Shown here: positions 1 to 64,000 of the stretch, one piece after another | Position numbering within the stretch: the first letter of the stretch is position 1 | Layout: each line of letters begins with the position of its first letter | Assembly (NCBI GenBank): GCA_965223575.1 | Contig: CBDCWZ010000010.1 | Span: 1-64,000, forward strand | Length of the DNA: 64,000 bases | Direction: 5' to 3' | Source of the DNA: Kofleriaceae bacterium | GTDB taxonomy: Bacteria; Myxococcota_A; Polyangia; Haliangiales; Haliangiaceae | Program-made: the position numbers and the translations under genes | Notes under the pieces: generated by a model | What the model was told of the DNA's origin: nothing | The model's database searches: none | Seen by the model: only the letters and a program-made list of their open reading frames with translations

Positions 1-35
1 AGTAGGCCTACTTCATGCATCGCGTACAGCGTCTT

Positions 36-73
36 ACGGGATTCGAACCCACGACCTCCAGCTTGGGAAGCAG
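36..73 (-). repeat. partial 3' fragment of tRNA-Gly (anticodon-stem 3' side, variable loop, T-arm); 34-nt direct repeat of tRNA-Gly at 11490-11564; att-like island boundary
   Basis: gggattcgaacccacgacctccagcttgggaagc is identical at 40-73 and 11502-11535. No matching 5' acceptor half lies upstream on the minus strand. Confidence 0.6.
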
Positions 74-327
74 CAACTGCATAGTTATAGTTGTCGAGAA
101 CAACTGCGATTTTTAACTATTACAAAATGATAGCTGTGACCTGCCGTGGCAGCAAAGGTCCCAAAGTGACGGACAAAGGGGGTGAAATAGGGGGTGAAAT
201 TTCTGTAGCGCAACGATACGACCAAATTCTTGCGCAATTGGCCCTCAGGAATCAAACTGAACGGGCGTTATGAACTGGGAACAAGTTAGACAAGAATAAT
301 CCAAACCAGTGGCTTCTGATTGAAGCA

Positions 328-531
328 GTGGCGGCGCATACAGACAATGGTACGCGCGTTGTTGAAGAGATTGTCGTCATCTCCTCATTTGATGACTCCA
401 AACAAGCGCTACAAGCGTACCTTGCTAGTCATAAACAAAATCCAACGCAAGAGCTTTATGTTGCTCACACGAGCAGAGAAGCTCTGGATATCAAAGAGCG
501 TAAGTGGGCTGGTGTCCGAACAGCCGCATGA
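328..531 (+). CDS. hypothetical small protein upstream of retropepsin-like pseudogene
   Basis: 67-aa ORF with plausible composition; no recognisable motif. Confidence 0.25.
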   Translation: MAAHTDNGTRVVEEIVVISSFDDSKQALQAYLASHKQNPTQELYVAHTSREALDIKERKWAGVRTAA

Positions 532-918
532 CACCAATAAAGCTCACTCTCCAAGGTGGTTTACCCTTCGTCTCTGCAACAATTGTCCATCGTGGGCAAC
601 AGATTCACGTTAAAAACGTTCTGGTCGACACCGGCTCTGGTGGAACGGTCTTTGCTGCTGATGACCTAGTAGAAATTGGCATTCTTCCTGAGCCCCGCGG
701 ATGAATTGCACCGTCTTTCCGGGATTGGTGGGACCGAGTACGTTTACAGCAAGACCATCGAAAACCTTGCCGTGGGTAGACTGTCCGTTGACAAATTTTG
801 CATCGAGATTGGAGCACTCGACTACGGGTTCGCTATTCAAGGCATTCTTGGCGTTGACTATCTGAGAGCTGTTGACGCTGTCATTGACCTAGAGCAGTTA
901 ACCCTGCATGCCAACTAG
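504..918 (+). pseudogene. retropepsin-like (clan AA) aspartic protease, frameshifted
   Basis: VLVDTGSGGTVFAADD (DTGS catalytic motif) in frame of 504-704; C-terminal ILGVDYL block continues in the 676-918 frame. Confidence 0.55.
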
Positions 919-930
919 GGGGTGTCCTCA

Positions 931-1284
931 TTAGATCCAGAGGATGGCGCAGGCCAGGAGAAGGAAACCGAGGTAACTTGTTGCCGTTTTTTCATAGCGT
1001 GTTGCGATCCGTCGCCAGCGCTTGATGGTGTGAAAGAAGCATTCCACAAGATAACGCTGCTTGTACATCTCCTTGTCATGCCGGCGTTTCCTCTTCCTTG
1101 ATTTGCCTGATGGAATTACCGGTTTCAGGCCGCGCTCTTTGAGTTCACTAATGATTCGGTCCGAATCGTACGCTCCATCTGCGAGAACAGCTTCACCGTG
1201 AACATAGTCGATCAGTTCCTCGGCCACGGTGGAATCGTGCTGCTGTCCTGGGGTAACAAGGATATGGATAGGTCGTGCTTTCAT
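931..1284 (-). CDS. IS5-family transposase OrfB (DDE catalytic part), expressed by -1 frameshift from OrfA
   Basis: ADGAYDSDRI...YKQRYLVECFFHTIKRWRRIATRYEK, DDE_Tnp_1 C-terminal signature. Confidence 0.8.
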   Translation of the reverse strand: MKARPIHILVTPGQQHDSTVAEELIDYVHGEAVLADGAYDSDRIISELKERGLKPVIPSGKSRKRKRRHDKEMYKQRYLVECFFHTIKRWRRIATRYEKTATSYLGFLLLACAILWI

Positions 1285-1331
1285 GTCGACCGCAACATGG
1301 ATCTTCGTGGAGAAACCGCCCCTTGAGCGAC

Positions 1332-1673
1332 CTATTTCGTTTTTTTTGGACCGCCCTTTCCACCCGAAGCATCCTGATGAGTGCGAACAACGGAACCATC
1401 TAGGATCGCACCGATCTCATCATCGTTCAGGCACAAGGCGCGAAATATGTCACGCCAACGGTCCTTGTTCGCCCAGCGCCAGAATCGATTGTACACAGTC
1501 TTCCACGGACCAAATCGCTCAGGAAGATCTCTCCACGGTGCACCCGTTTTTCCAATCCAGTGCACTGCGTTGATAAAACTTCGGTCTCCCCTTTTCGACG
1601 TTTGACCGTGTGGGGGCGGAAGGAGTCCCTCTATCTTGTTCCACTGTTCATCACTGAGTTCGTGGCGCCTCAT
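1332..1673 (-). CDS. IS5-family transposase OrfA (DUF4096-type N-terminal DNA-binding part)
   Basis: MRRHELSDEQWNKIEGLLPP...GAPWRDLPERFGPWKTVYNRFWRW, typical IS427-group OrfA. Confidence 0.8.
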   Translation of the reverse strand: MRRHELSDEQWNKIEGLLPPPHGQTSKRGDRSFINAVHWIGKTGAPWRDLPERFGPWKTVYNRFWRWANKDRWRDIFRALCLNDDEIGAILDGSVVRTHQDASGGKGGPKKTK

Positions 1674-1777
1674 ATAGTGATGTTGATCAATGATCAGTTC
1701 CCGGCGCCAGTTTTTGAACCAACGGCCGGCTAACCGATCGAAATGATCCAGTTTCTAATAGGGACATCCCCTAGTAC

Positions 1778-2257
1778 TTGTCTACCAGTCTACAAAGCGC
1801 GCATAGCCATACCAACGGACCAAAACGCATGATATCTGACCAGCTAGGTATAATTCGCAGGAAGTATTTTCCCACGAAAGTGTTGCAGTCCATCAGCCGA
1901 AATCGGGTAAGAGAAAATCCGGGCCAATTAGAAAACTATGTTCGGGCCCGTCACTTACTGTTATCAGGTGATCCGAACATCACGAGTATCGCCCAAGCTC
2001 AATGTGCAAAATGGTTAAAATGGATTCAATATTGCGATGGGAAAGGACTGATCAGCGAGGCAGCAGTCCCCCGGGGACGTTCTCAGCATCTGCCGACAGT
2101 CTGTCTACCTCGCTCTGAAGCAGTGAGCAGAAGTTTCAGTCTGGCGCGGTTAAAAGCCGTTCCCGCGCCCAGGTTGGACGCCGGTGTTGTACCGGTCATC
2201 CGAGCCCCGTCCCCATTCCTGCGTCACGACTCCCAGAAGCGGAGGGCGATGGGGTAA
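1778..2257 (+). CDS. hypothetical; N-terminal ~35 codons lie on a DNA segment repeated at 10300-10420
   Basis: similar DNA at 1845-1945 and 10310-10420 (…GIIRRKYFPTKVL…NPGQLEN versus …NIVRRKFFPAK…NPEQLED); may be a repeated non-coding element rather than a gene. Confidence 0.2.
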   Translation: MSTSLQSAHSHTNGPKRMISDQLGIIRRKYFPTKVLQSISRNRVRENPGQLENYVRARHLLLSGDPNITSIAQAQCAKWLKWIQYCDGKGLISEAAVPRGRSQHLPTVCLPRSEAVSRSFSLARLKAVPAPRLDAGVVPVIRAPSPFLRHDSQKRRAMG

Positions 2258-2732
2258 TCGACGGGTCGCCGCCTGTGAAGCGAACGCTGGCGCTGACAAC
2301 GGGGGCGCGGACTGGGACGAGGACGGGAACAACACTGACCACACGTACTACGACCCCAATGTACTTTGAGTTCGTGCAGCGTGGCGGCGACGCGCATTGG
2401 GTCTGACTATTTGCCGCGCACCAACAGTATTTGCTGTCGTCAAGAACTATTCTTTGCTATAATCGTTTTCACGAACGAGACGAACAATGACTCGCATGTT
2501 TGACATAGCCGCGACACAACCAGCGCCGAGAAAACATCTCGAGCGGCAGGGTACGTGCGCGCGCTTTAGCGATTCCGGGTTATCAGCCAGGCCAGTAGAA
2601 AGTTCGCGTATTTATCTCGCCGGCAACCTGATCTGGAATCCAGAAAGTGGGGCGGCTATGTCATGAAGCTAGTCAAATAGCACCGAGACACAGCCGTCCC
2701 AGGAAAACCTCGGACGGCTTTTTCGTGTTTCG

Positions 2733-2874
2733 GGGGGCACTCCACGGGTTGGTTGCCGCGGCTGTAAACCGCTTGCACGAGGGTTAACTAGGGTCCTTCG
2801 GACCCGTTGCCAGGGCCGAAAAATTCCATTGCATGGAATTTGTTCACCAACCTGGTCGAGTCCTTCTGCCCCCA
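2733..2874 (+). tRNA. tRNA-like, anticodon GTA (Tyr) with class-I (short) variable loop, interrupted in T-loop by 71-nt B-family element (2786-2856)
   Basis: acceptor gggggca/tgccccc; anticodon loop ctgtaaa; spliced T-arm gaggg-ttcgagt-ccttc is perfect; D-arm atypical. Confidence 0.45.
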
Positions 2875-2984
2875 CGACGGGAGACGTGCGCCCAGAAAAT
2901 GGCGCACACGAAAAACAATGACAGCGAAGCGAAAGGAAAAACGATGACGATGACAAAACGAAAACGGATGTGCGGACAACTTCT

Positions 2985-3126
2985 GCCTCCGTGACGCAAC
3001 GGTAGCGTAACCGACTTTTAATCGGAAAGTTGGGGGTTAACTAGGATGCTTCGCATCCGTTGACGCCACGGTATAAATCCAGCGAACTGGATTTATACCG
3101 TAAGGCGGACGATTCCCTCCGGGGCA
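2985..3126 (+). tRNA. tRNA-Lys(TTT) interrupted in T-loop by 71-nt A-family element (3039-3109)
   Basis: acceptor gcctccg, D-arm acgc-aacggta-gcgt, anticodon loop cttttaa; GGTT|[insert]|CGATTCC restores ggggg-ttcgatt-ccctc; 6/7 acceptor pairs. Confidence 0.55.
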
Positions 3127-3226
3127 CGACCGCGTTGCTGAAGATTTTGCAGAGCGTAGTGGACGCAGTCCACGGAGCTGCAAAAGTTCAGGCGCGTTAA
3201 CGGTCCTGTAGGGACCCAGTTAATCA
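3126..3226 (+). repeat. B-family structured spacer (forward orientation, variant hairpin), directly follows tRNA-Lys 3' end and precedes tRNA-Gln
   Basis: CGCGTTGCTGAAG…hairpins…GGTCCTGTAGGGACCCAGTTAATC; other forward copies at 3300-3371, ~3925-4030, 5343-5410, 5690-5788 begin right after tRNA discriminator bases and end in CCTAGTTAAC(C). Confidence 0.6.
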
Positions 3227-3227
3227 T

Positions 3228-3298
3228 TCGGAGATCGTCTAACGGTAGGACGACTGGCTCTGGACCAGTAAATCGGGGTTCGAATCCCTGTCTCCGAC
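3228..3298 (+). tRNA. tRNA-Gln(CTG)
   Basis: acceptor tcggaga/tctccga; anticodon loop ctctgga; T-arm cgggg-ttcgaat-ccctg; no encoded CCA. Confidence 0.7.
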
Positions 3299-3504
3299 CG
3301 CGTTGCTGAACAAATTCAACGAAGTGGAATTTTTCAGCCGCGATAACGGGTCCGAAGGACCCTAGTTAACCAGAACGAAACTGCGGTGTTCGCGACACGA
3401 GTGCCTTGAGTGGCCAGGGTGAACGACATCATCGGTGGATTCGCGATCTTTGACAACTGAATAGCGACGACGACAACGCGGGGCGTTTCCCGACGCCCCA
3501 TTTC

Positions 3505-3576
3505 CCACTTTGGCGTAGGTGGTCCGCGCGCCGGTCTGAAGAGCCGGAGGACCTGGTTCGATTCCAGGAGGGTGGG
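3505..3576 (+). tRNA. tRNA-like, possibly Phe(GAA); weak D-arm
   Basis: T-arm cctgg-ttcgatt-ccagg perfect; acceptor ccacttt/agggtgg with 2 GU; anticodon loop ctgaaga. Confidence 0.35.
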
Positions 3577-3749
3577 ACTTTTGCGGGTTCGTGGTGAAAC
3601 AGGATCATACCGGGTTCTTACCCCGTGAGTGAACTGCGCGCGGCCGAAGGCCGTGCTCGTTACCGCGGTTGAAAAATTCCAGTTTGTACTGGAATTTGTT
3701 CAACAACGCGGTGAGCGTGCAAATCGTTCCGGACCCACTACTCGCGTTT

Positions 3750-3893
3750 GCCCCTGGAAGCATCTGGGCGAGGCTAGCCGGCTGTCTACCGGCCGAGGAG
3801 GGTTAACTAGGATGCTCCGCATCCGTTGACGCCACTGTACAAATCCAGCGAACTGGATTTGTACAGTAAGGCGGACGATTCCCTTCAGGGGCG
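3750..3893 (+). tRNA. tRNA-Asp(GTC)-like interrupted in T-loop by 71-nt A-family element (3805-3875)
   Basis: acceptor gcccctg/caggggc perfect; anticodon stem gccgg/ccggc, loop ctgtcta (position 37 = T, unusual); spliced T-arm gaggg-ttcgatt-ccctt. Confidence 0.5.
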
Positions 3894-4042
3894 CTTTGGA
3901 AGCGCAAGCCAACTGGCGATGGCACCCGATTCGACCGGGTTGCTAAACTTTTGCGAAGCAGAGCGGATGTTCGTCCGCGGAGCTGCAACAAGTTTAGACG
4001 CGGTGACGGGTCCGAAGGACCCTAGTCAACTCGGGGCAGGTT

Positions 4043-4117
4043 AACTGCGCGCGCCTTCGGCGTGCTCGTTAACGCCGCTGTACAACTCCAGTTGCTGGAT
4101 TTGTACAGCAAGGCGGA
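4043..4117 (+). repeat. A-family variant element followed by an orphan tRNA 3' half (T-arm + acceptor 3')
   Basis: GGTT|AACTGCGCGCGCCTTCGGCGTGC…AAGGCGGA|CAACTCC restores gcagg-ttcaact-cctgt + cgcttcc; no 5' half upstream (occupied by a B-family copy). Confidence 0.45.
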
Positions 4118-4227
4118 CAACTCCTGTCGCTTCCGCCGATGGAAGGTAATCAGGCTGCGGAGCCTGGCCCGGCTGCTACCCGGTGCGCGCCAACAGCGTC
4201 TGGCTCGACTCCAGTGCCTTCCGCAAT

Positions 4228-4302
4228 GGCCCGGTCGTCTAATGGTCAGGACACGAGGCTTTCAATCTCGGAATCGGAGTTCGATTCTCCGTCGGGTCAC
4301 CA
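4228..4302 (+). tRNA. tRNA-Glu(TTC), CCA encoded
   Basis: close match to canonical bacterial tRNA-Glu (TCGTCTA..GGTCAGGACAC…CTTTCAA…); acceptor ggcccgg/tcgggtc; T-arm cggag-ttcgatt-ctccg. Confidence 0.8.
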
Positions 4303-4303
4303 C

Positions 4304-4375
4304 GGGCTGATAGTGATAGTGGGAACACGCTGCTTTCGCACGGCAGAAAGCCGGGTTCGAATCCCGGTCGGTCCA
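4304..4375 (+). tRNA. tRNA-Ala(CGC)-like
   Basis: acceptor gggctga/tcggtcc (GU pairs); anticodon loop ttcgcac; T-arm ccggg-ttcgaat-cccgg; begins 1 nt after preceding CCA. Confidence 0.5.
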
Positions 4376-4391
4376 CTTTAGCTCCTTCAAT

Positions 4392-4467
4392 GGGCACGCA
4401 TGTACCAAGGGGGCGAGCTGGCCTTGCAAGCCGGCTGTGGTCGGTTCGATTCCGACCGTGTCCACCA
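4392..4467 (+). tRNA. tRNA-Ala(TGC), CCA encoded
   Basis: acceptor gggcacg/cgtgtcc; anticodon stem ctggc/gccgg, loop cttgcaa; T-arm gtcgg-ttcgatt-ccgac; D-arm atypical. Confidence 0.55.
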
Positions 4468-4528
4468 TCCAATACCAGGTGTAAGTCAGCGGCAGACGGC
4501 ATCGTTTGGGACGATGCAGACGGAGGTT

Positions 4529-4599
4529 AACTAGGATGCTCCGCATCCGTTGACGCCACTGTACAAATCCAGCGAACTGGATTTGTACAGTAAGGCGGA
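4529..4599 (+). repeat. 71-nt A-family element inserted in T-loop of a tRNA-Pro(TGG)-like pseudo-tRNA (about 4470-4623)
   Basis: flanks GTT|…|CGATTCC restore ggagg-ttcgatt-cctcc followed by agggggc-a-CCA; anticodon loop tttggga; 5' acceptor does not pair, so pseudo-tRNA. Confidence 0.5.
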
Positions 4600-4634
4600 C
4601 GATTCCTCCAGGGGGCACCACACGCATCGATCTT

Positions 4635-4708
4635 CCGCCGGTAGTTCAACGGGAGAACTGTCGCCTGATAAGCGGCCAATGGTGGTTCGATTCCACCCTG
4701 GCGGACCA
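4635..4708 (+). tRNA. tRNA-Ile(GAT), CCA encoded
   Basis: acceptor ccgccgg/ctggcgg; D-arm gttc-aacggga-gaac; anticodon loop ctgataa; T-arm ggtgg-ttcgatt-ccacc. Confidence 0.8.
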
Positions 4709-4709
4709 T

Positions 4710-4784
4710 GGTGATCGTAGCTCAAAGGTAGAGCACTCGGCTGTGACCCGAGCGGTGGGAGTTCGATTCTCCTCGATCACCCCA
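4710..4784 (+). tRNA. tRNA-His(GTG) with encoded G-1, CCA encoded
   Basis: G-1 + gtgatcg/cgatcac, discriminator C; D-arm gctc-aaaggta-gagc; anticodon loop ctgtgac. Confidence 0.8.
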
Positions 4785-4796
4785 ACTTCCTTTTCA

Positions 4797-4870
4797 GCGG
4801 GCTTGGCGTAACAGCAGCGTATCAGGCTTCCAACCTGAGGGTACGGGTGCAATTCCCGTAGCCCGCACCA
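4797..4870 (+). tRNA. tRNA-Gly(TCC), CCA encoded
   Basis: acceptor gcgggct/agcccgc; anticodon stem tcagg/cctga, loop cttccaa; T-loop tgcaatt. Confidence 0.7.
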
Positions 4871-4872
4871 AC

Positions 4873-4943
4873 GCCTTCGTAGCACAGGGGCAGTGCACTG
4901 GTTTCGTACTCCAGGGACGTGGGTTCGATTCCCGCCGAAGGCT
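4873..4943 (+). tRNA. tRNA-Thr(CGT)
   Basis: acceptor gccttcg/cgaaggc; D-arm gcac-aggggca-gtgc; anticodon loop ttcgtac; T-arm gtggg-ttcgatt-cccgc. Confidence 0.7.
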
Positions 4944-4947
4944 CCGC

Positions 4948-5018
4948 TTCGGTGTCGTCCAACGGCAGGACAGCGGTCTTTGAAGCCGACGACCGGGGTT
5001 CGAATCCCTGCACCGGAA
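4948..5018 (+). tRNA. tRNA-Gln(TTG)
   Basis: acceptor ttcggtg/caccgga; D-arm like the Gln(CTG) copy; anticodon loop ctttgaa; T-arm cgggg-ttcgaat-ccctg. Confidence 0.6.
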
Positions 5019-5022
5019 CTGC

Positions 5023-5096
5023 GCCTCTCGTAGCCATCTGGGAAGGCACCTGCCTTGTAAGCAGGCTAGGCGGTTCGATTCCGACGAGGGGCTCCA
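5023..5096 (+). tRNA. tRNA-Thr(TGT), CCA encoded
   Basis: acceptor gcctctc/gaggggc; D-arm agcc-atctggga-aggc; anticodon stem cctgc/gcagg, loop cttgtaa. Confidence 0.7.
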
Positions 5097-5101
5097 TCTA
5101 T

Positions 5102-5173
5102 TCCTCCGTGGCTTAACGGTAGAGCACCCGGCTGTTAACCGGGGATGTGCAGGTTCGACTCCTGCCGGGGAGC
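5102..5173 (+). tRNA. tRNA-Asn(GTT)
   Basis: anticodon stem cccgg/ccggg, loop ctgttaa; T-arm gcagg-ttcgact-cctgc; acceptor tcctccg/cggggag with one mismatch. Confidence 0.6.
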
Positions 5174-5176
5174 TAT

Positions 5177-5329
5177 GTCGCTATCGTCCAGTTGGCGAGG
5201 ACGCCGGTCTCTCAAGCCGGAAACGGCGGGTTAACTAGGATGCTTCGCATCCGTTGACGCCGCTGAACAAATCCAGCGAACTGGATTTGTTCAGCAAGGC
5301 GGGCAAGTCCCCCTCCCCTAGCGACGCCA
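5177..5329 (+). tRNA. tRNA-Glu(CTC)-like interrupted by 71-nt A-family element (5233-5303); 3' T-arm degenerate; CCA encoded
   Basis: acceptor gtcgcta … tagcgac-g-cca; anticodon stem ccggt/gccgg, loop ctctcaa; T-stem ggcgg then GTT|insert|CAAGTCC plus a C-rich tail. Confidence 0.4.
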
Positions 5330-5543
5330 TGCGATCGTCGACCGCGTTGCTGAACAAATTCAACGAAGTGGAATTTTTCAGCCGCGGTAACGAGCACGCC
5401 GAAGGCGCGCGCAGTTAACAAGAGCTATTGAGGCCAAGGGGTTGACTAGGGTCCTTCGGACCCGTCACCGCGGCTGTAATCCTCCAGTAAACTGGATGAT
5501 TACAGCAACGCGGTCGATTCCCACCGTCGGCTCCAATCACTAT

Positions 5544-5615
5544 GCCTCCACCCAAGGATGGGACGCGGCGCTACGAACGCTGTCGATGAAGGTTCGAGTC
5601 CTTCTGGAGGTGCCA
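5544..5615 (+). tRNA. tRNA-Arg(ACG), CCA encoded; short D-arm
   Basis: acceptor gcctcca/tggaggt; anticodon stem cggcg/cgctg, loop ctacgaa; T-arm gaagg-ttcgagt-ccttc. Confidence 0.65.
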
Positions 5616-5617
5616 AT

Positions 5618-5687
5618 ACCACCGCACGTGGACTCGTGGCCTGGGGTTCCGAACCTTGGTGAAGCAGTTCGATTCTGCTCGGTGGAC
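5618..5687 (+). tRNA. tRNA-Arg(CCG)-like
   Basis: T-arm agcag-ttcgatt-ctgct; acceptor (a)ccaccg/cggtgga; anticodon loop ttccgaa with a GU-rich stem. Confidence 0.4.
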
Positions 5688-5793
5688 CGGGTTGCTGTAG
5701 TTATGCAAAGCGGAGCGGACGGAAGGTCCGCGAAGTTGCAGAACTACAGGCGCGATAACGGGTCGAGCGTAGCGAAACCCTAGTTAACTTCAT

Positions 5794-5860
5794 GGGCGAC
5801 GATCTGGGATCAGCTTGGGCTCCAAATCCGAGCAGCGGGGTTCAATTCCTCGGTCGCCTG
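5794..5860 (+). tRNA. degenerate tRNA-like (67 nt), anticodon unclear
   Basis: acceptor gggcgac/gtcgcct and T-arm cgggg-ttcaatt-cctcg, but no canonical anticodon arm. Confidence 0.25.
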
Positions 5861-5870
5861 CAACTCTTGC

Positions 5871-5943
5871 AGTCGCGTAGCCCAACGGAAGAGGCGGCAG
5901 GCTTAGAACCTGTGTGTTGGGGGTTCGAATCCTCCCGCGACTA
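5871..5943 (+). tRNA. tRNA-like, class-I structure with anticodon TAG (Leu codon CUA) - noncanonical
   Basis: acceptor agtcgcg/cgcgact; anticodon stem gcagg/cctgt, loop cttagaa; T-arm ggggg-ttcgaat-cctcc; 5-nt variable loop. Confidence 0.45.
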
Positions 5944-5946
5944 CTG

Positions 5947-6091
5947 CGGTACGTAGCCCAATCGGCAGAGGCATCCAGTTTAAGCCCGGACCAGTGAGGG
6001 TTAACTAGGATGCTTCGCATCCGTTGACGCCACTGTACAAATCCAGCGAACTGGATTTGTACAGTAAGGCGGACGACTCCCTCCGTACCGA
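5947..6091 (+). tRNA. tRNA-like (apparent anticodon TAA, class-I) interrupted in T-loop by 71-nt A-family element (6003-6073)
   Basis: acceptor cggtacg/cgtaccg perfect; spliced T-arm gaggg-ttcgact-ccctc perfect; anticodon stem has one mismatch. Confidence 0.45.
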
Positions 6092-6098
6092 CCTTCGA

Positions 6099-6243
6099 GC
6101 CAACGTAGCCCAACTGGCAGAGGCACCGGATTCAAATCGCGGACAGTATCGGTTAACTAGGATGCTCTGCATCCGTTAACGCCGCCGAACAAATCCAGCG
6201 AACTGGATTTGTTCAGCAAGGCGGACGACTCCGATCGTTGGCA
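6099..6243 (+). tRNA. tRNA-like (anticodon region ttcaaat, possibly CAA) interrupted in T-loop by 71-nt A-family element (6155-6225)
   Basis: acceptor gccaacg/cgttggc perfect; spliced T-arm atcgg-ttcgact-ccgat perfect; anticodon stem poorly paired. Confidence 0.4.
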
Positions 6244-6249
6244 CAAAAC

Positions 6250-6408
6250 GCGGACGTGGTGGAACGGGATACACGCAACGTTGAGAGCGTTGTGAGCCAC
6301 GTGCTCAATGCCGGTTAACTCGGGGCCTTTGGACCCGTTCTCGGGGCTGAAAAATTCCACGATGTGGAATTTGTTCACCAACCCGGTCGAATCCGGCCGT
6401 CCGCACCA
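6250..6408 (+). tRNA. tRNA-Leu(GAG), class II, interrupted in T-loop by 71-nt B-family element (6317-6387); CCA encoded
   Basis: acceptor gcggacg/cgtccgc perfect; anticodon stem caacg/cgttg, loop ttgagag; long variable arm gagc-cacgt-gctc; spliced T-arm gccgg-ttcgaat-ccggc perfect. Confidence 0.65.
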
Positions 6409-6441
6409 TCCAGAAACATCAACCCTCAACGAAAGGCAGCC

Positions 6442-6972
6442 ATGACGGCTCAAACACTGTTGTTGTCCGCGGGCTATGAGCCGATCAAGGTCGTCTCTTG
6501 GCAACGCGCGATAACCTTACTCACGCTCGGCAAGATCGAAGTTCTGGAAGAGTATGATCGCGAAGTTCGATCCCCGACCATTGCGTTTAAGATGCCTGCG
6601 GTCGTTCGACTTTTGCAGGTACTCAAGCGCAACAAGAAGGCAGTCAAGTTCTCGCGCATCAACATCTATGCGCGGGATAAGTACCGGTGCCAATACTGCT
6701 GTCGAAAGCTACCCATCGCCGAGTTGACCTACGACCACGTCGTTCCGCGCGCGAAGGGTGGCAAGACGATTTGGCAGAACATCGTGACCGCATGCGAAAC
6801 GTGCAACAGCCGCAAGGGGAACCGGACGCCGGAGCAAGCGCACATGGCGTTGCTCAACCGGCCAACACGGCCGACTTGGGTCCCGGTCATGACGCTTCGG
6901 GTAAACCGCAACACGGCGCCCGATGCCTGGAGAGACTATCTCTACTGGACCGGTGAACTGCAAAGCGGCTGA
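6442..6972 (+). CDS. HNH endonuclease (small McrA-like HNH nuclease) embedded in the tRNA array
   Basis: CQYCCRKLP…LTYDHVVPRAKGG…CETCNSRKGN (HNH His-metal finger); RBS GAAAGG before the ATG at 6442. Confidence 0.8.
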   Translation: MTAQTLLLSAGYEPIKVVSWQRAITLLTLGKIEVLEEYDREVRSPTIAFKMPAVVRLLQVLKRNKKAVKFSRINIYARDKYRCQYCCRKLPIAELTYDHVVPRAKGGKTIWQNIVTACETCNSRKGNRTPEQAHMALLNRPTRPTWVPVMTLRVNRNTAPDAWRDYLYWTGELQSG

Positions 6973-7029
6973 CCGCACACCGAATGCCACGGGCCACAGA
7001 TCGGATCCGCGAGCCCGCCGGCATTCACT

Positions 7030-7117
7030 GGAGAGACAAACCGATTGGCGACGGTGCTCGGCTTGAACCCGAGTGAGCGTAACTGCCTTAGGGGTTCGAC
7101 TCCCCTTCTCTCCGCCA
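7030..7117 (+). tRNA. tRNA-Ser(TGA), class II, CCA encoded
   Basis: acceptor ggagaga/tctctcc; anticodon stem ctcgg/ccgag, loop cttgaac; long variable arm; T-arm agggg-ttcgact-cccct. Confidence 0.8.
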
Positions 7118-7118
7118 T

Positions 7119-7203
7119 GGAAGGCATCCGAATGGTGAGGACCCCGGTTGGAAGCCGGGCGGGCGACAACGTTGCCTTGAGGGTTCGAGTCCCTCGCCTT
7201 CCG
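7119..7203 (+). tRNA. tRNA-Ser(GGA), class II
   Basis: acceptor ggaaggc/gccttcc; anticodon stem cccgg/ccggg, loop ttggaag; long variable arm; T-arm gaggg-ttcgagt-ccctc. Confidence 0.75.
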
Positions 7204-7207
7204 CTGC

Positions 7208-7276
7208 GCCTCGCGGGACGGATCCCAGCTGGGTCTTCTAAACCCGGCGCTCCAGGTTCAATTCCTGGGCGAGGTA
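7208..7276 (+). tRNA. tRNA-Arg(TCT)
   Basis: acceptor gcctcgc/gcgaggt; anticodon stem tgggt/acccg, loop cttctaa; T-arm ccagg-ttcaatt-cctgg; short D-arm. Confidence 0.55.
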
Positions 7277-7277
7277 C

Positions 7278-7345
7278 GGCTCCTCTGATGGACCAGTCCC
7301 GGCTCTTCTAAAGCTGGAGAGAGCGTTCGATTCGCTCAGGAGCCA
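7278..7345 (+). tRNA. tRNA-Arg(TCT), second copy
   Basis: acceptor ggctcct/aggagcc; anticodon stem cggct/agctg, loop cttctaa; T-arm gagcg-ttcgatt-cgctc. Confidence 0.55.
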
Positions 7346-7548
7346 CTTCGCGCCCCGAACACGCGAAGACTCCTACAGCTTCGCGCGTATTTCGCCACCT
7401 CAACCGTACTGGTCATTGATCCGGGTGGATGTCCGCCCATCGCACGCCGAACTTCGCAAGGTACTTGCGAACACGATCTGAATCGTTGGCGCTCGAGACT
7501 TGGGCGAAATCGATACGTTTCGAAATACGGCGAAATAAGGGGTCAGAC

Positions 7549-7582
7549 TGAAGTTATAACTTCAGTCTGACCCCACTTTTCC
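7549..7582. terminator. strong rho-independent terminator hairpin, probably bidirectional
   Basis: ggggtcagactgaagtt-ataa-cttcagtctgacccc followed by ACTTTT; T-rich on the complement as well. Confidence 0.7.
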
Positions 7583-7659
7583 CGTCAACCAATTCTCACG
7601 GCTTACTCCAGATTGTTGCCAGCATACGGTTCTCCCGCTATCTCTACTATAATCAATCA

Positions 7660-8850
7660 ATGCTCTGCGTGTTTTGCAATTCTCTGTTGCCTTCGAAGAA
7701 GCCCGAACATGTAGTGAGCGCCTTCCTCGGTGGAAGACGAAGCTCAAGGAATCTGCTCTGTGATCTCCACAATGAAACGTTCGGCGGCTCATTTGAACGC
7801 CACGCGGCCAAAGGACTAGCCTCTCTGGCGAACATGCTTGGTGTCAGGAGCGGTCGCCGGCGAGCACCGCCACAAATTCAGGGCATTAAGGGACCAGACA
7901 AGTCTGAGACTTACACGCTCTTGCCAGGAGCAAAGATCATTCAACCCAAAGCGAAGGTCGAGATCGACGAGTCGGAGAACGGGCAGGTTCGAATACGCAT
8001 CAGAGCTGATGCAACCAAAGGCCATCAGATCCATAAGATTCTGGAGAGTTTCGCAGCCAAGTACGGAACCACGCTAGACGAAACGATTTTAGCCCAAGCC
8101 AACGTTACACAGATTCAACTCCCATCGCCCATTGAACTTGATATCACCCTAGGGCCGGACCTGCTGCGTTCACTCTCAAAAATCTCGTTACTACTTCTCG
8201 CTACCAAGACCGGTACAGTCGCGGTTCGAGGCTCCGCCTTTGAGGATGTTCGCAGGTTCATCGAGATCGGCGGACCAAGCAGTGAGTTCATTCGGATGAA
8301 TTCGGCAGCAAAGCTACCAACCATAGTAGGTCTGCACGAACCAGCAGTAGCCGTGCATCGTTTTTTGGTGTACGCAACTCGCGAATTCGGCTGTTTTGCG
8401 ACAATCGAACTGTATGGATGTTTTCTATTCACAGGCCTTCTTTCCAAGGAGTGGAACTCTGAAAATATTAGCGTTGGCCACTCGGTCAACCCCATCACCG
8501 AGCAACACTTCGTAGCTTATAATTTCAGTTCATCACCAATTTCGATTGACCAATTTGCTACTATCAAAGGCGATCAGGTAGCCACCAATGGCCGGCTGGA
8601 CAATCTGTTGAGCTTCGCAATAAGGCGTATGCAACAGCAAGCTCTTGAAGAAATGGTCGCACGATGTATTAATGAAAGCATTGGTAAGAGCGAGGATGTC
8701 ATTACTGAGGAAATGATCGCCAAATTGACCATGTCCTTTGCCGAGCAGTTCGTTGCTACGCAGAAGGGATACGTTCTAGAGCGACAACTCACCATTGACG
8801 ACGTTATTCCTCGAACTCCGACAGGAGAGCCCGACGGCCCTGATGAGTGA
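7660..8850 (+). CDS. HNH_5-type nuclease domain protein (N-terminal HNH, uncharacterised C-terminal ~300 aa); defence-like standalone gene
   Basis: CVFCNSLLP…PEHVVSAFLGG…LCDLHNETFGG fits the C.YC…EH.IP.SLGG HNH_5 pattern. Confidence 0.6.
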   Translation: MLCVFCNSLLPSKKPEHVVSAFLGGRRSSRNLLCDLHNETFGGSFERHAAKGLASLANMLGVRSGRRRAPPQIQGIKGPDKSETYTLLPGAKIIQPKAKVEIDESENGQVRIRIRADATKGHQIHKILESFAAKYGTTLDETILAQANVTQIQLPSPIELDITLGPDLLRSLSKISLLLLATKTGTVAVRGSAFEDVRRFIEIGGPSSEFIRMNSAAKLPTIVGLHEPAVAVHRFLVYATREFGCFATIELYGCFLFTGLLSKEWNSENISVGHSVNPITEQHFVAYNFSSSPISIDQFATIKGDQVATNGRLDNLLSFAIRRMQQQALEEMVARCINESIGKSEDVITEEMIAKLTMSFAEQFVATQKGYVLERQLTIDDVIPRTPTGEPDGPDE

Positions 8851-9102
8851 TATGGGGATGGTCGCGGTAGGAATGGCCCTTAGCACTCAAGGGTTCGGGC
8901 CACCCCCCGCACAGATCCCGGCGTGCACTACCAATGCACCGGGCTCCTGCCTCGGGTCAAACGCACAAGCGCTCGTTTGGATAAGGATGTGTGATGCGGA
9001 CTGTGGGGATCCATTTGTCTGCCAACCGATACATTCGCTTCCAGGTCATCCTGGTTTTGTCGCTTCGCCGCCTCAGGCTACGATACCACAAGTGGAGGGA
9101 AT

Positions 9103-9188
9103 GGGGACGCGTTTCGACGGGAATGGGGACGCGTTTCGGAAGTTCGGAACTTCACAATTAGATTTCCGAACTTTCGAAACACGTCCCC
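9103..9188. repeat. ~65-bp imperfect palindromic repeat (1.3 copies); family also at 10171-10234 and 11298-11360
   Basis: GGGGACGCGTTTCGGAAGTTCGGAAC-ttcacaattag-ATTCCGAACTTTCGAAACACGTCCCC; flanked by short tandem motifs (acgggatgg ×3; ccattgtt ×3). Confidence 0.8.
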
Positions 9189-9251
9189 ATTGTTCTATAT
9201 GGTCTGCCAATATTGGATCCTGGTTTTCGTGGGGTGCGAGGGACTGGTGCC

Positions 9252-9746
9252 CTACGCAGCGAAATCTTCTTCAACTACCCAGCCTTTTTTAGCTGAACGG
9301 AACCCAAGCCTGAGTGGTATTGCTTCTTCTTCGATTTCTTGCAGTCGATCGATAGGATATTGCTGAATTGGGTCAAAGGTGGTTGCTGCGAGTCGAAGAA
9401 GTCTATCTGCAGTCGAGTTCATTTTTTGCGATCCCGACTCCCATCGCGAAACCGTCTCACGCTCGACGCCAAAGTGTCGGGCGAAGTCAGTCCCAGACCA
9501 ACCGAGTGATTTTCTGAGGAATCGGATTTCCTCCGGTGTGAGACGAGCTGATTTGGTACTAATGGCATAGACGATGACCCGATGAAGTTCCTCGACTTTG
9601 GGAATCCCAACAAACGATTCACCGCACGCACCACAACGCTTTACATTCACACCAATCAAGGTGACGCGAACTCCTTGGGCGTCGTACAGGTGATTTTCTC
9701 TCGCTGACTTGAGTTGCCCACCACAATGTATGCACTTCATGTCCAT
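9252..9746 (-). CDS. MqsA/YgiT-like antitoxin (N-terminal CxxC…CxxC zinc finger + C-terminal XRE-type HTH)
   Basis: MDMKCIHCGG…CGACGESF then …RFLRKSLGWSGTDFARHFGVERETVSRWESG. Confidence 0.7.
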   Translation of the reverse strand: MDMKCIHCGGQLKSARENHLYDAQGVRVTLIGVNVKRCGACGESFVGIPKVEELHRVIVYAISTKSARLTPEEIRFLRKSLGWSGTDFARHFGVERETVSRWESGSQKMNSTADRLLRLAATTFDPIQQYPIDRLQEIEEEAIPLRLGFRSAKKGWVVEEDFAA

Positions 9747-9755
9747 CTCCTTGAT

Positions 9756-10076
9756 TCAGCGGCCCATACGCCATGCTGTAACGGCCACAAGCTCCAGCTC
9801 ACTCCAGAAAGCAACCACAACAGTGATGCGCTGCGTTCGGACCTGATATCTCCAGGAACCATTTTCCCATTCGCCCTCGCCGACAACGCCGCCACGCATG
9901 ACGTTGCTACAATCAATTTCCGACAAGTTGTCGTTCGCCATTTCCTGCCGTGCATGCTTTGAGTAATAGACGGTTCCATTGGTGATGATTTCTCGGATGA
10001 GCCGTTTTGCGTCCGAACTACTGAGTGGCTCATCCATATGTGATCTTATATCACATATTGACTTATAGTCAAACAC
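9756..10076 (-). CDS. DUF4258-family (RelE/ParE-fold) toxin partner of the MqsA-like antitoxin
   Basis: …YYSKHARQEMANDNLSEIDC…; 106 aa; immediately upstream in the same operon, 9-nt intergenic. Confidence 0.55.
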   Translation of the reverse strand: MFDYKSICDIRSHMDEPLSSSDAKRLIREIITNGTVYYSKHARQEMANDNLSEIDCSNVMRGGVVGEGEWENGSWRYQVRTQRITVVVAFWSELELVAVTAWRMGR

Positions 10077-10170
10077 TGAATCGAATGCCCCCTACTGATT
10101 GAAATATCAACAATTTCGATCGATTGGGAACTAGGGGGAACGGGATGGGAACGGGATGGGGAAACGGGAT

Positions 10171-10234
10171 GGGGACGCGTTTCGGAAGTTCGGAACTTTG
10201 CAATTAGATTTCCGAACTTTCGAAACACGTCCCC
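10171..10234. repeat. palindromic repeat copy 2
   Basis: same sequence family as 9103-9188. Confidence 0.8.
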
Positions 10235-10724
10235 ATTGTTTCTTCCTCATTGTTTCTCTCTTTCTGAAAAAAGGGGGTGAAACGAATAGACGTTTGTACC
10301 GAGGACCTTAATACATTGATCTCTGAGCAACTAAATATTGTTCGAAGAAAGTTTTTTCCTGCAAAACGTATTGAGGAACATCAGCCGAGGGCGAGTAGAA
10401 ACGAATCCAGAACAGTTGGAAGACTCCTCAACGACCCATTCTTTCTTAGCTGCACGAAACCCAACCCCCCATAGGTATCGCTTCCTCTTCGATCTCTTGC
10501 CGGTCAGGATCTCACCCGTCCGCTGAATGTTCCAGAGTGGCCGGCTTGAAGAACCTGGAAAGGGCGGGTGACGTACCGGACGTTACAGGGATCTGGGGTA
10601 CAAGCATCCGGATATTTGGGTTCCTGGGCATGACGGTAGTATTCTTCACTATGAACCCAACGAGTAGACTGGAGCGAACGCCCTCTTCGCGATAGAATGT
10701 GTGGATTGACCTGGGTATTGCAGT

Positions 10725-11273
10725 TTGGGAACAAAGGGGGGCATTTCTATGGTTCGTAAAGTTCTCATTGGACTGGCAGGATTAGCTGGTGTACTTGCCA
10801 CAGTTGCCTGGTTTACAACTTCGTCTCCCAATCAAAACGAGCTGCGAATGATCAATATTAAGAACGCCAAAAATTATTTGGGAGTGTTAGTCGGCGGGCA
10901 GCCCAGCGATGAGGAGCTGAGGCATGCCGCAAAGTCCGGCTATCAGACGATTATTAACTTGCGTACGGCTTCTGAACCGGGGAGCGCTGAAGAAAAAGTA
11001 CTCGCGGAAAAGCTCGGCCTTGTTTACGTTTCGATCCCGACAGCAGGGGAGGCCGGATTGACTCGGGAAAATGCAACAGCTTTGCACGAGGCACTCAAGG
11101 CGGCATCAGGGCCAGTCATGCTTCATTGCGGTAGTGGAAACCGCGTCGGTGGTCTGATTGCTTTGCGCGCACACTATTTGTTAGGAATGCCCGCCAACAC
11201 TGCGCTAGAGGAAGGCAAGAAAGCGGGTCTCACAGGACTCGAACCCGCTGTGACACGCATCCTCGGCCTGTAA
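10725..11273 (+). CDS. membrane-anchored phosphatase-like protein (TIGR01244/DUF442 'beta-lactamase hydrolase-like' dual-specificity phosphatase fold)
   Basis: HCGSGNRVGG (CX5R P-loop); N-terminal hydrophobic segment; start may be the ATG at 10749. Confidence 0.6.
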   Translation: MGTKGGISMVRKVLIGLAGLAGVLATVAWFTTSSPNQNELRMINIKNAKNYLGVLVGGQPSDEELRHAAKSGYQTIINLRTASEPGSAEEKVLAEKLGLVYVSIPTAGEAGLTRENATALHEALKAASGPVMLHCGSGNRVGGLIALRAHYLLGMPANTALEEGKKAGLTGLEPAVTRILGL

Positions 11274-11297
11274 CGGAACGACCAACTCAGGGGGGAT

Positions 11298-11360
11298 GGG
11301 GACGCGTTTCGGAAGTTCGGAACTTCGCAATTAGATTTCCGAACTTTCGAAACACGTCCC
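11298..11360. repeat. palindromic repeat copy 3
   Basis: same family; directly downstream of the phosphatase gene stop. Confidence 0.8.
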
Positions 11361-11489
11361 CATTGTTCCATTGTTTTCCCATTGTTTTCTTCGGGCTCGA
11401 TTAGGGGCGAACATCCTCACCGGAGCTGAAATGGAAAACGCCCGACCAGGAATGGAAACCTAACCGGCCGTCTTCAAACTGCTTTCGCG

Positions 11490-11567
<78 letters not shown>

Positions 11568-11733
11568 TGCGTTGTAAGTTACTGCAATACTTAAAGTTGT
11601 CAAGAGGCAATCCGGCATCGTTTCATTCATAAGTGCCTAGTCCCCGGTTTGGTCTCCGGTTTTTGGCAACAAACATCGGCACAATTTGGCGAATCCGATG
11701 CTACTGCTTTTCATCAAGCCCAACATTTGAATA

Positions 11734-11916
11734 GTGCTCTTGCATCTCGACGGTGACATGACCGGTCAACGCCCGCCGAACGACGGGGTCAATCTTCGCC
11801 CTTCGAATCATATCCGAAAACACGCACACGCTACGCTAAAGGTTCGCCAACAGCTACCAGTCAGGTGGTCGGATTCGCCCCAGGGCTTCGTCGGTTGCGA
11901 GTTCAAGTTCGGCTAA
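11734..11916 (-). pseudogene. C-terminal fragment of a tyrosine recombinase/integrase gene
   Basis: DNA 11750-11830 matches the 3' end of the integrase fragment at 20900-21000 (gtgaccggtcaacgcccgccgaacga…). Confidence 0.5.
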
Positions 11917-11929
11917 CTCGGTTACGGCA

Positions 11930-12330
11930 CCACGACTGGTCGTCTGCCCGTTTGCTCAAGTGGACGATGGGCTCCTAGGTCCGCCCACCAGATTTCACCG
12001 CACTTCATCTAGCATCTTCTTCATCTAGCATCTTCTTCATCTAGCATCTTCTTCAGCCAGCATCTCGCACCACTCATCTATTCCTTGATCGGCAAGGGCA
12101 AGATCTTCTTCCTCGCCGGTATTAGCGAGCCTATTTAGGTCCCACCGCGCGGGGTCGGGATGACGGAGCACAATCACAGAGACATGCTCGCCTTGGCGAA
12201 GATCTAGACGTTGGCTGGGTTTGAGCACACCGTCACTGTATTCAGCTTCGATCGGCTTCACATTCAATAGATTAGCACGTTCGGCAACTATGGGCTATCG
12301 CCGTGATTTTAGCCCTAGAAAAAGCAACAA
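11930..12330. repeat. ~400-bp direct repeat, copy 1 (copy 2 at ~32450-32860); carries a DUF104-like antitoxin gene and the 5' end of mazF
   Basis: long near-identical stretches, e.g. tttgctcaagtggacgatggg…ccaccagatttc…cttcatctagcatcttcttca…. Confidence 0.75.
12037..12267 (-). CDS. DUF104-like (COG2880) putative antitoxin
   Basis: MNVKPIEAEYSDGVLKPSQRLDLRQGEHVSVIVL; second, frameshifted copy at ~32657-32780. Confidence 0.5.
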   Translation of the reverse strand: MNVKPIEAEYSDGVLKPSQRLDLRQGEHVSVIVLRHPDPARWDLNRLANTGEEEDLALADQGIDEWCEMLAEEDAR

Positions 12331-12676
12331 AAGCGAGAATTTCAAACAGATCGAGCGGTGTCTTCCCAAGAGGTTCCTTCGTCGGGATCCCGTTCGTACT
12401 CTGCTAGCCGTTCGTCCAATACTTCGCGGTGCGACCGGCTCGTAGAGCTTATCGATCTCGGTGGGACTCATCGCATGTCTCCGCGCAAGTTCGTTGCTCT
12501 CCTGCGCAAAGTTGTGACCTTTGAGCGTTGTCGCCGATCCTCGACGTGCTGGTTTAAACCCCACGAGTCACCGCATATGCACTATCACTTGGCCAGCCGC
12601 TCAACAGCTGCCCCCGAGGCCGCGGTTACTCCGAGTGCAGAAGGCCAGACACTCGGAAAGAATTGTCCTGCGCAGC

Positions 12677-15600
12677 TCATTGCCGTTCGTCCAGTTCGGC
12701 AAGCAGCTTGGCCAGCACTTTGCTGCGCTCTGGATCGCGCAGTAGTGTTTCACACGCTGCAAGTAGCTCTGCGCGGTTGCCCAAGTAGGCATCGGTTGTC
12801 TTCTCCAGGTACCGCGCTACGCGGAACAAGTCTGAGATCGGGACGGCACTTTTCCGTTTGCGGGAAGCCCGAACTGGCAACCAGCGTGGTCTCTGTGCGG
12901 GCTTGCCGGTCGGGGCAGGCGCCTTCCACGGACCAGGAGGCCTTGGGCCGACACGGAGGGGGCGACCCTCGCGGGTTGACGCCGCGTCCACAGGTAGCCA
13001 GCGCGAACCGTCGTTTGTTTCAACCAGCGCCATTGCCCACAGGTGATCCGGCTCGTCTACGAAACCGCGGTCAAACGTCCAACCCGTAGCGACAACAGCG
13101 GGAATGCCGGCGCGCCGGAGCAGTTCGCAAGCCAGTGCGTTGAGCTCATAACAGACGCCACGCCCCAGGGTGTCGGCGTCACTGCTTGCGTGCAGCGCCG
13201 CGACGTGTACATTGGAACGGCCGCGGCTTCGCTGCCGGAGCCAGGCTGCAACAGAAGGATCTTCGAGATAGGTGGGATCGTAAACGTAGCGCTCTCGAAT
13301 GAAGGAACGCACCGTTTCGGCCGCTGTGAGTACATCGGTCTCGTTGCGCGCGCTCGCCGCAATATCGTGCACTTCGTCCGGTAATTCCGCGTCCGCCACC
13401 GTGGGTTCCAGAAGTGCTCTGGGCGCACGACGCGGTCGGTCGCCGTTTTCCATGTTGGGCGGTTCAAAGAGCTCAACCTCGACAGTCACGACGGCGTCCT
13501 CTTTGTTAAGCCAAACAGAAAGCCCAGCGGCGTCAACCAGATGATCGAGACCATTCCCCATACCGTCGGCCTGTAGGAGAGACACTTGACCAAATAGGGG
13601 CACGGGTATCACCGCCTCTCCACCAGGCAACTTACCCCGCAAACGGACTCGACCCACAGAATCGGTGCCACGAAACCACGATCCATCGCCCACGAAACGC
13701 TGCCAGCTCTGACTCCAGGAGCTAAAGCCCGCGTAGAGGACTTGTGGCGCGTACTGGTATGGAAGTGGCAGCGACGCGGGCGAGTGGGCGAGACCGAAAG
13801 TTCCCGCCCGCTGGCGGTCAGCAAGCCAGCCTGTTCCGTCGGCTAGTTGTTCCTCGAGATTGCTCCGCGATCGAAACCAGCGGCGATCGCGCTTGGGGTC
13901 ACGACGCGCTGGGGGCGGACGTCTTTGCGACCTCGACCCAGACGGACCGCCAGCTGGCGGCGGAGCAAAAGAGCTTGGCTCGGACTTCGTGGAGTCCCGG
14001 CGGTCTGGCCGCGGCTTGGTCTCCTCATCTTGTTTGTCGTTTCCACGCAGCCATTGCCGCATGCGTGTCAAGAACCCTGGGCCCTCTTCCCCTTTGGGTG
14101 GGCTGGGCTCGCTCGGCTTCGGCTTGGCGGACTCTTCTGGCTCTGCGCCATGCTGGAACGTCTCCTGGATTGTGGGGCCGGTTGCGTTCTCCACAACGCT
14201 TGGGGGGCGACTGGTTTCTCTCGCTCCAATGCTGCTTACTACGCCGTAATGAGCTAGGTAGCTGGCCCAGGCAGAATGTTGCGCACCGTCAGCGAGTACA
14301 ATTTCGAACTCGCCTACGCCTTCATCCCCTGCGAATCTAATCCGCGCCGCTGCTTCTGGTAGCAGGCATACGTACAATTCCTCGTGCCTGTGGCATGCTA
14401 CAGCAAGTTGAGGAGGCTTGTGGCCACCACTGTCTACCAGAAGATCGAGGCACCGCGGCAGACGTTCGGCCCAAAGTTTCCCTTCGGCCTTGGCGACGCC
14501 ATCGGCCCAGTCCACGGTTGCACACAATTCTGAAATAAAGGAGACCACGTCGCGCTTTCCGGGCCGGCGTGCGATGCGCAAGGCCGACGCGAGGCGCCCG
14601 AGCTGTGCTCCCCGTGACCAATCGCCTCGTTGGTCTCCGAACCGGTAGCGGGCACCTTCGATGACAACCTCCCCGGGTCGCCGGAGCACGCCCAGGTCGT
14701 CAACGAGCATTGGAACATGACTGAGCGCATCGCGTAACTTGGTGCCGTCGATGCTGCCGGATGTGAGACCGGCATTGAGCCATGCCAGTACCTCGCTGCT
14801 CGCAGGCGGCTGAGCGGCGATGGTGGCCAGCACGTCCTCGAGGTCCGCGCTGGCACTATCTCGGGTGCCGATCCATTCATGTGCGTTGGGCACCCGATGA
14901 ACGACTTCAGGATGCACGAGACGATCTTCGCGTTCCCCGATGAGATCAGTGAGGTTATCCGAGGGCCAGTACAGTGCCTCGGGACGATGGGGTGTGCCAT
15001 TCTGATCGACGAGCCACGTGCGGTCACGAAGGGCCAGGGCATTTCGCAACTCCGGAATGCGGTGACCCAACCCCGCTACGTAACACGCAAGAGCGACTTT
15101 GGCGTCCGGGCCCGGTTTCAGCGCATTGCCGTCGAGAAATGAGCGTAAAGCATCTTCGCTGAGTTCTGCATCGGCTCCCGCGGCGACAAGCAGCGCTACC
15201 GTTTCGGCGGCCTCGTAGCGGCGAGACACCCGCTGGGGCATCGGGTCGGCGAAGCGCGCAATCAGATCACCATCGTGCGGCGTAGACGCCAATAGGGTTC
15301 TGGGCCGCTTAAACTCGCCGCTGGCACTTTCGACTCGGAGACGTTTTCGCAGCTGCAAGCGGCGCACACGATCACCGAACCCCTCTTGGTCGGGCCGCAG
15401 CGCCCGCGCGAGATGAGCAATGATCGACGCGAGCCTGTCGCCATCACGAGCGTCAATCGCCGCATCGGCGGCATCTAGCAGCTTGTCGCTCAGGGGGCGT
15501 AGCTGTTTGGTTGCGGGTCGATAGGCTGCGCGTAGCCATGTGACAAGCCGACTGGGCAGCTCGTCGGCGGGATTCCAATCGATGCCCAGGTCGGGCAGCT

Positions 15601-17248
15601 CGCGATCAAACAGCAACTCTGTTGGCGCGCGCTGGGCCCCCTGCCCTGAACGGACAAACGCGATCTTTCCCAGTAAGCCACGACTCTGCTCATCGTCAGC
15701 AAATGCATCGCACCGCGCCTCGAGCCACTGATAGAAAGCACGGCGGATTTCGCCGTCGGCAAAAACGGTGCTGGCGTGGCCGGGAGTATCGACCAGCGCG
15801 GCGAGAACCTGCCGCGGATTGGCTTTGCCGACCGCATCCGCGTCGGCGGCATGGACGATCGCCGACCATCGCGGATGTCCGATCCTTTTGGCGAATGGAA
15901 GCTCGGCGCAGAATACAAGCTCATGTTCATCGCCGAGGAGCAGATCGCCCGGCACGAGTTCACCGACGAGATTGACTCCAACCGGCAGAGTTTCAAGAGT
16001 TGGACAGGACTCCGCAGCTCGGCCACGAACGAAGGCGACGGCAACCGCTGCTGCTCGCTCCGGTGTCGCCAGGAGCTCGGCCTGTTCGGCTACCGGGGTT
16101 CCCACCTTGGCGATGCGTGATAGTGCTCGCTCAAACGCAGTCAGAGGATTCGAGAAAGTGAGCCACGGCTCGAGTTGCTCAGCCTGCACGTCAGCTTCCG
16201 CCAAGAGCAAGCTCGCTTCGTCGTCATCGAGCGAACTTGACCACAACACGAAAGTATCGTCCTCAACCCAGCGAGTGATGTCCCGGCGGCGAAGGACTTT
16301 TGAGGCGGGCAACAGACCTTGTCGTGTCGGCCAGATCGGTAGTGCGTGCAACGCATCGACGTGCTCTTCCGCCAATCCCGGTAGTTGGTCGCGACTGTTG
16401 ATGAGGGCTTGGCGCAACGCCCATGGATCTGCATCGGGCGCTAGGCCGCCCCCCGCCACCTTGAGTAGATCCACAAAGCTCGCCGGCGGGCGACCAGCCG
16501 CTGCAAGAAAGACTTCCAGTCGGCGAGCCTCTGTCTCGGAAAGCAATGGTAATGCGGTGCCAGCAAACGCTTCGCGCAACTCCGCCGGCACGTGATGCGC
16601 AGAGTTAGCGGCCGGTGCGTCCCAACTGGCCAGTGGCCTGAATACACTGTCGTCACATTGAAAGATCGCAGCGTCGCACACACGGGCCAGGCGTACGCCG
16701 GGAAGATGGCGGCCCGCAGCCGCGAGCAAGTCCGCGATCGCGGACCGTACGTCAATATCCGCGACCGGTAGTGTAGACGTGGCATCACGGTTCTTGGCAG
16801 CGGGCTGCGTCGTCGCAGCGACGAGATCGTCCAAGGCAGTACCGAAGTTCGGGATAACGACCAAATGATCGAGAGCAAGAGCGCGCGCCAGATGCTGAGG
16901 ACTGCCAGGCTCAGTTCCTTCGGTAATGGTGGGCCGATAAGGCCAGCGCTCGTAGAGCGCAGCTACGGCGGGCTCTGTACTGGAATGGCGAAGCTGATGG
17001 ATCGGATAACGACTGCCATCCTCGCTCCGCCAGATCGGCGCAGCCGCCAGTGCCGCGATGGTTGTGGGACTGAGCGCCTCGCGGTGCGTTGCGAGATAAG
17101 CAAAGGCGGCATCTTGGAAGCGAACGTCTTCCTCGCCACCCAAAAGGGCGTTTGCCACTGAGTCGGCATCGACGATCTTGACACCAAGTTTTGCGACGTA
17201 TGGTAGTTCGGCAATGTCGCGGCGGACCCACGCACGCTGGGGCCACAA
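12677..17248 (-). CDS. C-terminal ~1,500 aa of a giant protein: Ala/Leu-rich helical region, Pro/Arg-rich low-complexity linker, C-terminal transglutaminase-like Cys protease domain; probably one gene with 16963-19992 via a frameshift near 17230-17260
   Basis: C-terminus GVCYELNALACELLRRAGIPAVVATGW…DHLWAMAL…D (Cys-His-Asp TGase core); N-terminus of this frame (…DIAELPYVAKLGVKIVDADS) is protein-like and continues where the upstream frame degenerates. Confidence 0.6.
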   Translation of the reverse strand: MWPQRAWVRRDIAELPYVAKLGVKIVDADSVANALLGGEEDVRFQDAAFAYLATHREALSPTTIAALAAAPIWRSEDGSRYPIHQLRHSSTEPAVAALYERWPYRPTITEGTEPGSPQHLARALALDHLVVIPNFGTALDDLVAATTQPAAKNRDATSTLPVADIDVRSAIADLLAAAGRHLPGVRLARVCDAAIFQCDDSVFRPLASWDAPAANSAHHVPAELREAFAGTALPLLSETEARRLEVFLAAAGRPPASFVDLLKVAGGGLAPDADPWALRQALINSRDQLPGLAEEHVDALHALPIWPTRQGLLPASKVLRRRDITRWVEDDTFVLWSSSLDDDEASLLLAEADVQAEQLEPWLTFSNPLTAFERALSRIAKVGTPVAEQAELLATPERAAAVAVAFVRGRAAESCPTLETLPVGVNLVGELVPGDLLLGDEHELVFCAELPFAKRIGHPRWSAIVHAADADAVGKANPRQVLAALVDTPGHASTVFADGEIRRAFYQWLEARCDAFADDEQSRGLLGKIAFVRSGQGAQRAPTELLFDRELPDLGIDWNPADELPSRLVTWLRAAYRPATKQLRPLSDKLLDAADAAIDARDGDRLASIIAHLARALRPDQEGFGDRVRRLQLRKRLRVESASGEFKRPRTLLASTPHDGDLIARFADPMPQRVSRRYEAAETVALLVAAGADAELSEDALRSFLDGNALKPGPDAKVALACYVAGLGHRIPELRNALALRDRTWLVDQNGTPHRPEALYWPSDNLTDLIGEREDRLVHPEVVHRVPNAHEWIGTRDSASADLEDVLATIAAQPPASSEVLAWLNAGLTSGSIDGTKLRDALSHVPMLVDDLGVLRRPGEVVIEGARYRFGDQRGDWSRGAQLGRLASALRIARRPGKRDVVSFISELCATVDWADGVAKAEGKLWAERLPRCLDLLVDSGGHKPPQLAVACHRHEELYVCLLPEAAARIRFAGDEGVGEFEIVLADGAQHSAWASYLAHYGVVSSIGARETSRPPSVVENATGPTIQETFQHGAEPEESAKPKPSEPSPPKGEEGPGFLTRMRQWLRGNDKQDEETKPRPDRRDSTKSEPSSFAPPPAGGPSGSRSQRRPPPARRDPKRDRRWFRSRSNLEEQLADGTGWLADRQRAGTFGLAHSPASLPLPYQYAPQVLYAGFSSWSQSWQRFVGDGSWFRGTDSVGRVRLRGKLPGGEAVIPVPLFGQVSLLQADGMGNGLDHLVDAAGLSVWLNKEDAVVTVEVELFEPPNMENGDRPRRAPRALLEPTVADAELPDEVHDIAASARNETDVLTAAETVRSFIRERYVYDPTYLEDPSVAAWLRQRSRGRSNVHVAALHASSDADTLGRGVCYELNALACELLRRAGIPAVVATGWTFDRGFVDEPDHLWAMALVETNDGSRWLPVDAASTREGRPLRVGPRPPGPWKAPAPTGKPAQRPRWLPVRASRKRKSAVPISDLFRVARYLEKTTDAYLGNRAELLAACETLLRDPERSKVLAKLLAELDERQ

Positions 17249-19992
17249 CGACTCGATTTCTTTATCGGCGGCAATCTCAGCAGCCCTTCGCCCCGCAACG
17301 GGCAGAGCTTGGCTGTCGCGGTCGGAAAAATGTCCGCGGCCGCGACCCGCTCAAACAGGGCTGCACTGATCTCACTCGCTTGCTCGTCGATGGCTCCATG
17401 AAGTAGGGCCACTTGCTCATGGGCGAAAGCGAGCTCGCCCCGCTCGAGGAGTGCAAGCGCTGCACGTAAATCCAGCAAAGGCGTACCGAGATCCGACAGC
17501 CCCGGACCCCACCGGTCTTCGATCTCCCGGCTCACCAGTGGAGGCCGCGTTTCAGCGTCGCGTACAAGATCTGCCAACGCGCCTTCGCCAGTCAGAAACG
17601 CGAGACCAACGCGGGCCCAATCGGCGCGGTCTGTGGGCACGAGAACCGCCTGATCGATACCAGACCGTTGGCCCAGAGGGGCAGCCAAGACGAGTTCCAT
17701 GATCGGATCGAGACCAGCAGCTTCGACCGCGGCGAGCGCCGCTTTCGGATCGGCAAGTCGCGAAATGAGATCCGCCACGGTTGCGCGTGGAACGCCAAGT
17801 CGCCTGACGAATGGTCGACACTCGGACGTGTCGAGTTCAGGCGCAAGCATTGGGCACAAGGGGCGCAGAGCGCTGGCGAGCACGCCACTTCCACGCAGAA
17901 GCTCGGTGGGGGAGCGTGCGCGGCCGGCGTGATCGGGTAAGCAGGGAAGTAACCGTAGGGGGGCGAGGTCGATGTCGGTAGCGCCGAGAGCGACAGCAAG
18001 CTCTGGAAGGTGCTCACGCCAGGGCGCCGAAAAGGCCGCACCAGATACTTGCGCTTCTGCTTCTCGGGCGAGCAACGCAACAACGCTGGACCAAGCGAGA
18101 TCCCGTGCACCCAGTTCTTTCGCGACTTGTTGATGGCGCGCACTGAGTACGTCAACAAGTCGCCTTTCATCCGCGATAACCAGCCCAGCAAGCGCACGCA
18201 CCACACCAGTATCGGCGCAGAGCAGAGCCTCCAACGGCGCGAGCCATCCGCCCCCAGCTGCGGGCAAGAACGCCACGGGCGCAACCTTGGCGGCGATTGA
18301 CTCATAAGCCGGATCTCCAAGCTCCGAGGGTAAGGAGAGGAGGTCGAGCAGTGAACTCGAACCTTGTTGCTCCTGATTGGTGAGCGTGGAAATGAGCTCG
18401 GCGAAGAGCTCGCCCGCTTGGTCGATTGCCCAGCGGTTCCACGGAGATGAAAGGTCCAGTCTCTCTCGATCTACGGGCAGGTCGAAGTGCGCGTGTAACA
18501 GCATTCGCAGGCCCGAGCGTTCGTTGGTAGGAAGGTAGCTGTACACGGTGGGCCGATCGCCCAAAGGCTCCGGCGTACCATCACCGGCCAACGCAATTGC
18601 GACCAACACAGGTGTGGCCGTTGTGCGGCTGGCATCGCGGGGGCCCTCGTAGCGGCATTCTCGTGAGCCAAGAAAGTAGGAGCGAGCGGCGTTGTTGTCG
18701 CGCAGGGTCACGTACTGATCATCCGCACCATGGCGAACGACGGAGCGTCTGCGACTGCCGTACCGTACATGAATCTCTCGCAACGAGTTTAGAGTTAGGA
18801 GCACTTCCGCTGGCAAATCTGCCATTCGTCCGAATAGGCGTTCTCCAGAGCGAGTCTCGTCAGTTGGGTCGCGTAGAGGCAGAATCAGCAACGTACGGTC
18901 CGGTGCGAGACCCGAGCGAGCTTTGAGCGGACGGGGAATCGAGACATCCGCAATCTCGAAGGCGTAGGCGCCAGAGTAGACCTGGGGACGCTCGCAAATC
19001 TCGTAGACCGACTTGAATCCGACACCGAAGAAACCGATTTGGTCTTTGCTCTTCGTCGTCTGGCCAATGGAAAGGAGACCGACAACGTCGCGAGCGTCAA
19101 AGGGGGCGCCGTCGTGCTCGACCTCGACGCGATCCTCTTCGAGACGCAGGTGCCACACACGAGCGCCCGCGTCGTCGGCGTTTTGTAGAAGCTCGATGAG
19201 AAAGTGCCCGGGGTCGGTATAGATCTGACGTGAGAGAAGCTGCTCTGCGTTGGCCTGGCTCAAAGACTTGGGTTGCGCCTCTAGTGTGTCTAGCAGTTCT
19301 GCCGCGAAACTAGCCAGTCGCGCGTTCCACGCTTCACTCACGTCCGCGTTCGCGGCTATTGCTGCCAGCTCGACAGTGTTTGCGCCGGGTATGCGCATAA
19401 GCTCGCGATCGCCAATTCTGTCTAGGGCCCCGGTACCCAGTGCTTCGCGACAGATGTTCAAGGCCCCGTCCACCATAGAACTGCGTGCCGATGGCGCGAC
19501 GTTCTTGAGCCACCGATCGATGACGGCAAAGGCCGTGATGCGCGTGGCCGGCAGTTCTGCAGCACACCGCACGAGAGCTTCAGCGAATTCAATCACAGCC
19601 GGCGCCCCCTCGAGCGCGCGCAAAACCCTCCGAAGGCCAGTGTCGGGTAGTGCTGTAACCACGCTCGCGATTGAGTCCGCTGAGCCGACGAGCTCGCCGC
19701 TAACCGCGAGATTCGCCAGCATCCGTGCCAGGGGTTCGTGATCGCGAAAGGAGGCAAGTTCAGTGACCAGATCGGGTCCACGCCCCTGGCGAAGAGCTTC
19801 GTCAATGGCGACAATCTGCTCGGGAAACGGCAACCGCCGTAGTGCTGATGGCTCGCTGGTCAACTGGGCCAATCTACCAGCATGATCAGAGTAAGGCCAT
19901 ACCGGCAGCCACAGGCGTATTGTCACCCAAAGGGGCCGCTCGAAAGACGCGATCCGCGGCGTATTCGTCGGGCGATCACCATGCTGTTCCAT
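16963..19992 (-). CDS. N-terminal part of the giant protein: sacsin/Hsp90-like GHKL ATPase domain; last ~100 codons of this frame look non-coding, so the true reading frame probably shifts into 12677-17248
   Basis: SRQIYTDPGHFLIELLQNADDAGA (GHKL N-box as in the sacsin SRR/Hsp90-like ATPase), then GLLSIGQTTK, GFFGVGFKSVYEI; true start codon unclear (ORF start overlaps terminase fragments). Confidence 0.6.
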   Translation of the reverse strand: MEQHGDRPTNTPRIASFERPLWVTIRLWLPVWPYSDHAGRLAQLTSEPSALRRLPFPEQIVAIDEALRQGRGPDLVTELASFRDHEPLARMLANLAVSGELVGSADSIASVVTALPDTGLRRVLRALEGAPAVIEFAEALVRCAAELPATRITAFAVIDRWLKNVAPSARSSMVDGALNICREALGTGALDRIGDRELMRIPGANTVELAAIAANADVSEAWNARLASFAAELLDTLEAQPKSLSQANAEQLLSRQIYTDPGHFLIELLQNADDAGARVWHLRLEEDRVEVEHDGAPFDARDVVGLLSIGQTTKSKDQIGFFGVGFKSVYEICERPQVYSGAYAFEIADVSIPRPLKARSGLAPDRTLLILPLRDPTDETRSGERLFGRMADLPAEVLLTLNSLREIHVRYGSRRRSVVRHGADDQYVTLRDNNAARSYFLGSRECRYEGPRDASRTTATPVLVAIALAGDGTPEPLGDRPTVYSYLPTNERSGLRMLLHAHFDLPVDRERLDLSSPWNRWAIDQAGELFAELISTLTNQEQQGSSSLLDLLSLPSELGDPAYESIAAKVAPVAFLPAAGGGWLAPLEALLCADTGVVRALAGLVIADERRLVDVLSARHQQVAKELGARDLAWSSVVALLAREAEAQVSGAAFSAPWREHLPELAVALGATDIDLAPLRLLPCLPDHAGRARSPTELLRGSGVLASALRPLCPMLAPELDTSECRPFVRRLGVPRATVADLISRLADPKAALAAVEAAGLDPIMELVLAAPLGQRSGIDQAVLVPTDRADWARVGLAFLTGEGALADLVRDAETRPPLVSREIEDRWGPGLSDLGTPLLDLRAALALLERGELAFAHEQVALLHGAIDEQASEISAALFERVAAADIFPTATAKLCPLRGEGLLRLPPIKKSSRCGPSVRGSAATLPNYHTSQNLVSRSSMPTQWQTPFWVARKTFASKMPPLLISQRTARRSVPQPSRHWRLRRSGGARMAVVIRSISFAIPVQSPP

Positions 19993-20473
19993 GCATGGGC
20001 GAGTGCATCGACCTGGTCGTCGTAGCGATCACGAACGCCGGGGAAGGCGTTGAGTTCGGCGAGGAAGTCGGGTAGCCAAGGCGCTGCAGTCGGGACATAG
20101 ACGCGCCCGTCGTTCCACCGAGCGGGTCATTGCCCTCGGCCAGCGCGGGCAGGTTGATGACCTCCCAGGAGCCCGTCTGTTCGAGGCGACCGATGAGGTC
20201 GTCTTGATGCCACCGGGTCTGGATGACGATCACGGAGGCGCCTTAGAGCCTGGTGAACACGACTTCGTTGAACCATTGCCAAACGGTCTCGCGACGCAAG
20301 GCGCTGTCAGCTTCCTCGCGGTTCTTGAGCGCGTCGTCCACGACCATCAAGCCCGACACACCCTGCCCTGTGAGTCCGCCACCGGCGCCACCCGCAAGGA
20401 GGCCACCGCTATGGAGGGTTCGCCACTCGGAGAGATTGTGAGAGTCACTGGCCAACTCGACACCAGCATCCAA
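19976..20473 (-). pseudogene. phage terminase large-subunit gene fragments (frameshifted)
   Basis: IVIQTRWHQDDLIGRL (terminase ATPase WH[E/Q]DDL motif) and ETVWQWFNEVVFTRL in adjacent frames. Confidence 0.5.
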
Positions 20474-20513
20474 AGCCAGCCGGCGAGCAATACGTGACTT
20501 CGACTTGGCGAGG

Positions 20514-20870
20514 TCATCGTTGTAGATTGCCGGCTACATAGAGTTGCGAGGAATCGTCAGTCGACCTCCGGTACCGCCGTTTGCGAAAGGCATAGAGGCC
20601 CATTTCTCGCATGATTCGAGCGACGCGGTGACGACCAGCAATGCAGCCTCGCTCTCGCAGCGCGTGAGTCATACGCGGGCTCCCATAGCTGTGGCGGGTT
20701 TCTTCGAAGATTTCCTCGATGTGCTCGCGCAGGTCTGCGTTTTGCTCGTCTCGGTTACACGGGCCTCGCGTGAGCCATGCGTAGTACCCGCTCCGTGAAA
20801 CTTCAAGAGCGTCGCATAACGCACGGATGCCGTATTTTGCCTTCTGCGCGTGAACGAATGCATATCTCAC
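20514..20870 (-). pseudogene. IS3-family transposase OrfB N-terminal fragment
   Basis: YGSPRMTHALRERG…RHRVARIMREMGL (HTH_21 region of IS3 InsF-like); integrase core absent. Confidence 0.6.
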
Positions 20871-21412
20871 TCGTTTTCGCTCGCACAGAAGGCCGCGAAC
20901 TTTTTTAGAATTTCACGCTCTGTCTCAAGTTTTGCCACCCGCTTGTGTGTCCCCTGTTCTACGGTGACGTGACCGGTCAACGCCCGCCGAACGACTGGAT
21001 CAATTTTCGCTCGGCGAATTATATCGGAAAACGTGTAGCTTAATCCATTGGGCGTAAATCGCTTGGCAGGATGCTTGGCGTCCTCAGGGTGCCCACGCTT
21101 GATGGGAACATCCAACCCGTCTGAATACCAGCGGATTGTTGTTTTGATCATTGCACGTCGATGTTCACGGAGAATATCAGCAACTTCCGACTCCACTGGA
21201 TACTCTTTGGGGGCTCTTTTTTTGTTTGTAACTTTTCCAATTCTACCACGCACTTGTTTGCGTCTAATGTGCAACACACTATGCTCATCATCCCAGTCCT
21301 CCCAGCGCAGAGCACTCGCGTGACAAAATCTCAACCCGGTATAGGCAAGCACCACCACCAAGGCAAAATGTTGCGGAAACCGATCTCGCATCGCCACAAG
21401 AAACTGCATCAA
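20867..21412 (-). pseudogene. tyrosine recombinase (phage integrase) C-terminal catalytic fragment
   Basis: LAYTGLRFCHASALRWEDW…HIRRKQVRG…LTGHV…; 181 aa, lacks N-terminal SAM-like domain. Confidence 0.65.
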
Positions 21413-21960
21413 CTCATCGGCTGTCAGAGTGTTCGGTTCTTTGTTCTTGTTAGAGTGTTCGGTTCTTTGTCAACTTGGTTAGTGTCGGGTACAACAACAC
21501 CGACCGTCGGATCTCCTTCAAGTCGAAATTTCTTGACTGCATCCTTTGTCATCGTCCGAGTCCCCTGGTTTATTCAGGAAGCTTATCAAAATGAAATGCG
21601 CCAGGGCGAATGCGGTAACTGGCAGAATAACTTTCGAGTTGCAAGGTACTAAGAGTCGTCAGAGATTTTCTGATGGTTGTTGCGAAGCTAGTTGGCCAGG
21701 GGCAGATTTCTGGATTGCCGATCAATATGATGCCAGACGTGCAGTGTCGTGCATCCGTAGTTTACTGACAATGCTTTGTTGGCACCTGATTCACTCAAAC
21801 TACGGATTTTTGTGAAGTAGAATTGGCCATTTTTGAGGGTAACGGGTTAGTTTGGAAGTATACTATACGGATAGACCATAGAATGAGATCCATGAAATGA
21901 ATGTTTGTTTTAGGAATGACATAGTAAGATTTGCGGTTCTTGGATGGCTAGTTATGGGAT

Positions 21961-22662
21961 GTGGAGGAGGTGGGGACGGATGAGGTTGGTGACTGTGGCG
22001 AAATCAAATGCCATGAGCCGTTCGTCTGTTTGGAATGCCAAGATGCATCTGAGTGCATCGAGGAAAACTTAGGGGAGTCAAGTTGCATGAGTCCTTCGAG
22101 TAAGCGACCCGACTGTCAGGGCACTCCCGATGGACAGCTGGTACCTTTCCAAATCGTAGGAAATCGACCCCTACATTGGCCTCTTGAAGCCGGTTGTATC
22201 GCTACTTCATACCACTCTAATATCGCAGATCGGGTTGATGCCATTACTGCCGCTCTTCAAGCTTGGGAGGATATATCGTGTAGTCAAATTTGTTTTGAGG
22301 ATTTGGTTCAGAGGGACGATGCCCCGGATGTTCCTTCAGCCGAAAGACGAATTCACTTTTATGTTGGCGACATTTCAGTAGGAGATGTTCCTGCTCTTAC
22401 CGAGCTTAAGCACGAAACAAAGCCTAACACTGGATGGATTCTCAATGCGCATGTGATTATTCGCTCCAAAGACGATCCGAAGTACGAGCCTATTAGTGAT
22501 TTGCTGTTTCTCACATATGTTGGTTTTGCGATTGGGTTGGAAACTACCTTTGAGACAGAAGACAGTATCATGTCTGTCCTTCGTTCGTCTGAAACCATTA
22601 CTACAAATGACGAGACAGCAGTCTGTACGCTTTATGGAACCCCCTCTTACTGTGGGGATTAG
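21961..22662 (+). CDS. Cys-rich hypothetical protein in an AT-rich patch (21.4-22.9 kb)
   Basis: 233-aa ORF, 14 Cys; local GC well below window average suggests foreign origin. Confidence 0.35.
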   Translation: MEEVGTDEVGDCGEIKCHEPFVCLECQDASECIEENLGESSCMSPSSKRPDCQGTPDGQLVPFQIVGNRPLHWPLEAGCIATSYHSNIADRVDAITAALQAWEDISCSQICFEDLVQRDDAPDVPSAERRIHFYVGDISVGDVPALTELKHETKPNTGWILNAHVIIRSKDDPKYEPISDLLFLTYVGFAIGLETTFETEDSIMSVLRSSETITTNDETAVCTLYGTPSYCGD

Positions 22663-22951
22663 AAAAAGGTCTTCCACTTCTTCTTCGTTACTTTGGCCCC
22701 ATTGACTATCATGCCCGGAGCTTCACCCACGTGTATAGTCATGTTCCTCGTTTTTGGGCGGACCTTACCTGCGTGCGTAATGTTACGAGTTGGACGATGT
22801 TAGAAACGGGGCCACAGCTCCAGCGTCTACCCTCGCGGGACTCCATGCGTAGGGAGGCTAGTCGAGCAAGCATAATTTTTCACCCATTACCAGATTGAGA
22901 TTGCGAGATTTGAAATGCCAAAGCGACTGATGTTTCAAGACCATCATCCTC

Positions 22952-25900
22952 GTGACCGGTCGGCGGCGAATCGGCAAAACTACTTTGATTCAGAAGGCCC
23001 TCGGGTCTGAACGGAAACACGGGGTTTTTTACATCCAAATTCCCGACTCAGGTCCTGCTGGTGTTCTGTCTGGAATTGCAGACGCTATGGATACTTTTGC
23101 GATTAATGAGGACGCCTTTCCTCGGCCAACGAATCTATCGCAGCTCGCCAGCATAGTGGGCCAACTGGCGCGCGCGGGCTATATTGTAGCGCTCGATGAG
23201 TTTCAGTATTTCAATCGTGCGAGACTGAAGGACTTCTGCTCACTGCTTCAGAGCGAGGTCGACAGACTATCGTCAGATGCCGAGAAGTATGCGCCCAATG
23301 CGCCCCATGTAGCATGAATCATCTGGCGGCAGTATTGTCGCTACATGGAACCATGCGGTTCAACAAACTCGATCGGTTTATTCCTGATCGACAATCTTCT
23401 CAGCGAGCCATTGAGCAGGGGTAGCGGTTCTCAGCTGGTTGGCGGAGATGCCGGCGGCGATTCTGTGAAAGATGTCTCTGAGATACTCGTAGGGGTTGGC
23501 GCCGACAAGGGTGCAGTTGAGCACAGCAGTCATGATGGTGGCGTAGCGTTGTCCTGCTTCGCGAGAGCCGACGAAGAGTGCATTTTTGCGAACCAGCGTA
23601 ACGATCCGGAGCGCACGCTCGACATGGGCATTGGAGATCGGCACCGAACCGAACTGCAAAAACAGGCCCAGGGCTTCGCGCTGCCGAGTCCAGTAGGTAA
23701 GCGCTTTGGCCAAGGGGGTACGAGATTTCCTCTGTTGGGCAAACTTGGCAACATAAGCATCGATGTCCGCAATCATGGCAACAGAATGTTGTTGACGAAG
23801 CGCGAGGCGTTGTTCGTCAGTCATCTGGTTGTCCTGGGCGTAACGCTCCACCTGATACAGTCTTGCCATCAAATCGATGACTGGTGCAGCTCGTTTGTCA
23901 CCACTGTCGAGCGCATGAACAAATTTTCTACGCGAATGGTCCATACAGCCAGCCTGCCGTGGTGGGGCCAATCCTCGATAGAGTTTTTTGATTCCCGCAT
24001 ATCCATCATGTTGCGTGTTGCCCTGAAATTCGGCGAGAAGTTTACAAGGGTAAATCCCTTTCCAGTCCGGCGAAAATTCACAATACGCGGTCCGCCCGCG
24101 ATCGCCCAAATAGATCCAAAATCGCCCACGCTGAATGTTTTTGGGATGGGCAGGATTTTGCATTGGCATGGGGGTATCGTCAAAGCTGATCAGTGCGCTC
24201 TTGAGTAGGTCTGTCTTGGCGCCTGGGTTAAAAACGGATAACAGCTCGGCCCCTTGCGCATACCACTGTCCCAATGTTTTGTCAGATAGCTCGATCCCGC
24301 GTCGCAGCAATGCGGTGCTTTGACGATACAGAGGCATCGCGTCGCAGACTTTGCTCGTCATGATTTGCGCCATCAGGCTGGGGGTTACCACGGAGCCTGG
24401 GATCAGTTTGGGCGTTAAATTCCCGCTGACAATGCCGTCTTTGCAGTCACGACACGCGTATTTATGAGCGCGTTCTTCGCGGACGAAGGCATGTTGCTGG
24501 TTCAAATTCTAGGTGCACTGTTTTGTCGAAACCAATGTGGTCCTTTTCGCGATTGCAGCCATTACAGTGGCGTTCCGAATCAGGGGGATGTTTGTCGTCG
24601 ATCACTCGCTCGAGATTGTCTAAATTTGTGGTCCGCTTCTTACGCTTTTTTCTCTTGTGAGCAGGAGTCTTCGATCGTTTCCTTTGGTAAGTCCGAAGGC
24701 CCCCTCGGCCACCATGTATTCTAGGAGCGCGAGTGACAACTGAGCCGGGGAGATTTTTTCTGAGCTCGGACGATATTTCGACGCAATCTGCCTCCGCATA
24801 CCATCGATTTCTTGTTTCATGCGCTCAATGATCGGCATGGCTTCGGCAAGAACTTCTTGGCCGGCTTCACGCTCCTTGTCCGTTGCCAGATTGGCAGTGA
24901 CCGAAACAAGAAATTCGTGAATCGATGCCGTATCGATAGAGCCTTCCCACGTCCCCACACCTCCTTGTATCACGCGTGTCCGACATTCTCACCTTTACGA
25001 AACTCTTGATTGCGATTGTTTTTCCGCGAAGAAGTTTCGCCAAATCCTCTGCTTTGATCTCGATCGTGTTCCTGATCTTGTTTGGGAATCGGAAATGTCC
25101 CAGACTCAAGTCGCTTCGCCAAAATGCAATATCCCTGCTGATCAAAAAACAAAATCTTGAGCAGATGACGCCGACGATTGGCAAATACGTATAGATGGCC
25201 GGTTTCTGGATCTGCGTCCAGCGCTTCACGAACAACCTTCGCAAGACCATCAAACTGTTTCCTCATGTCAACAGGATTCACTGCCACAAAAACGCGGACC
25301 TTCGTCGGTAGCGTTAACATGAGCCATCCAGAGAGTTTGCCCACTCGCAGACATTCTCGCCGATCCGACTTGGAACAAAACAATAAACGCCTGCCGTTTT
25401 TGAGAACGAGCTCGTAGCGGGGTTCTCCGCTCAAAGCAATCTCGTCACGAACCTTTACTTCAACAAATTCTGTCTGGCCAGATTGTTTTTCACGCCTCTG
25501 CCAACTCCATAACGCAGACGCCGAGATCCCATGATGTTTGCCAAATTCTACCGCAGACCGATTGCTCTTCTGCCATGCGCGGAGAATCTTTCGCTGCTCT
25601 GCACGACTTCTTTGAATCCGTTTTTGCATTCCATGCGGTTTAACTCGACAGGCTGCTGCGCGAAACATGGGGCTCACGGGGCGCATACGCCGAGAACGTC
25701 TCTGGGGGGACTGCTCGTTCTGGGATCCATTCACACCGAGATGTCCACGCTTCTAGAAGATCGGAGCGCTCCGTTATTCAATCGCACCACCGACGAAATC
25801 GCGCTATCTCACCTGGACGTTGGTTCCCTAATCAAATTGCTGGACGCGCATACTGATTCGACGCCAGAGCGACTGTTATTTCTTTGGAATATGTTCGAGG

Positions 25901-26743
25901 GAGTGCCGAAGTTTTATCGCGACTGTTACGAACAAGGAGTAATAGATGAGGATCGCAACAAACTGCTAAAGCGGGTTTTCTTTCAGAGTTCGTCTCCACT
26001 CAGAACCGAAGCCGATAACTGGTTCTTGAAAGAAATCCACGGACGCTATGATGTGGTGCTCAAATTCATCCGCGCGAAATGGTGGTTGCAGCCATGGAGA
26101 ACTCGTAACCCACGTTCGTAACGTTAGTGGCGAAGAAAGTGAACAGGTTGGCGGCTATCTGAAGGGGTTGATAGAGAAGTATGGACTAATCGAGAAGAAG
26201 CTACCCATCTTTGCAAAACCAAAAGCACGCAAGGGTCGATATTACATTTCCGATAACTTCCTGCGCGCATGGCTGGCGGCTATTGCAAATCAGGTGGCTG
26301 CACTCAATTTCGTTCCGGCGGACAAACTCATTGCAACAACAAATGATCGCCTTGCGGAAGTTGAAGGATTCGCTTTGGAGAAACTGGTTGGGCAGATCTA
26401 CGAGGAATGTAGCCGCAAAGGAGTGGGCGATTTCCTTTTGTCCGACCGAGTTCAAGGTTTTTGGGATCGCAATGACACGGAAATCGATCTCGTGGCTCTC
26501 AATGAAACAGAGCGTCGGATCAGATTTGGCAATTGTAAGCGATCAGCCACAAGACTCGTTGCTGATTTCACAAAATTCGACGGCCATGTCGCACGATTTC
26601 TTAAAGCTCACAAAAAGTACCAAGATTGGACTGTAGAAAAAGCGGCTATCGCACCGACTATCCCGCCGGGAATCCGAGAAGTCATTCTGTCTCACCAGTA
26701 CCTTGCTCAGGATCTAAATGATTTAACTCGTCCGTTACGGTAG
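22952..26743 (+). pseudogene. ATPase_2 (PF01637)/DUF234-family AAA+ ATPase gene disrupted by an IS66 insertion and frameshift (pieces 22952-23317, 25740-26121, 26048-26743)
   Basis: N-terminal TGRRRIGKTTL (Walker A); C-terminal …YYISDNFLRAWL…EIDLVAL (DUF234); paralog of the intact 48059-49549 gene. Confidence 0.65.
23330..25760 (-). mobile_element. IS66-family insertion sequence (tnpA-tnpB fused ORF + frameshifted tnpC)
   Basis: 24970-25734: IS66 Orf1 HTH (RAEQRKILRAWQKS…) fused to Orf2 (VFVAVNPVDMRKQFDGLA…HLYVFANRRRHLLKIL); 23378-24973: TnpC (…ISNAHVERALR…) split into two frames. Confidence 0.85.
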
Positions 26744-26999
26744 ATTCCTATCGCCATCGGTTTTAGCGAACTTGTTTAGAACCCAGTGACACCAAGAGAA
26801 CTTCACCCCCTTTTTCCGTCACTTTTGGACCATTGCTGTCACACAGGGTCTCGTTGCAACTTAGCGAAGTATTTGACCCCTGATGTGAAATTAGAAAGCT
26901 AACGTCGTCTGCTTTCAACGTAGATCGGCACCTGCGCCTCCTTTCTTGCTTGGGCGCTCCAGGGTCACGAGCTCGATGCGATCGAACAGGTGGCGCAGT

Positions 27000-28024
27000 T
27001 CATCGGCTTCCTCTCGAATAATCGCAAAACGCTTGGGTGCACCCAAATCCTCCGCTCCCAGCTCCGAGCAGCGGAAGCGCCACCGTCCGTGCTCCCAACC
27101 AGTGTGCCAGGCGAAGGGATGACTGCGCCGCTTGTCTGATCGATTGCTCCGACGCTCGCCACGCCAGATCAATCGCGTCGGCGTGGATCACCCACTTCGC
27201 CGCAAGCTGGCCGGCGTTTGTTTCCATGGCGTTGCCCAGCGGCAGTGGGCCTGCTCTGCCGGCGGCCGCAATGACTGCCCGCCCGCCCGCACTGCGGATC
27301 GCCCGCGCCACTCCCTGGGGTATGACAAGCCACGGAGGGATGAGATTTCGATTCCACGCGTTCACGATGGCATCGACTTCGCGAGCGGCGATATCTCCCT
27401 CAACCTCGATGATCTCGGCCCGGGTGGCGCTCACCGCCTCCTGAACGGCGAGTCGATCTGCCAGCCAGACGAGGGAATCGCGATGCTGAACTGTGCCCGC
27501 CCACTTCTCAGGGAGGGCTAGGACTCCGATTTGGGCGCCGATGCACGCCGCTACTGTGGCACCAATGCTGTCGGTATCTCCGCCTGCGCGGAACACTGCA
27601 TTCATCGCAGCCTGAATATCCGTGCCGTGATCGAGGAGAGTGTGAACCACGGCCGACATGCAACCGCAATGGTAAGCTGTGTATCGTCGGATACATCTCC
27701 GGGACGGCGCAAGAAACGAATTAGGCCCCGCCGCATTCGTACTGCACCAGGATAACGAAGTCGAGTCATCCAACGCGGTAGGCTCTCCGCTGGCAGGTTG
27801 AGCGCATCACCGACACCCAGGCCAACCAAGCAACCACGGCATCGATCGATGCGCTCACTCACCTCGCGAGAATCGGTTGGTTCAAGCTCCGGGTAGGCGT
27901 GTCGAGCCCAGCGAATTCGGCACGCCGCCACGAAAGCTCTCCAAACAAGATACCCGGCGCTGACGATCCACAGCGCCGTGAAGGCGAAGCGCACCAAGTC
28001 CACCGTCATTGTGCTCCCTCCCAA
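27000..28024 (-). pseudogene. ADP-ribosylglycohydrolase (ARH/DraG-like) fused to a C-terminal Macro domain; single frameshift near 27700
   Basis: 28024-27602: LVGLGVGDALNLPAE and GDVSDDTQLT (ARH N-terminal motifs); 27773-27000: GGDTDSIGATVAACIGA (ARH C-terminal), then AIVNAWNRNL…AAKWVIHA (Macro). Confidence 0.6.
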
Positions 28025-28204
28025 CGCCTGATGCCCAGGCGCTCGCTCGTTTTCCGATCCGATATCGGAAATACGCTCGGTCGCCCGGACTTTGGCCAGT
28101 GATCATGCAGCTCTACATACTTTTCCGTGCGGAGGTTCATTTGGATCTTGCCTTTGTGTACTTGGTACATTAAGCTATGTGTATAGAGTACACAATAAGA
28201 AACC

Positions 28205-28894
28205 ATGACTGTTACCTACAAATATCCGCGCCCCGCTGTCGCGGTCGATTGTGTGGTCTTTGGTGTCGATGATGAGGACCTAAAGGTACTCCTGATTCAA
28301 CGAGATCTGAAACCATTTGAGGGCTCGTGGGCGCTGCCCGGCGGCTTCGTTCACATGGACGAAGGCCTCCCCGATGCTGCTCGTCGCGAACTCAAAGAGG
28401 AGACGGGCCTCGGGCGTGTGTTCCTGGAGCAGCTCTTCACCTTCGGCGCCGTCGACAGAGATCCGCGAGGCCGCGTCGTGTCGGTCGCCTACTACGCGCT
28501 GGTGCGGCTTATGGATCATAAGGTTCAGGCCGCCACGGATGCCCGCGACGCGAAATGGTTCCCCGTCTGGGACACGCCATCACTGGCGTTCGACCACGAG
28601 CGGATCCTGCAAACAGCTCTCGACAGGCTCAAGGGCAAGGTGCGTTATCAGCCCATCGGCTTCGAGCTCCTGCCCAAAAAATTCACCTTGAGTCAACTCC
28701 AAGGCCTCTACGAAACCATCCTGGAGCGCGAGCTCGATCGGCGGAACTTCCGCAAGAAAATCCTGTCCATGGACATTTTGGAGGAGCTCGATGAGGTTCA
28801 GGAAGGCGTCGCCCACCGTGCGGCTCGCCTCTATCGCTTCAACGAGCGCAAATACAAGAAGCTCGTCAAAGCGGGCTTCGACTTTCAAATTTGA
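28205..28894 (+). CDS. Nudix hydrolase with C-terminal winged-helix domain (NrtR-like ADP-ribose-responsive regulator/ADPR pyrophosphatase)
   Basis: [26 protein letters not shown] (Nudix box) plus ~90-aa C-terminal extension typical of NrtR. Confidence 0.7.
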
Positions 28895-28903
28895 GGAATC
28901 AAC

Positions 28904-29401
28904 ATGTCGCAGATTTTATACAAGACAGGTGACGCAACTCAGCCCACGACCACCGGTTGCAACATTATCGCCCACATCTGCAACGACCTTGGTGGCTGGG
29001 GGAAGGGGTTTGTCGTAGCAATTTCTCGGCGTTGGCCTGGGCCAGAGAAGGAGTATCGACGGTGGCATGCAGAGAAGTCGCCTGCGTTCGAGCTTGGGGC
29101 GATGCAACTCGTAGCGGTCAGCTCCACACTTGCCGTGGCGAATATGATCGCGCAGCGAGGAATCCGTAGCACATCGGATGGTCCTGCCATTCGGTACGCG
29201 GCCCTTCGAACATGCCTCGAGACGCTAACAGATCACGCACAGCGTCTCCGTGCCAACGTGCACATGCCCCGCATCGGGTGTGGTCTTGCTGGAGGAAAGT
29301 GGGAGCAGATCGAACCGATCATCAAAGATACGCTAATCGCTGGGGACGTCTCGGTGCATGTCTATGACTTCGCACCATCCGGTCCCGCGAGAAAGGAGTA
29401 G
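28904..29401 (+). CDS. Macro-domain protein (ADP-ribose/O-acetyl-ADP-ribose binding or hydrolase)
   Basis: [19 protein letters not shown] … [13 protein letters not shown]. Confidence 0.7.
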
Positions 29402-29404
29402 ACA

Positions 29405-30430
29405 ATGGCAGAGATCAGAGACTTCGGGATTGTTCGGCACCTTCGGGCGGATCCGACTTCGCACATCATCAAGTACAAGAAGGGCCAAGTGCATCGAGCG
29501 GGTCGTGGTGGCGCCCTGTGGTTCTTGCCGATGTCTACGGCCCTGGCGGAAGTGCCGGTCGATGATCGCGAACTGTCGTTCCTGTTCCATGGTCGGTCTT
29601 CGGACTTCCAGGACGTCACGACCCAGGGTGTCATCACCTACCGGATCGCAGCGCCTGAGACAACGGCCGACCGGATTGACTTCAGCATCGACCTCCGCTC
29701 GGGGGTTCACCGGAAACAACCGCTAGAGAAGCTGGCGCTGTTTCTCAATGAGCTGGCCCAACAGTTTGCCTGGGCCTACGTGGTGCGAACTCCGGTTCGC
29801 GAGCTGCTCGTAAGCGGCCAGGAAAAAGTTCGCCAGGACATCATGGCCGGCTTTGCGCAAGAAAATGGGCTGGCGGACCTGGGCATCGAGATCGTCTCGA
29901 TCCGCGTGTCATCCATCAAGCCAACCGCCGACCTGGAGAAGGCCTTGGAGACCAAGACGCGGGAAAAGATCCAGCAAGAGGCCGACGAGGCGATGTTCGA
30001 GCGCCGCGCCCTGGCTGTGGAGAAGGAGCGTGCCATTGCCGAGAACGAGCTACAAAACCAGATCGAACTCGCGACTCGAGAAGAGCAGCTCATCGCCCAG
30101 CAGGGACAAAACGAGAAGCGACGCATCGAAGAGGGGGCCGAGGCCAAGAAGATCGCGGCGCAGGCGGAGGCGGAGCGAACAGAGATCCAGTCTCGCGCCA
30201 AAGCTGGAGGGATCCGGTTCGTGGAGAGCGCAAGAGTTGCGGGCGAGCGCGAGCGCATGGAGATCTACCGGGACTTGCCACCCGCCGTAACCATGGGGCT
30301 CGCGGCCCGCGAGCTTGCCGGCAAGCTCCACAAGATCGAGCATCTCAACCTGTCGCCGGATCTGCTCGGACCGTCGCTGCTGAACCTCATGAACCTCGGC
30401 GCCAAGAAGCTAGATCCGGCAGACGGGTAG
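29405..30430 (+). CDS. SPFH/band-7 (stomatin/prohibitin-like) domain protein with coiled-coil C-terminus
   Basis: …[43 protein letters not shown]…. Confidence 0.7.
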
Positions 30431-30437
30431 CCAAAGG

Positions 30438-31337
30438 ATGAAGGGAAACAAGGCGCCCAGGGTCGTGGTAGTGACGCGGCCAACTCAATACGACGAGTTG
30501 ATCGCTCGCCACGCGACTCGGCAGCAGGCGGAGTTCTTCCTCAAAGGCCGGGGACAATCGCTGGAGTCCGTGGACCGTGCCCACCAGCTCTGGCTCTCTG
30601 CTGTCGAAGCCATTTCGCAGGCGATACCTGTGTCGTGGCGGAGGTCTGCGGTTTCCCGCCTTGACCTCAATCGGTTCGTCTTCGAGCCCAGCGACCTTGT
30701 TGTCGCTGTCGGCCAGGACGGCCTTGTGGCTAACGTCGCTAAGTATCTCAGCGGACAGCGGGTCGTCGGCATCAATCCAGATCCTGAGACCTACGATGGC
30801 ATCCTGGTTCCGCACCAGCCCAGTGCCCTCAAGCGGCTGTTTAGGTCGGTGAAGGATGAGCGATGCGAGATCGAGGCGCGGTGCATGGTCTCTGTGACCG
30901 TCGATGACGGCCAGAAGCTCCTTGCGCTCAATGAGCTCTTTCTCGGGCATCGCACTCACCAGTCGGCGCGATACCGAATTGGCTGGGCAGGAACCGAGGA
31001 AGTACAATCATCCTCGGGGCTCATTGTCACAACCGGGACCGGCGCCACAGGCTGGGCTCGGTCCATTTGTCTGCGGCGCATCGATCCACCACGGTTGCCA
31101 ACACCGACAGAAGCGAGTCTCGCCTTCTTTGTGCGTGAAAGTTTCCCAAGCGTTGGCACAGGGATCGCAATCCAAGACGGACTGATCCCGCAACCCGAGC
31201 AACTGAACGTCGTCTCGCAGATGAACGACGGCGGAGTCATCTTCGGCGACGGGATCGAGAACGACCGAATTGACTTTCACTGGGGCATGACGGCCAACAT
31301 TCAGGTGGCGGATGTACGCCTACAACTCGTGCGCTAG
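30438..31337 (+). CDS. NAD kinase-like (ATP-NAD/diacylglycerol kinase fold) protein
   Basis: LVVAVGQDGLVANVAKYL…VVGINPDP (GGDG-type motif, degenerate), later TTGTGATGWARS; starts 8 nt after the SPFH stop. Confidence 0.55.
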   Translation: MKGNKAPRVVVVTRPTQYDELIARHATRQQAEFFLKGRGQSLESVDRAHQLWLSAVEAISQAIPVSWRRSAVSRLDLNRFVFEPSDLVVAVGQDGLVANVAKYLSGQRVVGINPDPETYDGILVPHQPSALKRLFRSVKDERCEIEARCMVSVTVDDGQKLLALNELFLGHRTHQSARYRIGWAGTEEVQSSSGLIVTTGTGATGWARSICLRRIDPPRLPTPTEASLAFFVRESFPSVGTGIAIQDGLIPQPEQLNVVSQMNDGGVIFGDGIENDRIDFHWGMTANIQVADVRLQLVR

Positions 31338-32283
31338 GAGAACCATGCTGCTGCAGCCAATATCAACCCAACTATCAAAGGCTCGCCGGATTTTGCTTGC
31401 GGGCTGTGGCGGCGGATACGATGTGATGGGAGCGGTTCCACTGTTGGTGGATCTTCTAGCGGCCGGGCACGATGTCGCGCTGGCCAACCACTCATTCTCC
31501 AATCTGGCGGATCTGCCGCGCGTACTCCAGGACGCCGAAGTTGATTGTCTGTATGAGGTGCCACCGTCAGCCGCCACGTCGGACAGGTATTGCCCGGAAG
31601 CTTGGCTTGCGCGATGGTGTGCGGAGAGACTTGGGAGGGAGGTCCAGTCGTGGGCCTTCGCCAAGAAAGGCTCGCGACCATTGCACGCTGCCTACCAACG
31701 GCTTATCTTCGAGCATGACTTCGATGCCATCGTTCTCATTGATGGAGGCATTGATGCAATTTTGCGCGGCAATGAGTCCTCTCTTGGGACACCCGCAGAG
31801 GATCTCGCTTCTCTCGCGGCGGTTTCACGACTCGATGTGCCCATCAAACTCATCGGGTGCGTTGGGTTTGGCGGCGAGATGCGCGATGGGATCTGCCACG
31901 ACCAAGTGTTCGACCGCATCGCCGAACTTACGGCACTCGGCGCGAACCTAGGCAGTGCCACGCTCCTCGCACAGACCTTGGCGGGACAGCGCTACCTCGA
32001 GGCGGTGGATTACGTGTTCGCCAACCAACAGGGCCAGCGCACCAGCCACATTCACAAGGTTGTGAGTGCTGCCGTCCGTGGCGAATCGGGCAGTCGCGGC
32101 GAGCATGTCTGGCTCTCGCCACTCCTCAATCAGTTTTGGTTCTTCGACCTCATGGGCGTCACCGGCAGTCATCTGTTCCTAGAGCATCTCTGGGACACGC
32201 AGGAGAGCTGGGACGTCTCGGCTCGTATCGAAGGACTCCGCAAAGGCGTGGACATCTTGCCTCGATCGAGGATTCCGATCTGA
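31312..32283 (+). CDS. DUF1152-family protein
   Basis: ILLAGCGGGYDVMGAVPL… N-terminal signature; overlaps the previous gene end (operon). Confidence 0.5.
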   Translation: MYAYNSCARRTMLLQPISTQLSKARRILLAGCGGGYDVMGAVPLLVDLLAAGHDVALANHSFSNLADLPRVLQDAEVDCLYEVPPSAATSDRYCPEAWLARWCAERLGREVQSWAFAKKGSRPLHAAYQRLIFEHDFDAIVLIDGGIDAILRGNESSLGTPAEDLASLAAVSRLDVPIKLIGCVGFGGEMRDGICHDQVFDRIAELTALGANLGSATLLAQTLAGQRYLEAVDYVFANQQGQRTSHIHKVVSAAVRGESGSRGEHVWLSPLLNQFWFFDLMGVTGSHLFLEHLWDTQESWDVSARIEGLRKGVDILPRSRIPI

Positions 32284-32298
32284 TGAATCAGCACCATC

Positions 32299-32562
32299 CT
32301 AGATCCCTAGCGCTACGCATTGGAGCGCGGATTTGAAACGCCAATGCGACGAGGTTTCAAGACCATCATCTTCGTGGCCGTCAATCACGGCGATTCCGGC
32401 TAGATGGGCACGATCGAGATTCGTCGTAAGCGGCACGACTAGAACCGATTGTAGTGCTCGGATGAGGGCATCACTCTGCCATACCACCACTGGGCGTCTG
32501 CCTGTTTGCTCAAGTGGACGATGGGCACCGAGATCAGCCCACCAGATTTCGCCGCGCTTCAT
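32299..32562 (-). CDS. mazF: MazF/PemK-family endoribonuclease toxin
   Basis: MKRGEIWWADLGAHRPLEQTGRRPVVVWQSD…; a truncated copy of its first ~28 codons lies at 11936-12020. Confidence 0.75.
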   Translation of the reverse strand: MKRGEIWWADLGAHRPLEQTGRRPVVVWQSDALIRALQSVLVVPLTTNLDRAHLAGIAVIDGHEDDGLETSSHWRFKSALQCVALGI

Positions 32563-33315
32563 CTAGCATCTTCTTCAGCCAGCATCTCGCACCACTCATC
32601 TATTCCTTGATCAGCAAGGACCATATCCTCTTCCTCACCAATCTTGGCGAGACGATTTAAGTCGCGGGATCGGGACGGCGAAGCACGATCGAAGAGACAC
32701 GCTCTCCATGGCTAAGATCTAGACGTTTGCCGGGCTTGAGCACACCGTCACGGTATTCAGCTTCAATTGGCTTCACAGTCAATAGGTTACCATGTTCCCA
32801 AACTGCGGGCCATCGCCGTGATTTGGCCCTAGAAAAAGCAACAAAAACGAGAGGTTCAAACCGTCTCCGAAAGCGGCGCAGAGCGTGATTTTTCCGGGCT
32901 AGTCCTCGATTGGGCATAGACGGGGAATTCCAACAAACGATTCGCCACACACACTACAACGCTTTACGTTCACACCAATCAAGGTAACGCGAACGCCCTG
33001 GGCATCGTACAGATAGTTTTCTCTTGCAGACTTCAACTGCCCGTCACAATGTATGCACTTCATGTCCATCTCCCCAAACTAGCGATGCGTCCGCCATACT
33101 GTGACGATGACAAGCTCGAACTCACTCCAGAAGCAACCACAACGGTGGGCAACACGCCGAATAATAATGCGTGTCATTGCTCAGACGCGTGGTCTGCCGG
33201 TAGCTCTTCCTGAAAATCTTCCCAAGAAGTTCCTTCGTCGGGATCTCGTTCGTACTCTGCTAGCCGTTCGTCTAATACTTTGCGGTGCCAGTTGGGAACT
33301 TCAACTTGCTCTGAT

Positions 33316-33546
33316 TTATGGCCGAAATCCTGCAATTTTTCTCAGTGGACAGGGTGCTCGCCGACGCGCCCGCTTCGCGATGAGGCCCAAGCATTTCCGG
33401 CAAGTCACGGCTCGAAGATCGTCGGTTGCAATACCCTCGACCTCAGCTCGATGGGCAGCCTCGAGATCCCTGGGATTACACAACACCATGTCTTCTGCGT
33501 TGAGAGCATGTAGATCGCACGTTGTTCTCCTGTCGGCCATGTTCAT
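33316..33546 (-). CDS. small hypothetical protein translationally coupled to rtcB (ATGA overlap)
   Basis: 76-aa ORF starting 4 nt before the rtcB stop. Confidence 0.35.
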   Translation of the reverse strand: MNMADRRTTCDLHALNAEDMVLCNPRDLEAAHRAEVEGIATDDLRAVTCRKCLGLIAKRARRRAPCPLRKIAGFRP

Positions 33547-34691
33547 GTCCCCTTGTAGACCAGCACTGGTTCCAAACGCCGGACGATGCGTGTAAGCGTT
33601 TTCTGTGCCCGCATTACTTTGTTGATGTTCTTATAGGCCCCGGGAGCCTCGTCTCGCAGACGGCCCGCGATGCGGTGATCGAACCAGATGCCAGTCATCT
33701 GCTCGACCAGTTTATTAATGCTGATTGCTCTTCGAGCCTCGGTTCGGCTGAGGCAGCGACCAGCACCATGAGAGCTTGAACACAAAGACTCGACATCGCC
33801 CCGGCCCTCAACGTGAAAGCTGGCACTACCCATTGATCCGGGGATAATCCCCGGTTCTCGTAAACGGGCTGAGATAGCCCCTTTGCGGTGAACCCACAGC
33901 AGTCGATCTTGGTGTTTCTCCTGTCTAACGAAGTTGTGATGACAGTCAAAGTACGACTCCCACCGTGCAACGCTGCCGGTGACGTCTTCCAACCTGCGTG
34001 CGACGACCTCGGCCATGCGCCGTCGACTCAGCCGCGCATAATCAAGAGCCCACTTGAGATCGTGCAAATAGGCTTGCCCAAGCGACGAATTCGCAGGCAT
34101 CGAGCGTAGACCTCCGTCGGCACCACCATGATGTTCACGGATACCCTGGCCGATCCCACGGGATCCGCTGTGCACCATCAACCACAGCGCGTTCTCGGCA
34201 TCGCGTTGAAATTCGATGAAGTGATTTCCGCGCCCCAGTGTTGCGAACTGCGTCCTAGCGATTTTGGTTTTCTTCTTTTCCAGAGACGACACCGACAGTT
34301 TTCGACTGGCTAGCTCGTCGGGAAGCCTTGCGTTGACTGATCTGTGACTCGACGTAGGCACTTGATTCGCCAGCATCGTGAGCACGCGAGCCGCCATAAT
34401 TCGGTCGTTTAGAAGGTTCGCGTCAGTATCAAATCGCAGCGCCGACATCCCACAACCAATATCGCCTCCCACGGCATCGGGAAAGAGATGGCTGTGCGTT
34501 GCGACGACGGTACCAACGCACACCGCTTTGGCAAGATGTACATCGGGCATCACTGCGACCACAGCGACGTCCTGCAACTCCGCGATCCTATCCAGCGCCC
34601 TGCGAACGTCCGCTGGTAGCGCGTCATGGGTCCACGTTCGGACAGGCATGCGGCTACTCATTGCCAACCTCCTGTTCCCAATTCCCGTCAC
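33543..34691 (-). CDS. rtcB: RNA 3'-phosphate/2',3'-cyclic phosphate ligase RtcB
   Basis: DVHLAKAVCVGTVVATH…GGDIGCGM…NHFIEFQ…MVHSGSRGIGQ…CHHNFV…SSSHGAGR. Confidence 0.9.
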   Translation of the reverse strand: MTGIGNRRLAMSSRMPVRTWTHDALPADVRRALDRIAELQDVAVVAVMPDVHLAKAVCVGTVVATHSHLFPDAVGGDIGCGMSALRFDTDANLLNDRIMAARVLTMLANQVPTSSHRSVNARLPDELASRKLSVSSLEKKKTKIARTQFATLGRGNHFIEFQRDAENALWLMVHSGSRGIGQGIREHHGGADGGLRSMPANSSLGQAYLHDLKWALDYARLSRRRMAEVVARRLEDVTGSVARWESYFDCHHNFVRQEKHQDRLLWVHRKGAISARLREPGIIPGSMGSASFHVEGRGDVESLCSSSHGAGRCLSRTEARRAISINKLVEQMTGIWFDHRIAGRLRDEAPGAYKNINKVMRAQKTLTRIVRRLEPVLVYKGT

Positions 34692-35118
34692 TCATCGCCT
34701 TCGCTGGAACAACCGTGAAGCGCAGCATCGGGACGCGCTTACGGTTGATGGCCTTGGCAACTTCGCTGCGAAAATAGCCGGCTGCTCGATCCAATATCTG
34801 ATGCATCCCCTCATAGTCATAGTCTCCTTCTGATGTGACCAGCACCCGCAACTGTGCAGCACCTCCCTGTGGTTCCACGGAGGCGACGTAGACACCCCTA
34901 AGAAATGGATTGGCGGAGCACGCGAGAGCGATCGCAATGGCCTCTTCTACCTGCCTGCAGAGCTGGATTGTTTTGGTATCTACCCTGTGAGGGTCAGAAA
35001 ATACGGATTCTTCTTCGTTACTTGAGCCAACAAGGCCCTCATACGCGCAATCATTTCTGCGCCGTTTCTTGCGTGAAGTCATGCTTCTCCCATTGCGTGG
35101 CAGGCAGACGCCAGCCAC
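34654..35118 (-). CDS. RbfA-family (ribosome-binding factor A-like) protein with Arg-rich N-terminal extension, first gene of the rtcB operon
   Basis: …RVDTKTIQLCRQVEEAIAIAL…LRGVYVASVEPQGGAAQLRVLV…GYFRSEVAKAINRKRVPMLRF follows the RbfA KH-like pattern. Confidence 0.5.
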   Translation of the reverse strand: MAGVCLPRNGRSMTSRKKRRRNDCAYEGLVGSSNEEESVFSDPHRVDTKTIQLCRQVEEAIAIALACSANPFLRGVYVASVEPQGGAAQLRVLVTSEGDYDYEGMHQILDRAAGYFRSEVAKAINRKRVPMLRFTVVPAKAMSDGNWEQEVGNE

Positions 35119-36114
35119 ACGTCATCAATCAGACGTTTTCAAACGGGTCTCAAATCCGGCGTCAACCCTCTCAGGGACACCGTGAGAGCTAGAAGACGCG
35201 GGAAGTAAAACCCACGAACGAAAGCATGTTGGCAAGATCGGACATGATGGCCTCCTGTGGTTCTTTTAAGATACCGGCACATCGCCGATTTGGCAAGCAG
35301 ATTCTACTAGTGCGATCAGATCTCGACTGGTCTCGGCAAACAGATGTACCCGTGGCCGGGTCCGATAAGAGCGTTAGCGAGCCGGCAGGCGAAAACCGTA
35401 GCGGTAACCCTGGTCAGAATAGCGTAAGGATTCGACCTGGAATCGAGCTGGAAAGTCAGTTTCCAGCCGTTTTAGAAACTCGGTCAGGCGAGGCCCGTTG
35501 CGGTCAGCGAGGCGGCGATTGTCACCGGGGGGCAATAAACGATTTGGAAATGTCAAAATCACCTTTTTTTAGTCCTAGTTGGGTTAAGTGGAGCTAAAAC
35601 TGGTAGCGTTGATTGAGTTTTTGAGGATGAACAAGTCAAGAACTACATTGAGATCGAGCGTATTCCGTACATACTTGTTAGTCTTATCGCTTGCATGGAT
35701 CTCGTGTGGGCGAGTTGGCTTTGATGCTACGGCAATAGACGATCGTAGCAACCGCGATGCCGGAGACACGAATATTCAAGTCACGGATGGCCTGGTTGCC
35801 CGCTACTTGGTTGCGGGAACGGGACTCACCGACGAATTTGGCGATGGCCCTACCGGAACAAATCCTAGAGCAGGCATCCTTAGGACGACGCACCCATAAG
35901 TTACGAGAAACTTCTTGCGTTTTGCGTCGATTTCGCTAACCTAATTGAATCTCCATTGTCGGGGAGCCAAAGAACATGATTGCTTCGTACTTCATTTAAT
36001 CCCTCCTGCCAAAGCGAACTGTCCAGTTTGATTTAGGCGTCGGCATCACGAGCACAACGTGCTCATTGTTGGTGGCGACATGAGGTTCAGCGGATTCATC
36101 GTTGCAACGCGCGC

Positions 36115-37551
36115 ATGTTTGATCGCAGGTGCGCAAACGCCGAGATGTGTCTGCTGGCGCAGGAGAAGGATAAGCAGATGAAGTTTAAGTCAAAACCGAT
36201 AGAAGAGCATCTCGAAGTACCGCTTCCCGACGATGGTCGTTGGGAGGAAATCGTCGCCCATTGGGCACGACGAGACGGCTCCAGGGCCACAACAAACAAC
36301 GAAAACAATTTGTGCTACGTCGTTGCCGTCGCGCTGCGAGATGAGCTTGAACCACGCGGAAGTCTCGCCGAGCTCATGAGTCTTGTGCGCACCCAGGGTG
36401 ATGCCATCGTAGGTCATGAGACCCACCGCGTAAGCAAGCCCAATCCTCGCTTGCTTGTCGGTGTCGGGACCGCCAAGGATATCGGCCAAAGGGCTACCGA
36501 ATGTGGCGCAGATATGCTCGTGATTGACGCCGAGCTCAGTCCCTCACAAACGCGCAACCTCGAAGACGCGACCGGATTTGCAGTCTGTGATCGTGAGGCG
36601 GTCATCCTCAATGTATTCCAGCGCCATGCAAAAACGCAGAAAGCTCGGATTCAGGTTGAGATTGCACATCTCGAATATCTCCGACCGAGGATCCGTGGCA
36701 TCGGATTGGTGATGGACCAACAAGCAGGTGGAATGGTGAACAGCCGAGGGTCAGGCGAGACCGCCTCCGAGCTCCTGGCCCGGCGGCTCGACGGCCGATT
36801 GGCCGTGCTGCGTAAGGCATTCAGCAAGCTGGCTAAATCTGGAACCGTTCAACGCCAAAAGCGCACGACGTGCAAACGAATCGTCTTGGTCGGGTACACA
36901 AACGCTGGAAAGACCTCACTGATGAACACCATGACCTGTGCTGGGCTGTCCGCAGCCGACCGACCGTTCGAAACATTGGACACTACCTCGCGCTGCTTAA
37001 CGCGGCACGGTGGAGATGTCCTCGTCAGCGACACGGTTGGTTTCATCCGCAATTTGCCTGATCGTCTATTCGCCAGCTTCGAATCGACCCTGTCTGAGAC
37101 ACTAGAGGCATCGCTACTCGCGCTGGTTGTCGATGCTTCTGATCCAGAACGCGAGTTGCATTTGCGAACCAGTGAAGAGCTCCTGGCCCGACTCGGTGCC
37201 GATAAAATCCCTCGGCTGTATGTGTTTAATAAGATCGACCGTCTCAACCTTCAACCTTATCAGGACAGCTTAGATAACCTGAGTCGAGGTCACGAGCACA
37301 TTGCCGTTTGCAGCCACGAGGCTGGAGATGTCGCACGACTCAAGGAGACGCTGTTGCGGCTGGCCCGGCAAGAGCAACAAGTCTGTCGCGTATTCCTCTC
37401 GTACGCATCGACAAAGGCGATTGCCACCGTCTATGCCAAGTGCCGTGTGATCTCGGTAAAGTCAACACAGGACGGGCTTCAGTTCACGATCGCCGGAGAA
37501 CCACACGTCGTTGCCAAGATTCGGTCAGCGAGCGAGGAGATACAACAATGA
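36115..37551 (+). CDS. hflX: GTPase HflX
   Basis: …IVLVGYTNAGKTSLMN…DTVGFIRNLP…NKID…; N-terminal HflX domain; true start possibly M at 36178. Confidence 0.9.
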   Translation: MFDRRCANAEMCLLAQEKDKQMKFKSKPIEEHLEVPLPDDGRWEEIVAHWARRDGSRATTNNENNLCYVVAVALRDELEPRGSLAELMSLVRTQGDAIVGHETHRVSKPNPRLLVGVGTAKDIGQRATECGADMLVIDAELSPSQTRNLEDATGFAVCDREAVILNVFQRHAKTQKARIQVEIAHLEYLRPRIRGIGLVMDQQAGGMVNSRGSGETASELLARRLDGRLAVLRKAFSKLAKSGTVQRQKRTTCKRIVLVGYTNAGKTSLMNTMTCAGLSAADRPFETLDTTSRCLTRHGGDVLVSDTVGFIRNLPDRLFASFESTLSETLEASLLALVVDASDPERELHLRTSEELLARLGADKIPRLYVFNKIDRLNLQPYQDSLDNLSRGHEHIAVCSHEAGDVARLKETLLRLARQEQQVCRVFLSYASTKAIATVYAKCRVISVKSTQDGLQFTIAGEPHVVAKIRSASEEIQQ

Positions 37552-39161
37552 AAGTCACAAACCGAAAAGACTCCGGGCAATTGCTACTGCAAGCCAGACG
37601 ACTGGACATCCATGCGCCCGGTGGAAGACCTCTGTTTCGCGACTTGAACATCAACCTGGAGAGAGAACGTGTTGCTCTAATCGGTCGAAACGGCGCGGGC
37701 AAGTCGTCGCTCCTCGAAGTTCTTTCCAAACAAGCGAATCCACGTGCCGGTGAGGTTGTCGTGAATGTCGATTCCGTTCTCGTTGGGCAGCACCTAGATC
37801 CGGTGTGGATCTCAGAGATGGTGCGTAGCCGTTGGGGCGGATGCACTGAAGTTTGGGCGGATGAAGTATCCGGTGAACTTGCAGAAGCAGGCCTACCACT
37901 ATTGCCTCCGCTGTCCGAGATTCCGCGTTGGAGCCGAGGAGAGATGAGAAAGGTCTGCCTTGTGACGGCCAAGACTGCTAGGCCCGAGTTGCTGTTTCTG
38001 GACGAGCCCTCACAAGATCTGGATGACGCTGGTCTCAACTGGCTGACAACGTGGCTGGCCGATTTTCGCAGCGGCCTGATGCTCGTTTCTCATGACAGAA
38101 GACTTCTGCGATACTTTTCCCACTTCTTCATCGTGGCCGAGTCGGGCTGCGATTACTTTCGCGGGTCCCTGGCCAATCTTGAGCGAGAACTGGTGCGGCG
38201 AAGTACGGATGAGCAAGCGCGCTATGTCCGCAACCTCAACGTTCTTATGGAGCGCGAACAACACAATGAGAGAGTGAACAGTCGACGTCGCCGCAAAAAG
38301 AATCTTGGCCGCATCCATGAGATTCGGCGTGCTCCGTCGCGAGCGAAACTCAACGAAAACCGCGGCTACGCCCAAGAGAGTCAAGGCAAGCGCAGTCGCA
38401 TACGCAAACAGCGAATCGGAGCGGTACGAACCTGGGCCAAGGCAACGCGGCGGGCGCTCGCGGTGACGCTACCGTTACAGGCCGTGATGCCACGCTTACC
38501 GGATAGTGATAGCCGTGACAATATCGTACTTGAGGGAGTGAGTGCGACGGTAGGTGGGCGCAGGCTGTTTGCGGCACTCGACTTGCGCATTCGGCGCCAT
38601 CGAGTTGCGGTGATGGGAGCCAATGGGGTCGGGAAAACAACCTTGCTAAGGATGATGTTGGGACACACCGCTCCGAATGCTGGAGCAGTCAAGCTCCGCT
38701 CGCAACAGATCGGCTCGATCGCCCAGGGAGCGACAGACTGGATGTTGGAGGAGAGTCTGTTGTCGTGTCTGCTGAAATGCGGACAAGAGAATTCTCCAGA
38801 GACCCTGGCTCAACTCCTTGTTGGCCACAGGTTTCCGCTTGCCCTCGCCGAACGCTCACTTCGTTCTCTAAGTCCGGGCGAGCGACTTCGCGCAGCGCTG
38901 ATATGTTTGTTCCAACGTTTCCCACCGATCGAGCTCCTCGTGCTAGACGAACCAACCTACAGTCTTGATTTTAGTGGAGCCGTCGCACTGCGTGCGGTTC
39001 TCAGCGAATGGCGGGGGGGTCTGGTCGTTGCCACCCACGATTACGACTTCGTAGCGTCTATTGGGATCGAAAAACGAATCTGGTTCGACGGAAATGGGAG
39101 CCACGAGATTTCTACTTTGACTGCGGCGGAATCGTGTCCCAACCTCGCCGACCACGCATAA
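37548..39161 (+). CDS. ABC-F family ATPase (tandem ABC domains, no TMD; EttA/Uup/ARE-like translation factor)
   Basis: GRNGAGKSSL…LFLDEPSQDLD and GANGVGKTTLL…LSPGERLR…LVLDEPTYSLD; start overlaps the hflX stop (ATGA). Confidence 0.85.
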   Translation: MKVTNRKDSGQLLLQARRLDIHAPGGRPLFRDLNINLERERVALIGRNGAGKSSLLEVLSKQANPRAGEVVVNVDSVLVGQHLDPVWISEMVRSRWGGCTEVWADEVSGELAEAGLPLLPPLSEIPRWSRGEMRKVCLVTAKTARPELLFLDEPSQDLDDAGLNWLTTWLADFRSGLMLVSHDRRLLRYFSHFFIVAESGCDYFRGSLANLERELVRRSTDEQARYVRNLNVLMEREQHNERVNSRRRRKKNLGRIHEIRRAPSRAKLNENRGYAQESQGKRSRIRKQRIGAVRTWAKATRRALAVTLPLQAVMPRLPDSDSRDNIVLEGVSATVGGRRLFAALDLRIRRHRVAVMGANGVGKTTLLRMMLGHTAPNAGAVKLRSQQIGSIAQGATDWMLEESLLSCLLKCGQENSPETLAQLLVGHRFPLALAERSLRSLSPGERLRAALICLFQRFPPIELLVLDEPTYSLDFSGAVALRAVLSEWRGGLVVATHDYDFVASIGIEKRIWFDGNGSHEISTLTAAESCPNLADHA

Positions 39162-39172
39162 AACTGCACCCG

Positions 39173-39556
39173 TTACTTTTCTCTGTTGAGCGCAAGCGCC
39201 TGCTTCAAATAGTATTTGATGGCGGCTTTGTTCATCTTTTTGAGAGGTACGACTCTCATTACTTTTCCGTTTCCGGTCAGCAACCCGTATTTGTCCTCCA
39301 TCCGTGCGCCTTTCAAAAAACCGATATCAATTCCATACTTCATCGTCCGCATGTGACAAATTCCAGCTTCTGAATCGGAGTAGGTCGTGATTCTGTCTTT
39401 TTTGATTTCGACGATTCCTTTAGTCCCAAGCAGCAATTTTCGTGCTTCGAGGAACAGTTCCTTGTGTTCTGATTTTATATCCTTGTTGAATTGCATGTTT
39501 TCCTCAATGGAACGTGAACTGAAAACTTTCATGAAAGTACAGCCAACTGAAAACAC
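39173..39556 (-). CDS. DUF1801 (YdhG-like) domain protein
   Basis: 127 aa, …KYGIDIGFLKGARMED…. Confidence 0.4.
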   Translation of the reverse strand: MFSVGCTFMKVFSSRSIEENMQFNKDIKSEHKELFLEARKLLLGTKGIVEIKKDRITTYSDSEAGICHMRTMKYGIDIGFLKGARMEDKYGLLTGNGKVMRVVPLKKMNKAAIKYYLKQALALNREK

Positions 39557-39566
39557 TAGAGCTTAT

Positions 39567-40373
39567 CTAAAACTCTATCGGCAAAAGTACCTCCGTCTGC
39601 AGCTTCTCGGGGGGGACGTCCGCCGGGTCGTTTAGATAAATCTCTCGCATTGAATCGCGTTGGACGTGGCCTCGTTCTTGTGCCCATGCAAATAGTGCGT
39701 GATAGGCGACCCCCAGCTGATCGTAGCTACCGCTATGGGTAAGCCACGCCACTGGTCCTCCAGTGATCGTATCAATGTCTGCTTTTTCGAGTTTAGGAAA
39801 GGGAGCTCGAACCCCAACACATGCGTGGACAATGACTTTCCCATCGGGCCGTGGATCCTCGTTAATACACATCACCGGAAGCTCAAAGCTTCGGCTGGCC
39901 TTCTCCAACTCAGCAAGCACATCGTAGATCAGAGCACCTGACTCGTCGACCATTCGATCAAATGATGTAATGCAACTTCGCTTTGCAACTGTGTAGTCGG
40001 GCTCGGTTCGAATTGCTGCGCTGTACGGGGCAAGGTTACCTGCCTCAGCCAGTTTCTCAATCGATCGCAGGGCATGCTTCTTTTTGCTTAGCTCACGCGC
40101 AACACGCTGCTGTTCTTCTTGCAACAGTTGACGGAGCGTATCTCCTTGGGCATGAATCATGGCGCGAACGGAACTGACCGGCACGTCCAAGGAGCGAAGC
40201 ATGCCGATCATCACCGCAGTCCGGGCCTGCTCTCTGGAATAGTAGCGGTAGCCGGTTTGCGGATCGACATGAGCTGGCTCGAGCAATCCCTCCTTAGCGT
40301 AGTGGCGCAAAGCTTTGATGCTCAATCGACAGGATTTCGAAAACTTTCCTATAGGCATCAAGGATTTCGCCAT
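39567..40373 (-). CDS. MerR-family transcriptional regulator with GyrI-like effector-binding domain (BmrR/Mta-type multidrug sensor)
   Basis: MPIGKFSKSCRLSIKALRHYAKEGLLEP…TGYRYYS (MerR HTH) plus ~150-aa C-terminal GyrI-like region. Confidence 0.75.
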   Translation of the reverse strand: MAKSLMPIGKFSKSCRLSIKALRHYAKEGLLEPAHVDPQTGYRYYSREQARTAVMIGMLRSLDVPVSSVRAMIHAQGDTLRQLLQEEQQRVARELSKKKHALRSIEKLAEAGNLAPYSAAIRTEPDYTVAKRSCITSFDRMVDESGALIYDVLAELEKASRSFELPVMCINEDPRPDGKVIVHACVGVRAPFPKLEKADIDTITGGPVAWLTHSGSYDQLGVAYHALFAWAQERGHVQRDSMREIYLNDPADVPPEKLQTEVLLPIEF

Positions 40374-40381
40374 TTTTTCTC

Positions 40382-40855
40382 CTAGCCCTCAAGATGATAC
40401 TTGCGAGCAAACTCTGGTGAGGGTGGGATCATCTTAACAACATCAACCAATAATCCATTGGGGTCAACTGTCATAAAGTGTCGCTGACCCCACTCTTCGT
40501 CGCGAAGCGGGCAAACAATTTTGTATCCGACCTCTTGTGCCTTTTGATACACCGAGTCCACATCATCTAGCTCAATAGTAATCACCACGCCCTGCGGAGA
40601 ATCCTGGAACTCCACCGGCACACTGGAATGACGTCTCTGAACAAACGCAATCTGAAGATTTTCATCCGTGGGGGACCGTAGTTGAATGTACCAGTCGATC
40701 TCAAACACGAGTTCAAAATTCAGGAGCGACGTATAAAATTCTTTAGACTCTATTAGATGGTCTGAACAAATATCGGGAAACAGACTTTTCATCGCTAACT
40801 CCTTGGGTTGATGGAAGTGTTTCCATGGTCGAGTCTCCCCTAAGAGGAGAGTCAA
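40382..40855 (-). CDS. VOC/glyoxalase-bleomycin resistance family protein
   Basis: …SLFPDICSDHLIESKEFYTSLLNFELVFEIDWYIQL…; start more likely the M at ~40792. Confidence 0.6.
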   Translation of the reverse strand: MTLLLGETRPWKHFHQPKELAMKSLFPDICSDHLIESKEFYTSLLNFELVFEIDWYIQLRSPTDENLQIAFVQRRHSSVPVEFQDSPQGVVITIELDDVDSVYQKAQEVGYKIVCPLRDEEWGQRHFMTVDPNGLLVDVVKMIPPSPEFARKYHLEG

Positions 40856-42606
40856 GGCTAGGAACTGTCCCAGAATGCGAATTTTCGCGAACGGTGTGGC
40901 ACATCGGCAGGGAACAGGGCCCCACGGCCCCGGGTAGGGTTCAAGTCAGCTTTTGCAAAGTGGTACGAAATGATAACTTCGGCCATACTGCATGGGTGAT
41001 AGGGCCTGGAGATCACAAACACATTTTGCTTTCGAAGCATGCAGAGGCAAAAGCAGCACTTGTTTGCCTCACTCATCCCTGGTCCATCGCAGCGGTGATG
41101 ATTCTCGCATTGAATGATCATGTCTTTAAAGGATTTTGGCCGGGCTGGACGACTGGAAAGTTGAGCGACTTTGCGGGTTTGTTTTTCTTTCCATTTATCG
41201 TGATTACTTTGGCGGGAATTTTCTTTTCCGCTCGGCACCGGTCCCCCCTACGGGTAGGCCGAGTGGCATTTTGCATTGTCGCTGTCTGGTTTGCTGGCGC
41301 AAAGGCGATCCCGTTTATTCATATGGCGACGACCGGCGCTGTTTCGACATTTTTGGGGCCAGTGCAAATTGTCCGTGATCCGACCGATATCATTGCGCTC
41401 CTCTCACTATGGCCTGCATGGCGACTGTACAAAGAGGTTGTTGTTCGCCCTACCGGGCGAAGTCTCAACTCTCTTCGCTTCCTCGTCGTAGGGGCAACCG
41501 TCCTTGTGACTGGCGCCACCCAGCCGCCACCACCACCACCTGCGATTGGGGCCCTTATCACCCACGATCAAAAGCTGTTCGCACCAACCACCAGGGAGCT
41601 CTACTCCACTACTGACGGAGAGAACTGGAGTTCGCAAGGATCCGTGATCGAGTTAGACGGAAAAATTGGCTACGCACAAAATGTACTACCTGAGGAAGTT
41701 GAGAAGGCACATATAAAACGCAAGCAACTGATTGTTCCTGGCCAACCTCCACGTACATACAAACTCGATGGACGCAAAATCCTCCAAGAAAAGGACGGGC
41801 GGTGGGAAGCAGTTTGGGAAGTGTCCATTTCGCGCCAGGAGTATATGCGTGTGGCCGGGGCACACGATTGGGAGTTGGTCGACATCGCCGTGGTGCCACA
41901 AAAACCGGATACGGTCGTGGTCGCGGCACTGACCCAGGGAATCATCATCGGCAGCCCCGACGGCACTTGGAGTTGGGATGGGTCAATGGTTGGTGGCCGT
42001 CCACCGCGGGCTGGTATTGCAGAGCTCGGCGCGCTTATATTGCCAGGCCAGCTCTTGTTCGCGATATCTGCCGCTTTTTTGGCGTGGATCCTTGGCAGCC
42101 TGTTTATTTGGATGCAGCCCAATCCATCTACGATTGCGAAAGCCACATCGCTTCTACCCAAACGCGGACTCCGCGCCAGACTCTGGCACCGTTGGGTACG
42201 CCTGTGTGATCGACTGAGAAACTTACAAGTTGATATTGGACTATTCTTCTTGGCCTTAACCTCACTTATCGTTCCGGGCTTAGTGTTTGCTGGCTTTTCC
42301 CAACCATTTCAGTTGGTCAGTTCATATAGTGCGGTTCCCCTCGAACTGTTTGCAGGTGTCGTGTTTGTAGCCCTATTGCTGTCCTATCTGGTTGCCAATC
42401 ATGGCTGGAAGCGATTTTCTCGTCTCTCCTCGGCTCGGAGTAATATTCGCAAGGGGCGCAGCGAAGCTCTCATGGCCGGCGCGACTGCACTCGCGGCCAT
42501 GTGCCTTTGGGATCTAGGGGTGATTGGCTTCCTTCGCAGCGCCTTTTCACTGGCGTGTTTTGGCATTTTCGCGGCGGTGGTATTGCGACTCACGAGTGAC
42601 ACGTAG
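40825..42606 (+). CDS. polytopic membrane protein of unknown function (start uncertain, probably ~41095)
   Basis: many hydrophobic segments (…FAGLFFFPFIVITLAGIFF…, …LGALILPGQLLFAISAAFLAWILGSLFIW…). Confidence 0.5.
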   Translation: MVESPLRGESRLGTVPECEFSRTVWHIGREQGPTAPGRVQVSFCKVVRNDNFGHTAWVIGPGDHKHILLSKHAEAKAALVCLTHPWSIAAVMILALNDHVFKGFWPGWTTGKLSDFAGLFFFPFIVITLAGIFFSARHRSPLRVGRVAFCIVAVWFAGAKAIPFIHMATTGAVSTFLGPVQIVRDPTDIIALLSLWPAWRLYKEVVVRPTGRSLNSLRFLVVGATVLVTGATQPPPPPPAIGALITHDQKLFAPTTRELYSTTDGENWSSQGSVIELDGKIGYAQNVLPEEVEKAHIKRKQLIVPGQPPRTYKLDGRKILQEKDGRWEAVWEVSISRQEYMRVAGAHDWELVDIAVVPQKPDTVVVAALTQGIIIGSPDGTWSWDGSMVGGRPPRAGIAELGALILPGQLLFAISAAFLAWILGSLFIWMQPNPSTIAKATSLLPKRGLRARLWHRWVRLCDRLRNLQVDIGLFFLALTSLIVPGLVFAGFSQPFQLVSSYSAVPLELFAGVVFVALLLSYLVANHGWKRFSRLSSARSNIRKGRSEALMAGATALAAMCLWDLGVIGFLRSAFSLACFGIFAAVVLRLTSDT

Positions 42607-42635
42607 CTTCCTCGCGCCGCGGGCCCGTGCATGTC

Positions 42636-43967
42636 CTATCTTAGGACAATGTTGTTGGGGTCGGTGTCCTCAATCGAGGTCGTGACATTGGGCCCGGTTG
42701 AGAAGATCAACTCCGCCCCACCAATGGCGCCCTCTCCATTGCCCGAATAAAACAAGAATACTTTGCCATCGTTGTCGACAAACACCGCTGGGTCCCGAAG
42801 TTGATTCGCCCCGACGGCATCGCTTCCTTGCGAGGCCTCAAGTGGGTACTCCGATCCTTCCCAAGGGTGCTCTGGCTTTAGAATTACCTTTTGCCCGACT
42901 GGCTTCCAGTTTTCTGGAACAAGGCGCTGATTTCCGTCGAGGCCGCTGAGGCTAAAGCGAGTGAGATAAATCTGCTCGGGTTTGTCACCCTTTGACGTCC
43001 AAAACACAAAGAGACTGTCTGGATCGTCACATGCGGTGAGTACCGCAAAGTGTCTGGGGTCGCGTGGGTCGCGATGCTTTGCGTACATCTTTCCGATCGG
43101 AGAGGCGATGCTGCGCCACGGTAGTTTGCGATCGGGTTTCTCTGGATCTTTCTTCCAAGCGTCATTGTCGGTAGGTCCGGCGCCGAGGATCGGAACCTGA
43201 TACATGCGACCTGTGTTGGTAAAGCCAAACATTTGGCCATCGACTGTGAACGCCCGCGAATATGCATCGCCCAGTGCACCCGCTTGAGTCGTAAAATTGA
43301 GACCCGTCTTTGAGGTCGCGACAAACGTGACCTGCCCCCCCTGGTTTTTAAACTCACGACCATCCTCCCGAAAGGCGGGTTTCCCATGAAAGTACATCAC
43401 GATGCGCTTGTTTGTGTTATCCACAAAAACGTCGGGAGAAGCGATATGATCTCTTGCTTTCCAATCTGGTCCCACTTGGAGCTCACCATCGTTGCCGAGC
43501 GCCAATACGCCTTTGCCGTCATTATAAAGTTTCCAGGGCCCCTCGAGCGAAGATGCCCATGCAAGGCGAATGTAACTGCCTTTGTGGTGGGCAAAATACA
43601 TAAAGTACACGGCCTCCGGTGCGGGCTTGGTCGCAAAATCTGGGATTCGAATTACGCTCGGGCCGTTAATGTTTCCTCCATCGGACGGATTGCTAAACAT
43701 GCCCCAAGTGATAAGTGGCGCAGAATTGTTAATCCGAACCGCATCAAACGTTCCATCTTTGGTTCCAGGAACACAGGTTTTTCCCGCCGGTTTTGGTCCC
43801 CGCTCTGGGACCTCACCGACCGGGGAGCCTTCCTCGGTTACTGTATCGTCGTCGCCATTGGCACCCGTATCATCGGTATCGGTATTGGCATCACACCCCG
43901 ATAGGGTTCCTATGACAAGCAGAACTGTAGCGGTCAAAAATAGGCGATTAATGAATTTCACATACAA
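42636..43967 (-). CDS. secreted lipoprotein, 5-bladed beta-propeller glycoside hydrolase-like (GH43/GH32-type)
   Basis: signal peptide + lipobox LSGC; repeated blade motifs incl. RDPAVFVDNDGKVFLFYSG. Confidence 0.5.
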   Translation of the reverse strand: MYVKFINRLFLTATVLLVIGTLSGCDANTDTDDTGANGDDDTVTEEGSPVGEVPERGPKPAGKTCVPGTKDGTFDAVRINNSAPLITWGMFSNPSDGGNINGPSVIRIPDFATKPAPEAVYFMYFAHHKGSYIRLAWASSLEGPWKLYNDGKGVLALGNDGELQVGPDWKARDHIASPDVFVDNTNKRIVMYFHGKPAFREDGREFKNQGGQVTFVATSKTGLNFTTQAGALGDAYSRAFTVDGQMFGFTNTGRMYQVPILGAGPTDNDAWKKDPEKPDRKLPWRSIASPIGKMYAKHRDPRDPRHFAVLTACDDPDSLFVFWTSKGDKPEQIYLTRFSLSGLDGNQRLVPENWKPVGQKVILKPEHPWEGSEYPLEASQGSDAVGANQLRDPAVFVDNDGKVFLFYSGNGEGAIGGAELIFSTGPNVTTSIEDTDPNNIVLR

Positions 43968-44311
43968 TCAAACTGCAAAGAGCATTCCAGCGCGCACCTC
44001 TATCCGAAGTAGACCGTCCAGTGACTGTAGACAACGCATTTTACCGGACTTTTTGGCGAGCCATGTTCTTAGGTGTATTGATATCGCTGCAGCGGCTCGT
44101 CCTATGTATGGGAGGTGTATTCCGCAAGTTGTGTACCACCCTCCCAGGCTTGAGTATCGCGCAAACAAACAACGCCTCCCAAGAAGGGGGTGTCGCTGCA
44201 TCTATCAGAAAAAACTGTACTGTGGACAACTAATCACGCAACTTCGGTAGTTCAGTGTATTAAAACAGTTCGCATCGTAATCAAGGCTGCACTGTTTTCT
44301 TCACAAGATGA

Positions 44312-45463
44312 ATGCGCCCACAAACCCCAACGTCCATATGCAATCGACCAGGCCGTCGAGAGATAAGAAGAAGCTTAATGTTTGTGAAAACAAAGATAAC
44401 CGTATTGGGACTGTCCGTTTGCGCCGTTTTCCTCGGAGGCTGCGGCCCAAAGTATTCAAAACTCAAAACCAAGTCTGCCAAGGAGATCAAACTCGATTTG
44501 GCTGCAGGTGGACTGTGGTATTGCGCCAGGCATTTGCCACCGCAGCTGCGTGTGCAAGTCCGGTACGAAAACGGTGAGGTCGTCAAAACCTGGCAGCGGA
44601 ACCAGCCACGACGCGGGACATTAAAATTCAAAAACTTTCAGTGGCGGACCAACTTTGGCGAGGTCGACATCAGCCGCGGCGTATTACGGCTTCCTGCCGA
44701 TCATCTCGCTTGGATGAACAAGCCAGCCAAGGTCGCAGTCAAAATCCCGGGTCGCGATGACTTGCAAACCGAGGCACTACTTCGCCCACGCTATGATTGT
44801 GGTGGAACTGTTTACGTTCAGGGTGATGACGGTTCGCACGGTTCGAGGGGCACCGATGGTGGAGCGGGTGCCGACGGTCCTGACGTCGATGTTGCGCTCG
44901 CGTATGTCGCAAACAACGACAAGCGGCTCATTGTCGTGCGAGTCCGTTCCAGCAACCTTTCTGAGCCGCGAACCTTTTTGACAAGCGCCACTCCCAAAAA
45001 CTTCTTTTACGTCGATGCAAGCGGCGGAGACGGTGGTATCGGCGGTATGGGACAGGCAGGATACAACGGCAAAGACGGCAAAAGCGGCGTTCGTGGCCGC
45101 TGCAATGGGCAAGACGGATACGAAGGCGGTCCTGGTGGCAACGGCAGCAACGGTGGCAATGGCGGCAATATTGTAGTGCGCTACGACGCAGCACACCCTG
45201 AGTTGCCAACGCTCGTGCGCTTTGTCGCCAACGGTGGCAAGCCAGGACAAGCTGGGACTGGTGGAAACGGCGGAAGCGGTGGCTATGGCGGCAAAGGATG
45301 TCGCAATGGTCTCAACGGCCGTAAAGGGCGACGTGGCCCCGATGGAGTCGACGGACAACCGGGCTACGGCGGACAACCGGGCAGTATTCGCGAAGTCCCG
45401 ACGCCCGTTGGACAACTATTTCCCGAGGAGATCAAACGCGGGGTGATCATCGTTCGCAATTAG
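44312..45463 (+). CDS. lipoprotein with Gly-rich (collagen-like GxGxxG) C-terminal half; start probably the M of MFVKTKI… (~44378)
   Basis: LGLSVCAVFLGGCG lipobox; …GGDGGIGGMGQAGYNGKDGKSG…. Confidence 0.45.
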   Translation: MRPQTPTSICNRPGRREIRRSLMFVKTKITVLGLSVCAVFLGGCGPKYSKLKTKSAKEIKLDLAAGGLWYCARHLPPQLRVQVRYENGEVVKTWQRNQPRRGTLKFKNFQWRTNFGEVDISRGVLRLPADHLAWMNKPAKVAVKIPGRDDLQTEALLRPRYDCGGTVYVQGDDGSHGSRGTDGGAGADGPDVDVALAYVANNDKRLIVVRVRSSNLSEPRTFLTSATPKNFFYVDASGGDGGIGGMGQAGYNGKDGKSGVRGRCNGQDGYEGGPGGNGSNGGNGGNIVVRYDAAHPELPTLVRFVANGGKPGQAGTGGNGGSGGYGGKGCRNGLNGRKGRRGPDGVDGQPGYGGQPGSIREVPTPVGQLFPEEIKRGVIIVRN

Positions 45464-45503
45464 ATAGTGAGGAGTATCGCCAACTCTCGCCGGCGATCTT
45501 GCA

Positions 45504-46130
45504 TCAATGCGCACGGCGGCGGCGAGTGGCGAGCATGCGTTTGACCATGACATCAAGCACCGACTCGAGTGCAGTTTGTACCGATGGGCTCTCGAGGATG
45601 CCCAATGCGCGAGCGATGGCTTCGAGGGTTGCCACTCGGTCGGGCTTGATATTTTTCCGCAGCCGGTAGTTTGACACCGGCCCCGGGGGCAAAGTGACGT
45701 GAATCGACTGTGACAGCTCGGGAACCCGGCGGACCGACCGCTTGGCTTGGCCCCAATTTCCGTCGGGAACAACGAGGGTCACGGGCCGATCGGACGCGAT
45801 GATGTCGCGACTGAGGGGAATGCTTTTCTCAGATGGATACAGGACAAAGCGTTGGGGATTCCCATGGAGCAGCGAGGAAGCATCCAGCGGCCGATCTTTC
45901 GCCCCACGAATCAGCAGCTGCGAGTTGGTCAGGCAACGCAGGGCGAGCCGTCCAGTGTTGCTCGATCGGCGGTATTCGTTGTAGTGCATAATGACTGCGA
46001 CTCGAGTCTTGAGCGCGAGCTTGGGCATCAGCGGGCACATACAGGTCGCTGGGCCCAACCGGCAGCCGATGCACCAGAGCCCGGAAACGTCACGCTCTGC
46101 GCTCGCTCTCACCAGGGTCCTTGTTCCCAT
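45504..46130 (-). CDS. DTW-domain tRNA-uridine aminocarboxypropyltransferase (TapT/TuaA-like)
   Basis: …LVVPDGNWGQAKR… (DTW motif), Cys cluster near N-terminus. Confidence 0.7.
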   Translation of the reverse strand: MGTRTLVRASAERDVSGLWCIGCRLGPATCMCPLMPKLALKTRVAVIMHYNEYRRSSNTGRLALRCLTNSQLLIRGAKDRPLDASSLLHGNPQRFVLYPSEKSIPLSRDIIASDRPVTLVVPDGNWGQAKRSVRRVPELSQSIHVTLPPGPVSNYRLRKNIKPDRVATLEAIARALGILESPSVQTALESVLDVMVKRMLATRRRRAH

Positions 46131-46276
46131 ACGGTCATTCTGCCCTGTTCATAACTTTATTTGCCGGCGATTGACAGAGCAAACCCGGGCGAGTAATTAG
46201 GGGGTGTCCCGACTATGAATGTACCACCAGATAATCCCCTGAAACAGCAGGGGGCGTTGCTCGTTGGTCACCGCCT

Positions 46277-47209
46277 ATGAGCGTCCCTTTTTCGATTCTG
46301 ACAGGATATCTCGGAGCTGGGAAGACAACAGTGCTGAATCGCGTGCTGGCCAACGCTCAGGGGCGGCGCATCGCGGTGCTGGTCAACGAGCTGGGCCGAG
46401 TCGCGATCGACAGCAAATTAATCCTGTCGCGGGGAAGCGACGTCCTAGAACTCGCCGGTGGATGCATCTGCTGTTCGCTCGATCTCAAAAACGATTTGTG
46501 GGACGGCATCGTCGATGTTGTCAAACGCTCAAAGCCAGACCATGTCGTGCTCGAGACAACCGGGATTGCCGAGCCGCAAGCGATTGTCGATGGGCTCGGG
46601 AGATTGCCGGCCGAACATCAGGGAGTGGTTGATCTCGCTGGCGTCATTGCCGTTGTCGATGGGGTTGTCGGCAAGGCAACATTGCAGGACCGAGAAGAGG
46701 CATCGGAGCAAGTCATCACCGCAGATCGCGTGCTGTTTTCAAAGCTGGATATTGCGGGTCCAGAGCTAGTTTCAGCTATTCACAGTAGCGTATCGGCTCT
46801 AAACAACGATGCCGAGCGCGCTGCGTTTCCGCACACGCCTGACGGTGACCGCGCATTGGTCCCTTGGCTGCTCAATCATCGGCGACAAGCAAAAAAAGCG
46901 GCGAGGTCTCATCACCATTCGCACCAAGTTTCGGCAGCTGTATTTTGCGAACAAACGCCACTGCATTCGGTTCCGCTCATGAAATTATTTGAAGAGCTCG
47001 CACCGACACTGTTGCGCGTGAAGGGCTGGGTCCATATTGCCAATGAACAGCGGCGCGCATATCTCGAACTTGCAGGAGACACACTGTCGCTGCGATATGA
47101 CAAACCGTGGGGAGAAACGCGGCCAGAAACCGAGTTGGTCGTCATCGGCGACAACCTCGATGAGGCAGCGTTACGCCGCCGGCTATGGGCCTGCCGAACC
47201 TCGACCTAA
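46277..47209 (+). CDS. CobW/COG0523-family GTPase (zinc metallochaperone-like)
   Basis: LTGYLGAGKTT (P-loop), …AGGCICCSL (CxCC metal motif). Confidence 0.8.
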   Translation: MSVPFSILTGYLGAGKTTVLNRVLANAQGRRIAVLVNELGRVAIDSKLILSRGSDVLELAGGCICCSLDLKNDLWDGIVDVVKRSKPDHVVLETTGIAEPQAIVDGLGRLPAEHQGVVDLAGVIAVVDGVVGKATLQDREEASEQVITADRVLFSKLDIAGPELVSAIHSSVSALNNDAERAAFPHTPDGDRALVPWLLNHRRQAKKAARSHHHSHQVSAAVFCEQTPLHSVPLMKLFEELAPTLLRVKGWVHIANEQRRAYLELAGDTLSLRYDKPWGETRPETELVVIGDNLDEAALRRRLWACRTST

Positions 47210-47241
47210 CCCCAGAGACCACTTGACATAATGGCATAATT

Positions 47242-47261
47242 ATTTGATTTCTTTATCAAAT
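47242..47261. promoter_or_regulatory. ArsR/SmtB-type operator-like palindrome in the AT-rich intergenic region
   Basis: ATTTGAT-ttcttt-ATCAAAT ~45 bp upstream of the ArsR-family gene start. Confidence 0.45.
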
Positions 47262-47304
47262 ATTAATAATTTGCATAAATGTGCAACTATGCTAATGTGT
47301 ATTT

Positions 47305-47796
47305 ATGTTGCTCGAAACACTACTTCGTCCCGACTTCTTCAAAGCACTGGCAGACCCCAATCGGATCAAACTCCTGTGCAAGCTATGCCAGTGCAAAGCT
47401 GGATGTTGTGTGCAAGAAGCCGCTGACTGCTGCGATGTCGACCTATCGGTCGTATCTCGGCACCTGGCACAACTGTGCGACGCAGGACTGCTCTGTAAAC
47501 AAAAACGCGGAAAACAAGTCCACTATAAAATCGACTGCACAGCCATCGTGAAAACCTTGCGCGAGATTGCCACAGAAATTGAGAACTGTTGTTCCCCACA
47601 AGGCGCCGATGGTGGCTGCTGCGGGGAAACGCCAAACCACCCCAACCAAAGGAGAAGACCAATGAGTTGTGCACCCAAACGCGACTGCTGCTGCAATTGT
47701 TCGTGCTGTAACTGCTGCTCGTGCTGCTGCTGCACCGATAGCGGCAAAGAAAGCCCAAAAAACGATAGCGGCTGTTGCGAACCCAAGCAGGACTAA
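47305..47796 (+). CDS. ArsR/SmtB-family metalloregulator with Cys-rich metallothionein-like C-terminal tail
   Basis: …LADPNRIKLLCKL…DLSVVSRHL (HTH) and C-terminal CCCNCSCCNCCSCCCC. Confidence 0.75.
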   Translation: MLLETLLRPDFFKALADPNRIKLLCKLCQCKAGCCVQEAADCCDVDLSVVSRHLAQLCDAGLLCKQKRGKQVHYKIDCTAIVKTLREIATEIENCCSPQGADGGCCGETPNHPNQRRRPMSCAPKRDCCCNCSCCNCCSCCCCTDSGKESPKNDSGCCEPKQD

Positions 47797-48058
47797 CTCC
47801 TGACAAACTCGGGACACTCGAGTGTCTCGCACCCGGTGTCCCGAGGTTTGTCCGTCGCCCAATTACGCCCGTTATTTGTCCGTCCGGTCGAACCCCCGCG
47901 TCAGGGGCGATTCCCATAACCCCAACCGATCTCCCTCCGAGGTCCTCAGTCACGTATTTCTATAACGTTCCTGGGGACTTCTCGCCCACGCCTCGCCCGG
48001 TACGCGCCTCGCGAGCCAAGCTCGGTCCGGCGTTTTGATAGACCAGTTGAGATGAGCT

Positions 48059-49549
48059 CTAATCCGCAGTCGCTTTCAGGATATTTTCGAGCGTCAAAAC
48101 CCTGTCAAAGTAGGGGAAGTCCTGTAACTGTTCATGATACTCGTTGGCGGTGATAAGCACTTTCTGCACGCGGTAACGCTGTGGGATATCAAACGCCTCG
48201 AGTTTACGATTAAAGGTTTCACCTACGTTGGCGCTGAGTTTTTTGTCTACATATTTTACTTCACATATGGTGTACGTTTTGTCTGCACGGTGAAAAATGA
48301 GATCGAGTTGATATCCGGGATCTCCAGCCTGTGTGCTTCTGTTGAAGAAGGGTCCGACTTGGTAATCCACATCTTCGAATCCTAGCGCTCGTGCAATAAC
48401 AAGGGAATTTGCTCTACACCAGCGCTCAAAAGCATAGCCATACGCCTGGGACAAGCGATGCAATGGCAACGCGGCTGTTGGTTTGCGTTTGTATTTTCCC
48501 TCCTGTATCGATCGTCGCTGTGGTTTTACGAAACGATAATACGAATTGAGATAAGCATCGCTAATTTCATACCGGCTGAGTTTACTATCCTCTGACTTAT
48601 TTATAGGCGTATAACGGTTCACAAAACCACATTGCTCAAGGTCTTCCAGAAAGGTAGTAGTCGTTCCCCCTGAAGATAAGCGGAGATGTTTTAAAATTTG
48701 GCTGCGCGTAGCGAATTTTCTCTTGCTGAGAAATTCCACTGTCTTTCTGTAATTTGGGTTTTTGGCAAGGACAGAGAGAAATATTTTGTCGACCTCAGTC
48801 GAGAAGTATCCATTGGGCACAAATGTATTCTTGCAAAAACCAAGATAGACCGAAGATTCTCTCTCCAATCGCTTTAGATAGGCTGGAATGCCGCCAACCA
48901 GCAGCGCCGCGTTAAAAGCTTCATGTGCAGAGTTGTTGCCAAGAAACTCCTGTATTGTGCGAATTCCAAATGGCTTCAATGCAATTTCATGCATCGATCG
49001 GCCATATAATGCGCGGGAAAGAACCACCTTTTCAACCATAAAAGAAGGCGATGACCCACATAGAATCAACAGCAATTGCGGATTCCGGCGCAGTAGGTCA
49101 TCCCATACTGGCTTCAGTCCGGAGAGCAGCCGGCTATCGTAGCTCGCCATCCATTGGAGTTCTTCGAGAAAGATCGTCCATGCCCCCTTTGCGGTTGCCT
49201 GTGCAAGTAACTCGAATACATGCCGCCAGCTTTTTGGGGTAATTTCCGAGTACAAGGGATTTTCAGTATATTGTCCAAGCTTCCGCAGAAACTCGTGCTG
49301 TTGAACGGTCTCGTTTTGTTCTTCCAGTCCTTCGAACTTGATCAATCGTCGCTTGCGAAAGGTCTGCTCGATAAGCTCGGTTTTCCCAATTCGTCTGCGA
49401 CCGTGAACCACAATAATTGCGGACTCAGGCTCGCTTGCGATCTCCTTAAGACGCTCAACTTCGTACCTTCGCCCAATAAATCTATTATTGGCTGGGATAT
49501 TAGGGAGATTCACAGCCAATAGTGTTACACTTTGTACACTATTGGACAA
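48059..49549 (-). CDS. ATPase_2 (PF01637)/DUF234-family AAA+ ATPase, intact paralog, in an AT-rich patch
   Basis: …VVHGRRRIGKTEL… (Walker A), …LFLEELQ (Walker B), C-terminal DUF234 block. Confidence 0.75.
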   Translation of the reverse strand: MSNSVQSVTLLAVNLPNIPANNRFIGRRYEVERLKEIASEPESAIIVVHGRRRIGKTELIEQTFRKRRLIKFEGLEEQNETVQQHEFLRKLGQYTENPLYSEITPKSWRHVFELLAQATAKGAWTIFLEELQWMASYDSRLLSGLKPVWDDLLRRNPQLLLILCGSSPSFMVEKVVLSRALYGRSMHEIALKPFGIRTIQEFLGNNSAHEAFNAALLVGGIPAYLKRLERESSVYLGFCKNTFVPNGYFSTEVDKIFLSVLAKNPNYRKTVEFLSKRKFATRSQILKHLRLSSGGTTTTFLEDLEQCGFVNRYTPINKSEDSKLSRYEISDAYLNSYYRFVKPQRRSIQEGKYKRKPTAALPLHRLSQAYGYAFERWCRANSLVIARALGFEDVDYQVGPFFNRSTQAGDPGYQLDLIFHRADKTYTICEVKYVDKKLSANVGETFNRKLEAFDIPQRYRVQKVLITANEYHEQLQDFPYFDRVLTLENILKATAD

Positions 49550-49648
49550 CTGCGATTGTAGTAATTAAGCCAAATCGTAGCTATTTGTGTCATAGTTGGC
49601 TCACTGGCTGCTACGATGTTAGCCAATATGCCGAGACAGACAAAAAAG

Positions 49649-50794
49649 CTATTCCTCAAAACAATACACAGGCAGTGATTGGTTGCACAATCCGTTAGAG
49701 CTTGTCTCCCACGAGGTTGACCAATTTGCTACGTTTCCTACTGCTGCTTCGTCGAGACCTGATGATTTCCAGTCGAAGCAATTTGAGACAGAGTTCCCTG
49801 TCCAGACAACCTCTCTACCCGATGCGCGATAGAGCGAGCCATCCGCATGCAAGGCCAGCGGTGTATCTAAGGGGTTGCGTCCGAGGTCACTCGCTTGCTC
49901 GACGAGCCGGACGCCATCTGCCCGTACCCAAGCTGGCTTGGTTGTATCAAAGCGACCCTGGCCAGGTTGCTGTGATGTCGTAAGCATTGCCCGAAACGAG
50001 CGCGATGGCCACAAGGGCTTGCCCTCGGTGTTGCAGATCGAATCGGCACCATCGAGGCCTTCGCCGCCCGTCATTTTGCCTTTGCTTATAAAGGCGATTC
50101 GAAAACCATCTGTGCTGGAGTGCGGGACCTCTCGATCGAGATCGATACCCAAGCAATACAGGGAAGCCGACCCTTCACAGGAGAGTGTCAACGCCTCGGT
50201 ATATCGGCTGTGAATCGTCGCACCAATGCCAATGGTGCTCATCCCGGTATTACTTGTATAGCCAGAGCAATTGCTGAGCGTCGCCATACCAGACGGAAAC
50301 GTCCCGGTGTGCACGACAAACTTCTTTACATCGCCAAATTCATCTACGTTGAGCGGATAACGAGGCCCATGCGCAATAAAGTCAGAAATGGTATCAGCGA
50401 CCGGTTTGCCATCGACCCGATGCCACCCTCGCGCACCGTCAAAACGATCTTTTGCGGCTTCGGTGGCGCTCGATAACCACGCGCGGTAGGTCCCGGCGAG
50501 GCCGGCAGTATTGGCGCGCTCTTGGCATTTTGCATCGGCGCCAAGAAGACCACCAAGATCCCCTTTATATCTTGTTGATGTAACAAACACCCTGTTGGCA
50601 CAGGGGCCACAATCTAGGGTGTCCCCACCGCTGATGATCGAGCCGCAACGGCCAGCGCAACGTGCCACGGTGTCATCATCGTCCTTTTGTTGGGGGCCCG
50701 CATCGGGTTTGATATCTAGCTCTTCAGGACCGTCGTCGCCACACGCGAGCATCAATGCAAAAACAACCGACAAACTCGCAACGAAGGCCCTCAT
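49649..50794 (-). CDS. secreted lipoprotein with two DUF1554-like repeats
   Basis: signal peptide + LACG lipobox; duplicated …YRAWLSS…A..RF….W.R.DG…; Cys-rich. Confidence 0.5.
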   Translation of the reverse strand: MRAFVASLSVVFALMLACGDDGPEELDIKPDAGPQQKDDDDTVARCAGRCGSIISGGDTLDCGPCANRVFVTSTRYKGDLGGLLGADAKCQERANTAGLAGTYRAWLSSATEAAKDRFDGARGWHRVDGKPVADTISDFIAHGPRYPLNVDEFGDVKKFVVHTGTFPSGMATLSNCSGYTSNTGMSTIGIGATIHSRYTEALTLSCEGSASLYCLGIDLDREVPHSSTDGFRIAFISKGKMTGGEGLDGADSICNTEGKPLWPSRSFRAMLTTSQQPGQGRFDTTKPAWVRADGVRLVEQASDLGRNPLDTPLALHADGSLYRASGREVVWTGNSVSNCFDWKSSGLDEAAVGNVANWSTSWETSSNGLCNQSLPVYCFEE

Positions 50795-50812
50795 AGCAAC
50801 AACAGCCGTTGT

Positions 50813-52284
50813 CTAGCGGCCGCCGAAGTGCTGGTGGATCCCACGTGATGGTAGCCACGCGGTCGATCCCGTGCGCAGGGCAATATCGATCTCGCGCGCT
50901 GCTTCGCGGCCTTCGGAGATGGCCCAAACGATCAAGCTTTGGCCCCGATTCGCGTCTCCTGCGCAGTAGACGCCCTCCACATTTGTGGCAAAGCAATCGT
51001 CGGTCTTGACGTTTCCACGTGGATCGAGCTCGACCCCAATCTGGTCGACGAGACGACAGGTATCTGGCCCGGTAAATCCCATCGCCAAAATGAGCATATC
51101 AACGGGAATCGTAAACTCGCTTCCCGGTTGCTCCTCAAACAATAAGCCGCCGCCTTCTTTTGGTTTGATCTTGATCCGGACGGCGTGCAGCGTTGTCAGT
51201 TTACCATTTTCGCCAGTGAGTTTTTTGGTGAGCACAGCAAAGTCGCGATCGCCCCCCTCCGCTTGGCTTGATGAGGTACGGAAAATCAGCGGCCACTGCG
51301 GCCACGGATTCGATCCGGCCCGCGCCTCCGGGGGTGCGGGCATCAGCTCGATCTGGTCAACCTTGGCAGCTTTTTGACGCAGGGATGTGCCAACGCAATC
51401 TGACCCTGTATCGCCGCCGCCAAGGATGATGACGCGCTTGCCCGCAGCGTCAAGCTCTGGTGCATGAGCCGGATCTCCGGCGTTGATTTTGTTTTGTCGC
51501 GTCAAAAAGTCCATAGCAAAATGGACACCGTCTAGATCTCGCCCTGGGACCTGTAGATCCCGTGCCCGCCTCGCTCCGGTGGCGATGAGAAGCGCATCAT
51601 AGGCTTGATGCAACTCGGACCAGGTCGGATCCGTGCCAACATCTGCGTTGGTGACAAATTCGATACCCTCTGCTCGCATGACGTCAAGGCGACGATCGAG
51701 CACCCACTTTTCCATCTTAAAGTCGGGAATCCCGTAGCGTAAAAGGCCCCCGATGCGGTCTGCAGCCTCGTAGACCTTTACGTGATGACCAACCGAGTTG
51801 AGTTGCGCGGCGGCAGCAAGACCAGCGGGGCCACTGCCAACAATCGCAACGCGTTTGCCGGTGCGCGCAGATGGGGGACGTGGCTCCACCCATCCTTCTT
51901 TGAAGGCCCGCTCGATGATCTCTTGCTCGATCTGCTCGATGGTTACCGGATCAGTATTAATGGCAAGCACGCAGGCACCCTCACATGGTGCCGGGCAAAG
52001 GCGTCCGGTAAACTCGGGAAAGTTATTCGTCGATTCGAGGCGATGGTGAGCCTCTTGCCATCGATCTTGATAGACAAGGTCGTTCCAGTCCGGAATTTGG
52101 TTGCCTAGCGGGCAACCTTGTTGGCAAAATGGAATCCCGCAGTCCATACAGCGACCGCCTTGTTCGCGCGCTTGCTCTACTGTTTGCAGCTCGTAGACTT
52201 CTTGCCAATCCTCGAGGCGGCCCTTTGGGTCGCGCGGTTTGGGCATTTTGCGTTGCCACTCCAAAAACCCTGTTACTTTGCCCA

Positions 52285-52285
<1 letters not shown>
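50813..52285 (-). CDS. gltD: glutamate synthase (NADPH) small subunit
   Basis: …CMDCGIPFCQ…CP…; RVAIVGSGPAGLAAA (FAD/NAD fold), full-length 490 aa. Confidence 0.95.
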
Positions 52286-56895
<4,610 letters not shown>

Positions 56896-56949
56896 CGCCG
56901 GCCATCATACGGATCGCGACGCACCGCAGCAACCCCTTTTATGGGGGAC

Positions 56950-57143
56950 CTCACGGGGACACGTGGGGGGACACGTTCCTCACATGGGGGACACGTTCCT
57001 ATCACATGGGGGGACACGTTCCTAGGTGATAAGCATTTAGAATCGTAGGGTTTTTTGCACCACTCGTTGAATCTATGAGTTCAACGAGTGGTGCAAAAAA
57101 CCCTACGATTCTAAATGCTTATCACCTAGGAACGTGTCCCCCC
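56950..57143. repeat. tandem 15-18-nt repeats (gggggacacgttcct…) followed by a ~136-bp near-perfect palindrome
   Basis: arms 57008-57072 and 57080-57143 are reverse complements around tctatga. Confidence 0.85.
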
Positions 57144-57164
57144 ATGTGTACCAATAGATGAAAA

Positions 57165-60100
57165 CTACTTCAACTGGGCGATTCGCTGCAGGACATCGCG
57201 GAATTCGCGATCTTGGTTTGTGACCAAGGTATAAAAGCGTTTTGCGTCGGTGGGCTTGTTCATCGCCTCATAGGTAAGGCCAAGCTCATAGTAGAAGCCG
57301 ATCTTTTCAAGGTCACTGATTTCTGGGACCGACAAGGCTTGCTCAAAGTAGTCGATTGCCTCGTCTGTGTTCCCCTGATCGCGATGGCACAGGCCAAGCA
57401 TCAACCGCGACTGGATTCGCCGGCCCGAAACATTGAGCACCTTCTCAAAGGCCTGCATCGCCTCGCCGTGTAGACCCATCTCTCGATAGGCCAGGCCTAA
57501 GTCGTAGTGCGAATCGGCATCTTCATCATCGATGGGTTCTTCCAGCATCACTTGTGGTGCGCGACTGGGCACCGGTGCAGATTCCACCCCCTGCTCGGTT
57601 GCACCAGCGTCCGCGCTGTGCTCTTTGCGAAGCGCATCGAGCTTGGCAACTAGGCTCGGGTGATCTGGATAGGTCTTGAGTAGCTCTTCAAGCGTTTCGA
57701 CCGCTTCTTCAAAAAGCCCTTGCGAAGCGTAAAACTCAACCTCATCCAGTTCGTCTTCAAACACAGAGTCGTCAACAAATGACGAGTCTTTCACCGATGA
57801 AGAGCTGTTCGCGAAATTGGCTTCGGGCTCCAGGGCCAGCTGTGGTTGGGGATCGGGGGCAACCGCTTCCGGTTCCAAATCCGCGAGCTCCGGCTCTAGC
57901 TCCGGCTGTACCACAGTCTCGGGAACAAACTCCGGTCCCCGAGCGGCGAACGCAATCCCTGGAGCGACAAACTCGGGTTCGGCAGTGGCCTCAGGTGTCG
58001 GCGCAAACTCAGGACCTGGTATTGAGTCTCGAACCGGGGATCCGTTATCAATCAAATCCAGCGGGGGAAACTCCGTCTCCACCGGCTCATCCGGCGCCGG
58101 TGCGGCAGTAGGTGCAGCTGTAAACGCATCGATCAGCGGGGAGCTCGAACCGAACGAAGACTCTAGCGTCCACTCACTTTGTGCTCGCTGTGGTCCAGAG
58201 GGCTCCTGTTTGGGCCAAACCGCCGCAGTCAACTCCTCATCGCCCGGCAAATCAAAACCAGAATCGAGTCGATTGGTTCCGATCGGCCCGACGCCAAGTT
58301 CTTGGGCGACTTGATCTAATTTTTGAGAATGGTGCAAAGGATCTCCAGCAACGAGTGCTGTATCCGTCAAAGGCTCATCAGTAAGGAGCGGCTCACCGAC
58401 CAGCAACGGATCATCGGCGACCAGTGGATCTCGGGCGAGATGGCCAAAGGTCTCCTCTTCTATGTCGCTTGTCGGATTGGGCGGAAAATTCGTCGGCTCG
58501 AGATCGACGTCAAATCCTGTAAGCCCCGCCCCGGAAACTCCGGTAACGGACTCGATATCATCGATCTGCTCCGGCATGATCTCTTGAGTGGGGCGCCGAG
58601 GATAGTCGCCAGACCCTACCTGGCTGATCTCTCCCGTAAAATCACCCGGTGACAGGAGCTCGGCCGACAACTCATCCAGATCGAATTCTTCTAAGGCCTC
58701 TACGTCCACATCAAGATGCTGCGCGTTGTCAAAAGGCATTGAGCGGGAGGCAGAGGAATCACTGATATTCCAACTTGGATCGGAAGGAAGATCTTCAGAC
58801 TCATCCACAATCACAACGCCCCCATCAGAACCTTGAGTCCCCGCAGTGTGTCCGGGAATATGCAAATCATGTTGCTCTGCAAGCAAGAACGCCGGTTGGT
58901 AGGTACCGTTGAGAGCGAGAAGATCTTTGAGCCACGCCTCCGCCTGTCCAGGATCGATGGGCGCCAATTGTCTTGCCAGATGCATGAGCTCGCGAACCGC
59001 ATCGTCCCGACGTCCCTGGGACAAATAGACATCCTTGAGTTGCTCGCGTGCCTCGATATTGTCAGGGTCCAGCGCAAACACACCTTGGAGATGATCCGCG
59101 GCCTTTTGGTGGAGTCCATACTTCACATACACGTCGGTTTCCGCGAGAATTTTGACGATCTCTTGCTCGTGGAGCTCGCCGGCCAAAGTGCCCTCGTTAT
59201 CTGCGAAGGTGACATCCTCGTCCAACGAGATATCCGCGGCAAGGGTCTCCGATTTCGGATTCGATCCAAGCTGCGTCGATGGCTGTCTGGCCGGCCGGAT
59301 ACTCTTTGCTTTCGGCGCAACCGGGACTCTCACCGACGTTGCGGTTGCCTCTCCTGGATGATCATCAGGACGATCTAGCGGGACGGCGCCCGTCGCATTA
59401 GAGGGCGATTTCCCGTAGGACCCCAGCGTTATCGCGCGCGGAGGCCTTTGGGGCGGACCAACGCGAGATCCAACCGACACCCTCGCACTCGGTGCCTTCC
59501 CTGGATTGCTCGCGCTGGGATTGATATAGGCCAAGGAATCGGCGTCTTCGGGAGAATAGCGAAGAATGTCCTCGTGGACCTCTTTGGCTCGCTGTTTTTG
59601 GCCATCTTCGTCATAAATTCGTGCCAGCTCTTTGAGCACCGAGACTGTTTTTGCCTTCTGGTCTAGCTCCTGAAACGCCTGGGCCAAAAGTGCGAGCGTC
59701 TCGACATCGCGCGAATCTGCTTTGAAACAGACTTGCAATTTTTGTAGGGCACGTCGCGGATCTTGTTTGTCCAAATATATCGTCGCAAGCTCTCGACTCA
59801 GCGCAAGGTCGTCGGGTTTTGTGCCAAAGCAACCTCTCTGCCACTTTAATAAAATCCTCTGGCCGATCTTTCGAACGCAAAAAGTCGCAGGCGTATGCAA
59901 ACTCTTTGGTCGCCTCTTCTTTCATGTCTTCTTTTGAATATAACTCTGCGAGTTTGATCCGAGTCGCGATATTGTCTGGGTCCAAATCAACCAGTTGCCT
60001 AATGGTCGCCAACGCTTCGTGGGTTTTACCCTCCTGGTGAAAGTGAGCGGCCACCGCTTCGAAGTGCTGCATCGCGTCAGAAAGCAGTCCGAGCTGCCGA

Positions 60101-60408
60101 TACAGCTCCGCTAACTTTAGATTGACCTCTACCATTCGAGCATCAAGCTTTAAGATCTGCTTGTAGACAGCGACAGCCTTCAGGTAGAAGCCCTGCTCGC
60201 TATAAAACTTGGCCACCTTTAGGTAAGTCTCGCTTGCCTCGCGTTTCGACCCCTTCTTTGCATAGAGATCTCCAATCTTGAGCCAAACGCGAACATCATT
60301 TGAATCTTGACCAACAATGCGGAGATATTCCTTGATCGCGCGGTCGGTCTGCCCTTTGTCCACATACTTACGGGCGACTTCCATGACTTTGCTTTTGTTA
60401 AAGGCCAC
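57165..60408 (-). CDS. large TPR-repeat protein with acidic low-complexity middle; apparent frameshift near 59600-59900 joins ORFs 57165-59900 and 59611-60408
   Basis: TPR motifs at both ends; the two ORFs overlap by ~290 nt in different frames. Confidence 0.55.
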
Positions 60409-60782
60409 CGCTTGTGCCTCCCCGCAAAATCATCAACGATTCAGATCGTCTACCCATCCCCGCTTTCCGCGACACCCGTCGGTTGCATCCATTGGCAGCT
60501 GGCCGACGCTTGTCCCGCAGGATATACGGAACTTTTTGTCGTGGCTCGGCATGCGAATTCATCTGCTTACCGATCATCCTGGCGATCGCTCCTGCGCAAC
60601 TCGTTATGATTTCCGCGAGGAAGCACTCGTTATTCCTCAAGAACACCGCCGAAATACACGTTCATCGCCGCGTTGCACGGATTGATGGTGCTGGATCCAG
60701 GCCACAATCTTCAGCTTACGGGGGCGGTAGAGACCCGGTCAAGCTAGCAATTCTAAGAAAACCAGAAAATTTCCGGGGAGTT

Positions 60783-62141
60783 CTACGACGACTCGCTAAG
60801 CATGCGACCGACAAAGCCAGTATCAAAGTCACCGCTTTGAAAGGCCCGATTGCTAACGAGTTTTTTGTGAAACGGAATACTCGTACGAACCCCCTCAATA
60901 ACGAACTCGTCCAGACATCTCCGTACACGTCGCATCGCCGCCTCCCTTGTATCATCATGGACGATGAGCTTTGCCAGAAGTGAATCGTAGTTTGGGGGAA
61001 CCACATATCCCTCGTAAATGTGGGTGTCGACGCGGACCCCCTGGGCCGCACGGGAATATTGAGACCCGTGATCTTGCCGAGGCCAAGGGGACAAAGGTGC
61101 TCGGGGTCCCTCGGCGTTTGATTCGAAGCTCTACTCTCGAAGTGACCGCGCGCAGATCGCGGCTGCCGAAACGACATCTTGTCGCCCCGCTGCGATGAGG
61201 ATTTTGCTCGCGGACCAAATCGAGCCCGGTAACCATCTCGGTAACTGGTGGTGCTCGACTCTGCAGGCGCGTATTCATTTCCATGAAATAAAAGCCTGCC
61301 ATCCTGATCGAGTAAAAACTCGTACCGTTCCCAGATTGACGTAGCCGATGCTGCGCGCCGCCGATACAGCCGCCTGGGTCAGTTTGGTGCGTATAGAATC
61401 TTCAAGCGCTATAGATGGTGCCTCTTCGGCGACCTTCTGGTGGCGGCGCTGAATCGAAGCACTCACGCTCGAGCTCGATATGAACACAATTGCCGTGGGT
61501 TATCGGCGACAATCTGGATCTCAATTATGGCGGGGCCCGCTCGCACCAATAGCGCTCCATGTACATATCCGGGTTGCCAAAACGCAGCGGTTGCCTCAGC
61601 GCGTGCCGTTCGTCCAATCCTGAACCAGACGGTCGGGCTCTTGTACGATCTTCATGCCCCGACCACCACCGCCAGCGGCCGCCTTCAAAATGACCGGAAA
61701 CCCGATCTCATTTGCCGCCTGGGATAATGCGCTCTCACTCTCGATCACGCCCGAGCCAGGCAGGACGGGAACGTTGGCATCGTCCATCGCCGCACGAGCG
61801 CGGATCTTGTCGCCCATGAGACGCATCGCTTCGGGCGAGGGGCCAATCCACTGGATGTCGCATTTTTGGCAAACCTCGGCAAACTCGGCGCTCTCCGAGA
61901 GGAATCCATATCCGGGATGGATCGCGTCGGCGCGGGTAATTTCGGCGGCGCTAATAATCGAGGGAATATTGAGATAGCTCTGACTGGCAGCAGCGGCGCC
62001 AATGCACACGGCTTCGTCGGCAAACTTCACGTGGAGCGCGTTGGCATCAATTTCAGAATAGACGGCGACCGACTGAATGCCAAGCTCGCTCGCGAGCGCG
62101 CGGATAATCCGGAGCGCAATTTCTCCCCGGTTGCGCGACAA
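60783..62141 (-). pseudogene. accC: acetyl-CoA carboxylase biotin carboxylase subunit with ≥3 frameshifts (possibly sequence errors)
   Basis: N-terminal [11 protein letters not shown]…; middle GEFYFMEMNTRLQ; C-terminal …GYVVPPNYDSLLAKLIVH… in four different frames. Confidence 0.75.
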
Positions 62142-62165
62142 GGACTTTTCGAAACACAGCGATTC

Positions 62166-62911
62166 CTAACTCGGGACGATCCGAAACAGCGGCTGTCCGT
62201 ATTCTACAGGTTTGGCGTCTTCAACCAATACCGCCCGTTGATGACGCCCGAGACATCCGCCTCGATTTCGTTCATGAGTTTCATCGCCTCGACGATGCAC
62301 AACATGTCGCCTTTTTGCACAGTCTGGCCGACGTCGACATAGGGATCTGCATCTGGAGTCGGGACGACGATAAAACGTGCCCACAAACGGACAGGTCACA
62401 AGATGGTGCTCTTCTTCGTCGGGAGCTAGCGGTCCGCTACCTGAGGCGCAGATACAGGCGCCGGCGTGGTTGCTTTCGACCGCAGCCGGGGGGGCGACCC
62501 CTGGTGCTACCAAATTTGTCGGGGCTGCCCATGACGACCTGGCCTGATGCGGCCGCGCCACGCCGAAGTGGTCACCGTAGCCTCGGCATTCTCGACGATG
62601 AGCTCACTCAGCCCACGCCGCTCGGCAATCGCCGCGAGCTCACGAACCATGGTGACAATCCCAGCACGCCTCGGCTCGGATCTTGGCAACAACTGCCGCG
62701 GACTGTCCCCGAAACGAGCCGACTCTTCGCAGGTTGAGGACTCCCGTTCTTTTTTGGGAATCGCCGCTTTCTTGACCGTCTTTGCTCTGGGTGCGGGCCG
62801 AGAGCTTTGGCCGCGCGGGGCTTGGACACTTTTGCCTTGCCTGTCGTTCTTGGTCGACGCCTTGCTTGCCTTACTCGCTTTGGTCTTCGTAGAACTCTTC
62901 TGCTTAGCCAC
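62166..62911 (-). pseudogene. accB: biotin carboxyl carrier protein, frameshifted
   Basis: N-terminal Lys/Ala-rich + …LAAIAERRGLSELIVE…; C-terminal [18 protein letters not shown] (biotinyl-Lys motif) in another frame. Confidence 0.7.
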
Positions 62912-62971
62912 TCGTTCTCCTAAAGTAGGTTCTCCAAAATCAGGGGCGCCTCCCCCAAATATCAGGAGAGC

Positions 62972-63371
62972 TTATTGCGCGAGGCTTCCACATGGGCAAG
63001 TACTGCGTCTAGCCCGAGATAGTAGCTTTGTGCTCTGAAACCCCGTGATTTGCCCTACGCACCGGGAGGCTGTCAATGACGATATGGCGAAACTCCTCAC
63101 GCGCATATGAACATTTGACAAGTGGACCTCGACAGTCGGCAAACCGACCGCTTCAATCGCATCGCGAATTGCTACGCTCGTATGCGTATACGCGGCCGGA
63201 TTGATAAACAATGGCGTCATGACGCAGTGCGGCGTCCTGAATATGAGTGACGATCTCCCCCTCGACATTGCTCTGCACCGCCGTGACCTCCGCCCCCCGC
63301 AACGCTGCACGTTTGGTCAGCTCGGCGTTGATGTCATCCAGGGTCGTCGTGCCTGTAAATCGATGGCGCAC
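62972..63371 (-). pseudogene. aroQ: type II 3-dehydroquinate dehydratase, frameshifted
   Basis: …[15 protein letters not shown]… and …[15 protein letters not shown]…[11 protein letters not shown]… in two frames. Confidence 0.65.
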
Positions 63372-63448
63372 GCGTCCCCAGCAGATTCAAATTGGGGCCG
63401 TGCACAACAAAGACGCGCACAGGAGTCTTCAACCTGCCGGGAGTCGTT

Positions 63449-63988
63449 TCAGCCGGTGCTTCTGACTGTTTCTCGGACATCGTTCCCTTTCTTCTCGCGA
63501 ACTACGAGGCGGGAAACTATAGTTTCGTCGACGAGTTTAGGAGTAGCCATCCGCATCAGAAATCGGCACTTGCCCAGATTCCCCTGCTGGCTCAGCAAGA
63601 TCGCGAAAAAGTACTCATCGCTCAGCATCCGCATCACCAGCGTCAGCTTCTCGGCATTGAGGGCCACCTCACCCAGCGACCCCACCTCCAAAATGTCCGG
63701 CCGCTTTTTTGACCTGCCCCAAAATGAACGAGAAACTCCATACCAATCGTATTGGGATCGATATTCTGGCCTTCGCGGATATAGGTCTCGACGGCAATGC
63801 CATCCAACCCCATAATCAACCCGCCGAAGCCCCCTCGACATTATCAACGACCTTTTTGAGTACCTGTGCAAACACGATAGAGTCCTTACAATCTTATAAC
63901 ACAGGTCAAACCTTGGTGACAAATTTAGCAGCTGAACATGCCTGGTTTCGCAAAAACGATTCCTGCCCGGATCAGCGTGAAACCGCAC
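63449..63988 (-). CDS. uncharacterised ORF at window edge (may be a frameshifted housekeeping gene)
   Basis: long ORF but no motif recognised; the region shows many frameshifts. Confidence 0.15.
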   Translation of the reverse strand: MRFHADPGRNRFCETRHVQLLNLSPRFDLCYKIVRTLSCLHRYSKRSLIMSRGLRRVDYGVGWHCRRDLYPRRPEYRSQYDWYGVSRSFWGRSKKRPDILEVGSLGEVALNAEKLTLVMRMLSDEYFFAILLSQQGNLGKCRFLMRMATPKLVDETIVSRLVVREKKGNDVRETVRSTG

Positions 63989-64000
63989 TCGGCCAGGTCC

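What the first reader, a model, noticed from the sequence alone, without database searches (positions are those of the whole stretch)
12677..19992. Giant (~2,400 aa) protein with N-terminal sacsin/Hsp90-like GHKL ATPase and C-terminal transglutaminase-like protease, split by one frameshift
Frame 16963-19992 carries the GHKL N-box ELLQNADDAGA with downstream G-rich boxes, as in sacsin and Hsp90-like ATPases. Its last ~100 codons look like non-coding translation (Ser/Arg/Pro-rich). Exactly there the other frame (12677-17248) starts looking protein-like and runs 1,500 aa to a Cys-His-Asp transglutaminase-like domain (GVCYELNALACELL…DHLWA). Together they make a single giant multidomain protein: ATPase, long helical scaffold, Pro/Arg-rich linker, TGase-like protease. 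It sits between ~400-bp direct repeats carrying toxin-antitoxin remnants and next to prophage debris. This domain combination in a mobile context suggests a conflict or defence effector, and I know of no characterised system matching it. The frameshift may be a sequencing error or a true pseudogenisation.
Basis: partly seen in the sequence, partly recalled or inferred. Interest (0 to 1): 0.8.

Follow-up and report, generated by a model that had tools for sequence, protein, structure and literature searches.

The report
Giant sacsin-like ATPase–transglutaminase gene, frameshifted
The two long reading frames are one roughly 2,400-residue gene of an uncharacterised protein family of myxobacteria, with an Hsp90/sacsin-type ATPase at one end and a transglutaminase-fold cysteine enzyme at the other; the single-base break is most likely a sequencing error, and nothing beyond its position in this contig ties the gene to mobile or defence DNA.

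Summary

The host is itself a myxobacterium. The family is almost entirely Myxococcota, sits among ordinary chromosomal genes with no conserved partner, and was not found on plasmids or phages. The prophage and toxin-antitoxin debris here looks incidental. Only the ATPase module resembles TmtA of the Tiamat defence system, so the gene is not a Tiamat member.

The frameshift is probably technical. A TPR gene in the window has a second one-base homopolymer frameshift. The biotin carboxylase gene is broken by at least 10 frame switches while its pieces stay close to consensus.

Verdict: a new, divergent member of a catalogued but uncharacterised family; moderate interest.

The parts
12677..19863 (-). 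The whole gene: 2,395 codons plus stop once one G is restored at 17284-17286. The likely start is the TTG at 19863.
   Evidence: The repaired ORF has no internal stop. It aligns end to end with 11 full-length homologues, which begin about 7 residues before 'LRxLPFP'. More than 100 homologues of 2,300-2,750 aa carry SACS plus Transglut_core.
19864..19992 (-). 43-codon in-frame extension from the ATG at 19992. Probably not translated; it overlaps the end of a terminase-large remnant.
   Evidence: Absent from most aligned homologues and not conserved in the few that carry extra N-terminal residues. ORF 19976-20233 hits PHROG terminase large subunit.
19243..19863 (-). N-terminal all-helical domain, about 12 helices (residues 44-250, numbered from the ATG at 19992).
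18358..19242 (-). Sacsin/Hsp90-type GHKL (Bergerat) ATPase plus transducer-like domain (residues 251-545). N-box ELLQNADDA at 19168-19194, HDGAPF at 19099-19116, G2 box IGFFGVGF at 19015-19038, invariant DLPVDRERLD at 18454-18483.
14225..18357 (-). Central scaffold of about 1,380 aa, specific to this family, with a weakly recurring hairpin motif (P-h-h-P-x3-G-x-h-x2-P-x2-L, about 10 copies). It contains the frameshift.
   Evidence: phmmer against 1.84 billion representatives finds 120 clusters. Most are 2,000-2,900 aa and match at about residues 850-1,950; the shorter ones are most simply gene fragments. Weak cross-hits between repeat seeds. Only faint TmtA hits, E 0.01-0.05.
17284..17286 (-). 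Frameshift site: a GGG run in GAAGGGCTG, one base short relative to the frame of the homologues.
   Evidence: The codon GGG (17286-17284) and the next in-frame codon GCT (17284-17282) share base 17284.
16963..17283 (-). Out-of-frame tail of the upstream ORF (106 codons, Ser/Arg/Pro-rich). A by-product of the frameshift, not protein.
   Evidence: It has no counterpart in the homologues, whereas the other frame over the same bases aligns with them.
13886..14224 (-). Low-complexity linker rich in Pro, Arg, Glu and Ser (residues about 1926-2038). Its length varies among homologues.
   Evidence: Composition P 18.6%, R 12.4%, E 10.6%, S 10.6%. Gap-rich, variable alignment columns 2301-2500.
12923..13885 (-). 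β-sandwich domain plus transglutaminase-like core. Triad: Cys2283 (13151-13153), His2319 (13043-13045), Asp2338 (12986-12988).
   Evidence: Pfam Transglut_core 9.3e-11. The triad is invariant in 12 and in 36 sequences. AF2 model m87b270e66342, pLDDT 92. Foldseek against PDB: TgpA periplasmic domain 6g49 at E 6.6e-10 over 320 columns, and putative Cys protease 3isr at 3.8e-7.
12680..12844 (-). C-terminal three-helix bundle, after a Pro-rich connector.
   Evidence: AF2 helices H367-381, H388-400 and H402-418 of the 419-aa fragment. Conserved in the homologues.
19976..21412 (-). Context: prophage and mobile-element debris directly upstream of the gene (terminase-large fragments, transposase fragment, integrase fragment).
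   Evidence: PHROGs hits. Weak Pfam Phage_integrase hit.

Best explanation
Shown: window 12677-19863 (minus strand) is one chromosomal gene for a soluble, probably cytoplasmic protein of about 2,395 aa. It belongs to a small family found almost only in Myxococcota. The architecture is: helical N-domain; sacsin/Hsp90-type GHKL ATPase with a transducer domain; about 1,400 aa of family-specific scaffold; a disordered Pro/Arg linker; a β-sandwich plus transglutaminase-fold Cys-His-Asp enzyme; and a helical tail.

Inferred, about 70%: the single-base break in the GGG run at 17284-17286 is an assembly or sequencing indel, not biology. The same contig carries other homopolymer and indel errors, and the gene shows no other lesion. 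The source annotation therefore calls two artificial proteins (1009 aa and 1395 aa).

Inferred, about 45%: mechanism. Like other GHKL proteins (Hsp90, MutL, MORC, GyrB), the N-terminal module binds ATP and dimerises as a clamp. This conformational cycle passes through the long scaffold, which holds a protein client. It gates the C-terminal transglutaminase-fold cysteine enzyme, which cleaves, deamidates or cross-links that client. On this reading the protein is a lineage-specific cellular protein-remodelling machine, sacsin-like in logic, and not cargo of a mobile element. The prophage, IS and toxin-antitoxin debris around it in this contig is incidental.
For: One gene: end-to-end alignment with full-length homologues across the junction. 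A single added G restores the ORF. More than 100 homologues of 2,300-2,750 aa carry SACS plus Transglut_core. The scaffold occurs in essentially no other architecture among 1.84 billion representatives.

Domains. The residues listed for ATP binding and hydrolysis in sacsin and Hsp90 (PMC9880540, Table 1, read) are present. E267, L268, N271, D274, A275, F298, G320, G323, G325 and F326 are invariant in the 12-sequence alignment; D294 is Asp or Asn in the family, as in sacsin. The TGase triad is invariant. There is no transmembrane segment.

Native gene in a non-mobile context: the best named GltD hits are Kofleriaceae, Haliangium and Myxococcales. GC3 equals that of host housekeeping genes. Neighbourhoods of homologues are housekeeping or metabolic, with no conserved partner. 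Kofleriaceae loci are syntenic. The family-specific part has no match on plasmids or phages.

Artefact: a second 1-nt homopolymer frameshift lies in the TPR gene (AAAA at 59817-59820). Removing one A gives a 1080-aa ORF, and Pfam TPR_9 and ANAPC3 hits span the junction. The biotin carboxylase gene at about 60800-62141 switches frame at least 10 times in about 500 bp, yet each piece stays near consensus. That pattern cannot come from neutral decay. In the giant gene every family-invariant residue on both sides of the break is intact, and 7.2 kb contain no stop.
Against: No reads or platform information were available, so the artefact call is indirect. The region does hold at least one real pseudogene, an ADP-ribosylglycohydrolase-Macro gene with an internal deletion. 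gltB (4.6 kb) is error-free, so a true slippage mutation is not excluded.

No member of the family has been studied experimentally, so the mechanism rests on analogy. ATPase activity of sacsin-type domains is itself debated (PMC9880540 abstract). The protein evolves faster than its neighbours (65-66% identity against 74-95%), and its ATPase module is related to TmtA of Tiamat. Both observations would also fit a conflict role.
Confidence: 0.55

Rival explanations
1. The frameshift is real: a very recent replication-slippage deletion in the G-run has inactivated the gene in this population. The cell would make a truncated protein (903 native residues plus 106 junk residues) and perhaps no C-terminal half.
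For: The gene sits in a decaying region with truncated terminase, integrase, transposase and IS66 genes and an internally deleted ADPRGH-Macro gene. Its native upstream region has been replaced by prophage debris to within about 130 nt of the likely start. Long housekeeping genes nearby (gltB, gltD) are intact, so the error rate is not uniformly high.
Against: There is no second lesion in 7.2 kb, and all invariant residues are retained. Two other genes in the same window show indel-type breaks. One of them is the normally essential biotin carboxylase gene, with at least 10 frame switches but near-consensus peptides, which is a technical signature.
Confidence: 0.28
2. The family is a single-protein conflict or anti-phage system related to Tiamat. 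The sacsin-type GHKL module senses or is triggered by an invader, and the transglutaminase-fold domain is the effector protease or cross-linker.
For: Nine PADLOC TmtA models hit the ATPase module, the best at E 9.4e-49. The same module occurs at about 30% identity in plasmid-borne proteins annotated as DUF3883-domain or HSP90-family. In the literature, transglutaminase-like peptidases are fused to predicted conflict-system proteins (PMC3710099 and PMC8195603). The protein diverges faster than its syntenic neighbours. In this window it lies beside prophage and TA debris.
Against: The TmtA similarity covers only about 24-28% of the models, and the N-helical and TGase parts have no PADLOC hit. 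No homologue examined lies in a defence island or mobile element, and neighbourhoods are housekeeping. Inheritance is syntenic and vertical among Kofleriaceae. No copy was found on plasmids or phages. The phyletic range is narrow, unlike the wide horizontal spread typical of defence genes.
Confidence: 0.2
3. Two genuinely separate genes, or one gene that needs programmed -1 ribosomal frameshifting or transcriptional slippage.
For: The source annotation calls two proteins (P0128, 1009 aa; P0248, 1395 aa).
Against: The tail of ORF1 is junk, while the other frame over the same bases aligns with the homologues. All complete homologues are single ORFs. The site (GAA GGG CTG) is not an X XXY YYZ slippery heptamer, and a 3-nt run is too short for transcriptional slippage (sequence; established knowledge).
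Confidence: 0.02

Closest known systems
Eukaryotic sacsin (SACS; SR1 / HSP-NRD plus HSP-MRD module; PDB 5v44-5v47)
   Different: There is one ATPase module, not three SIRPT repeats. No UBL, DnaJ or HEPN domain was detected. The N-helical domain, the central scaffold and the TGase module have no counterpart in sacsin. It is bacterial (Myxococcota). It is not an orthologue.
TmtA of the Tiamat anti-phage system (PADLOC PDLC03964-03972)
   Same: The GHKL-plus-transducer module matches TmtA models at E 1e-48 to 1e-16. There is a faint recurrence of the hairpin motif in the scaffold. Both are large single proteins with unknown mechanism; reviews list Tiamat as uncharacterised (PMC12926258).
   Different: Only about a quarter of the TmtA models is matched. 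TmtA models do not match the N-helical domain or the TGase module. Tiamat is enriched in genomic-island hotspots (PMC12629846), whereas this family sits in ordinary chromosomal contexts.
TgpA (Pseudomonas aeruginosa) and COG1305-type transglutaminase-like putative cysteine proteases (PDB 6g49, 3isr)
   Same: The same two-domain module, a β-sandwich followed by a papain-like TGase core with a Cys-His-Asp triad (Foldseek E 6.6e-10, TM 0.59-0.61 normalised to the target). Pfam Transglut_core.
   Different: The solved TgpA domain is periplasmic, and TgpA is membrane-anchored (from my own knowledge). Here there is no signal peptide or transmembrane segment, and the module is the C-terminus of a 2,400-aa ATPase. 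Sequence identity is only 13-15%.
Hsp90 family (HtpG, TRAP1, GRP94) and other GHKL clamps (MutL, MORC, GyrB/ParE)
   Different: NCBIfam HtpG and HSP90 models score far below their cut-offs (17.5 bits against 455; 14.8 against 371). There is no Hsp90 C-terminal dimerisation domain. The lid and motif II are of the sacsin type.
Plasmid- and archaeal-borne sacsin-like GHKL proteins annotated as DUF3883-domain or 'HSP90 family' proteins
   Same: The ATPase module is 24-36% identical over 120-380 residues.
   Different: Their C-terminal parts differ (annotations include DUF3883, HNH and NERD). None matches the scaffold plus TGase half.

Membership tests
GHKL (Bergerat-fold) ATPase, sacsin/Hsp90 branch | Curated profile match (Pfam SACS PF25794; NCBIfam NF047352) | tested here: met
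   50.6 bits against cut-off 32.8; 84.1 bits against cut-off 50.
GHKL (Bergerat-fold) ATPase, sacsin/Hsp90 branch | N-box with catalytic Glu and Mg-binding Asn (ExxxNAxDA) | tested here: met
   ELLQNADDA. E267, N271, D274 and A275 are invariant in 12 sequences and still invariant or nearly so in 36. It aligns to sacsin ELIQNAEDA.
GHKL (Bergerat-fold) ATPase, sacsin/Hsp90 branch | Adenine-contacting Asp/Asn (Hsp90 D79, sacsin N160) and G2 box GxxGxG(F) | tested here: met
   D294 is D or N in the family. F298, G320, G323, G325 and F326 are invariant. Residue correspondence taken from PMC9880540 Table 1 and the alignment.
GHKL (Bergerat-fold) ATPase, sacsin/Hsp90 branch | Bergerat fold followed by a transducer or middle domain | tested here: met
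GHKL (Bergerat-fold) ATPase, sacsin/Hsp90 branch | Catalytic Arg supplied by the middle domain (Hsp90 R380, sacsin R474) | tested here: inconclusive
   R509 and R511 in the invariant DLPVDRERLD are candidates. No residue-level superposition was possible.
GHKL (Bergerat-fold) ATPase, sacsin/Hsp90 branch | ATP binding and hydrolysis, ATP-dependent dimerisation | not testable with these tools
   Needs biochemistry.
Sacsin proper (eukaryotic SACS orthologue) | Three SIRPT repeats plus UBL, DnaJ and HEPN domains | tested here: not met
   There is a single SACS hit, and no DnaJ, HEPN or ubiquitin-like hit at E <= 0.1.
Tiamat defence system (TmtA) | Match to a TmtA model over most of its length | tested here: not met
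   The best hits cover model positions 41-396 of 1486 and 5-459 of 1655. The segments beyond the ATPase give E >= 0.01 or nothing.
Tiamat defence system (TmtA) | Location in defence islands or mobile elements | tested here: not met
   Homologue neighbourhoods are housekeeping or metabolic. The family-specific half is absent from plasmids and phages. Only this window shows mobile-element debris.
Tiamat defence system (TmtA) | Protection against phage | not testable with these tools
   Needs an experiment.
Transglutaminase-like superfamily (Transglut_core; TgpA/COG1305 type) | Curated profile match | tested here: met
   PF01841, 42.4 bits against cut-off 23.
Transglutaminase-like superfamily (Transglut_core; TgpA/COG1305 type) | Cys-His-Asp catalytic triad | tested here: met
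   C2283, H2319 and D2338 are invariant in 12 and in 36 sequences.
Transglutaminase-like superfamily (Transglut_core; TgpA/COG1305 type) | Papain-like TGase core preceded by a β-sandwich domain | tested here: met
   AF2 pLDDT 92. Foldseek TgpA 6g49 at E 6.6e-10 over 320 columns, and 3isr at E 3.8e-7.
Transglutaminase-like superfamily (Transglut_core; TgpA/COG1305 type) | Membrane anchoring and periplasmic location, as in TgpA | tested here: not met
   No hydrophobic 19-residue window free of charged residues; the top window contains D and R.
Transglutaminase-like superfamily (Transglut_core; TgpA/COG1305 type) | Reaction catalysed (proteolysis, transamidation or deamidation) | not testable with these tools
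   Needs biochemistry.
Myxococcota SACS-scaffold-TGase giant protein family (uncharacterised; NCBI 'transglutaminase-like domain-containing protein') | End-to-end colinearity with full-length members, including the family-specific scaffold | tested here: met
   31-49% identity to 11 members over the whole length. 98% query coverage to P0001-P0005. The scaffold is found only in this family.
True pseudogene | The lesion is present in the organism's DNA, and further decay has accumulated | tested here: inconclusive
   There is a single 1-nt lesion and no other decay. The contig shows technical-looking indels elsewhere. Reads were not available.

The most novel reading that the evidence does not exclude
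The Myxococcota SACS-scaffold-TGase proteins are a previously undescribed class of ATP-gated protein-modifying machines. A sacsin-type GHKL clamp controls a transglutaminase-fold protease or cross-linker, and the whole acts as a chromosomally fixed, single-protein conflict system (against phage, or related to predation or kin discrimination). It would be evolutionarily linked both to Tiamat and to eukaryotic sacsin. The copy in this window is then simply a mis-assembled or freshly broken allele.
Probability: 0.2. Interest if true: 0.7.

Novelty: new member of a known kind. Interest (0 to 1): 0.35.

Why it matters
Two things are useful here.

First, a practical one. The source annotation splits a 2,395-aa gene into two artificial proteins. 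The same contig contains other indel-type breaks (a TPR gene and the biotin carboxylase gene). Apparent 'pseudogenes' in this MAG should therefore not be read as biology without the reads.

Second, the family itself is worth a look. About 120 clusters at 50% identity, nearly all from Myxococcota, combine the closest bacterial structural match to the human ataxia protein sacsin's ATPase domain with a TgpA-like transglutaminase-fold enzyme. None has been studied. A cultured carrier exists (Haliangium ochraceum, P0029). A tractable bacterial model could therefore address two debated questions: whether sacsin-type GHKL domains hydrolyse ATP, and what the related Tiamat ATPase does.

Tried and rejected
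- Looking up the window's own proteins for their source contig failed: 'not on record'. The listing of cluster members showed only that the contig is a 65,422-bp NCBI/ENA record.
- An exact-pattern scan of JGI metagenome contigs for the junction, allowing GGG or GGGG, found nothing. No independent copy of the locus is available. The nearest protein relative is only 47% identical.
- Horizontal acquisition from a high-GC myxobacterium, suggested by 62% GC against about 56% for gltBD: rejected. GC3 is the same as in host genes, so the excess GC comes from an Ala/Arg/Gly/Pro-rich composition.
- A conserved partner gene or operon: all-against-all clustering of flanking ORFs over 23 loci found nothing beyond the synteny of close relatives.
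- Programmed frameshifting: rejected on site sequence and because no homologue shares the shift.
- Literature: searches for Tiamat/TmtA and for sacsin-like with anti-phage gave no mechanism and no description of this architecture. The Millman et al. 2022 preprint held in the library does not use the name Tiamat or mention HATPase, Hsp90 or GHKL.
- Technical failures: alignments of 68-82 full-length sequences failed, so 36 were used. The afdb50 fold library was unavailable.
- The first frame-0 piece of the biotin carboxylase gene gave no PDB hit; two other pieces did.
- I considered that the 80-nt hairpin repeats might be integron attC sites. I did not pursue it: there is no GTTRRRY-type core by eye and no Rfam hit.
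Full report
**1. What is in the sequence**

On the minus strand, ORF 16963-19992 (1009 aa) and ORF 12677-17248 (1523 aa) overlap in different frames.

- ORF1 passes the curated cut-offs of Pfam SACS (PF25794, 50.6 bits) and of NCBIfam 'sacsin N-terminal ATP-binding-like domain' (NF047352, 84.1 bits).
- ORF2 passes Pfam Transglut_core (42.4 bits) at GVCYELN...DHLWA.
- The last 106 codons of ORF1 are Ser/Arg/Pro-rich junk. Over the same bases the ORF2 frame reads '...AAEIAADKEIESLWPQRAW...'.

A conceptual fusion retrieved 219 proteins. More than 100 of them are 2,300-2,750 aa long and carry both Pfam domains. The best is only 47% identical.

An alignment with 11 full-length homologues is colinear from end to end, and the junction fits without a gap. 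The window has PLRGEG|AAEIAADKEI; P0001 has PLVGDGRAEIPADDDI. The codon GGG (17286-17284) and the next in-frame codon GCT (17284-17282) share one base. One nucleotide is therefore missing at a GGG run. Restoring GGGG gives a single ORF with no internal stop.

Homologues start about 7 residues before 'LRxLPFP'. This matches the TTG at 19863, not the ATG at 19992, and gives 2,395 aa.

**2. Anatomy**

Residues are numbered from the ATG at 19992.

- **PDB sequence matches:** sacsin SR1 is the only significant one.
- **ATP-site residues:** the residues that Perna et al. list as needed for ATP binding and hydrolysis in Hsp90 and sacsin (PMC9880540, Table 1) are all present. E267, L268, N271, D274, A275, F298, G320, G323, G325 and F326 are invariant in the 12-sequence alignment. 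D294 is Asp or Asn in the family, and sacsin has Asn at that position.
- **Residues about 546-1925:** a scaffold with a weakly recurring hairpin motif.
- **How exclusive the scaffold is:** a filter-free phmmer scan of 1.84 billion representatives with 1,100 aa of it found only 120 clusters. Most are 2,000-2,900 aa and match at the same relative position; the shorter ones are most simply gene fragments. The scaffold therefore looks exclusive to this family.
- **Residues about 1926-2038:** a variable Pro/Arg/Glu/Ser linker.
- **The last 419 aa:** the model has pLDDT 92 and shows a β-sandwich, a papain-like TGase core and a three-helix tail.
- **Closest structures to the C-terminal module:** Foldseek's best PDB matches are the periplasmic domain of P. 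aeruginosa TgpA (6g49, E 6.6e-10, 320 columns) and a Cytophaga putative cysteine protease (3isr).
- **Catalytic triad and location:** Cys2283, His2319 and Asp2338 are invariant. There is no transmembrane segment.

**3. Whose gene is it, and in what context**

GltD of the window has its best named relatives in Kofleriaceae, Haliangium, Myxococcales and Myxococcota, at 63-72% identity. The host is therefore a myxobacterium.

A scan of one genome per GTDB species found 25 loci. Nearly all are Myxococcota MAGs, with a few bins labelled Planctomycetota or Thermoleophilia.

The gene's GC3 (0.63) equals that of host housekeeping genes (0.60-0.65). There is no compositional sign of import.

Clustering of the flanking ORFs of 23 loci found no conserved neighbour beyond the synteny of close relatives. 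Annotated neighbourhoods contain the following, with no mobile or defence genes:

- TonB/ExbBD and a TonB-dependent receptor;
- rpsB-tsf-pyrH-frr;
- nadA and thiC;
- aldo-keto reductases and FGE-sulfatases.

Among three Kofleriaceae loci the gene is syntenic. It is 65-66% identical, against 74-95% for its neighbours. That means vertical inheritance with relatively fast divergence.

The scaffold-plus-TGase half has no tblastn match in 72,556 plasmids or 50,697 phages. The ATPase module alone matches plasmid proteins annotated as DUF3883-domain or HSP90-family, at about 30% identity.

In this window the gene is indeed surrounded by debris:

- terminase-large, transposase and integrase fragments directly upstream;
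- an IS66 element;
- TA remnants inside a repeat of about 420 bp, 11929-12347 against 32483-32861;
- a tRNA-Gly gene with an integrated element of about 11 kb on its other side.

Given the contexts of the relatives, I read this debris as insertions next to a resident gene, not as evidence that the gene is cargo.

**4. Is the frameshift real?**

No reads were available, and no independent copy of the locus exists. Three observations point to a technical indel.

- **(a)** The gene has no other lesion. 7.2 kb contain no stop, and every family-invariant residue on both sides is intact.
- **(b)** The TPR gene at 57165-60408 has the same kind of defect. Removing one A from AAAA at 59817-59820 gives one 1080-aa ORF, and the Pfam TPR_9 and ANAPC3 hits span the repaired junction.
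- **(c)** The biotin carboxylase gene near the contig end switches frame at least 10 times within about 500 bp.
  - Its N-terminal ORF carries Biotin_carb_N and only the first 68 positions of the ATP-grasp domain.
  - Piece 61323-61457 matches residues 289-333 of a solved biotin carboxylase.
  - Piece 61204-61293, in another frame, matches residues 342-370 of the same chain.
  - All pieces stay near consensus.

Many indels with few substitutions, in a normally essential gene, is not what neutral decay produces. It is what an under-polished consensus produces.

Against this, gltB and gltD are clean. The region also holds a genuine internally deleted gene, ADPRGH-Macro. I put artefact at about 70% and a very recent real slippage mutation at about 28%. 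Programmed frameshifting is excluded for practical purposes: there is no slippery heptamer, the run is only 3 nt, and no homologue shares the shift.

**5. How it most likely works**

Shown: the domain set, the intact catalytic motifs of both enzymes, the lack of any transmembrane segment (hence probably cytoplasmic), the stand-alone gene, and the narrow vertical distribution.

Inferred from established GHKL mechanism (Hsp90, MutL, MORC, GyrB): ATP binding closes a lid and dimerises the N-domains, and the transducer domain couples hydrolysis to a distal conformational change.

Inferred from the TgpA/COG1305 fold with an intact Cys-His-Asp triad: a thiol enzyme that acts on protein Gln or peptide bonds by proteolysis, deamidation or transamidation.

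My best reading (about 45%) is an ATP-gated protein-remodelling machine. The scaffold holds a client, and the GHKL cycle controls access of the C-terminal cysteine enzyme to it. This is a lineage-specific cellular function with sacsin-like logic.

The main functional rival (about 20%) is a Tiamat-like conflict system with a protease effector. In its favour are the TmtA similarity, the faster divergence and literature precedents for TGase-like peptidases in predicted conflict-system proteins (PMC3710099, PMC8195603). Against it are the genomic contexts and the absence from mobile replicons.

**6. Comparison with what is known**

Membership is met for the sacsin/Hsp90 branch of GHKL domains, for the Transglut_core superfamily, and for the uncharacterised Myxococcota family that NCBI labels 'transglutaminase-like domain-containing protein' or 'sacsin N-terminal ATP-binding-like domain-containing protein'.

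Membership is not met in three cases.

- **Sacsin proper:** there is one ATPase module, and no UBL, DnaJ or HEPN domain.
- **Tiamat TmtA:** only about a quarter of the models is matched, and the context differs.
- **TgpA:** this protein is not membrane-anchored.

Reviews list Tiamat's mechanism as unknown (PMC12926258). My literature searches found no description of the GHKL-scaffold-TGase architecture.

**7. Verdict**

The 'defence effector in a mobile context' reading is weak, and the frameshift is most likely a sequencing error. The gene is a new and divergent member (47% identity or less to any relative) of a catalogued but unstudied family. Interest is moderate (0.35) and attaches to the family, not to this locus.

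Noticed in passing
window 3228-7277 (+), with repeats at 3031-6232: A dense array of 16 tRNA genes (Gln, Phe, Glu, Ala x2, Ile, His, Gly, Thr x2, Gln, Asn, Leu, Ser x2, Arg). It is interspersed with direct repeats of about 85-95 nt and followed or interrupted by HNH endonuclease ORFs (6364-6972, 7660-8850). It looks like a phage- or island-borne tRNA array.
   Followed up: partly
window 20-71 and 11485-11536; tRNA-Gly(ccc) at 11490-11564 (-): The 3' half of tRNA-Gly is repeated (52 nt, 88% identical) about 11.4 kb away. The two copies bracket the tRNA array, the HNH genes, an MqsA-like antitoxin and a phosphatase. This is the signature of an element integrated at tRNA-Gly.
   Followed up: partly
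window 9119-9198, 10165-10244, 11292-11371: Three copies (91-96% identical) of an 80-nt near-perfect hairpin (RNA fold -47.5 kcal/mol, z = -7.35). They separate the MqsA-like (9252-9746, minus strand) and DSP-phosphatase (10725-11273, plus strand) ORFs. There is no Rfam match, and their nature is unknown: a REP- or MITE-like element, a terminator, or a recombination site.
   Followed up: partly
window 57165-60408 (-), AAAA at 59817-59820: A TPR-repeat gene is split by a 1-nt homopolymer frameshift. Deleting one A gives one 1080-aa ORF, and Pfam TPR models span the junction.
   Followed up: yes
window about 60800-62141 (-): The biotin carboxylase (accC-like) gene is broken by at least 10 frame switches within about 500 bp, while each piece remains close to consensus. 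This indicates locally poor consensus quality near the contig end. Other 'pseudogenes' in this contig should be treated with caution.
   Followed up: yes
window 27000-28024 (-): An ADP-ribosylglycohydrolase-Macro fusion gene has lost the middle of the glycohydrolase domain (profile positions about 60-233). This is a genuine deletion, not a frameshift.
   Followed up: partly
window 11701-11829 (-) and 20867-21412 (-): Two tyrosine-recombinase (integrase) fragments in the same orientation flank the giant gene and share a 75-nt stretch at 87% identity (11747-11821 against 20958-21032). They could be relics of two related integrative elements. No case was found that they mobilise the gene.
   Followed up: partly
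window 12037-12267 (-), 32299-33069 (-), 9252-9746 (-): Toxin-antitoxin remnants, read by eye from the translations: a DUF104/AF2212-like antitoxin-type ORF duplicated at 32657-32950, a PemK/MazF-like ORF at 32299-32562, and an MqsA zinc-ribbon fragment at 32899-33069. The fuller MqsA-like ORF at 9252-9746 has a Pfam hit.
   Followed up: partly
window 23378-25734 (-): IS66-family element: a DDE transposase of 375 aa, apparently N-terminally short, plus an IS66 Orf2-like ORF.
   Followed up: no
L029 1017-7610: In the locus of homologue P0004, the gene directly upstream encodes another giant protein (2,197 aa) with no Pfam hit, itself preceded by a Ser/Thr kinase-TPR protein.
   Followed up: no

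Follow-up and report, generated by a model that had tools for sequence, protein, structure and literature searches.

The window, the whole 64,000-nucleotide (64 kb) stretch analysed here, contains a plus-strand operon in the order nrtR, Macro, SPFH, NADK-fold kinase and DUF1152, with an ADP-ribosylglycohydrolase (ARH)-Macro pseudogene diverging from it (Table 1). The intergenic gaps were 9, 3, 7 and 7 nt. There were no overlaps because DUF1152 starts at 31345, a position supported alike by its homologues, by an AGGAG ribosome-binding site and by the 312-aa call of the source record; the DUF1152 profile match spanned 31312/31345–32283. The first-pass annotation had proposed a single, tightly spaced plus-strand operon with ARH-Macro divergent, which was borne out, whereas the overlaps that it reported beside an 8-nt gap were not. 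Its domain calls held in profile searches, except that it had ascribed ADP-ribose domains or an NAD-kinase fold to all six genes, and SPFH and DUF1152 are no ADP-ribose domains. The cluster lies, as it had stated, between IS66 (23378–25734) and toxin-antitoxin genes (32299–33335), the latter present as remnants. A disrupted PDC-S27-type ATPase is also found among the neighbours.

Table 1. Features of the NrtR operon and its divergent neighbour in the window.
Feature	Coordinates	Strand	Remarks
ARH-Macro fusion pseudogene (ADP-ribosylglycohydrolase + Macro), membrane-anchored type	26915–28009	-	Pieces 27602–28009, 27000–27773, 26915–27050
Two NrtR-type operators (predicted)	28156–28193	.	GTGTActtggTACAt (28156–28170); GTGTAtagagTACAC (28179–28193); shared divergent promoter region
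nrtR, Nudix-domain ADP-ribose-sensing repressor (predicted)	28205–28894	+	NUDIX E 1.6e-21; NrtR_WHD E 5.4e-30
Macro, SCO6735/DarG-like class, predicted ADP-ribosyl hydrolase	28904–29401	+	Variable slot of the operon
SPFH/Band 7 protein with coiled-coil tail (probable NrtX)	29405–30430	+	Band_7 E 1.5e-13
NAD-kinase-fold enzyme, distinct NADK2-like family (probable NrtY)	30438–31337	+	Motifs; profile and fold matches
DUF1152, Rossmann-like enzyme candidate	31345–32283	+	Recurrent but optional accessory gene

The Nudix box of NrtR was intact (GFVHMDE...RELKEETGL). The protein matched the NCBIfam model of the ADP-ribose (ADPR)-responsive repressor with E = 2e-51, under the model cut-off, and was 92% identical to a Haliangium ochraceum protein. 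The consensus core of NrtR operators is GT-N7-AC (PMC2330246). In the whole 64 kb, GTGTAN5TACAC with ≤ 1 mismatch occurred twice (0.57 expected), and both matches were the promoter palindromes. Their TGT and ACA columns were invariant across the orthologous promoters of loci L011, L017 and L012 and present in L101. The intergenic region contained no match to a sigma-70 consensus promoter. The ADP-ribose/NAD-sensing theme proposed earlier is supported by an ADPR-responsive repressor family and two promoter operators of NrtR type. ADPR-dependent release of NrtR from DNA is documented for the family (PMC2330246); by analogy, ADPR would be the inducer of the window operon.

The divergent gene gave ARH and Macro profile matches on the minus-strand ORFs 27000–27773 and 27602–28024. 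Pfam recovered only positions 1–59 and 234–286 of the ARH profile, plus Macro. The frameshift noticed in the first-pass annotation was confirmed, but it was an incomplete description of the damage. Compared with intact homologues of 500–565 aa, the window copy has a deletion of ~ 160 codons that removed alignment columns 124–286 (~ 160 residues of the ARH core). Near 27045 the reading frame shifts a second time; once corrected for frame, the C-terminus, REEADELRHLFDRIELV, can be aligned with the homologues. ARH-Macro is dead in the window copy, and L101 has an intact gene of 500 aa in this divergent arrangement.

The Macro protein encoded in the operon matched Pfam weakly (23.4 bits), with weak DarG matches in PADLOC and NCBIfam. 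It aligned over its full length with SCO6735 from Streptomyces coelicolor (PDB 5e3b, E = 1e-53), and 2afc and 2fg1 were also matched. Members of the SCO6735 family hydrolyse ADP-ribose linked to proteins and to thymidine (PMC5087735, PMC9411070). The SCO6735 gene itself stands alone and is reported to be controlled by DNA damage, whereas the window Macro is a cassette that can be exchanged within an NrtR operon. Nucleotide homology to L014 and L011 stops exactly around the Macro gene, and between > 80%-identical flanks this fixed slot carries Macro, NADAR or DUF4291. The Macro position is a swap-in slot.

The kinase had no match in Pfam, including the NAD_kinase model, and its matches to the NCBIfam NAD-kinase models were sub-threshold, far under the cut-off. 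Against NADK2 in the PDB, the window protein scored E = 2e-9 and its family profile E = 1.8e-16. The AlphaFold model (pLDDT 89) had the NADK fold, with NADK2 as the best structural match (TM 0.75). The family comprises 407 clusters at E ≤ 1e-30, with the invariant motifs GQDG, NE and SSSGxIVxTGTGATGW; the GxDG Asp, the NE motif and the Gly-rich motif are all invariant, and the canonical GGDG is replaced by GQDG. NADK2 (C5orf33; PDB 7r4j, 7n29), experimentally shown to be an NAD kinase (PMC3535332), shares the N-terminal RVVVV..T.Y strand and SSG...TGTGxxxW. The two differ in that identity is about 20%, NADK2 has GGDG, and the bacterial kinase has 299 aa, lacks the NADK2 insertions and shares its operon with an SPFH protein and NrtR. 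The retained catalytic Asp, together with the NADK2-like motifs and fold, suggests that NAD is the substrate. Because the enzyme carries GQDG in place of GGDG, has no Pfam match and scores low against NCBIfam, it could also act on another adenine dinucleotide or ADPR.

The SPFH gene was located directly upstream of the kinase gene in all 76 related loci, and two proteins (P0435 and P0492) are SPFH::kinase fusions; this adjacency and the fusions point to a physical SPFH-kinase complex. The SPFH domain is followed by a coiled coil, as in HflK/C, flotillin and stomatin, and the best PDB sequence match, a weak one, was HflC. Unlike those proteins, the window SPFH lacks a transmembrane anchor (no hydrophobic segment, maximum KD19 0.88) and an NfeD or FtsH partner, its obligate partner being the kinase. 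None of 61 SPFH homologues had a hydrophobic N-terminal segment.

NrtR adjoined the pair in 21 of the 28 fully flanked loci. NrtR could regulate the other seven in trans, an arrangement that Rodionov et al. list for Streptomyces in their 2008 table (PMC2330246). The NrtR-SPFH-kinase trio was also found in Proteus mirabilis and on the Rhizobium etli plasmid p42f, and the SPFH-kinase pair on Streptomyces plasmids. In 2008, Rodionov et al. listed nrtX-nrtY as NrtR targets of unknown function (PMC2330246). The Proteus, Rhizobium and Streptomyces layouts match their nrtR<#>nrtX-nrtY entries, which supports our assignment, based on locus layout and not stated in that paper, that the SPFH-kinase pair is very probably nrtX-nrtY. 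The roles of SPFH and DUF1152 had been called undescribed; for the core pair this is not wholly so, since it was already in the 2008 target list, albeit with no function given there. The window operon and the 2008 loci share a Nudix and winged-helix repressor and GT-N7-AC palindromes before a two-gene unit. In Proteus mirabilis, NrtR is divergent from SPFH-kinase, with three GT-N7-AC sites, whereas in the window nrtR is co-directional and first, Macro is inserted, DUF1152 is appended and ARH-Macro is divergent.

Core identity was 55–60% among the retrieved relatives, most of them Myxococcota MAGs or unassigned contigs from metagenomes, and 38–50% to Streptomyces, Rhizobium and Proteus. Macro, NADAR, DUF4291, NadA, ARH, SIR2_2 and DUF1152 come and go in related loci. 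An NAD/ADPR theme runs through the exchangeable neighbours (DUF1152, DUF4291, NadA, ARH, NADAR, NAMPT and SIR2_2), in keeping with an ADPR-inducible operon. The conserved part of the cluster is NrtR-SPFH-kinase only. The earlier reading of six genes as one module therefore stands as far as co-localisation is concerned, as it recurs elsewhere, but not for the extent of the conserved unit. The cluster is one copy of a widespread, probably NrtR-controlled bacterial operon, accompanied in the window by additional genes for ADP-ribose removal, of which ARH-Macro is dead.

An NrtR-controlled, ADP-ribose-inducible operon is the best explanation of these observations, and we hold it with moderate confidence. 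Most likely, it is an ADPR-induced stress operon that strips ADP-ribose adducts and makes NADP. At rest, NrtR dimers on the two GT-N7-AC operators, which overlap the promoter, would repress nrtR-Macro-SPFH-kinase-DUF1152; ancestrally, the same repression would have covered the divergent ARH-Macro gene. As the physiological trigger, we infer NAD consumption by ADP-ribosyltransferases, sirtuins or NADases, which would raise free ADP-ribose. Its binding to the Nudix domain would take NrtR off the DNA. The induced SCO6735-type Macro would remove ADP-ribose from modified protein or DNA, yielding more ADPR for NrtR, and the NADK2-like kinase, with the anchor-less SPFH protein, would convert NAD(H) to NADP(H). 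DUF1152 would be an optional accessory enzyme, with a sugar-nucleotide-like candidate substrate.

Iyer, Burroughs, Anantharaman and Aravind (2022, PMC9503650, section 3.8) predicted ARG-centred, Nudix-/WYL-regulated systems against viral ADP-ribosylation, and the window operon could likewise serve specifically in counter-defence or immunity against foreign ADP-ribosylation, although we regard this as unlikely. ADPR from phage- or toxin-modified targets would then induce the erasers Macro and ARH-Macro, and the kinase, by turning NAD into NADP, would shield the pool from NAD-consuming effectors. In both kinds of system, an ADPR-sensing Nudix-HTH repressor occurs with ARG and Macro/NADAR erasers but no coupled transferase, and the accessory genes vary. 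The fixed slot and the erasers or ART-like genes of equivalent function that it carries (Macro, NADAR, DUF4291), SIR2_2 downstream in the closest relatives, and the IS66, disrupted ATPase and toxin-antitoxin remnants around the window copy also fit, and orphan SCO6735-type macrodomains have been proposed to protect against toxic ADP-ribosylation (PMC11833690). However, the SPFH and NADK-fold kinase core is not mentioned in PMC9503650, the rhodanese-phosphatase, TY-chaperone and REase partners, of which phosphatase and chaperone are typical of the published ARG systems, were not seen at the window locus, and ARG is optional and dead in the window copy while the remaining operon is intact. Moreover, PADLOC gave no match for SPFH, kinase or DUF1152, 2.9 million viral contigs yielded one kinase match and zero DUF1152 matches, the core proteins are well conserved and evolve slowly, and their neighbours in other genomes are mostly housekeeping or NAD biosynthesis genes (NadA, NAMPT). 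The phage-host or inter-bacterial conflict suggested in the first-pass annotation is not demonstrated by these results; a function dedicated to phage defence is conceivable, but support for it is weak.

Within an ADPR-switched operon rich in ADPR-releasing enzymes, the kinase might instead serve signalling or salvage by phosphorylating ADP-ribose or a related product of NAD breakdown, and make no NADP, with SPFH as the effector or compartment receiving the product. The GQDG motif, the separation of the family from housekeeping NadK, and the obligate SPFH linkage, shown by no canonical NAD kinase, would agree with this. We consider it improbable, given that the non-NadK motif variants SSG and TGTGxxxW are common to human NADK2 and that evidence for any alternative substrate was not found. 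Least probable is that the six-gene grouping in its wider form, with DUF1152 and MazF, arose by chance in a decaying island that surrounds a conserved core of three genes. The region is rich in pseudogenes, synteny with the closest relative stops at 32287, and DUF1152 homologues of 54–61% identity stand alone in unrelated contexts. Nevertheless, in 5 of 50 loci DUF1152 comes after the kinase (39–91% identity, tight spacing), with an overlapping ARH gene behind it in L053, and for a rare family this is far above chance. The divergent ARH-Macro arrangement recurs in L101. For MazF, we accept the chance juxtaposition. The PemK/MazF match at 32299–32562 covers 67 of 109 profile positions and thus represents a truncated remnant. 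MazF and IS66 are decaying neighbours outside the module.

The five plus-strand genes of the cluster formed a compact operon, in which the successive ORFs were separated by 9, 3, 7 and 7 nt and most were preceded by a Shine-Dalgarno-like motif. All five (5/5) were full length relative to their homologues. The domain calls of the first-pass annotation, which had described a six-gene ADP-ribose/NAD cluster, stood up to profile searches, comparison with the PDB and fold modelling, and the cluster is confirmed, with corrections. The regulator combined an N-terminal Nudix domain (PF00293, E = 1.6e-21, residues 11-135) with a C-terminal winged helix (PF21906, E = 5.4e-30, residues 152-212). The Macro protein resembled solved members over its full length (5e3b, E = 1.1e-53; 2afc, E = 1.3e-51; 2fg1, E = 6.7e-51), as expected of the SCO6735-type (ALC1/TARG1/DarG-like) macrodomain hydrolases. 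The SPFH protein scored 51.6 bits against PF01145 (cut-off 23.6), and the DUF1152 protein 41.3 bits against PF06626 (Pfam gathering cut-off 27), a family also matched by its homologues. The DUF1152 start had been misplaced at 31312; the start at 31345 is backed by the alignment, the annotation of the source record and a ribosome-binding site.

Coordinates of the operon, its predicted operators and the neighbouring insertion element
Feature	Position	Strand	Remarks
IS66 TnpC	23378-24505	-	element within 22952-26743
IS66 TnpB	24970-25734	-	element within 22952-26743
NrtR-type palindrome, predicted operator	28156-28170		GTGTActtggTACAt
NrtR-type palindrome, predicted operator	28179-28193		GTGTAtagagTACAC
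NrtR-type regulator	28205-28894	+	NUDIX and NrtR winged helix; Nudix box intact by direct reading
Macro domain	28904-29401	+	Pfam match weak; macrodomain 5e3b (SCO6735), E 1e-53
SPFH/Band 7 protein	29405-30430	+	Pfam PF01145
NADK-fold kinase	30438-31337	+	NADK2 sequence, profile and fold matches
DUF1152	31345-32283	+	312 aa

The kinase gave no match to a Pfam family at E ≤ 0.01, and its best NCBIfam NAD-kinase score (30 bits, cut-off 316) fell below the curated family threshold. In the PDB sequence search it matched human mitochondrial NADK2. The profile of 25 homologues retrieved NADK2 with E = 1.8e-16, while no bacterial NAD kinase scored better than 8.6e-7. The AlphaFold model (pLDDT 89.2) adopted the two-domain NADK fold; NADK2 was the top Foldseek match (E = 4.8e-21, TM 0.75), and the top 50 matches were all NAD kinases. 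The GQDG, NE and SSSGxIVxTGTGATGW motifs were kept in 25/25 aligned members. GQDG stands in place of GGDG and retains the catalytic Asp. The NE and SSSGxIVxTGTGATGW forms are common to NADK2, and the latter replaces the Gly-rich xxTPTGSTAY motif. Phosphorylation of NAD(H) is the most likely activity predicted for the enzyme, because it has kept the fold, the catalytic Asp and the motif forms specific to NADK2, for which NAD kinase activity is proven (PMC3535332). A search of 1.84 billion representatives placed 407 clusters in the family at E ≤ 1e-30.

Ninety loci with kinase relatives were collected from genomes, metagenomes and look-ups. An SPFH gene lay directly upstream of the kinase in each of the loci with enough upstream sequence (76/76), and 21 of the 28 fully flanked loci had an adjacent NrtR-like gene, which was upstream and co-directional in 17, divergent in one and downstream in three. 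HflK/C and stomatin carry an N-terminal membrane anchor, whereas the SPFH protein of the window has none. No transmembrane segment was found in this protein or in 61 homologues; its maximum 19-residue hydropathy was 0.88, and an N-terminal hydrophobic segment was present in 0/61 homologues. Two database proteins, P0435 (574 aa) and P0492 (654 aa), were single polypeptides with an N-terminal SPFH and a C-terminal NADK-like domain, and thus fusions of the two invariably neighbouring genes, unless the gene calls are artefactual.

As reported by Rodionov et al. (2008, PMC2330246), the NrtR targets include nrtX-nrtY, a two-gene unit of unknown function that adjoins nrtR or has NrtR sites of its own, named for Streptomyces, Kineococcus, Frankia, Hahella and Proteus mirabilis (nrtR<#>nrtX-nrtY). 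In P. mirabilis, we observed three GT-N7-AC palindromes separating SPFH-kinase from a divergently oriented NrtR-like gene. A NUDIX gene was divergent from SPFH-"sugar kinase" on Rhizobium etli p42f, and a Streptomyces plasmid carried SPFH and kinase genes with no adjacent nrtR. The P. mirabilis and Streptomyces arrangements both match the nrtX-nrtY table of 2008; the paper itself gives neither locus tags nor domain names. From these three layouts, we equate by inference nrtX with the SPFH gene and nrtY with the NADK-like gene. Our literature search returned no paper linking SPFH, NAD kinase and NrtR. With this assignment, a gene pair of the NrtR regulon listed as of "unknown function" since 2008 would gain an identity. 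The pair occurs in Myxococcota, Streptomyces, Rhizobium plasmids and Proteus, and points to a second, ADP-ribose (ADPR)-induced NAD-kinase-like enzyme, distinct from the housekeeping NadK. Its obligate pairing of SPFH with an enzyme could also give a handle on bacterial SPFH function. The copy in the window is itself ordinary; it is as a family that the SPFH-NADK2-like pair is of value. On the Streptomyces yangpuensis plasmid psa3239 (locus L098, 1168-4891), SPFH-kinase was directly preceded by a gene for a von Willebrand factor A protein; such proteins are among the 'chaperones' of published ARG-centred systems (PMC9503650).

Both palindromes lie in the 195-bp divergent intergenic region. Their 15-nt pattern had two matches in total in the 64-kb window, with 0.57 expected by chance, and the TGT and ACA columns were invariant among the promoters of orthologous operons. 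NrtR sites were described as 21-bp palindromes with a GT-N7-AC core, and ADP-ribose was shown to release NrtR from DNA (PMC2330246); the same core is present upstream of our operon. A scan of the intergenic region for sigma-70 and terminator consensus found none. In the best-supported reading, the operon would be repressed by NrtR and induced by ADPR.

The gene on the other side of this region, the minus-strand ARH-Macro gene (26915-28009), is dead. Intact homologues of 500-565 aa combine a hydrophobic helix at the N-terminus with a complete ARH domain and a Macro domain. In the window, Pfam matched the ARH profile only at positions 1-59 and 234-286, each stretch in a frame of its own, and then Macro; no frame of this copy holds an entire ARH domain together with Macro. 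In the alignment with homologues, including those of 500-509 aa, ~160 residues of the ARH core were absent. Removal of one base near 27045 restored the C-terminus REEADELRHLFDRIELV, matching the homologues. As core residues are missing, the frames are split and the C-terminus is restorable by a one-base removal, the gene has lost a large internal segment and changed frame twice. A frameshift had already been noted here and is real, but the gene does not carry a single lesion: ~160 residues are deleted and a second frameshift lies near 27045. The source record annotates just a 219-aa remnant. In the related locus L101, kinase<-SPFH<-NrtR is divergent from DUF4291->ARH-Macro (500 aa); the divergent layout of the window is therefore ancestral, not accidental. 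L101 also has palindromes, within an entire divergent spacer of ~70 bp.

Between nrtR and the SPFH gene, the nucleotide homology of the window with its closest relatives ended at 28912 and restarted at 29393. The segment 28913-29393 was compared with 456-1067 of L014, one of these relatives, and with 2289-2929 of the Haliangium locus L011, and the flanking homology resumed at the gene boundaries. The slot contained Macro in the window and in L012, NADAR in L014, DUF4291 in Haliangium ochraceum and NadA in L034, and was empty in some loci. It behaves like a cassette at a fixed position. The Pfam families that recurred in a set of 97 neighbours on the same strand were DUF1152 (5), DUF4291 (4), NadA (3), ARH (3), NADAR (2), NAPRTase/NAMPT (1) and SIR2_2 (1). 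An atypical ART-like fold was proposed for DUF4291, together with Nudix, Macro and ARH as its neighbours (PMC12522546). The best-supported reading is that the SPFH-associated NADK2-like kinase is the conserved engine and the ADP-ribose/NAD enzymes are changeable, those of the window being the SCO6735-type eraser, DUF1152 and the dead ARH-Macro. In the closest relatives, a SIR2_2 gene followed either DUF1152 (L014, 3954-4496) or the kinase (L011, 5042-6790); a gene for a 556-aa unknown protein was next in L011. Synteny of the window with its closest relative ends at 32287, and no SIR2_2 remnant was found.

DUF1152 was located tightly 3' of the kinase in five loci (39-91% identity), in one of which an ARH gene overlapped it. 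Homologues at 54-61% identity were found alone, in unrelated neighbourhoods, and DUF1152 as a core component is ruled out by five distant homologues standing alone in unrelated contexts. The model (pLDDT 92.6) showed a Rossmann-like α/β protein. Residues invariant in the family alignment included the glycine-rich loops GCGGGYD and DGGxD, as well as two cysteines, three histidines and several acidic positions. We did not place the protein in the LmbE / PIG-L family of metal-dependent deacetylases, because the LmbE metal motif (AHPDD and HxxH tested) is absent. A putative sugar-nucleotide ligand is a reasonable guess and nothing beyond. No mention of DUF1152 was found in the literature search.

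To the left of the cluster we observed an IS3 fragment, an integrase fragment and an IS66 element, the latter inside a PDC-S27/DUF234-type ATPase gene. Pieces of this AAA ATPase flank the element (N-terminal, 22952-23317; C-terminal and frameshifted, 25531-26743), and IS66 appears to have inserted into the gene. The cluster has 56-62% GC against 49-55% in the immediate flanks, and its proteins are 82-97% identical to Haliangium-like Myxococcota sequences; because of this contrast and this identity, the data fit lateral acquisition into a decaying island. On the right, toxin-antitoxin debris on the minus strand (32299-33335) comprised a truncated MazF, two ORFs of AF2212-like and Zn-ribbon type, and an 'Unstab_antitox' fragment. 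The MazF ORF (87 aa) covered profile positions 1-67 of 109, and the ORFs upstream of it were the AF2212-like and Zn-ribbon ones, not MazE. Being truncated, on the opposite strand and past the synteny break at 32287, MazF was rejected as a component of the module. An RtcB-family RNA ligase gene (33543-34691) directly follows the debris, with RbfA and HflX beyond. We dropped RtcB as a partner through RNA-repair ADPR chemistry, as the RtcB-like matches at related loci were distant and fragmentary.

A dedicated anti-phage or anti-toxin role for the operon is possible, given the cassette swapping, the SIR2_2 neighbours and the island context. ARG-centred, Nudix/WYL-regulated systems with Macro/NADAR accessories were predicted to counter viral ADP-ribosylation by Iyer et al. 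(2022, PMC9503650), who mention neither SPFH nor NAD kinase. These systems share the Nudix transcription factor with the window; however, they have a functional ARG core, whereas the ARG gene of the window is a pseudogene and ARG is optional in related loci (3/50). A rhodanese-phosphatase or TY-chaperone, such as usually accompanies these systems, was not seen. With all cluster proteins, PADLOC returned just a weak DarG-macro match (39 bits; 31 bits in NCBIfam vs the cut-off of 250), a Nudix match and, for the ATPase fragment next to the cluster, a match to PDC-S27; therefore, the cluster does not correspond to any catalogued defence system. A DarT-like ORF was sought in the cluster and none was found. 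The viral-contig scan gave one match for the kinase and none for DUF1152. The absence of the core from PADLOC and its near absence from viral contigs thus weigh against a defence role, as do its slow evolution and its position next to NadA, NAMPT and housekeeping genes. The sole viral-collection match, L100, is a putative viral IMG/VR contig of 257,533 bp with an NrtR-like gene, then SPFH and kinase, at 1694-6864.

We regard the window copy as one variant, in part decayed, of an NrtR target operon that is widespread and named, though uncharacterised. The original interpretation is supported in part: the tight operon and its ADP-ribose/NAD-sensing theme hold up, but the six genes are not a single conserved unit. 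A more far-reaching proposal strikes us as rather unlikely: NrtX-NrtY would be a widespread bacterial machine in which an anchor-free SPFH assembly houses or gates the NADK2-like kinase. ADPR would switch it on to convert NAD to NADP under NAD attack by ARTs, NADases or sirtuin-type effectors, swap-in erasers would clear the adducts, and the family might be the source of the mitochondrial NADK2 lineage.

By profile and by fold, the kinase family is nearer to human mitochondrial NADK2 (TM 0.75) than to bacterial NadK (TM 0.57-0.65), which raises the question of whether NADK2 derived from it. Papers on NADK evolution and on NADK2 were found to contain no discussion of this bacterial family, which offers a concrete bacterial relative for testing the origin of NADK2.

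Elsewhere in the window, 16 tRNA genes are packed within ~4 kb at 3228-7277 (+), many of them 2-15 nt apart, and a tRNA-Gly gene stands apart from them at 11490-11564 (-). A block of ~62% GC at 12677-19992 (-) is taken up by two adjacent and very large genes, one for a transglutaminase-core protein of 1523 aa and the other for a sacsin-domain protein of 1009 aa.

Follow-up and report, generated by a model that had tools for sequence, protein, structure and literature searches.

The region between 33.3 and 40.4 kb comprises two independent two-gene cassettes that lie back to back, each of which is conserved elsewhere. It belongs to a Kofleriaceae bacterium (GCA_965223575.1, contig CBDCWZ010000010.1), and all coordinates are positions in the window, i.e. 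the whole stretch of 64,000 nt that was analysed. The first cassette joins an RbfA-like gene to a gene for an RtcB-family RNA ligase, the second joins hflX to an ABC-F gene. With about even confidence, we read them as two unrelated translation-rescue operons, a ribosome-repair cassette (RbfA-like/RtcB) and a gene pair whose products would clear stalled ribosomes (HflX/ABC-F). For the former, stalling-induced repair of 16S rRNA is the best reading of its predicted function.

An earlier note on this DNA had described the whole block as a single integrated module. All of the genes named there are present, some with corrected coordinates. The single module itself is not supported, since the two cassettes never occur together in related loci and no MerR gene accompanies either of them. 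Across about 50 related loci, no co-occurrence of RbfA-like/RtcB and hflX-ABC-F was found. The related RbfA-like/RtcB loci are free of hflX, of hflX-linked ABC-F genes and of MerR, and ABC-type matches there amount to two weak ones (~26% identity) at a distance of several kb (L010, L041). Likewise, the five hflX-ABC-F loci, checked by similarity search or gene list, lack both RbfA-like/RtcB and MerR. The description as divergent operons holds insofar as there are two operons pointing away from each other, but has to be corrected in that the gene starts of the cassettes are 1.1 kb apart.

The RbfA-like/RtcB cassette consists of the following features:

35189..35245, minus strand: leader uORF of 18 codons, MSDLANMLSFVGFTSRVF followed by a stop codon (sequence and translation checked directly)
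35080..35262, minus strand: structured 5' leader RNA (folding, covariation, covariance model)
34654..35082, minus strand: RbfA-like type-II KH protein, 142 aa (Pfam RBFA, PDB profile, fold search)
33543..34661, minus strand: short RtcB-family 3'-phosphate/5'-OH RNA ligase, 372 aa (Pfam RtcB)

The start of RtcB overlaps the stop of the RbfA-like gene by 8 nt (ATGAGTAG). Among the fetched related loci that were able to show the downstream gene, RtcB directly follows the RbfA-like gene in 34 of ~41, with stop/start overlaps of -8, -11 or -4 nt across loci. Myxococcota, Acidobacteriota and Planctomycetota are represented among these loci, as are proteobacterial metagenome-assembled genomes. This adjacency is far above chance, and the unusual RtcB partner pointed out earlier is borne out as an upstream RbfA-like gene whose pairing with RtcB is conserved across many genomes. 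Neither other conserved neighbours nor a conserved ribotoxin/immunity gene were found in the related loci. The contexts of the cassette vary; insertion sequences adjoin it in L006, and IS66 genes lie ~8 kb off in the window. In a planctomycete subgroup (Gemmataceae-type genomes), the RbfA-like gene occurs without RtcB. These solitary planctomycete genes speak against 16S repair, as does the lack of a ribotoxin/immunity gene conserved nearby.

The assignment of the upstream gene to RbfA, which was to be checked by profile search, survives both profile and fold tests. The protein matches Pfam RBFA with an E-value of 6e-8, while its scores stay below the curated cutoffs for canonical RbfA (33.3 bits vs. 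a gathering score of 34.7 for PF02033; 19.9 vs. 51.15 for TIGR00082). In a PDB search with the family profile, RbfA was the sole match. The AlphaFold2 model has a core pLDDT >90, and the top 15 Foldseek matches in the PDB were all RbfA (best 1jos, E 9e-7), with TM-scores of 0.75-0.82 (target-normalised) and an rmsd of ~2.3 Å. The type-II KH fold, the AxG motif and the VPxLxF strand are common to canonical RbfA and this protein, as are an Arg80 equivalent and an aromatic residue where RbfA has Phe78. In contrast to canonical RbfA, it has an N-terminal extension of ~35 residues, in which a basic head (MTSRKKRRR) is followed by a disordered acidic linker, it contains family-specific QLCxQV and RKR motifs, it ends without the C-terminal tail seen in E. 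coli RbfA, and its gene is coupled to RtcB and never found beside infB/truB. The window protein has the family motif QLCRQV, A100-x-G102-Y103-x-R105 and R114-K115-R116-x-P118. At 50% identity, the family falls into 1531 clusters; among 146 representatives, 99% retain the Arg80 equivalent, 69% and 79% the Ala and the Gly of AxG, respectively, and 60% carry an aromatic residue at the Phe78 position. The absent tail and an aromatic residue in just 60% of the family speak against 16S repair. Since neither infB nor truB was found near any of the copies examined, and since these copies score under the NCBIfam rbfA equivalog cutoff, the gene is predicted to be something other than housekeeping rbfA.

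The RtcB gene call already exists in the protein collection, and the protein matches Pfam RtcB with 275.8 bits (cutoff 27, E 1e-81). Equivalents of D95, C98, H203, H234, H329 and H404 in the active site of Pyrococcus horikoshii RtcB are aligned in the window protein and are invariant among 18 cassette RtcBs; the active site is intact and catalytic competence is predicted. The protein stays under the cutoffs of TIGR03073 and NF007153. Its identity to E. coli RtcB1, a tRNA-repairing enzyme, is 34%, while that to the 30S-repairing RtcB2 is 30%, and this order speaks against 16S repair. The rtcBA operon, whose expression is induced when the translation apparatus is damaged, offers a first comparison. 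With the RtcR/sigma-54-associated rtcBA operon of E. coli and Salmonella, the cassette shares the RtcB metal ligands and the His nucleophile besides the identity to RtcB1. However, the RtcA cyclase, RtcR and archease are all absent here, and no good match to a sigma-54 -24/-12 site was found upstream of the operon. RtcB2-PrfH of E. coli ATCC 25922 and others resembles the cassette as well, since it also consists of two overlapping genes, an RtcB-family ligase and a paralogue of a housekeeping ribosome-binding translation factor, and forms an accessory module in varied contexts. There, RtcB2 reseals 16S rRNA in 30S subunits cut at A1493, and its partner is a ribosome-binding factor (PMC9304027). 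In contrast, the partner of RtcB2 is a release-factor homologue encoded downstream, whereas the cassette has an RbfA-like KH protein encoded upstream, an RtcB that is distant from RtcB2 and under both cutoffs, a leader uORF ahead of the genes and a function that is predicted.

The leader uORF and the structured RNA were overlooked in the first reading of the region. Upstream of the uORF lies a strong ribosome-binding site (AGGAGG, 35251-35256). At the same distance, uORFs of the form M[LF][DH]LANMLPFVGF..RV. are present in seven related loci (L002, L004, L027, L028, L029, L030, L033) and a variant in L008, and at least 14 Acidobacteria-type loci carry another uORF of 17-18 codons (MLA...) in the same ribosome-binding-site context. 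Within the leader RNA, uORF codons 6-10 (CAUGCUUUCGUUC) pair with the ribosome-binding site and the AUG of the RbfA-like gene in a long-range helix, and a second helix from uORF codons 11-13 and three internal hairpins complete the structure. The fold of the window leader has an energy of -78 kcal/mol (z -3.36). From 9 related sequences, RNAalifold predicted 49 pairs; in this alignment, paired cells amount to 92.6% and 12 pairs show changes on both sides, while none of 500 shuffles matched and slid controls reached ~41% paired with 3-4 both-side changes. Thus, the helix at the ribosome-binding site is supported by compensatory base changes. The covariance model R1 matches solely upstream of RbfA-like genes, with one match in the window (35080-35233), and finds L006 and L032, both from outside the training set, with 56 bits each. 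Rfam gave no match for the leader RNA. If the footprint of a ribosome early in the uORF is masked, the ribosome-binding site is predicted to become more accessible in 9/9 leaders (from 0.19 to 0.62 in the window). For the Acidobacteria-type leaders, a simple occupancy model yields no consistent effect, which speaks against the proposed reading, as does the small leader alignment of only 9 related sequences. Regulation of the operon appears to act in cis, via the translated leader. Known attenuators (ermC, cat, Listeria rli80-hflXr and the leaders of ABC-F resistance genes) likewise possess a short uORF with a strong ribosome-binding site of its own, a downstream ribosome-binding site hidden by a uORF helix and the predicted opening of this helix by a uORF-stalled ribosome. 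However, leader and peptide sequences are unrelated to these, no Rfam family matches, and the genes controlled here encode an RNA ligase and an RbfA-like protein.

Based on these features, a mechanism can be proposed. As long as the mRNA is at rest, uORF codons 6-10 are paired with the ribosome-binding site and AUG of the RbfA-like gene, as shown in silico and supported by covariation. A ribosome lingering early in the uORF, either drug-stalled or damaged, would melt this helix according to the model, and both overlapping genes would then be translated. The RbfA-like KH protein would bind the 30S subunit, hold the 3' minor-domain fragment and expose the break, and RtcB would reseal a 2',3'-cyclic-phosphate/5'-OH nick in the 16S rRNA by analogy with PrfH-RtcB2. 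A candidate source of such a nick is a ribotoxin of the colicin E3, CdiA or MazF type. The RbfA-like protein retains the surface of AxG, aromatic residue and Arg by which true RbfA holds 16S nucleotides 1530-1536 and leaves the h44 linkers in an open state. True RbfA captures the 3' end of 16S rRNA, and when it is present the h44 linkers remain disordered (PMC8177701).

Two other functions of the cassette have to be weighed. The RbfA-like protein might serve RtcB as a general cofactor or activator that binds RNA ends, archease-like or acting as a substrate clamp, in which case tRNA or mRNA fragments would be repaired instead of ribosomes and the leader would report just general translation stress. 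This is possible, yet rather unlikely. The greater similarity to RtcB1 is in its favour, as is the finding by NMR that contacts of true RbfA near AxG are not sequence-specific (PMC8177701); moreover, the RbfA tail is absent, the new basic N-terminal head could bind any RNA, and neither archease nor RtcA is present for a cofactor role. However, all profile and fold matches are to ribosome-bound RbfA and none to generic KH domains, the residues by which RbfA holds the 16S 3' end (AxG, aromatic, Arg) are largely kept, and the sole precedent of an RtcB with a translation-factor homologue is ribosome repair (PMC9304027). A role in biogenesis, by which an alternative RbfA paralogue and RtcB would process or re-join pre-16S ends or fragmented rRNA under stresses like cold or starvation, is improbable: variable contexts near insertion sequences are what accessory modules for stress or defence usually show, inducible rescue genes are typically the ones controlled by a leader uORF, and no rRNA or assembly genes lie nearby, although RbfA is an assembly factor at the 16S 3' end in late maturation and its relatives without RtcB in Gemmataceae-type genomes suggest a stand-alone function.

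Next to the putative 16S rRNA repair cassette, the second operon comprises:

35976..35999, plus strand: leader uORF MIASYFI, followed by a stop codon, with the ribosome-binding site GGGGAG (coordinates checked)
36178..37551, plus strand: ribosome-splitting GTPase HflX, 457 aa from M22 (TIGR03156)
37548..39161, plus strand: ABC-F ATPase, 537 aa (Pfam ABC_tran twice)

HflX scores 313.5 bits against TIGR03156 (cutoff 216.75), and hflX probably starts at 36178 rather than at 36115, since homologues align from M22. The protein is 58-61% identical to the HflX preceding ABC-F in L054, L055 and L056, and about equally similar to the solved mycobacterial HflX, Listeria HflXr and E. coli HflX. The ABC-F protein is built from two ABC domains with a basic linker between them, and a membrane domain is absent. 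ABC-F proteins bind to the ribosomal E site. Against the named resistance and housekeeping ABC-F models, it stays under every cutoff (225.7 bits vs. 380 for NF000355) and fits no named subfamily. The ABC-F start and the hflX stop share ATGA, as recognised before, and this translational coupling is conserved: in 5/5 homologous loci, from Myxococcota and one Desulfobacterales metagenome-assembled genome, hflX lies immediately upstream of ABC-F with a short uORF ahead. L054 and L061 carry the related uORF MIFSHFI and L062 carries MFFSSHFV, each followed by a stop codon; L055 and L056 have other short uORFs with strong ribosome-binding sites. In the window, the 3' end of the uORF and the following UCCCUCCUGCC pair with the hflX ribosome-binding site and AUG, with a duplex energy of -31.3 vs. 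-18.5 ± 3.5 for shuffles. As in this operon, a ribosome-splitting HflX and an ABC-F protein are found in Listeria (HflXr, lmo0762; Lmo0919/VgaL), where the two cooperate functionally against ribosome-stalling antibiotics and are both leader-controlled (PMC6310831). Thus, the claim that the pairing is known from inducible loci is correct in its functional sense, but not as to linkage, since hflXr and lmo0919 are separate loci in Listeria (PMC6310831) whereas the genes here form one operon with an ATGA overlap. Furthermore, the ABC-F protein here lacks a named subfamily and HflX is equidistant from HflX and HflXr. The splitting GTPase and the ABC-F ATPase presumably clear stalled ribosomes.

The surroundings of both cassettes contain:

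33316..33540, minus strand: small probable zinc-binding protein, 74 aa (homologues with invariant H13, C23, C49 and C52)
39173..39556, minus strand: DUF1801-like protein (Pfam DUF1801 E 2.5e-4, below cutoff)
39567..40373, minus strand: MerR-family regulator with GyrI-like effector domain, BmrR-type (Pfam MerR_1, MerR, GyrI-like)
40382..40855, minus strand: VOC/glyoxalase-fold protein (Pfam Glyoxalase E 1.9e-12)
32299..32562, minus strand: decayed MazF/PemK toxin gene, context only (PemK model positions 1-67 of 109)
3228-7277: tRNA array, 26 kb from RtcB with IS66 and unrelated genes between

The small zinc protein has >1431 homologues of ~66 aa each. Its start is probably at 33540 (M3), which results in a 2-nt gap after the RtcB stop instead of an ATGA overlap. 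Its gene follows RtcB solely in the window, L006 and L008, and other contexts are unrelated; it is an occasional passenger outside the cassette core. VOC, whose start is probably M22 at 40792, is the first gene of a VOC-MerR-DUF1801 string that is convergent to ABC-F and consequently has no promoter region in common with either cassette. In the related loci of both cassettes, neither the DUF1801-like gene nor a MerR homologue was found. The MerR/GyrI regulator and VOC are indeed nearby, but a role of the former in either cassette is not supported, its string being convergent to ABC-F and unlinked elsewhere. The MerR/GyrI, VOC, DUF1801 and small zinc-protein genes are bystanders. The location beside MazF and a large tRNA array had been overstated: the MazF/PemK gene is a pseudogene, given the partial PemK match and a C-terminal half (VLIHQIGILDRGK...) in another frame, past stop codons, and the array is far from RtcB. 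That the whole 33.3-40.4 kb form one antibiotic-stress regulon under the BmrR-type MerR/GyrI protein is very improbable, since despite the physical closeness of the components, two translation-related operons with stalling-type leaders and the sensing of drugs by MerR/GyrI regulators, no VOC homologue accompanies either cassette in the ~50 related loci any more than MerR or DUF1801 does, the MerR string is 4.5 kb from the inter-cassette promoter region, and each cassette has its own cis-acting leader.

Apparently, the combination of an RbfA-like gene and RtcB with a small translated leader is new to the literature. As judged from their sequences, the translated leaders of both operons are of the stalling-sensing type, which fits a role of both cassettes in translation stress.

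Both gene pairs in this part of the window are conserved, and for one of them computation reveals an RbfA fold with its RNA-binding motif, an intact RtcB active site, and a conserved leader composed of a short upstream open reading frame (uORF) and its helix with the ribosome-binding site. This pair consists of an RbfA-like gene and a short RtcB gene, with the following features:

35189-35245, minus strand: leader uORF, 18 codons, MSDLANMLSFVGFTSRVF*, preceded by AGGAGG
34654-35082, minus strand: RbfA-like gene, 142 aa, N-terminus MTSRKKRRR, Pfam RBFA E 6e-8
33543-34661, minus strand: RtcB gene, 372 aa, Pfam RtcB (PF01139) E 1e-81
33316-33540, minus strand: small cysteine-containing reading frame, placed after RtcB

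The RbfA-like/RtcB pair is a conserved cassette. Related loci were obtained by pattern-guided scans (16 from genomes and 27 from metagenomes) and by exact-protein look-ups (5), and in 34 of these RtcB lies directly downstream of the RbfA-like gene. An exact look-up of the RbfA-like protein of the window and its nearest relative returned no contigs. The RbfA-like stop overlaps the RtcB start by 8 nt in the window. Among 22 fetched pairs readable over their full length, most overlap by -8, -11 or -4 nt. Carriers include metagenome-assembled genomes (MAGs) of Kofleriaceae, Vicinamibacteria and other Acidobacteriota, Phycisphaerae and other Planctomycetota, and Gammaproteobacteria. Where RtcB does not adjoin, the locus runs into a contig end, lies on one of two short contigs or belongs to a Fimbriiglobus/Planctomycetaceae subgroup. 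In this subgroup (L012-L017 and L046, from Fimbriiglobus and Planctomycetaceae assemblies) an ECF sigma factor and kinase-like genes come next, and such RtcB-less genes, which are of the same clade, could represent an ancestral or stand-alone form of the family. In one further lineage RtcB has shrunk to an N-terminal stub of 69 aa (L002:2339-2548 and L003:2364-2573) with leader and RbfA-like gene intact, which looks like decay of the cassette. Clustering of the flanking reading frames revealed no third conserved gene. The small, probably zinc-binding protein encoded after RtcB occupies this position only in the window and in two related loci (L006 and L008). In other places it is encoded on its own, as a protein of 66 aa that is very common and whose contexts are unrelated to RtcB. 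Its family comprises more than 1431 clusters at 90% identity, which are about 60-78% identical to the window protein, with invariant H13, C23, C49 and C52 and the core NPRDxEAAHRAExEGIAT; some members are tagged PF27025, and the structure model is of low confidence (pLDDT 54.6).

The earlier note had assigned the first gene of the cassette to the RbfA family, and this assignment survives profile and fold searches, though below curated cutoffs. The protein reaches 33.3 bits with the Pfam RBFA model (PF02033), whose gathering score is 34.7, and 19.9 bits with the NCBIfam rbfA equivalog TIGR00082, whose cutoff is 51.15. Nevertheless, Pfam RBFA is the sole match for 56 of 60 representatives of the clade at E<=1e-3, and a PDB profile search with eight close homologues matched RbfA chains only, the alignment spanning the AxG motif. 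The structure predicted by AlphaFold2 has pLDDT values of 85-96 in its core and shows the element order alpha1-beta1-beta2-alpha2-alpha3-beta3 of a type-II KH fold. When this model was compared against the PDB with Foldseek, all 15 best matches were RbfA (1jos, E 9e-7), with TM-scores of 0.75-0.82 normalised to the target and an rmsd of about 2.3 A. Thus the assignment is real at the level of homology and fold.

At the same time, the RbfA-like clade is distinct from canonical RbfA. A HMMER search of 1.84 billion representative proteins delivered 1531 clusters (formed at 50% identity) at E<=1e-3. The clade stays under the Pfam gathering score and falls well short of the equivalog cutoff. In contrast to canonical RbfA, it is extended at the N-terminus by about 35 residues that include a basic head (at least four Lys/Arg within the first 15 residues in 94 of 136 representatives), has the family-specific motifs QLCxQV and R-K-R-x-P and, unlike E. 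coli RbfA, lacks the C-terminal tail. What is kept is the AxG helix-kink-helix with its aromatic and Arg residues: A100-A-G102-Y103-F-R105 of the window protein aligns to A75-S-G77-F78-I-R80 of E. coli RbfA, and across the family the Ala is retained in 69%, the Gly in 79%, an aromatic residue at the Phe78 position in 60% and the Arg80 equivalent in 99% of members. True RbfA employs these residues to grip 16S nucleotides 1530-1536 (PMC8177701). That the gene is merely the housekeeping rbfA is disfavoured both by its sub-cutoff scores and by its context, since neither the window nor any of the roughly 55 loci contained an InfB or TruB match, as would be expected for a nusA-infB-rbfA-truB neighbourhood.

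The second protein of the cassette is an RtcB ligase (Pfam RtcB 275.8 bits against a cutoff of 27), whose gene has a strong AGGAGG ribosome-binding site. Its active site is intact in sequence: all catalytic residues are retained, the equivalents of the metal ligands and His nucleophile D95, C98, H203, H234, H329 and H404 can be aligned, and they show no variation among 18 cassette RtcBs. Judged from its sequence, the protein is neither of the RtcB1 nor of the RtcB2 type. Its identity is 34% with E. coli RtcB1 and 30% with E. coli RtcB2, and it misses both NCBIfam cutoffs for short RtcBs. With 158 against 271.8 for TIGR03073 and 198 against 407 for NF007153 we rejected an RtcB2-type identity; likewise, no release-factor-like gene of the prfH type adjoins it. 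In contrast to rtcBA/rtcR operons, it is flanked by the RbfA-like gene and the small zinc protein, without an RtcA cyclase or RtcR. Upstream of the cassettes no convincing -24/-12 element was found by a sigma-54 promoter scan, and sigma-70 promoters and terminators were counted at chance level. It was via the sigma-54 scan that a conserved leader came to light.

Alignment of the upstream regions revealed that about 180 nt in front of the cassette are strongly conserved. Near versions of the window uORF occur in eight other loci, and two other lineages possess uORFs of 6-7 codons instead. For the nine aligned window-like leaders (group 1), RNAalifold predicts a multi-branched fold in which codons 6-10 of the uORF form the closing helix with the RbfA-like ribosome-binding site and AUG. 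In this alignment 92.6% of the cells are paired and 12 pairs have changed on both sides, which was reached by none of 500 shuffles, while slid-register controls gave about 41% paired cells and 3-4 such pairs. For example, in L027, one of the related loci, a change of the uORF codon ATG to ATA is matched by a change of the RbfA-like start from CATG to TATG. The window leader folds with -78 kcal/mol (z -3.36). A covariance model of the trimmed leader matches only directly upstream of RbfA-like genes, once in the window and also in two loci outside the training set (L006 and L032). In Rfam, only tRNAs reached the gathering thresholds, and nothing matched at E<=1 across 34950-36250, so that the leader is unmatched there. 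If a ribosome footprint is placed early in the uORF, an occupancy model predicts higher accessibility of the downstream ribosome-binding site in all nine group-1 leaders (0.19 to 0.62 in the window), whereas a footprint at the uORF stop codon gives no rise except in L033. The group-1 leaders have the layout of a uORF attenuator, with a ribosome-binding site of their own, pairing of the uORF with the downstream site, and covariation, and in this respect resemble translational attenuators of the erm and cat type.

A second type of leader (group 2) is conserved in at least 14 Acidobacteria-type loci (L009, L011, L021, L034-L036, L038, L041-L043, L045, L048-L050 and L052). Here, AGGAGGC is followed by a uORF of 17-18 codons, MLAxxxxxxxSSLSLxGR*, which is unlike that of the window, yet located at the same distance, about 100-170 nt ahead of the start of the RbfA-like gene. 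The 3' end of the uORF forms a helix with a downstream AGAGAGCCAGGCUC segment, and compensatory changes back this pairing. In addition, the leader contains a CUCCUC tract with complementarity to the RbfA-like ribosome-binding site. The occupancy model gave no consistent change of accessibility for this group and does not account for its leaders.

What might such a cassette do? MazF is a toxin that cuts near 16S position 1500. Colicin E3 and CdiA cut 16S at A1493, in the 3' minor domain, and RtcB2, which is encoded beside a ribosome-binding partner, reseals such cuts only on free 30S subunits (PMC9304027). Based on the analogy with RtcB2 and its partner, we propose three steps: a ribosome stalled or damaged on the uORF would switch the cassette on, the RbfA-like protein would hold and expose the broken 3' domain, and RtcB would ligate it. 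We regard the chances of this stalling-induced 16S repair by the RbfA-like protein and RtcB as evenly balanced. Three observations speak against a role in ribosome repair: the ligase is somewhat closer to the tRNA-repairing RtcB1, not every family member has an aromatic residue at the Phe78 position, and some lineages carry the RbfA-like gene alone. The main competing explanation is that the RbfA-like protein acts as a generic RNA-end clamp for the repair of tRNA or mRNA, which we consider unlikely, albeit worth keeping in mind. Returning to 16S repair, the cassette can be viewed, by analogy with RtcB2-PrfH, as a putative RtcB repair operon with a ribosome-directed partner, the partner here being RbfA-like; partner, RtcB clade and leader would all be new. 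More tentatively, and with some doubt, one might envision a portable, self-regulating cassette whose cis-acting leader detects stalled or damaged ribosomes, and whose RbfA-derived 16S 3'-end clamp and RtcB re-join 16S rRNA cut by ribotoxins.

The other conserved gene pair, hflX and an ABC-F gene, is located on the plus strand and is preceded by a leader uORF as well:

35627-35899, plus strand: possible reading frame of 90 aa between the two leaders, no Pfam match
35976-35999, plus strand: hflX leader uORF, 7 codons, MIASYFI*, upstream of hflX
36178, plus strand: probable start of hflX

The N-terminus of the 90-aa frame, MNKSRTTLRSSVFRTYLLVLSLAWISC..., resembles a signal peptide or lipoprotein signal. 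The hflX start is probably 36178, because homologues align from M22. HflX scores 313.5 bits with TIGR03156 (cutoff 216.75), contains the Pfam domains GTP-bdg_N, GTP-bdg_M and MMR_HSR1, and is equally similar to the mycobacterial HflX, Listeria HflXr and E. coli HflX of solved structure. The ABC-F protein (537 aa) possesses two linker-joined ABC_tran domains without a membrane domain, and its best PDB matches are all ABC-F proteins. It reached no named ABC-F subfamily, the best being the ribosomal-protection-like model NF000355 with 225.7 bits against 380, and it scores far under the cutoffs of the Msr, Vga, Lsa, Sal, OptrA, EttA, Uup and other ABC-F models.

As the earlier note had read it, the ABC-F ATG overlaps the hflX stop as ATGA, and this coupling is kept: in all five homologue contigs that could be read (two Polyangiaceae MAGs, Paraliomyxa, a Desulfobacterales assembly and a further NCBI assembly) HflX lies directly upstream of ABC-F with overlapping stop and start codons. 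The leader peptide recurs in similar form as MIFSHFI* in L054 and L061 and as MFFSSHFV* in L062, while two other homologue loci (L055 and L056) have different short uORFs with strong ribosome-binding sites before hflX. In the window, the uORF end and a pyrimidine-rich tract pair with the hflX ribosome-binding site and AUG (-31.3 against -18.5 +/- 3.5 kcal/mol for shuffles). This pairing is convincing in the window only, weak in L061, and weaker or absent elsewhere. HflXr of Listeria cooperates with the ABC-F protein Lmo0919, yet the two are encoded separately (PMC6310831), whereas hflX and ABC-F of the window are fused in one operon. No description of such a fused operon was found in the literature searched.

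The earlier note had combined both operons and their neighbours into a single module for translation repair and antibiotic stress. All genes it named were indeed recovered by ORF listing and profile scans, and the gene calls of 142, 372, 537 and 268 aa are present as such in the protein collection. Moreover, the suggested link to translation stress is now better supported than before, because both operons carry stalling-type leaders. The single module itself, however, is not supported, as the two cassettes never co-occur elsewhere: neither the RbfA-like/RtcB genes nor MerR were detected near any of the five hflX-ABC-F loci (by similarity search in three and from gene lists in two). The operons do lie on opposite strands, as 'divergent' implies, but their starts are 1.1 kb apart. 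The surroundings comprise:

3228-7277, plus strand: tRNA array, 16 tRNA genes in about 4 kb; partial Rfam tRNA match at 2985-3038
12677-17248, minus strand: long reading frame, 1523 aa, with a C-terminal transglutaminase-like core
23378-25734, minus strand: IS66-family transposase and IS66 Orf2 (TnpB) gene
27000-32283: ADP-ribose-themed cluster
32299-32950, minus strand: MazF/PemK remnant with an AF2212-like-domain reading frame upstream, a decayed toxin-antitoxin pair
three-gene string convergent to the ABC-F gene, minus strand: VOC, MerR/GyrI-like and DUF1801-like genes
52285-56895, minus strand: long reading frame, 1536 aa

The MerR regulator has the BmrR-type architecture (Pfam MerR_1, MerR and GyrI-like; N-terminal helix-turn-helix, C-terminal effector domain). 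Its proposed regulatory role finds no support, since the string is convergent and unlinked and no homologue occurs near either cassette elsewhere. Similarly, the adjacent 'MazF' turned out to be a frameshifted remnant of a MazF/PemK gene: of the 109 model positions only 1-67 are matched, and the C-terminal half is encoded in a different frame. The large tRNA array, in which Gln, Ala, Thr and Ser occur twice each with differing anticodons, is not adjacent at all, but 26 kb away from RtcB, with the IS66 genes and the ADP-ribose-related cluster in between. In cyanobacteria, translational stress leads to the induction of long tRNA arrays, and rtcB is co-regulated with them (PMC8421152). Given the IS66 genes, the region between array and cassettes is variable. 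The ADP-ribose-themed cluster encodes a Macro domain with an ADP-ribosylglycohydrolase fragment, an NrtR-type Nudix/winged-helix regulator, a second Macro domain, an SPFH/Band-7 protein, a 299-aa protein without Pfam match, and DUF1152. PADLOC matched neither the latter three proteins nor the RbfA-like protein, RtcB, HflX or the small zinc protein to any defence system, and gave only generic ATPase or helix-turn-helix matches for the ABC-F and MerR proteins. Taken together, the IS66 genes, the decayed toxin and the tRNA array give the window the appearance of a variable region, where two rescue modules chance to adjoin that are independent of each other.

The natural substrates of bacterial RtcB ligases have been an open question since 2011, and to our knowledge RtcB2 with PrfH is the only clear case of ribosome repair. 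In the literature searched we found no description of the RbfA-like/RtcB cassette, although an earlier mention may exist, and none of such a leader upstream of rtcB. A second conserved partner of RtcB, homologous to the factor gripping the 3' end of 16S, offers a concrete, testable substrate hypothesis and a new handle on how cells survive ribotoxins and ribosome-targeting antibiotics. The leader would add a new case to the sensors of ribosome stalling, here in control of RNA-repair genes, and the conserved hflX-ABC-F operon physically joins two rescue factors that were previously known to cooperate only from separate loci. If the reading as a portable cassette is true, it would represent a second, PrfH-independent solution to ribosome repair, spread across Myxococcota, Acidobacteriota, Planctomycetota and Proteobacteria.
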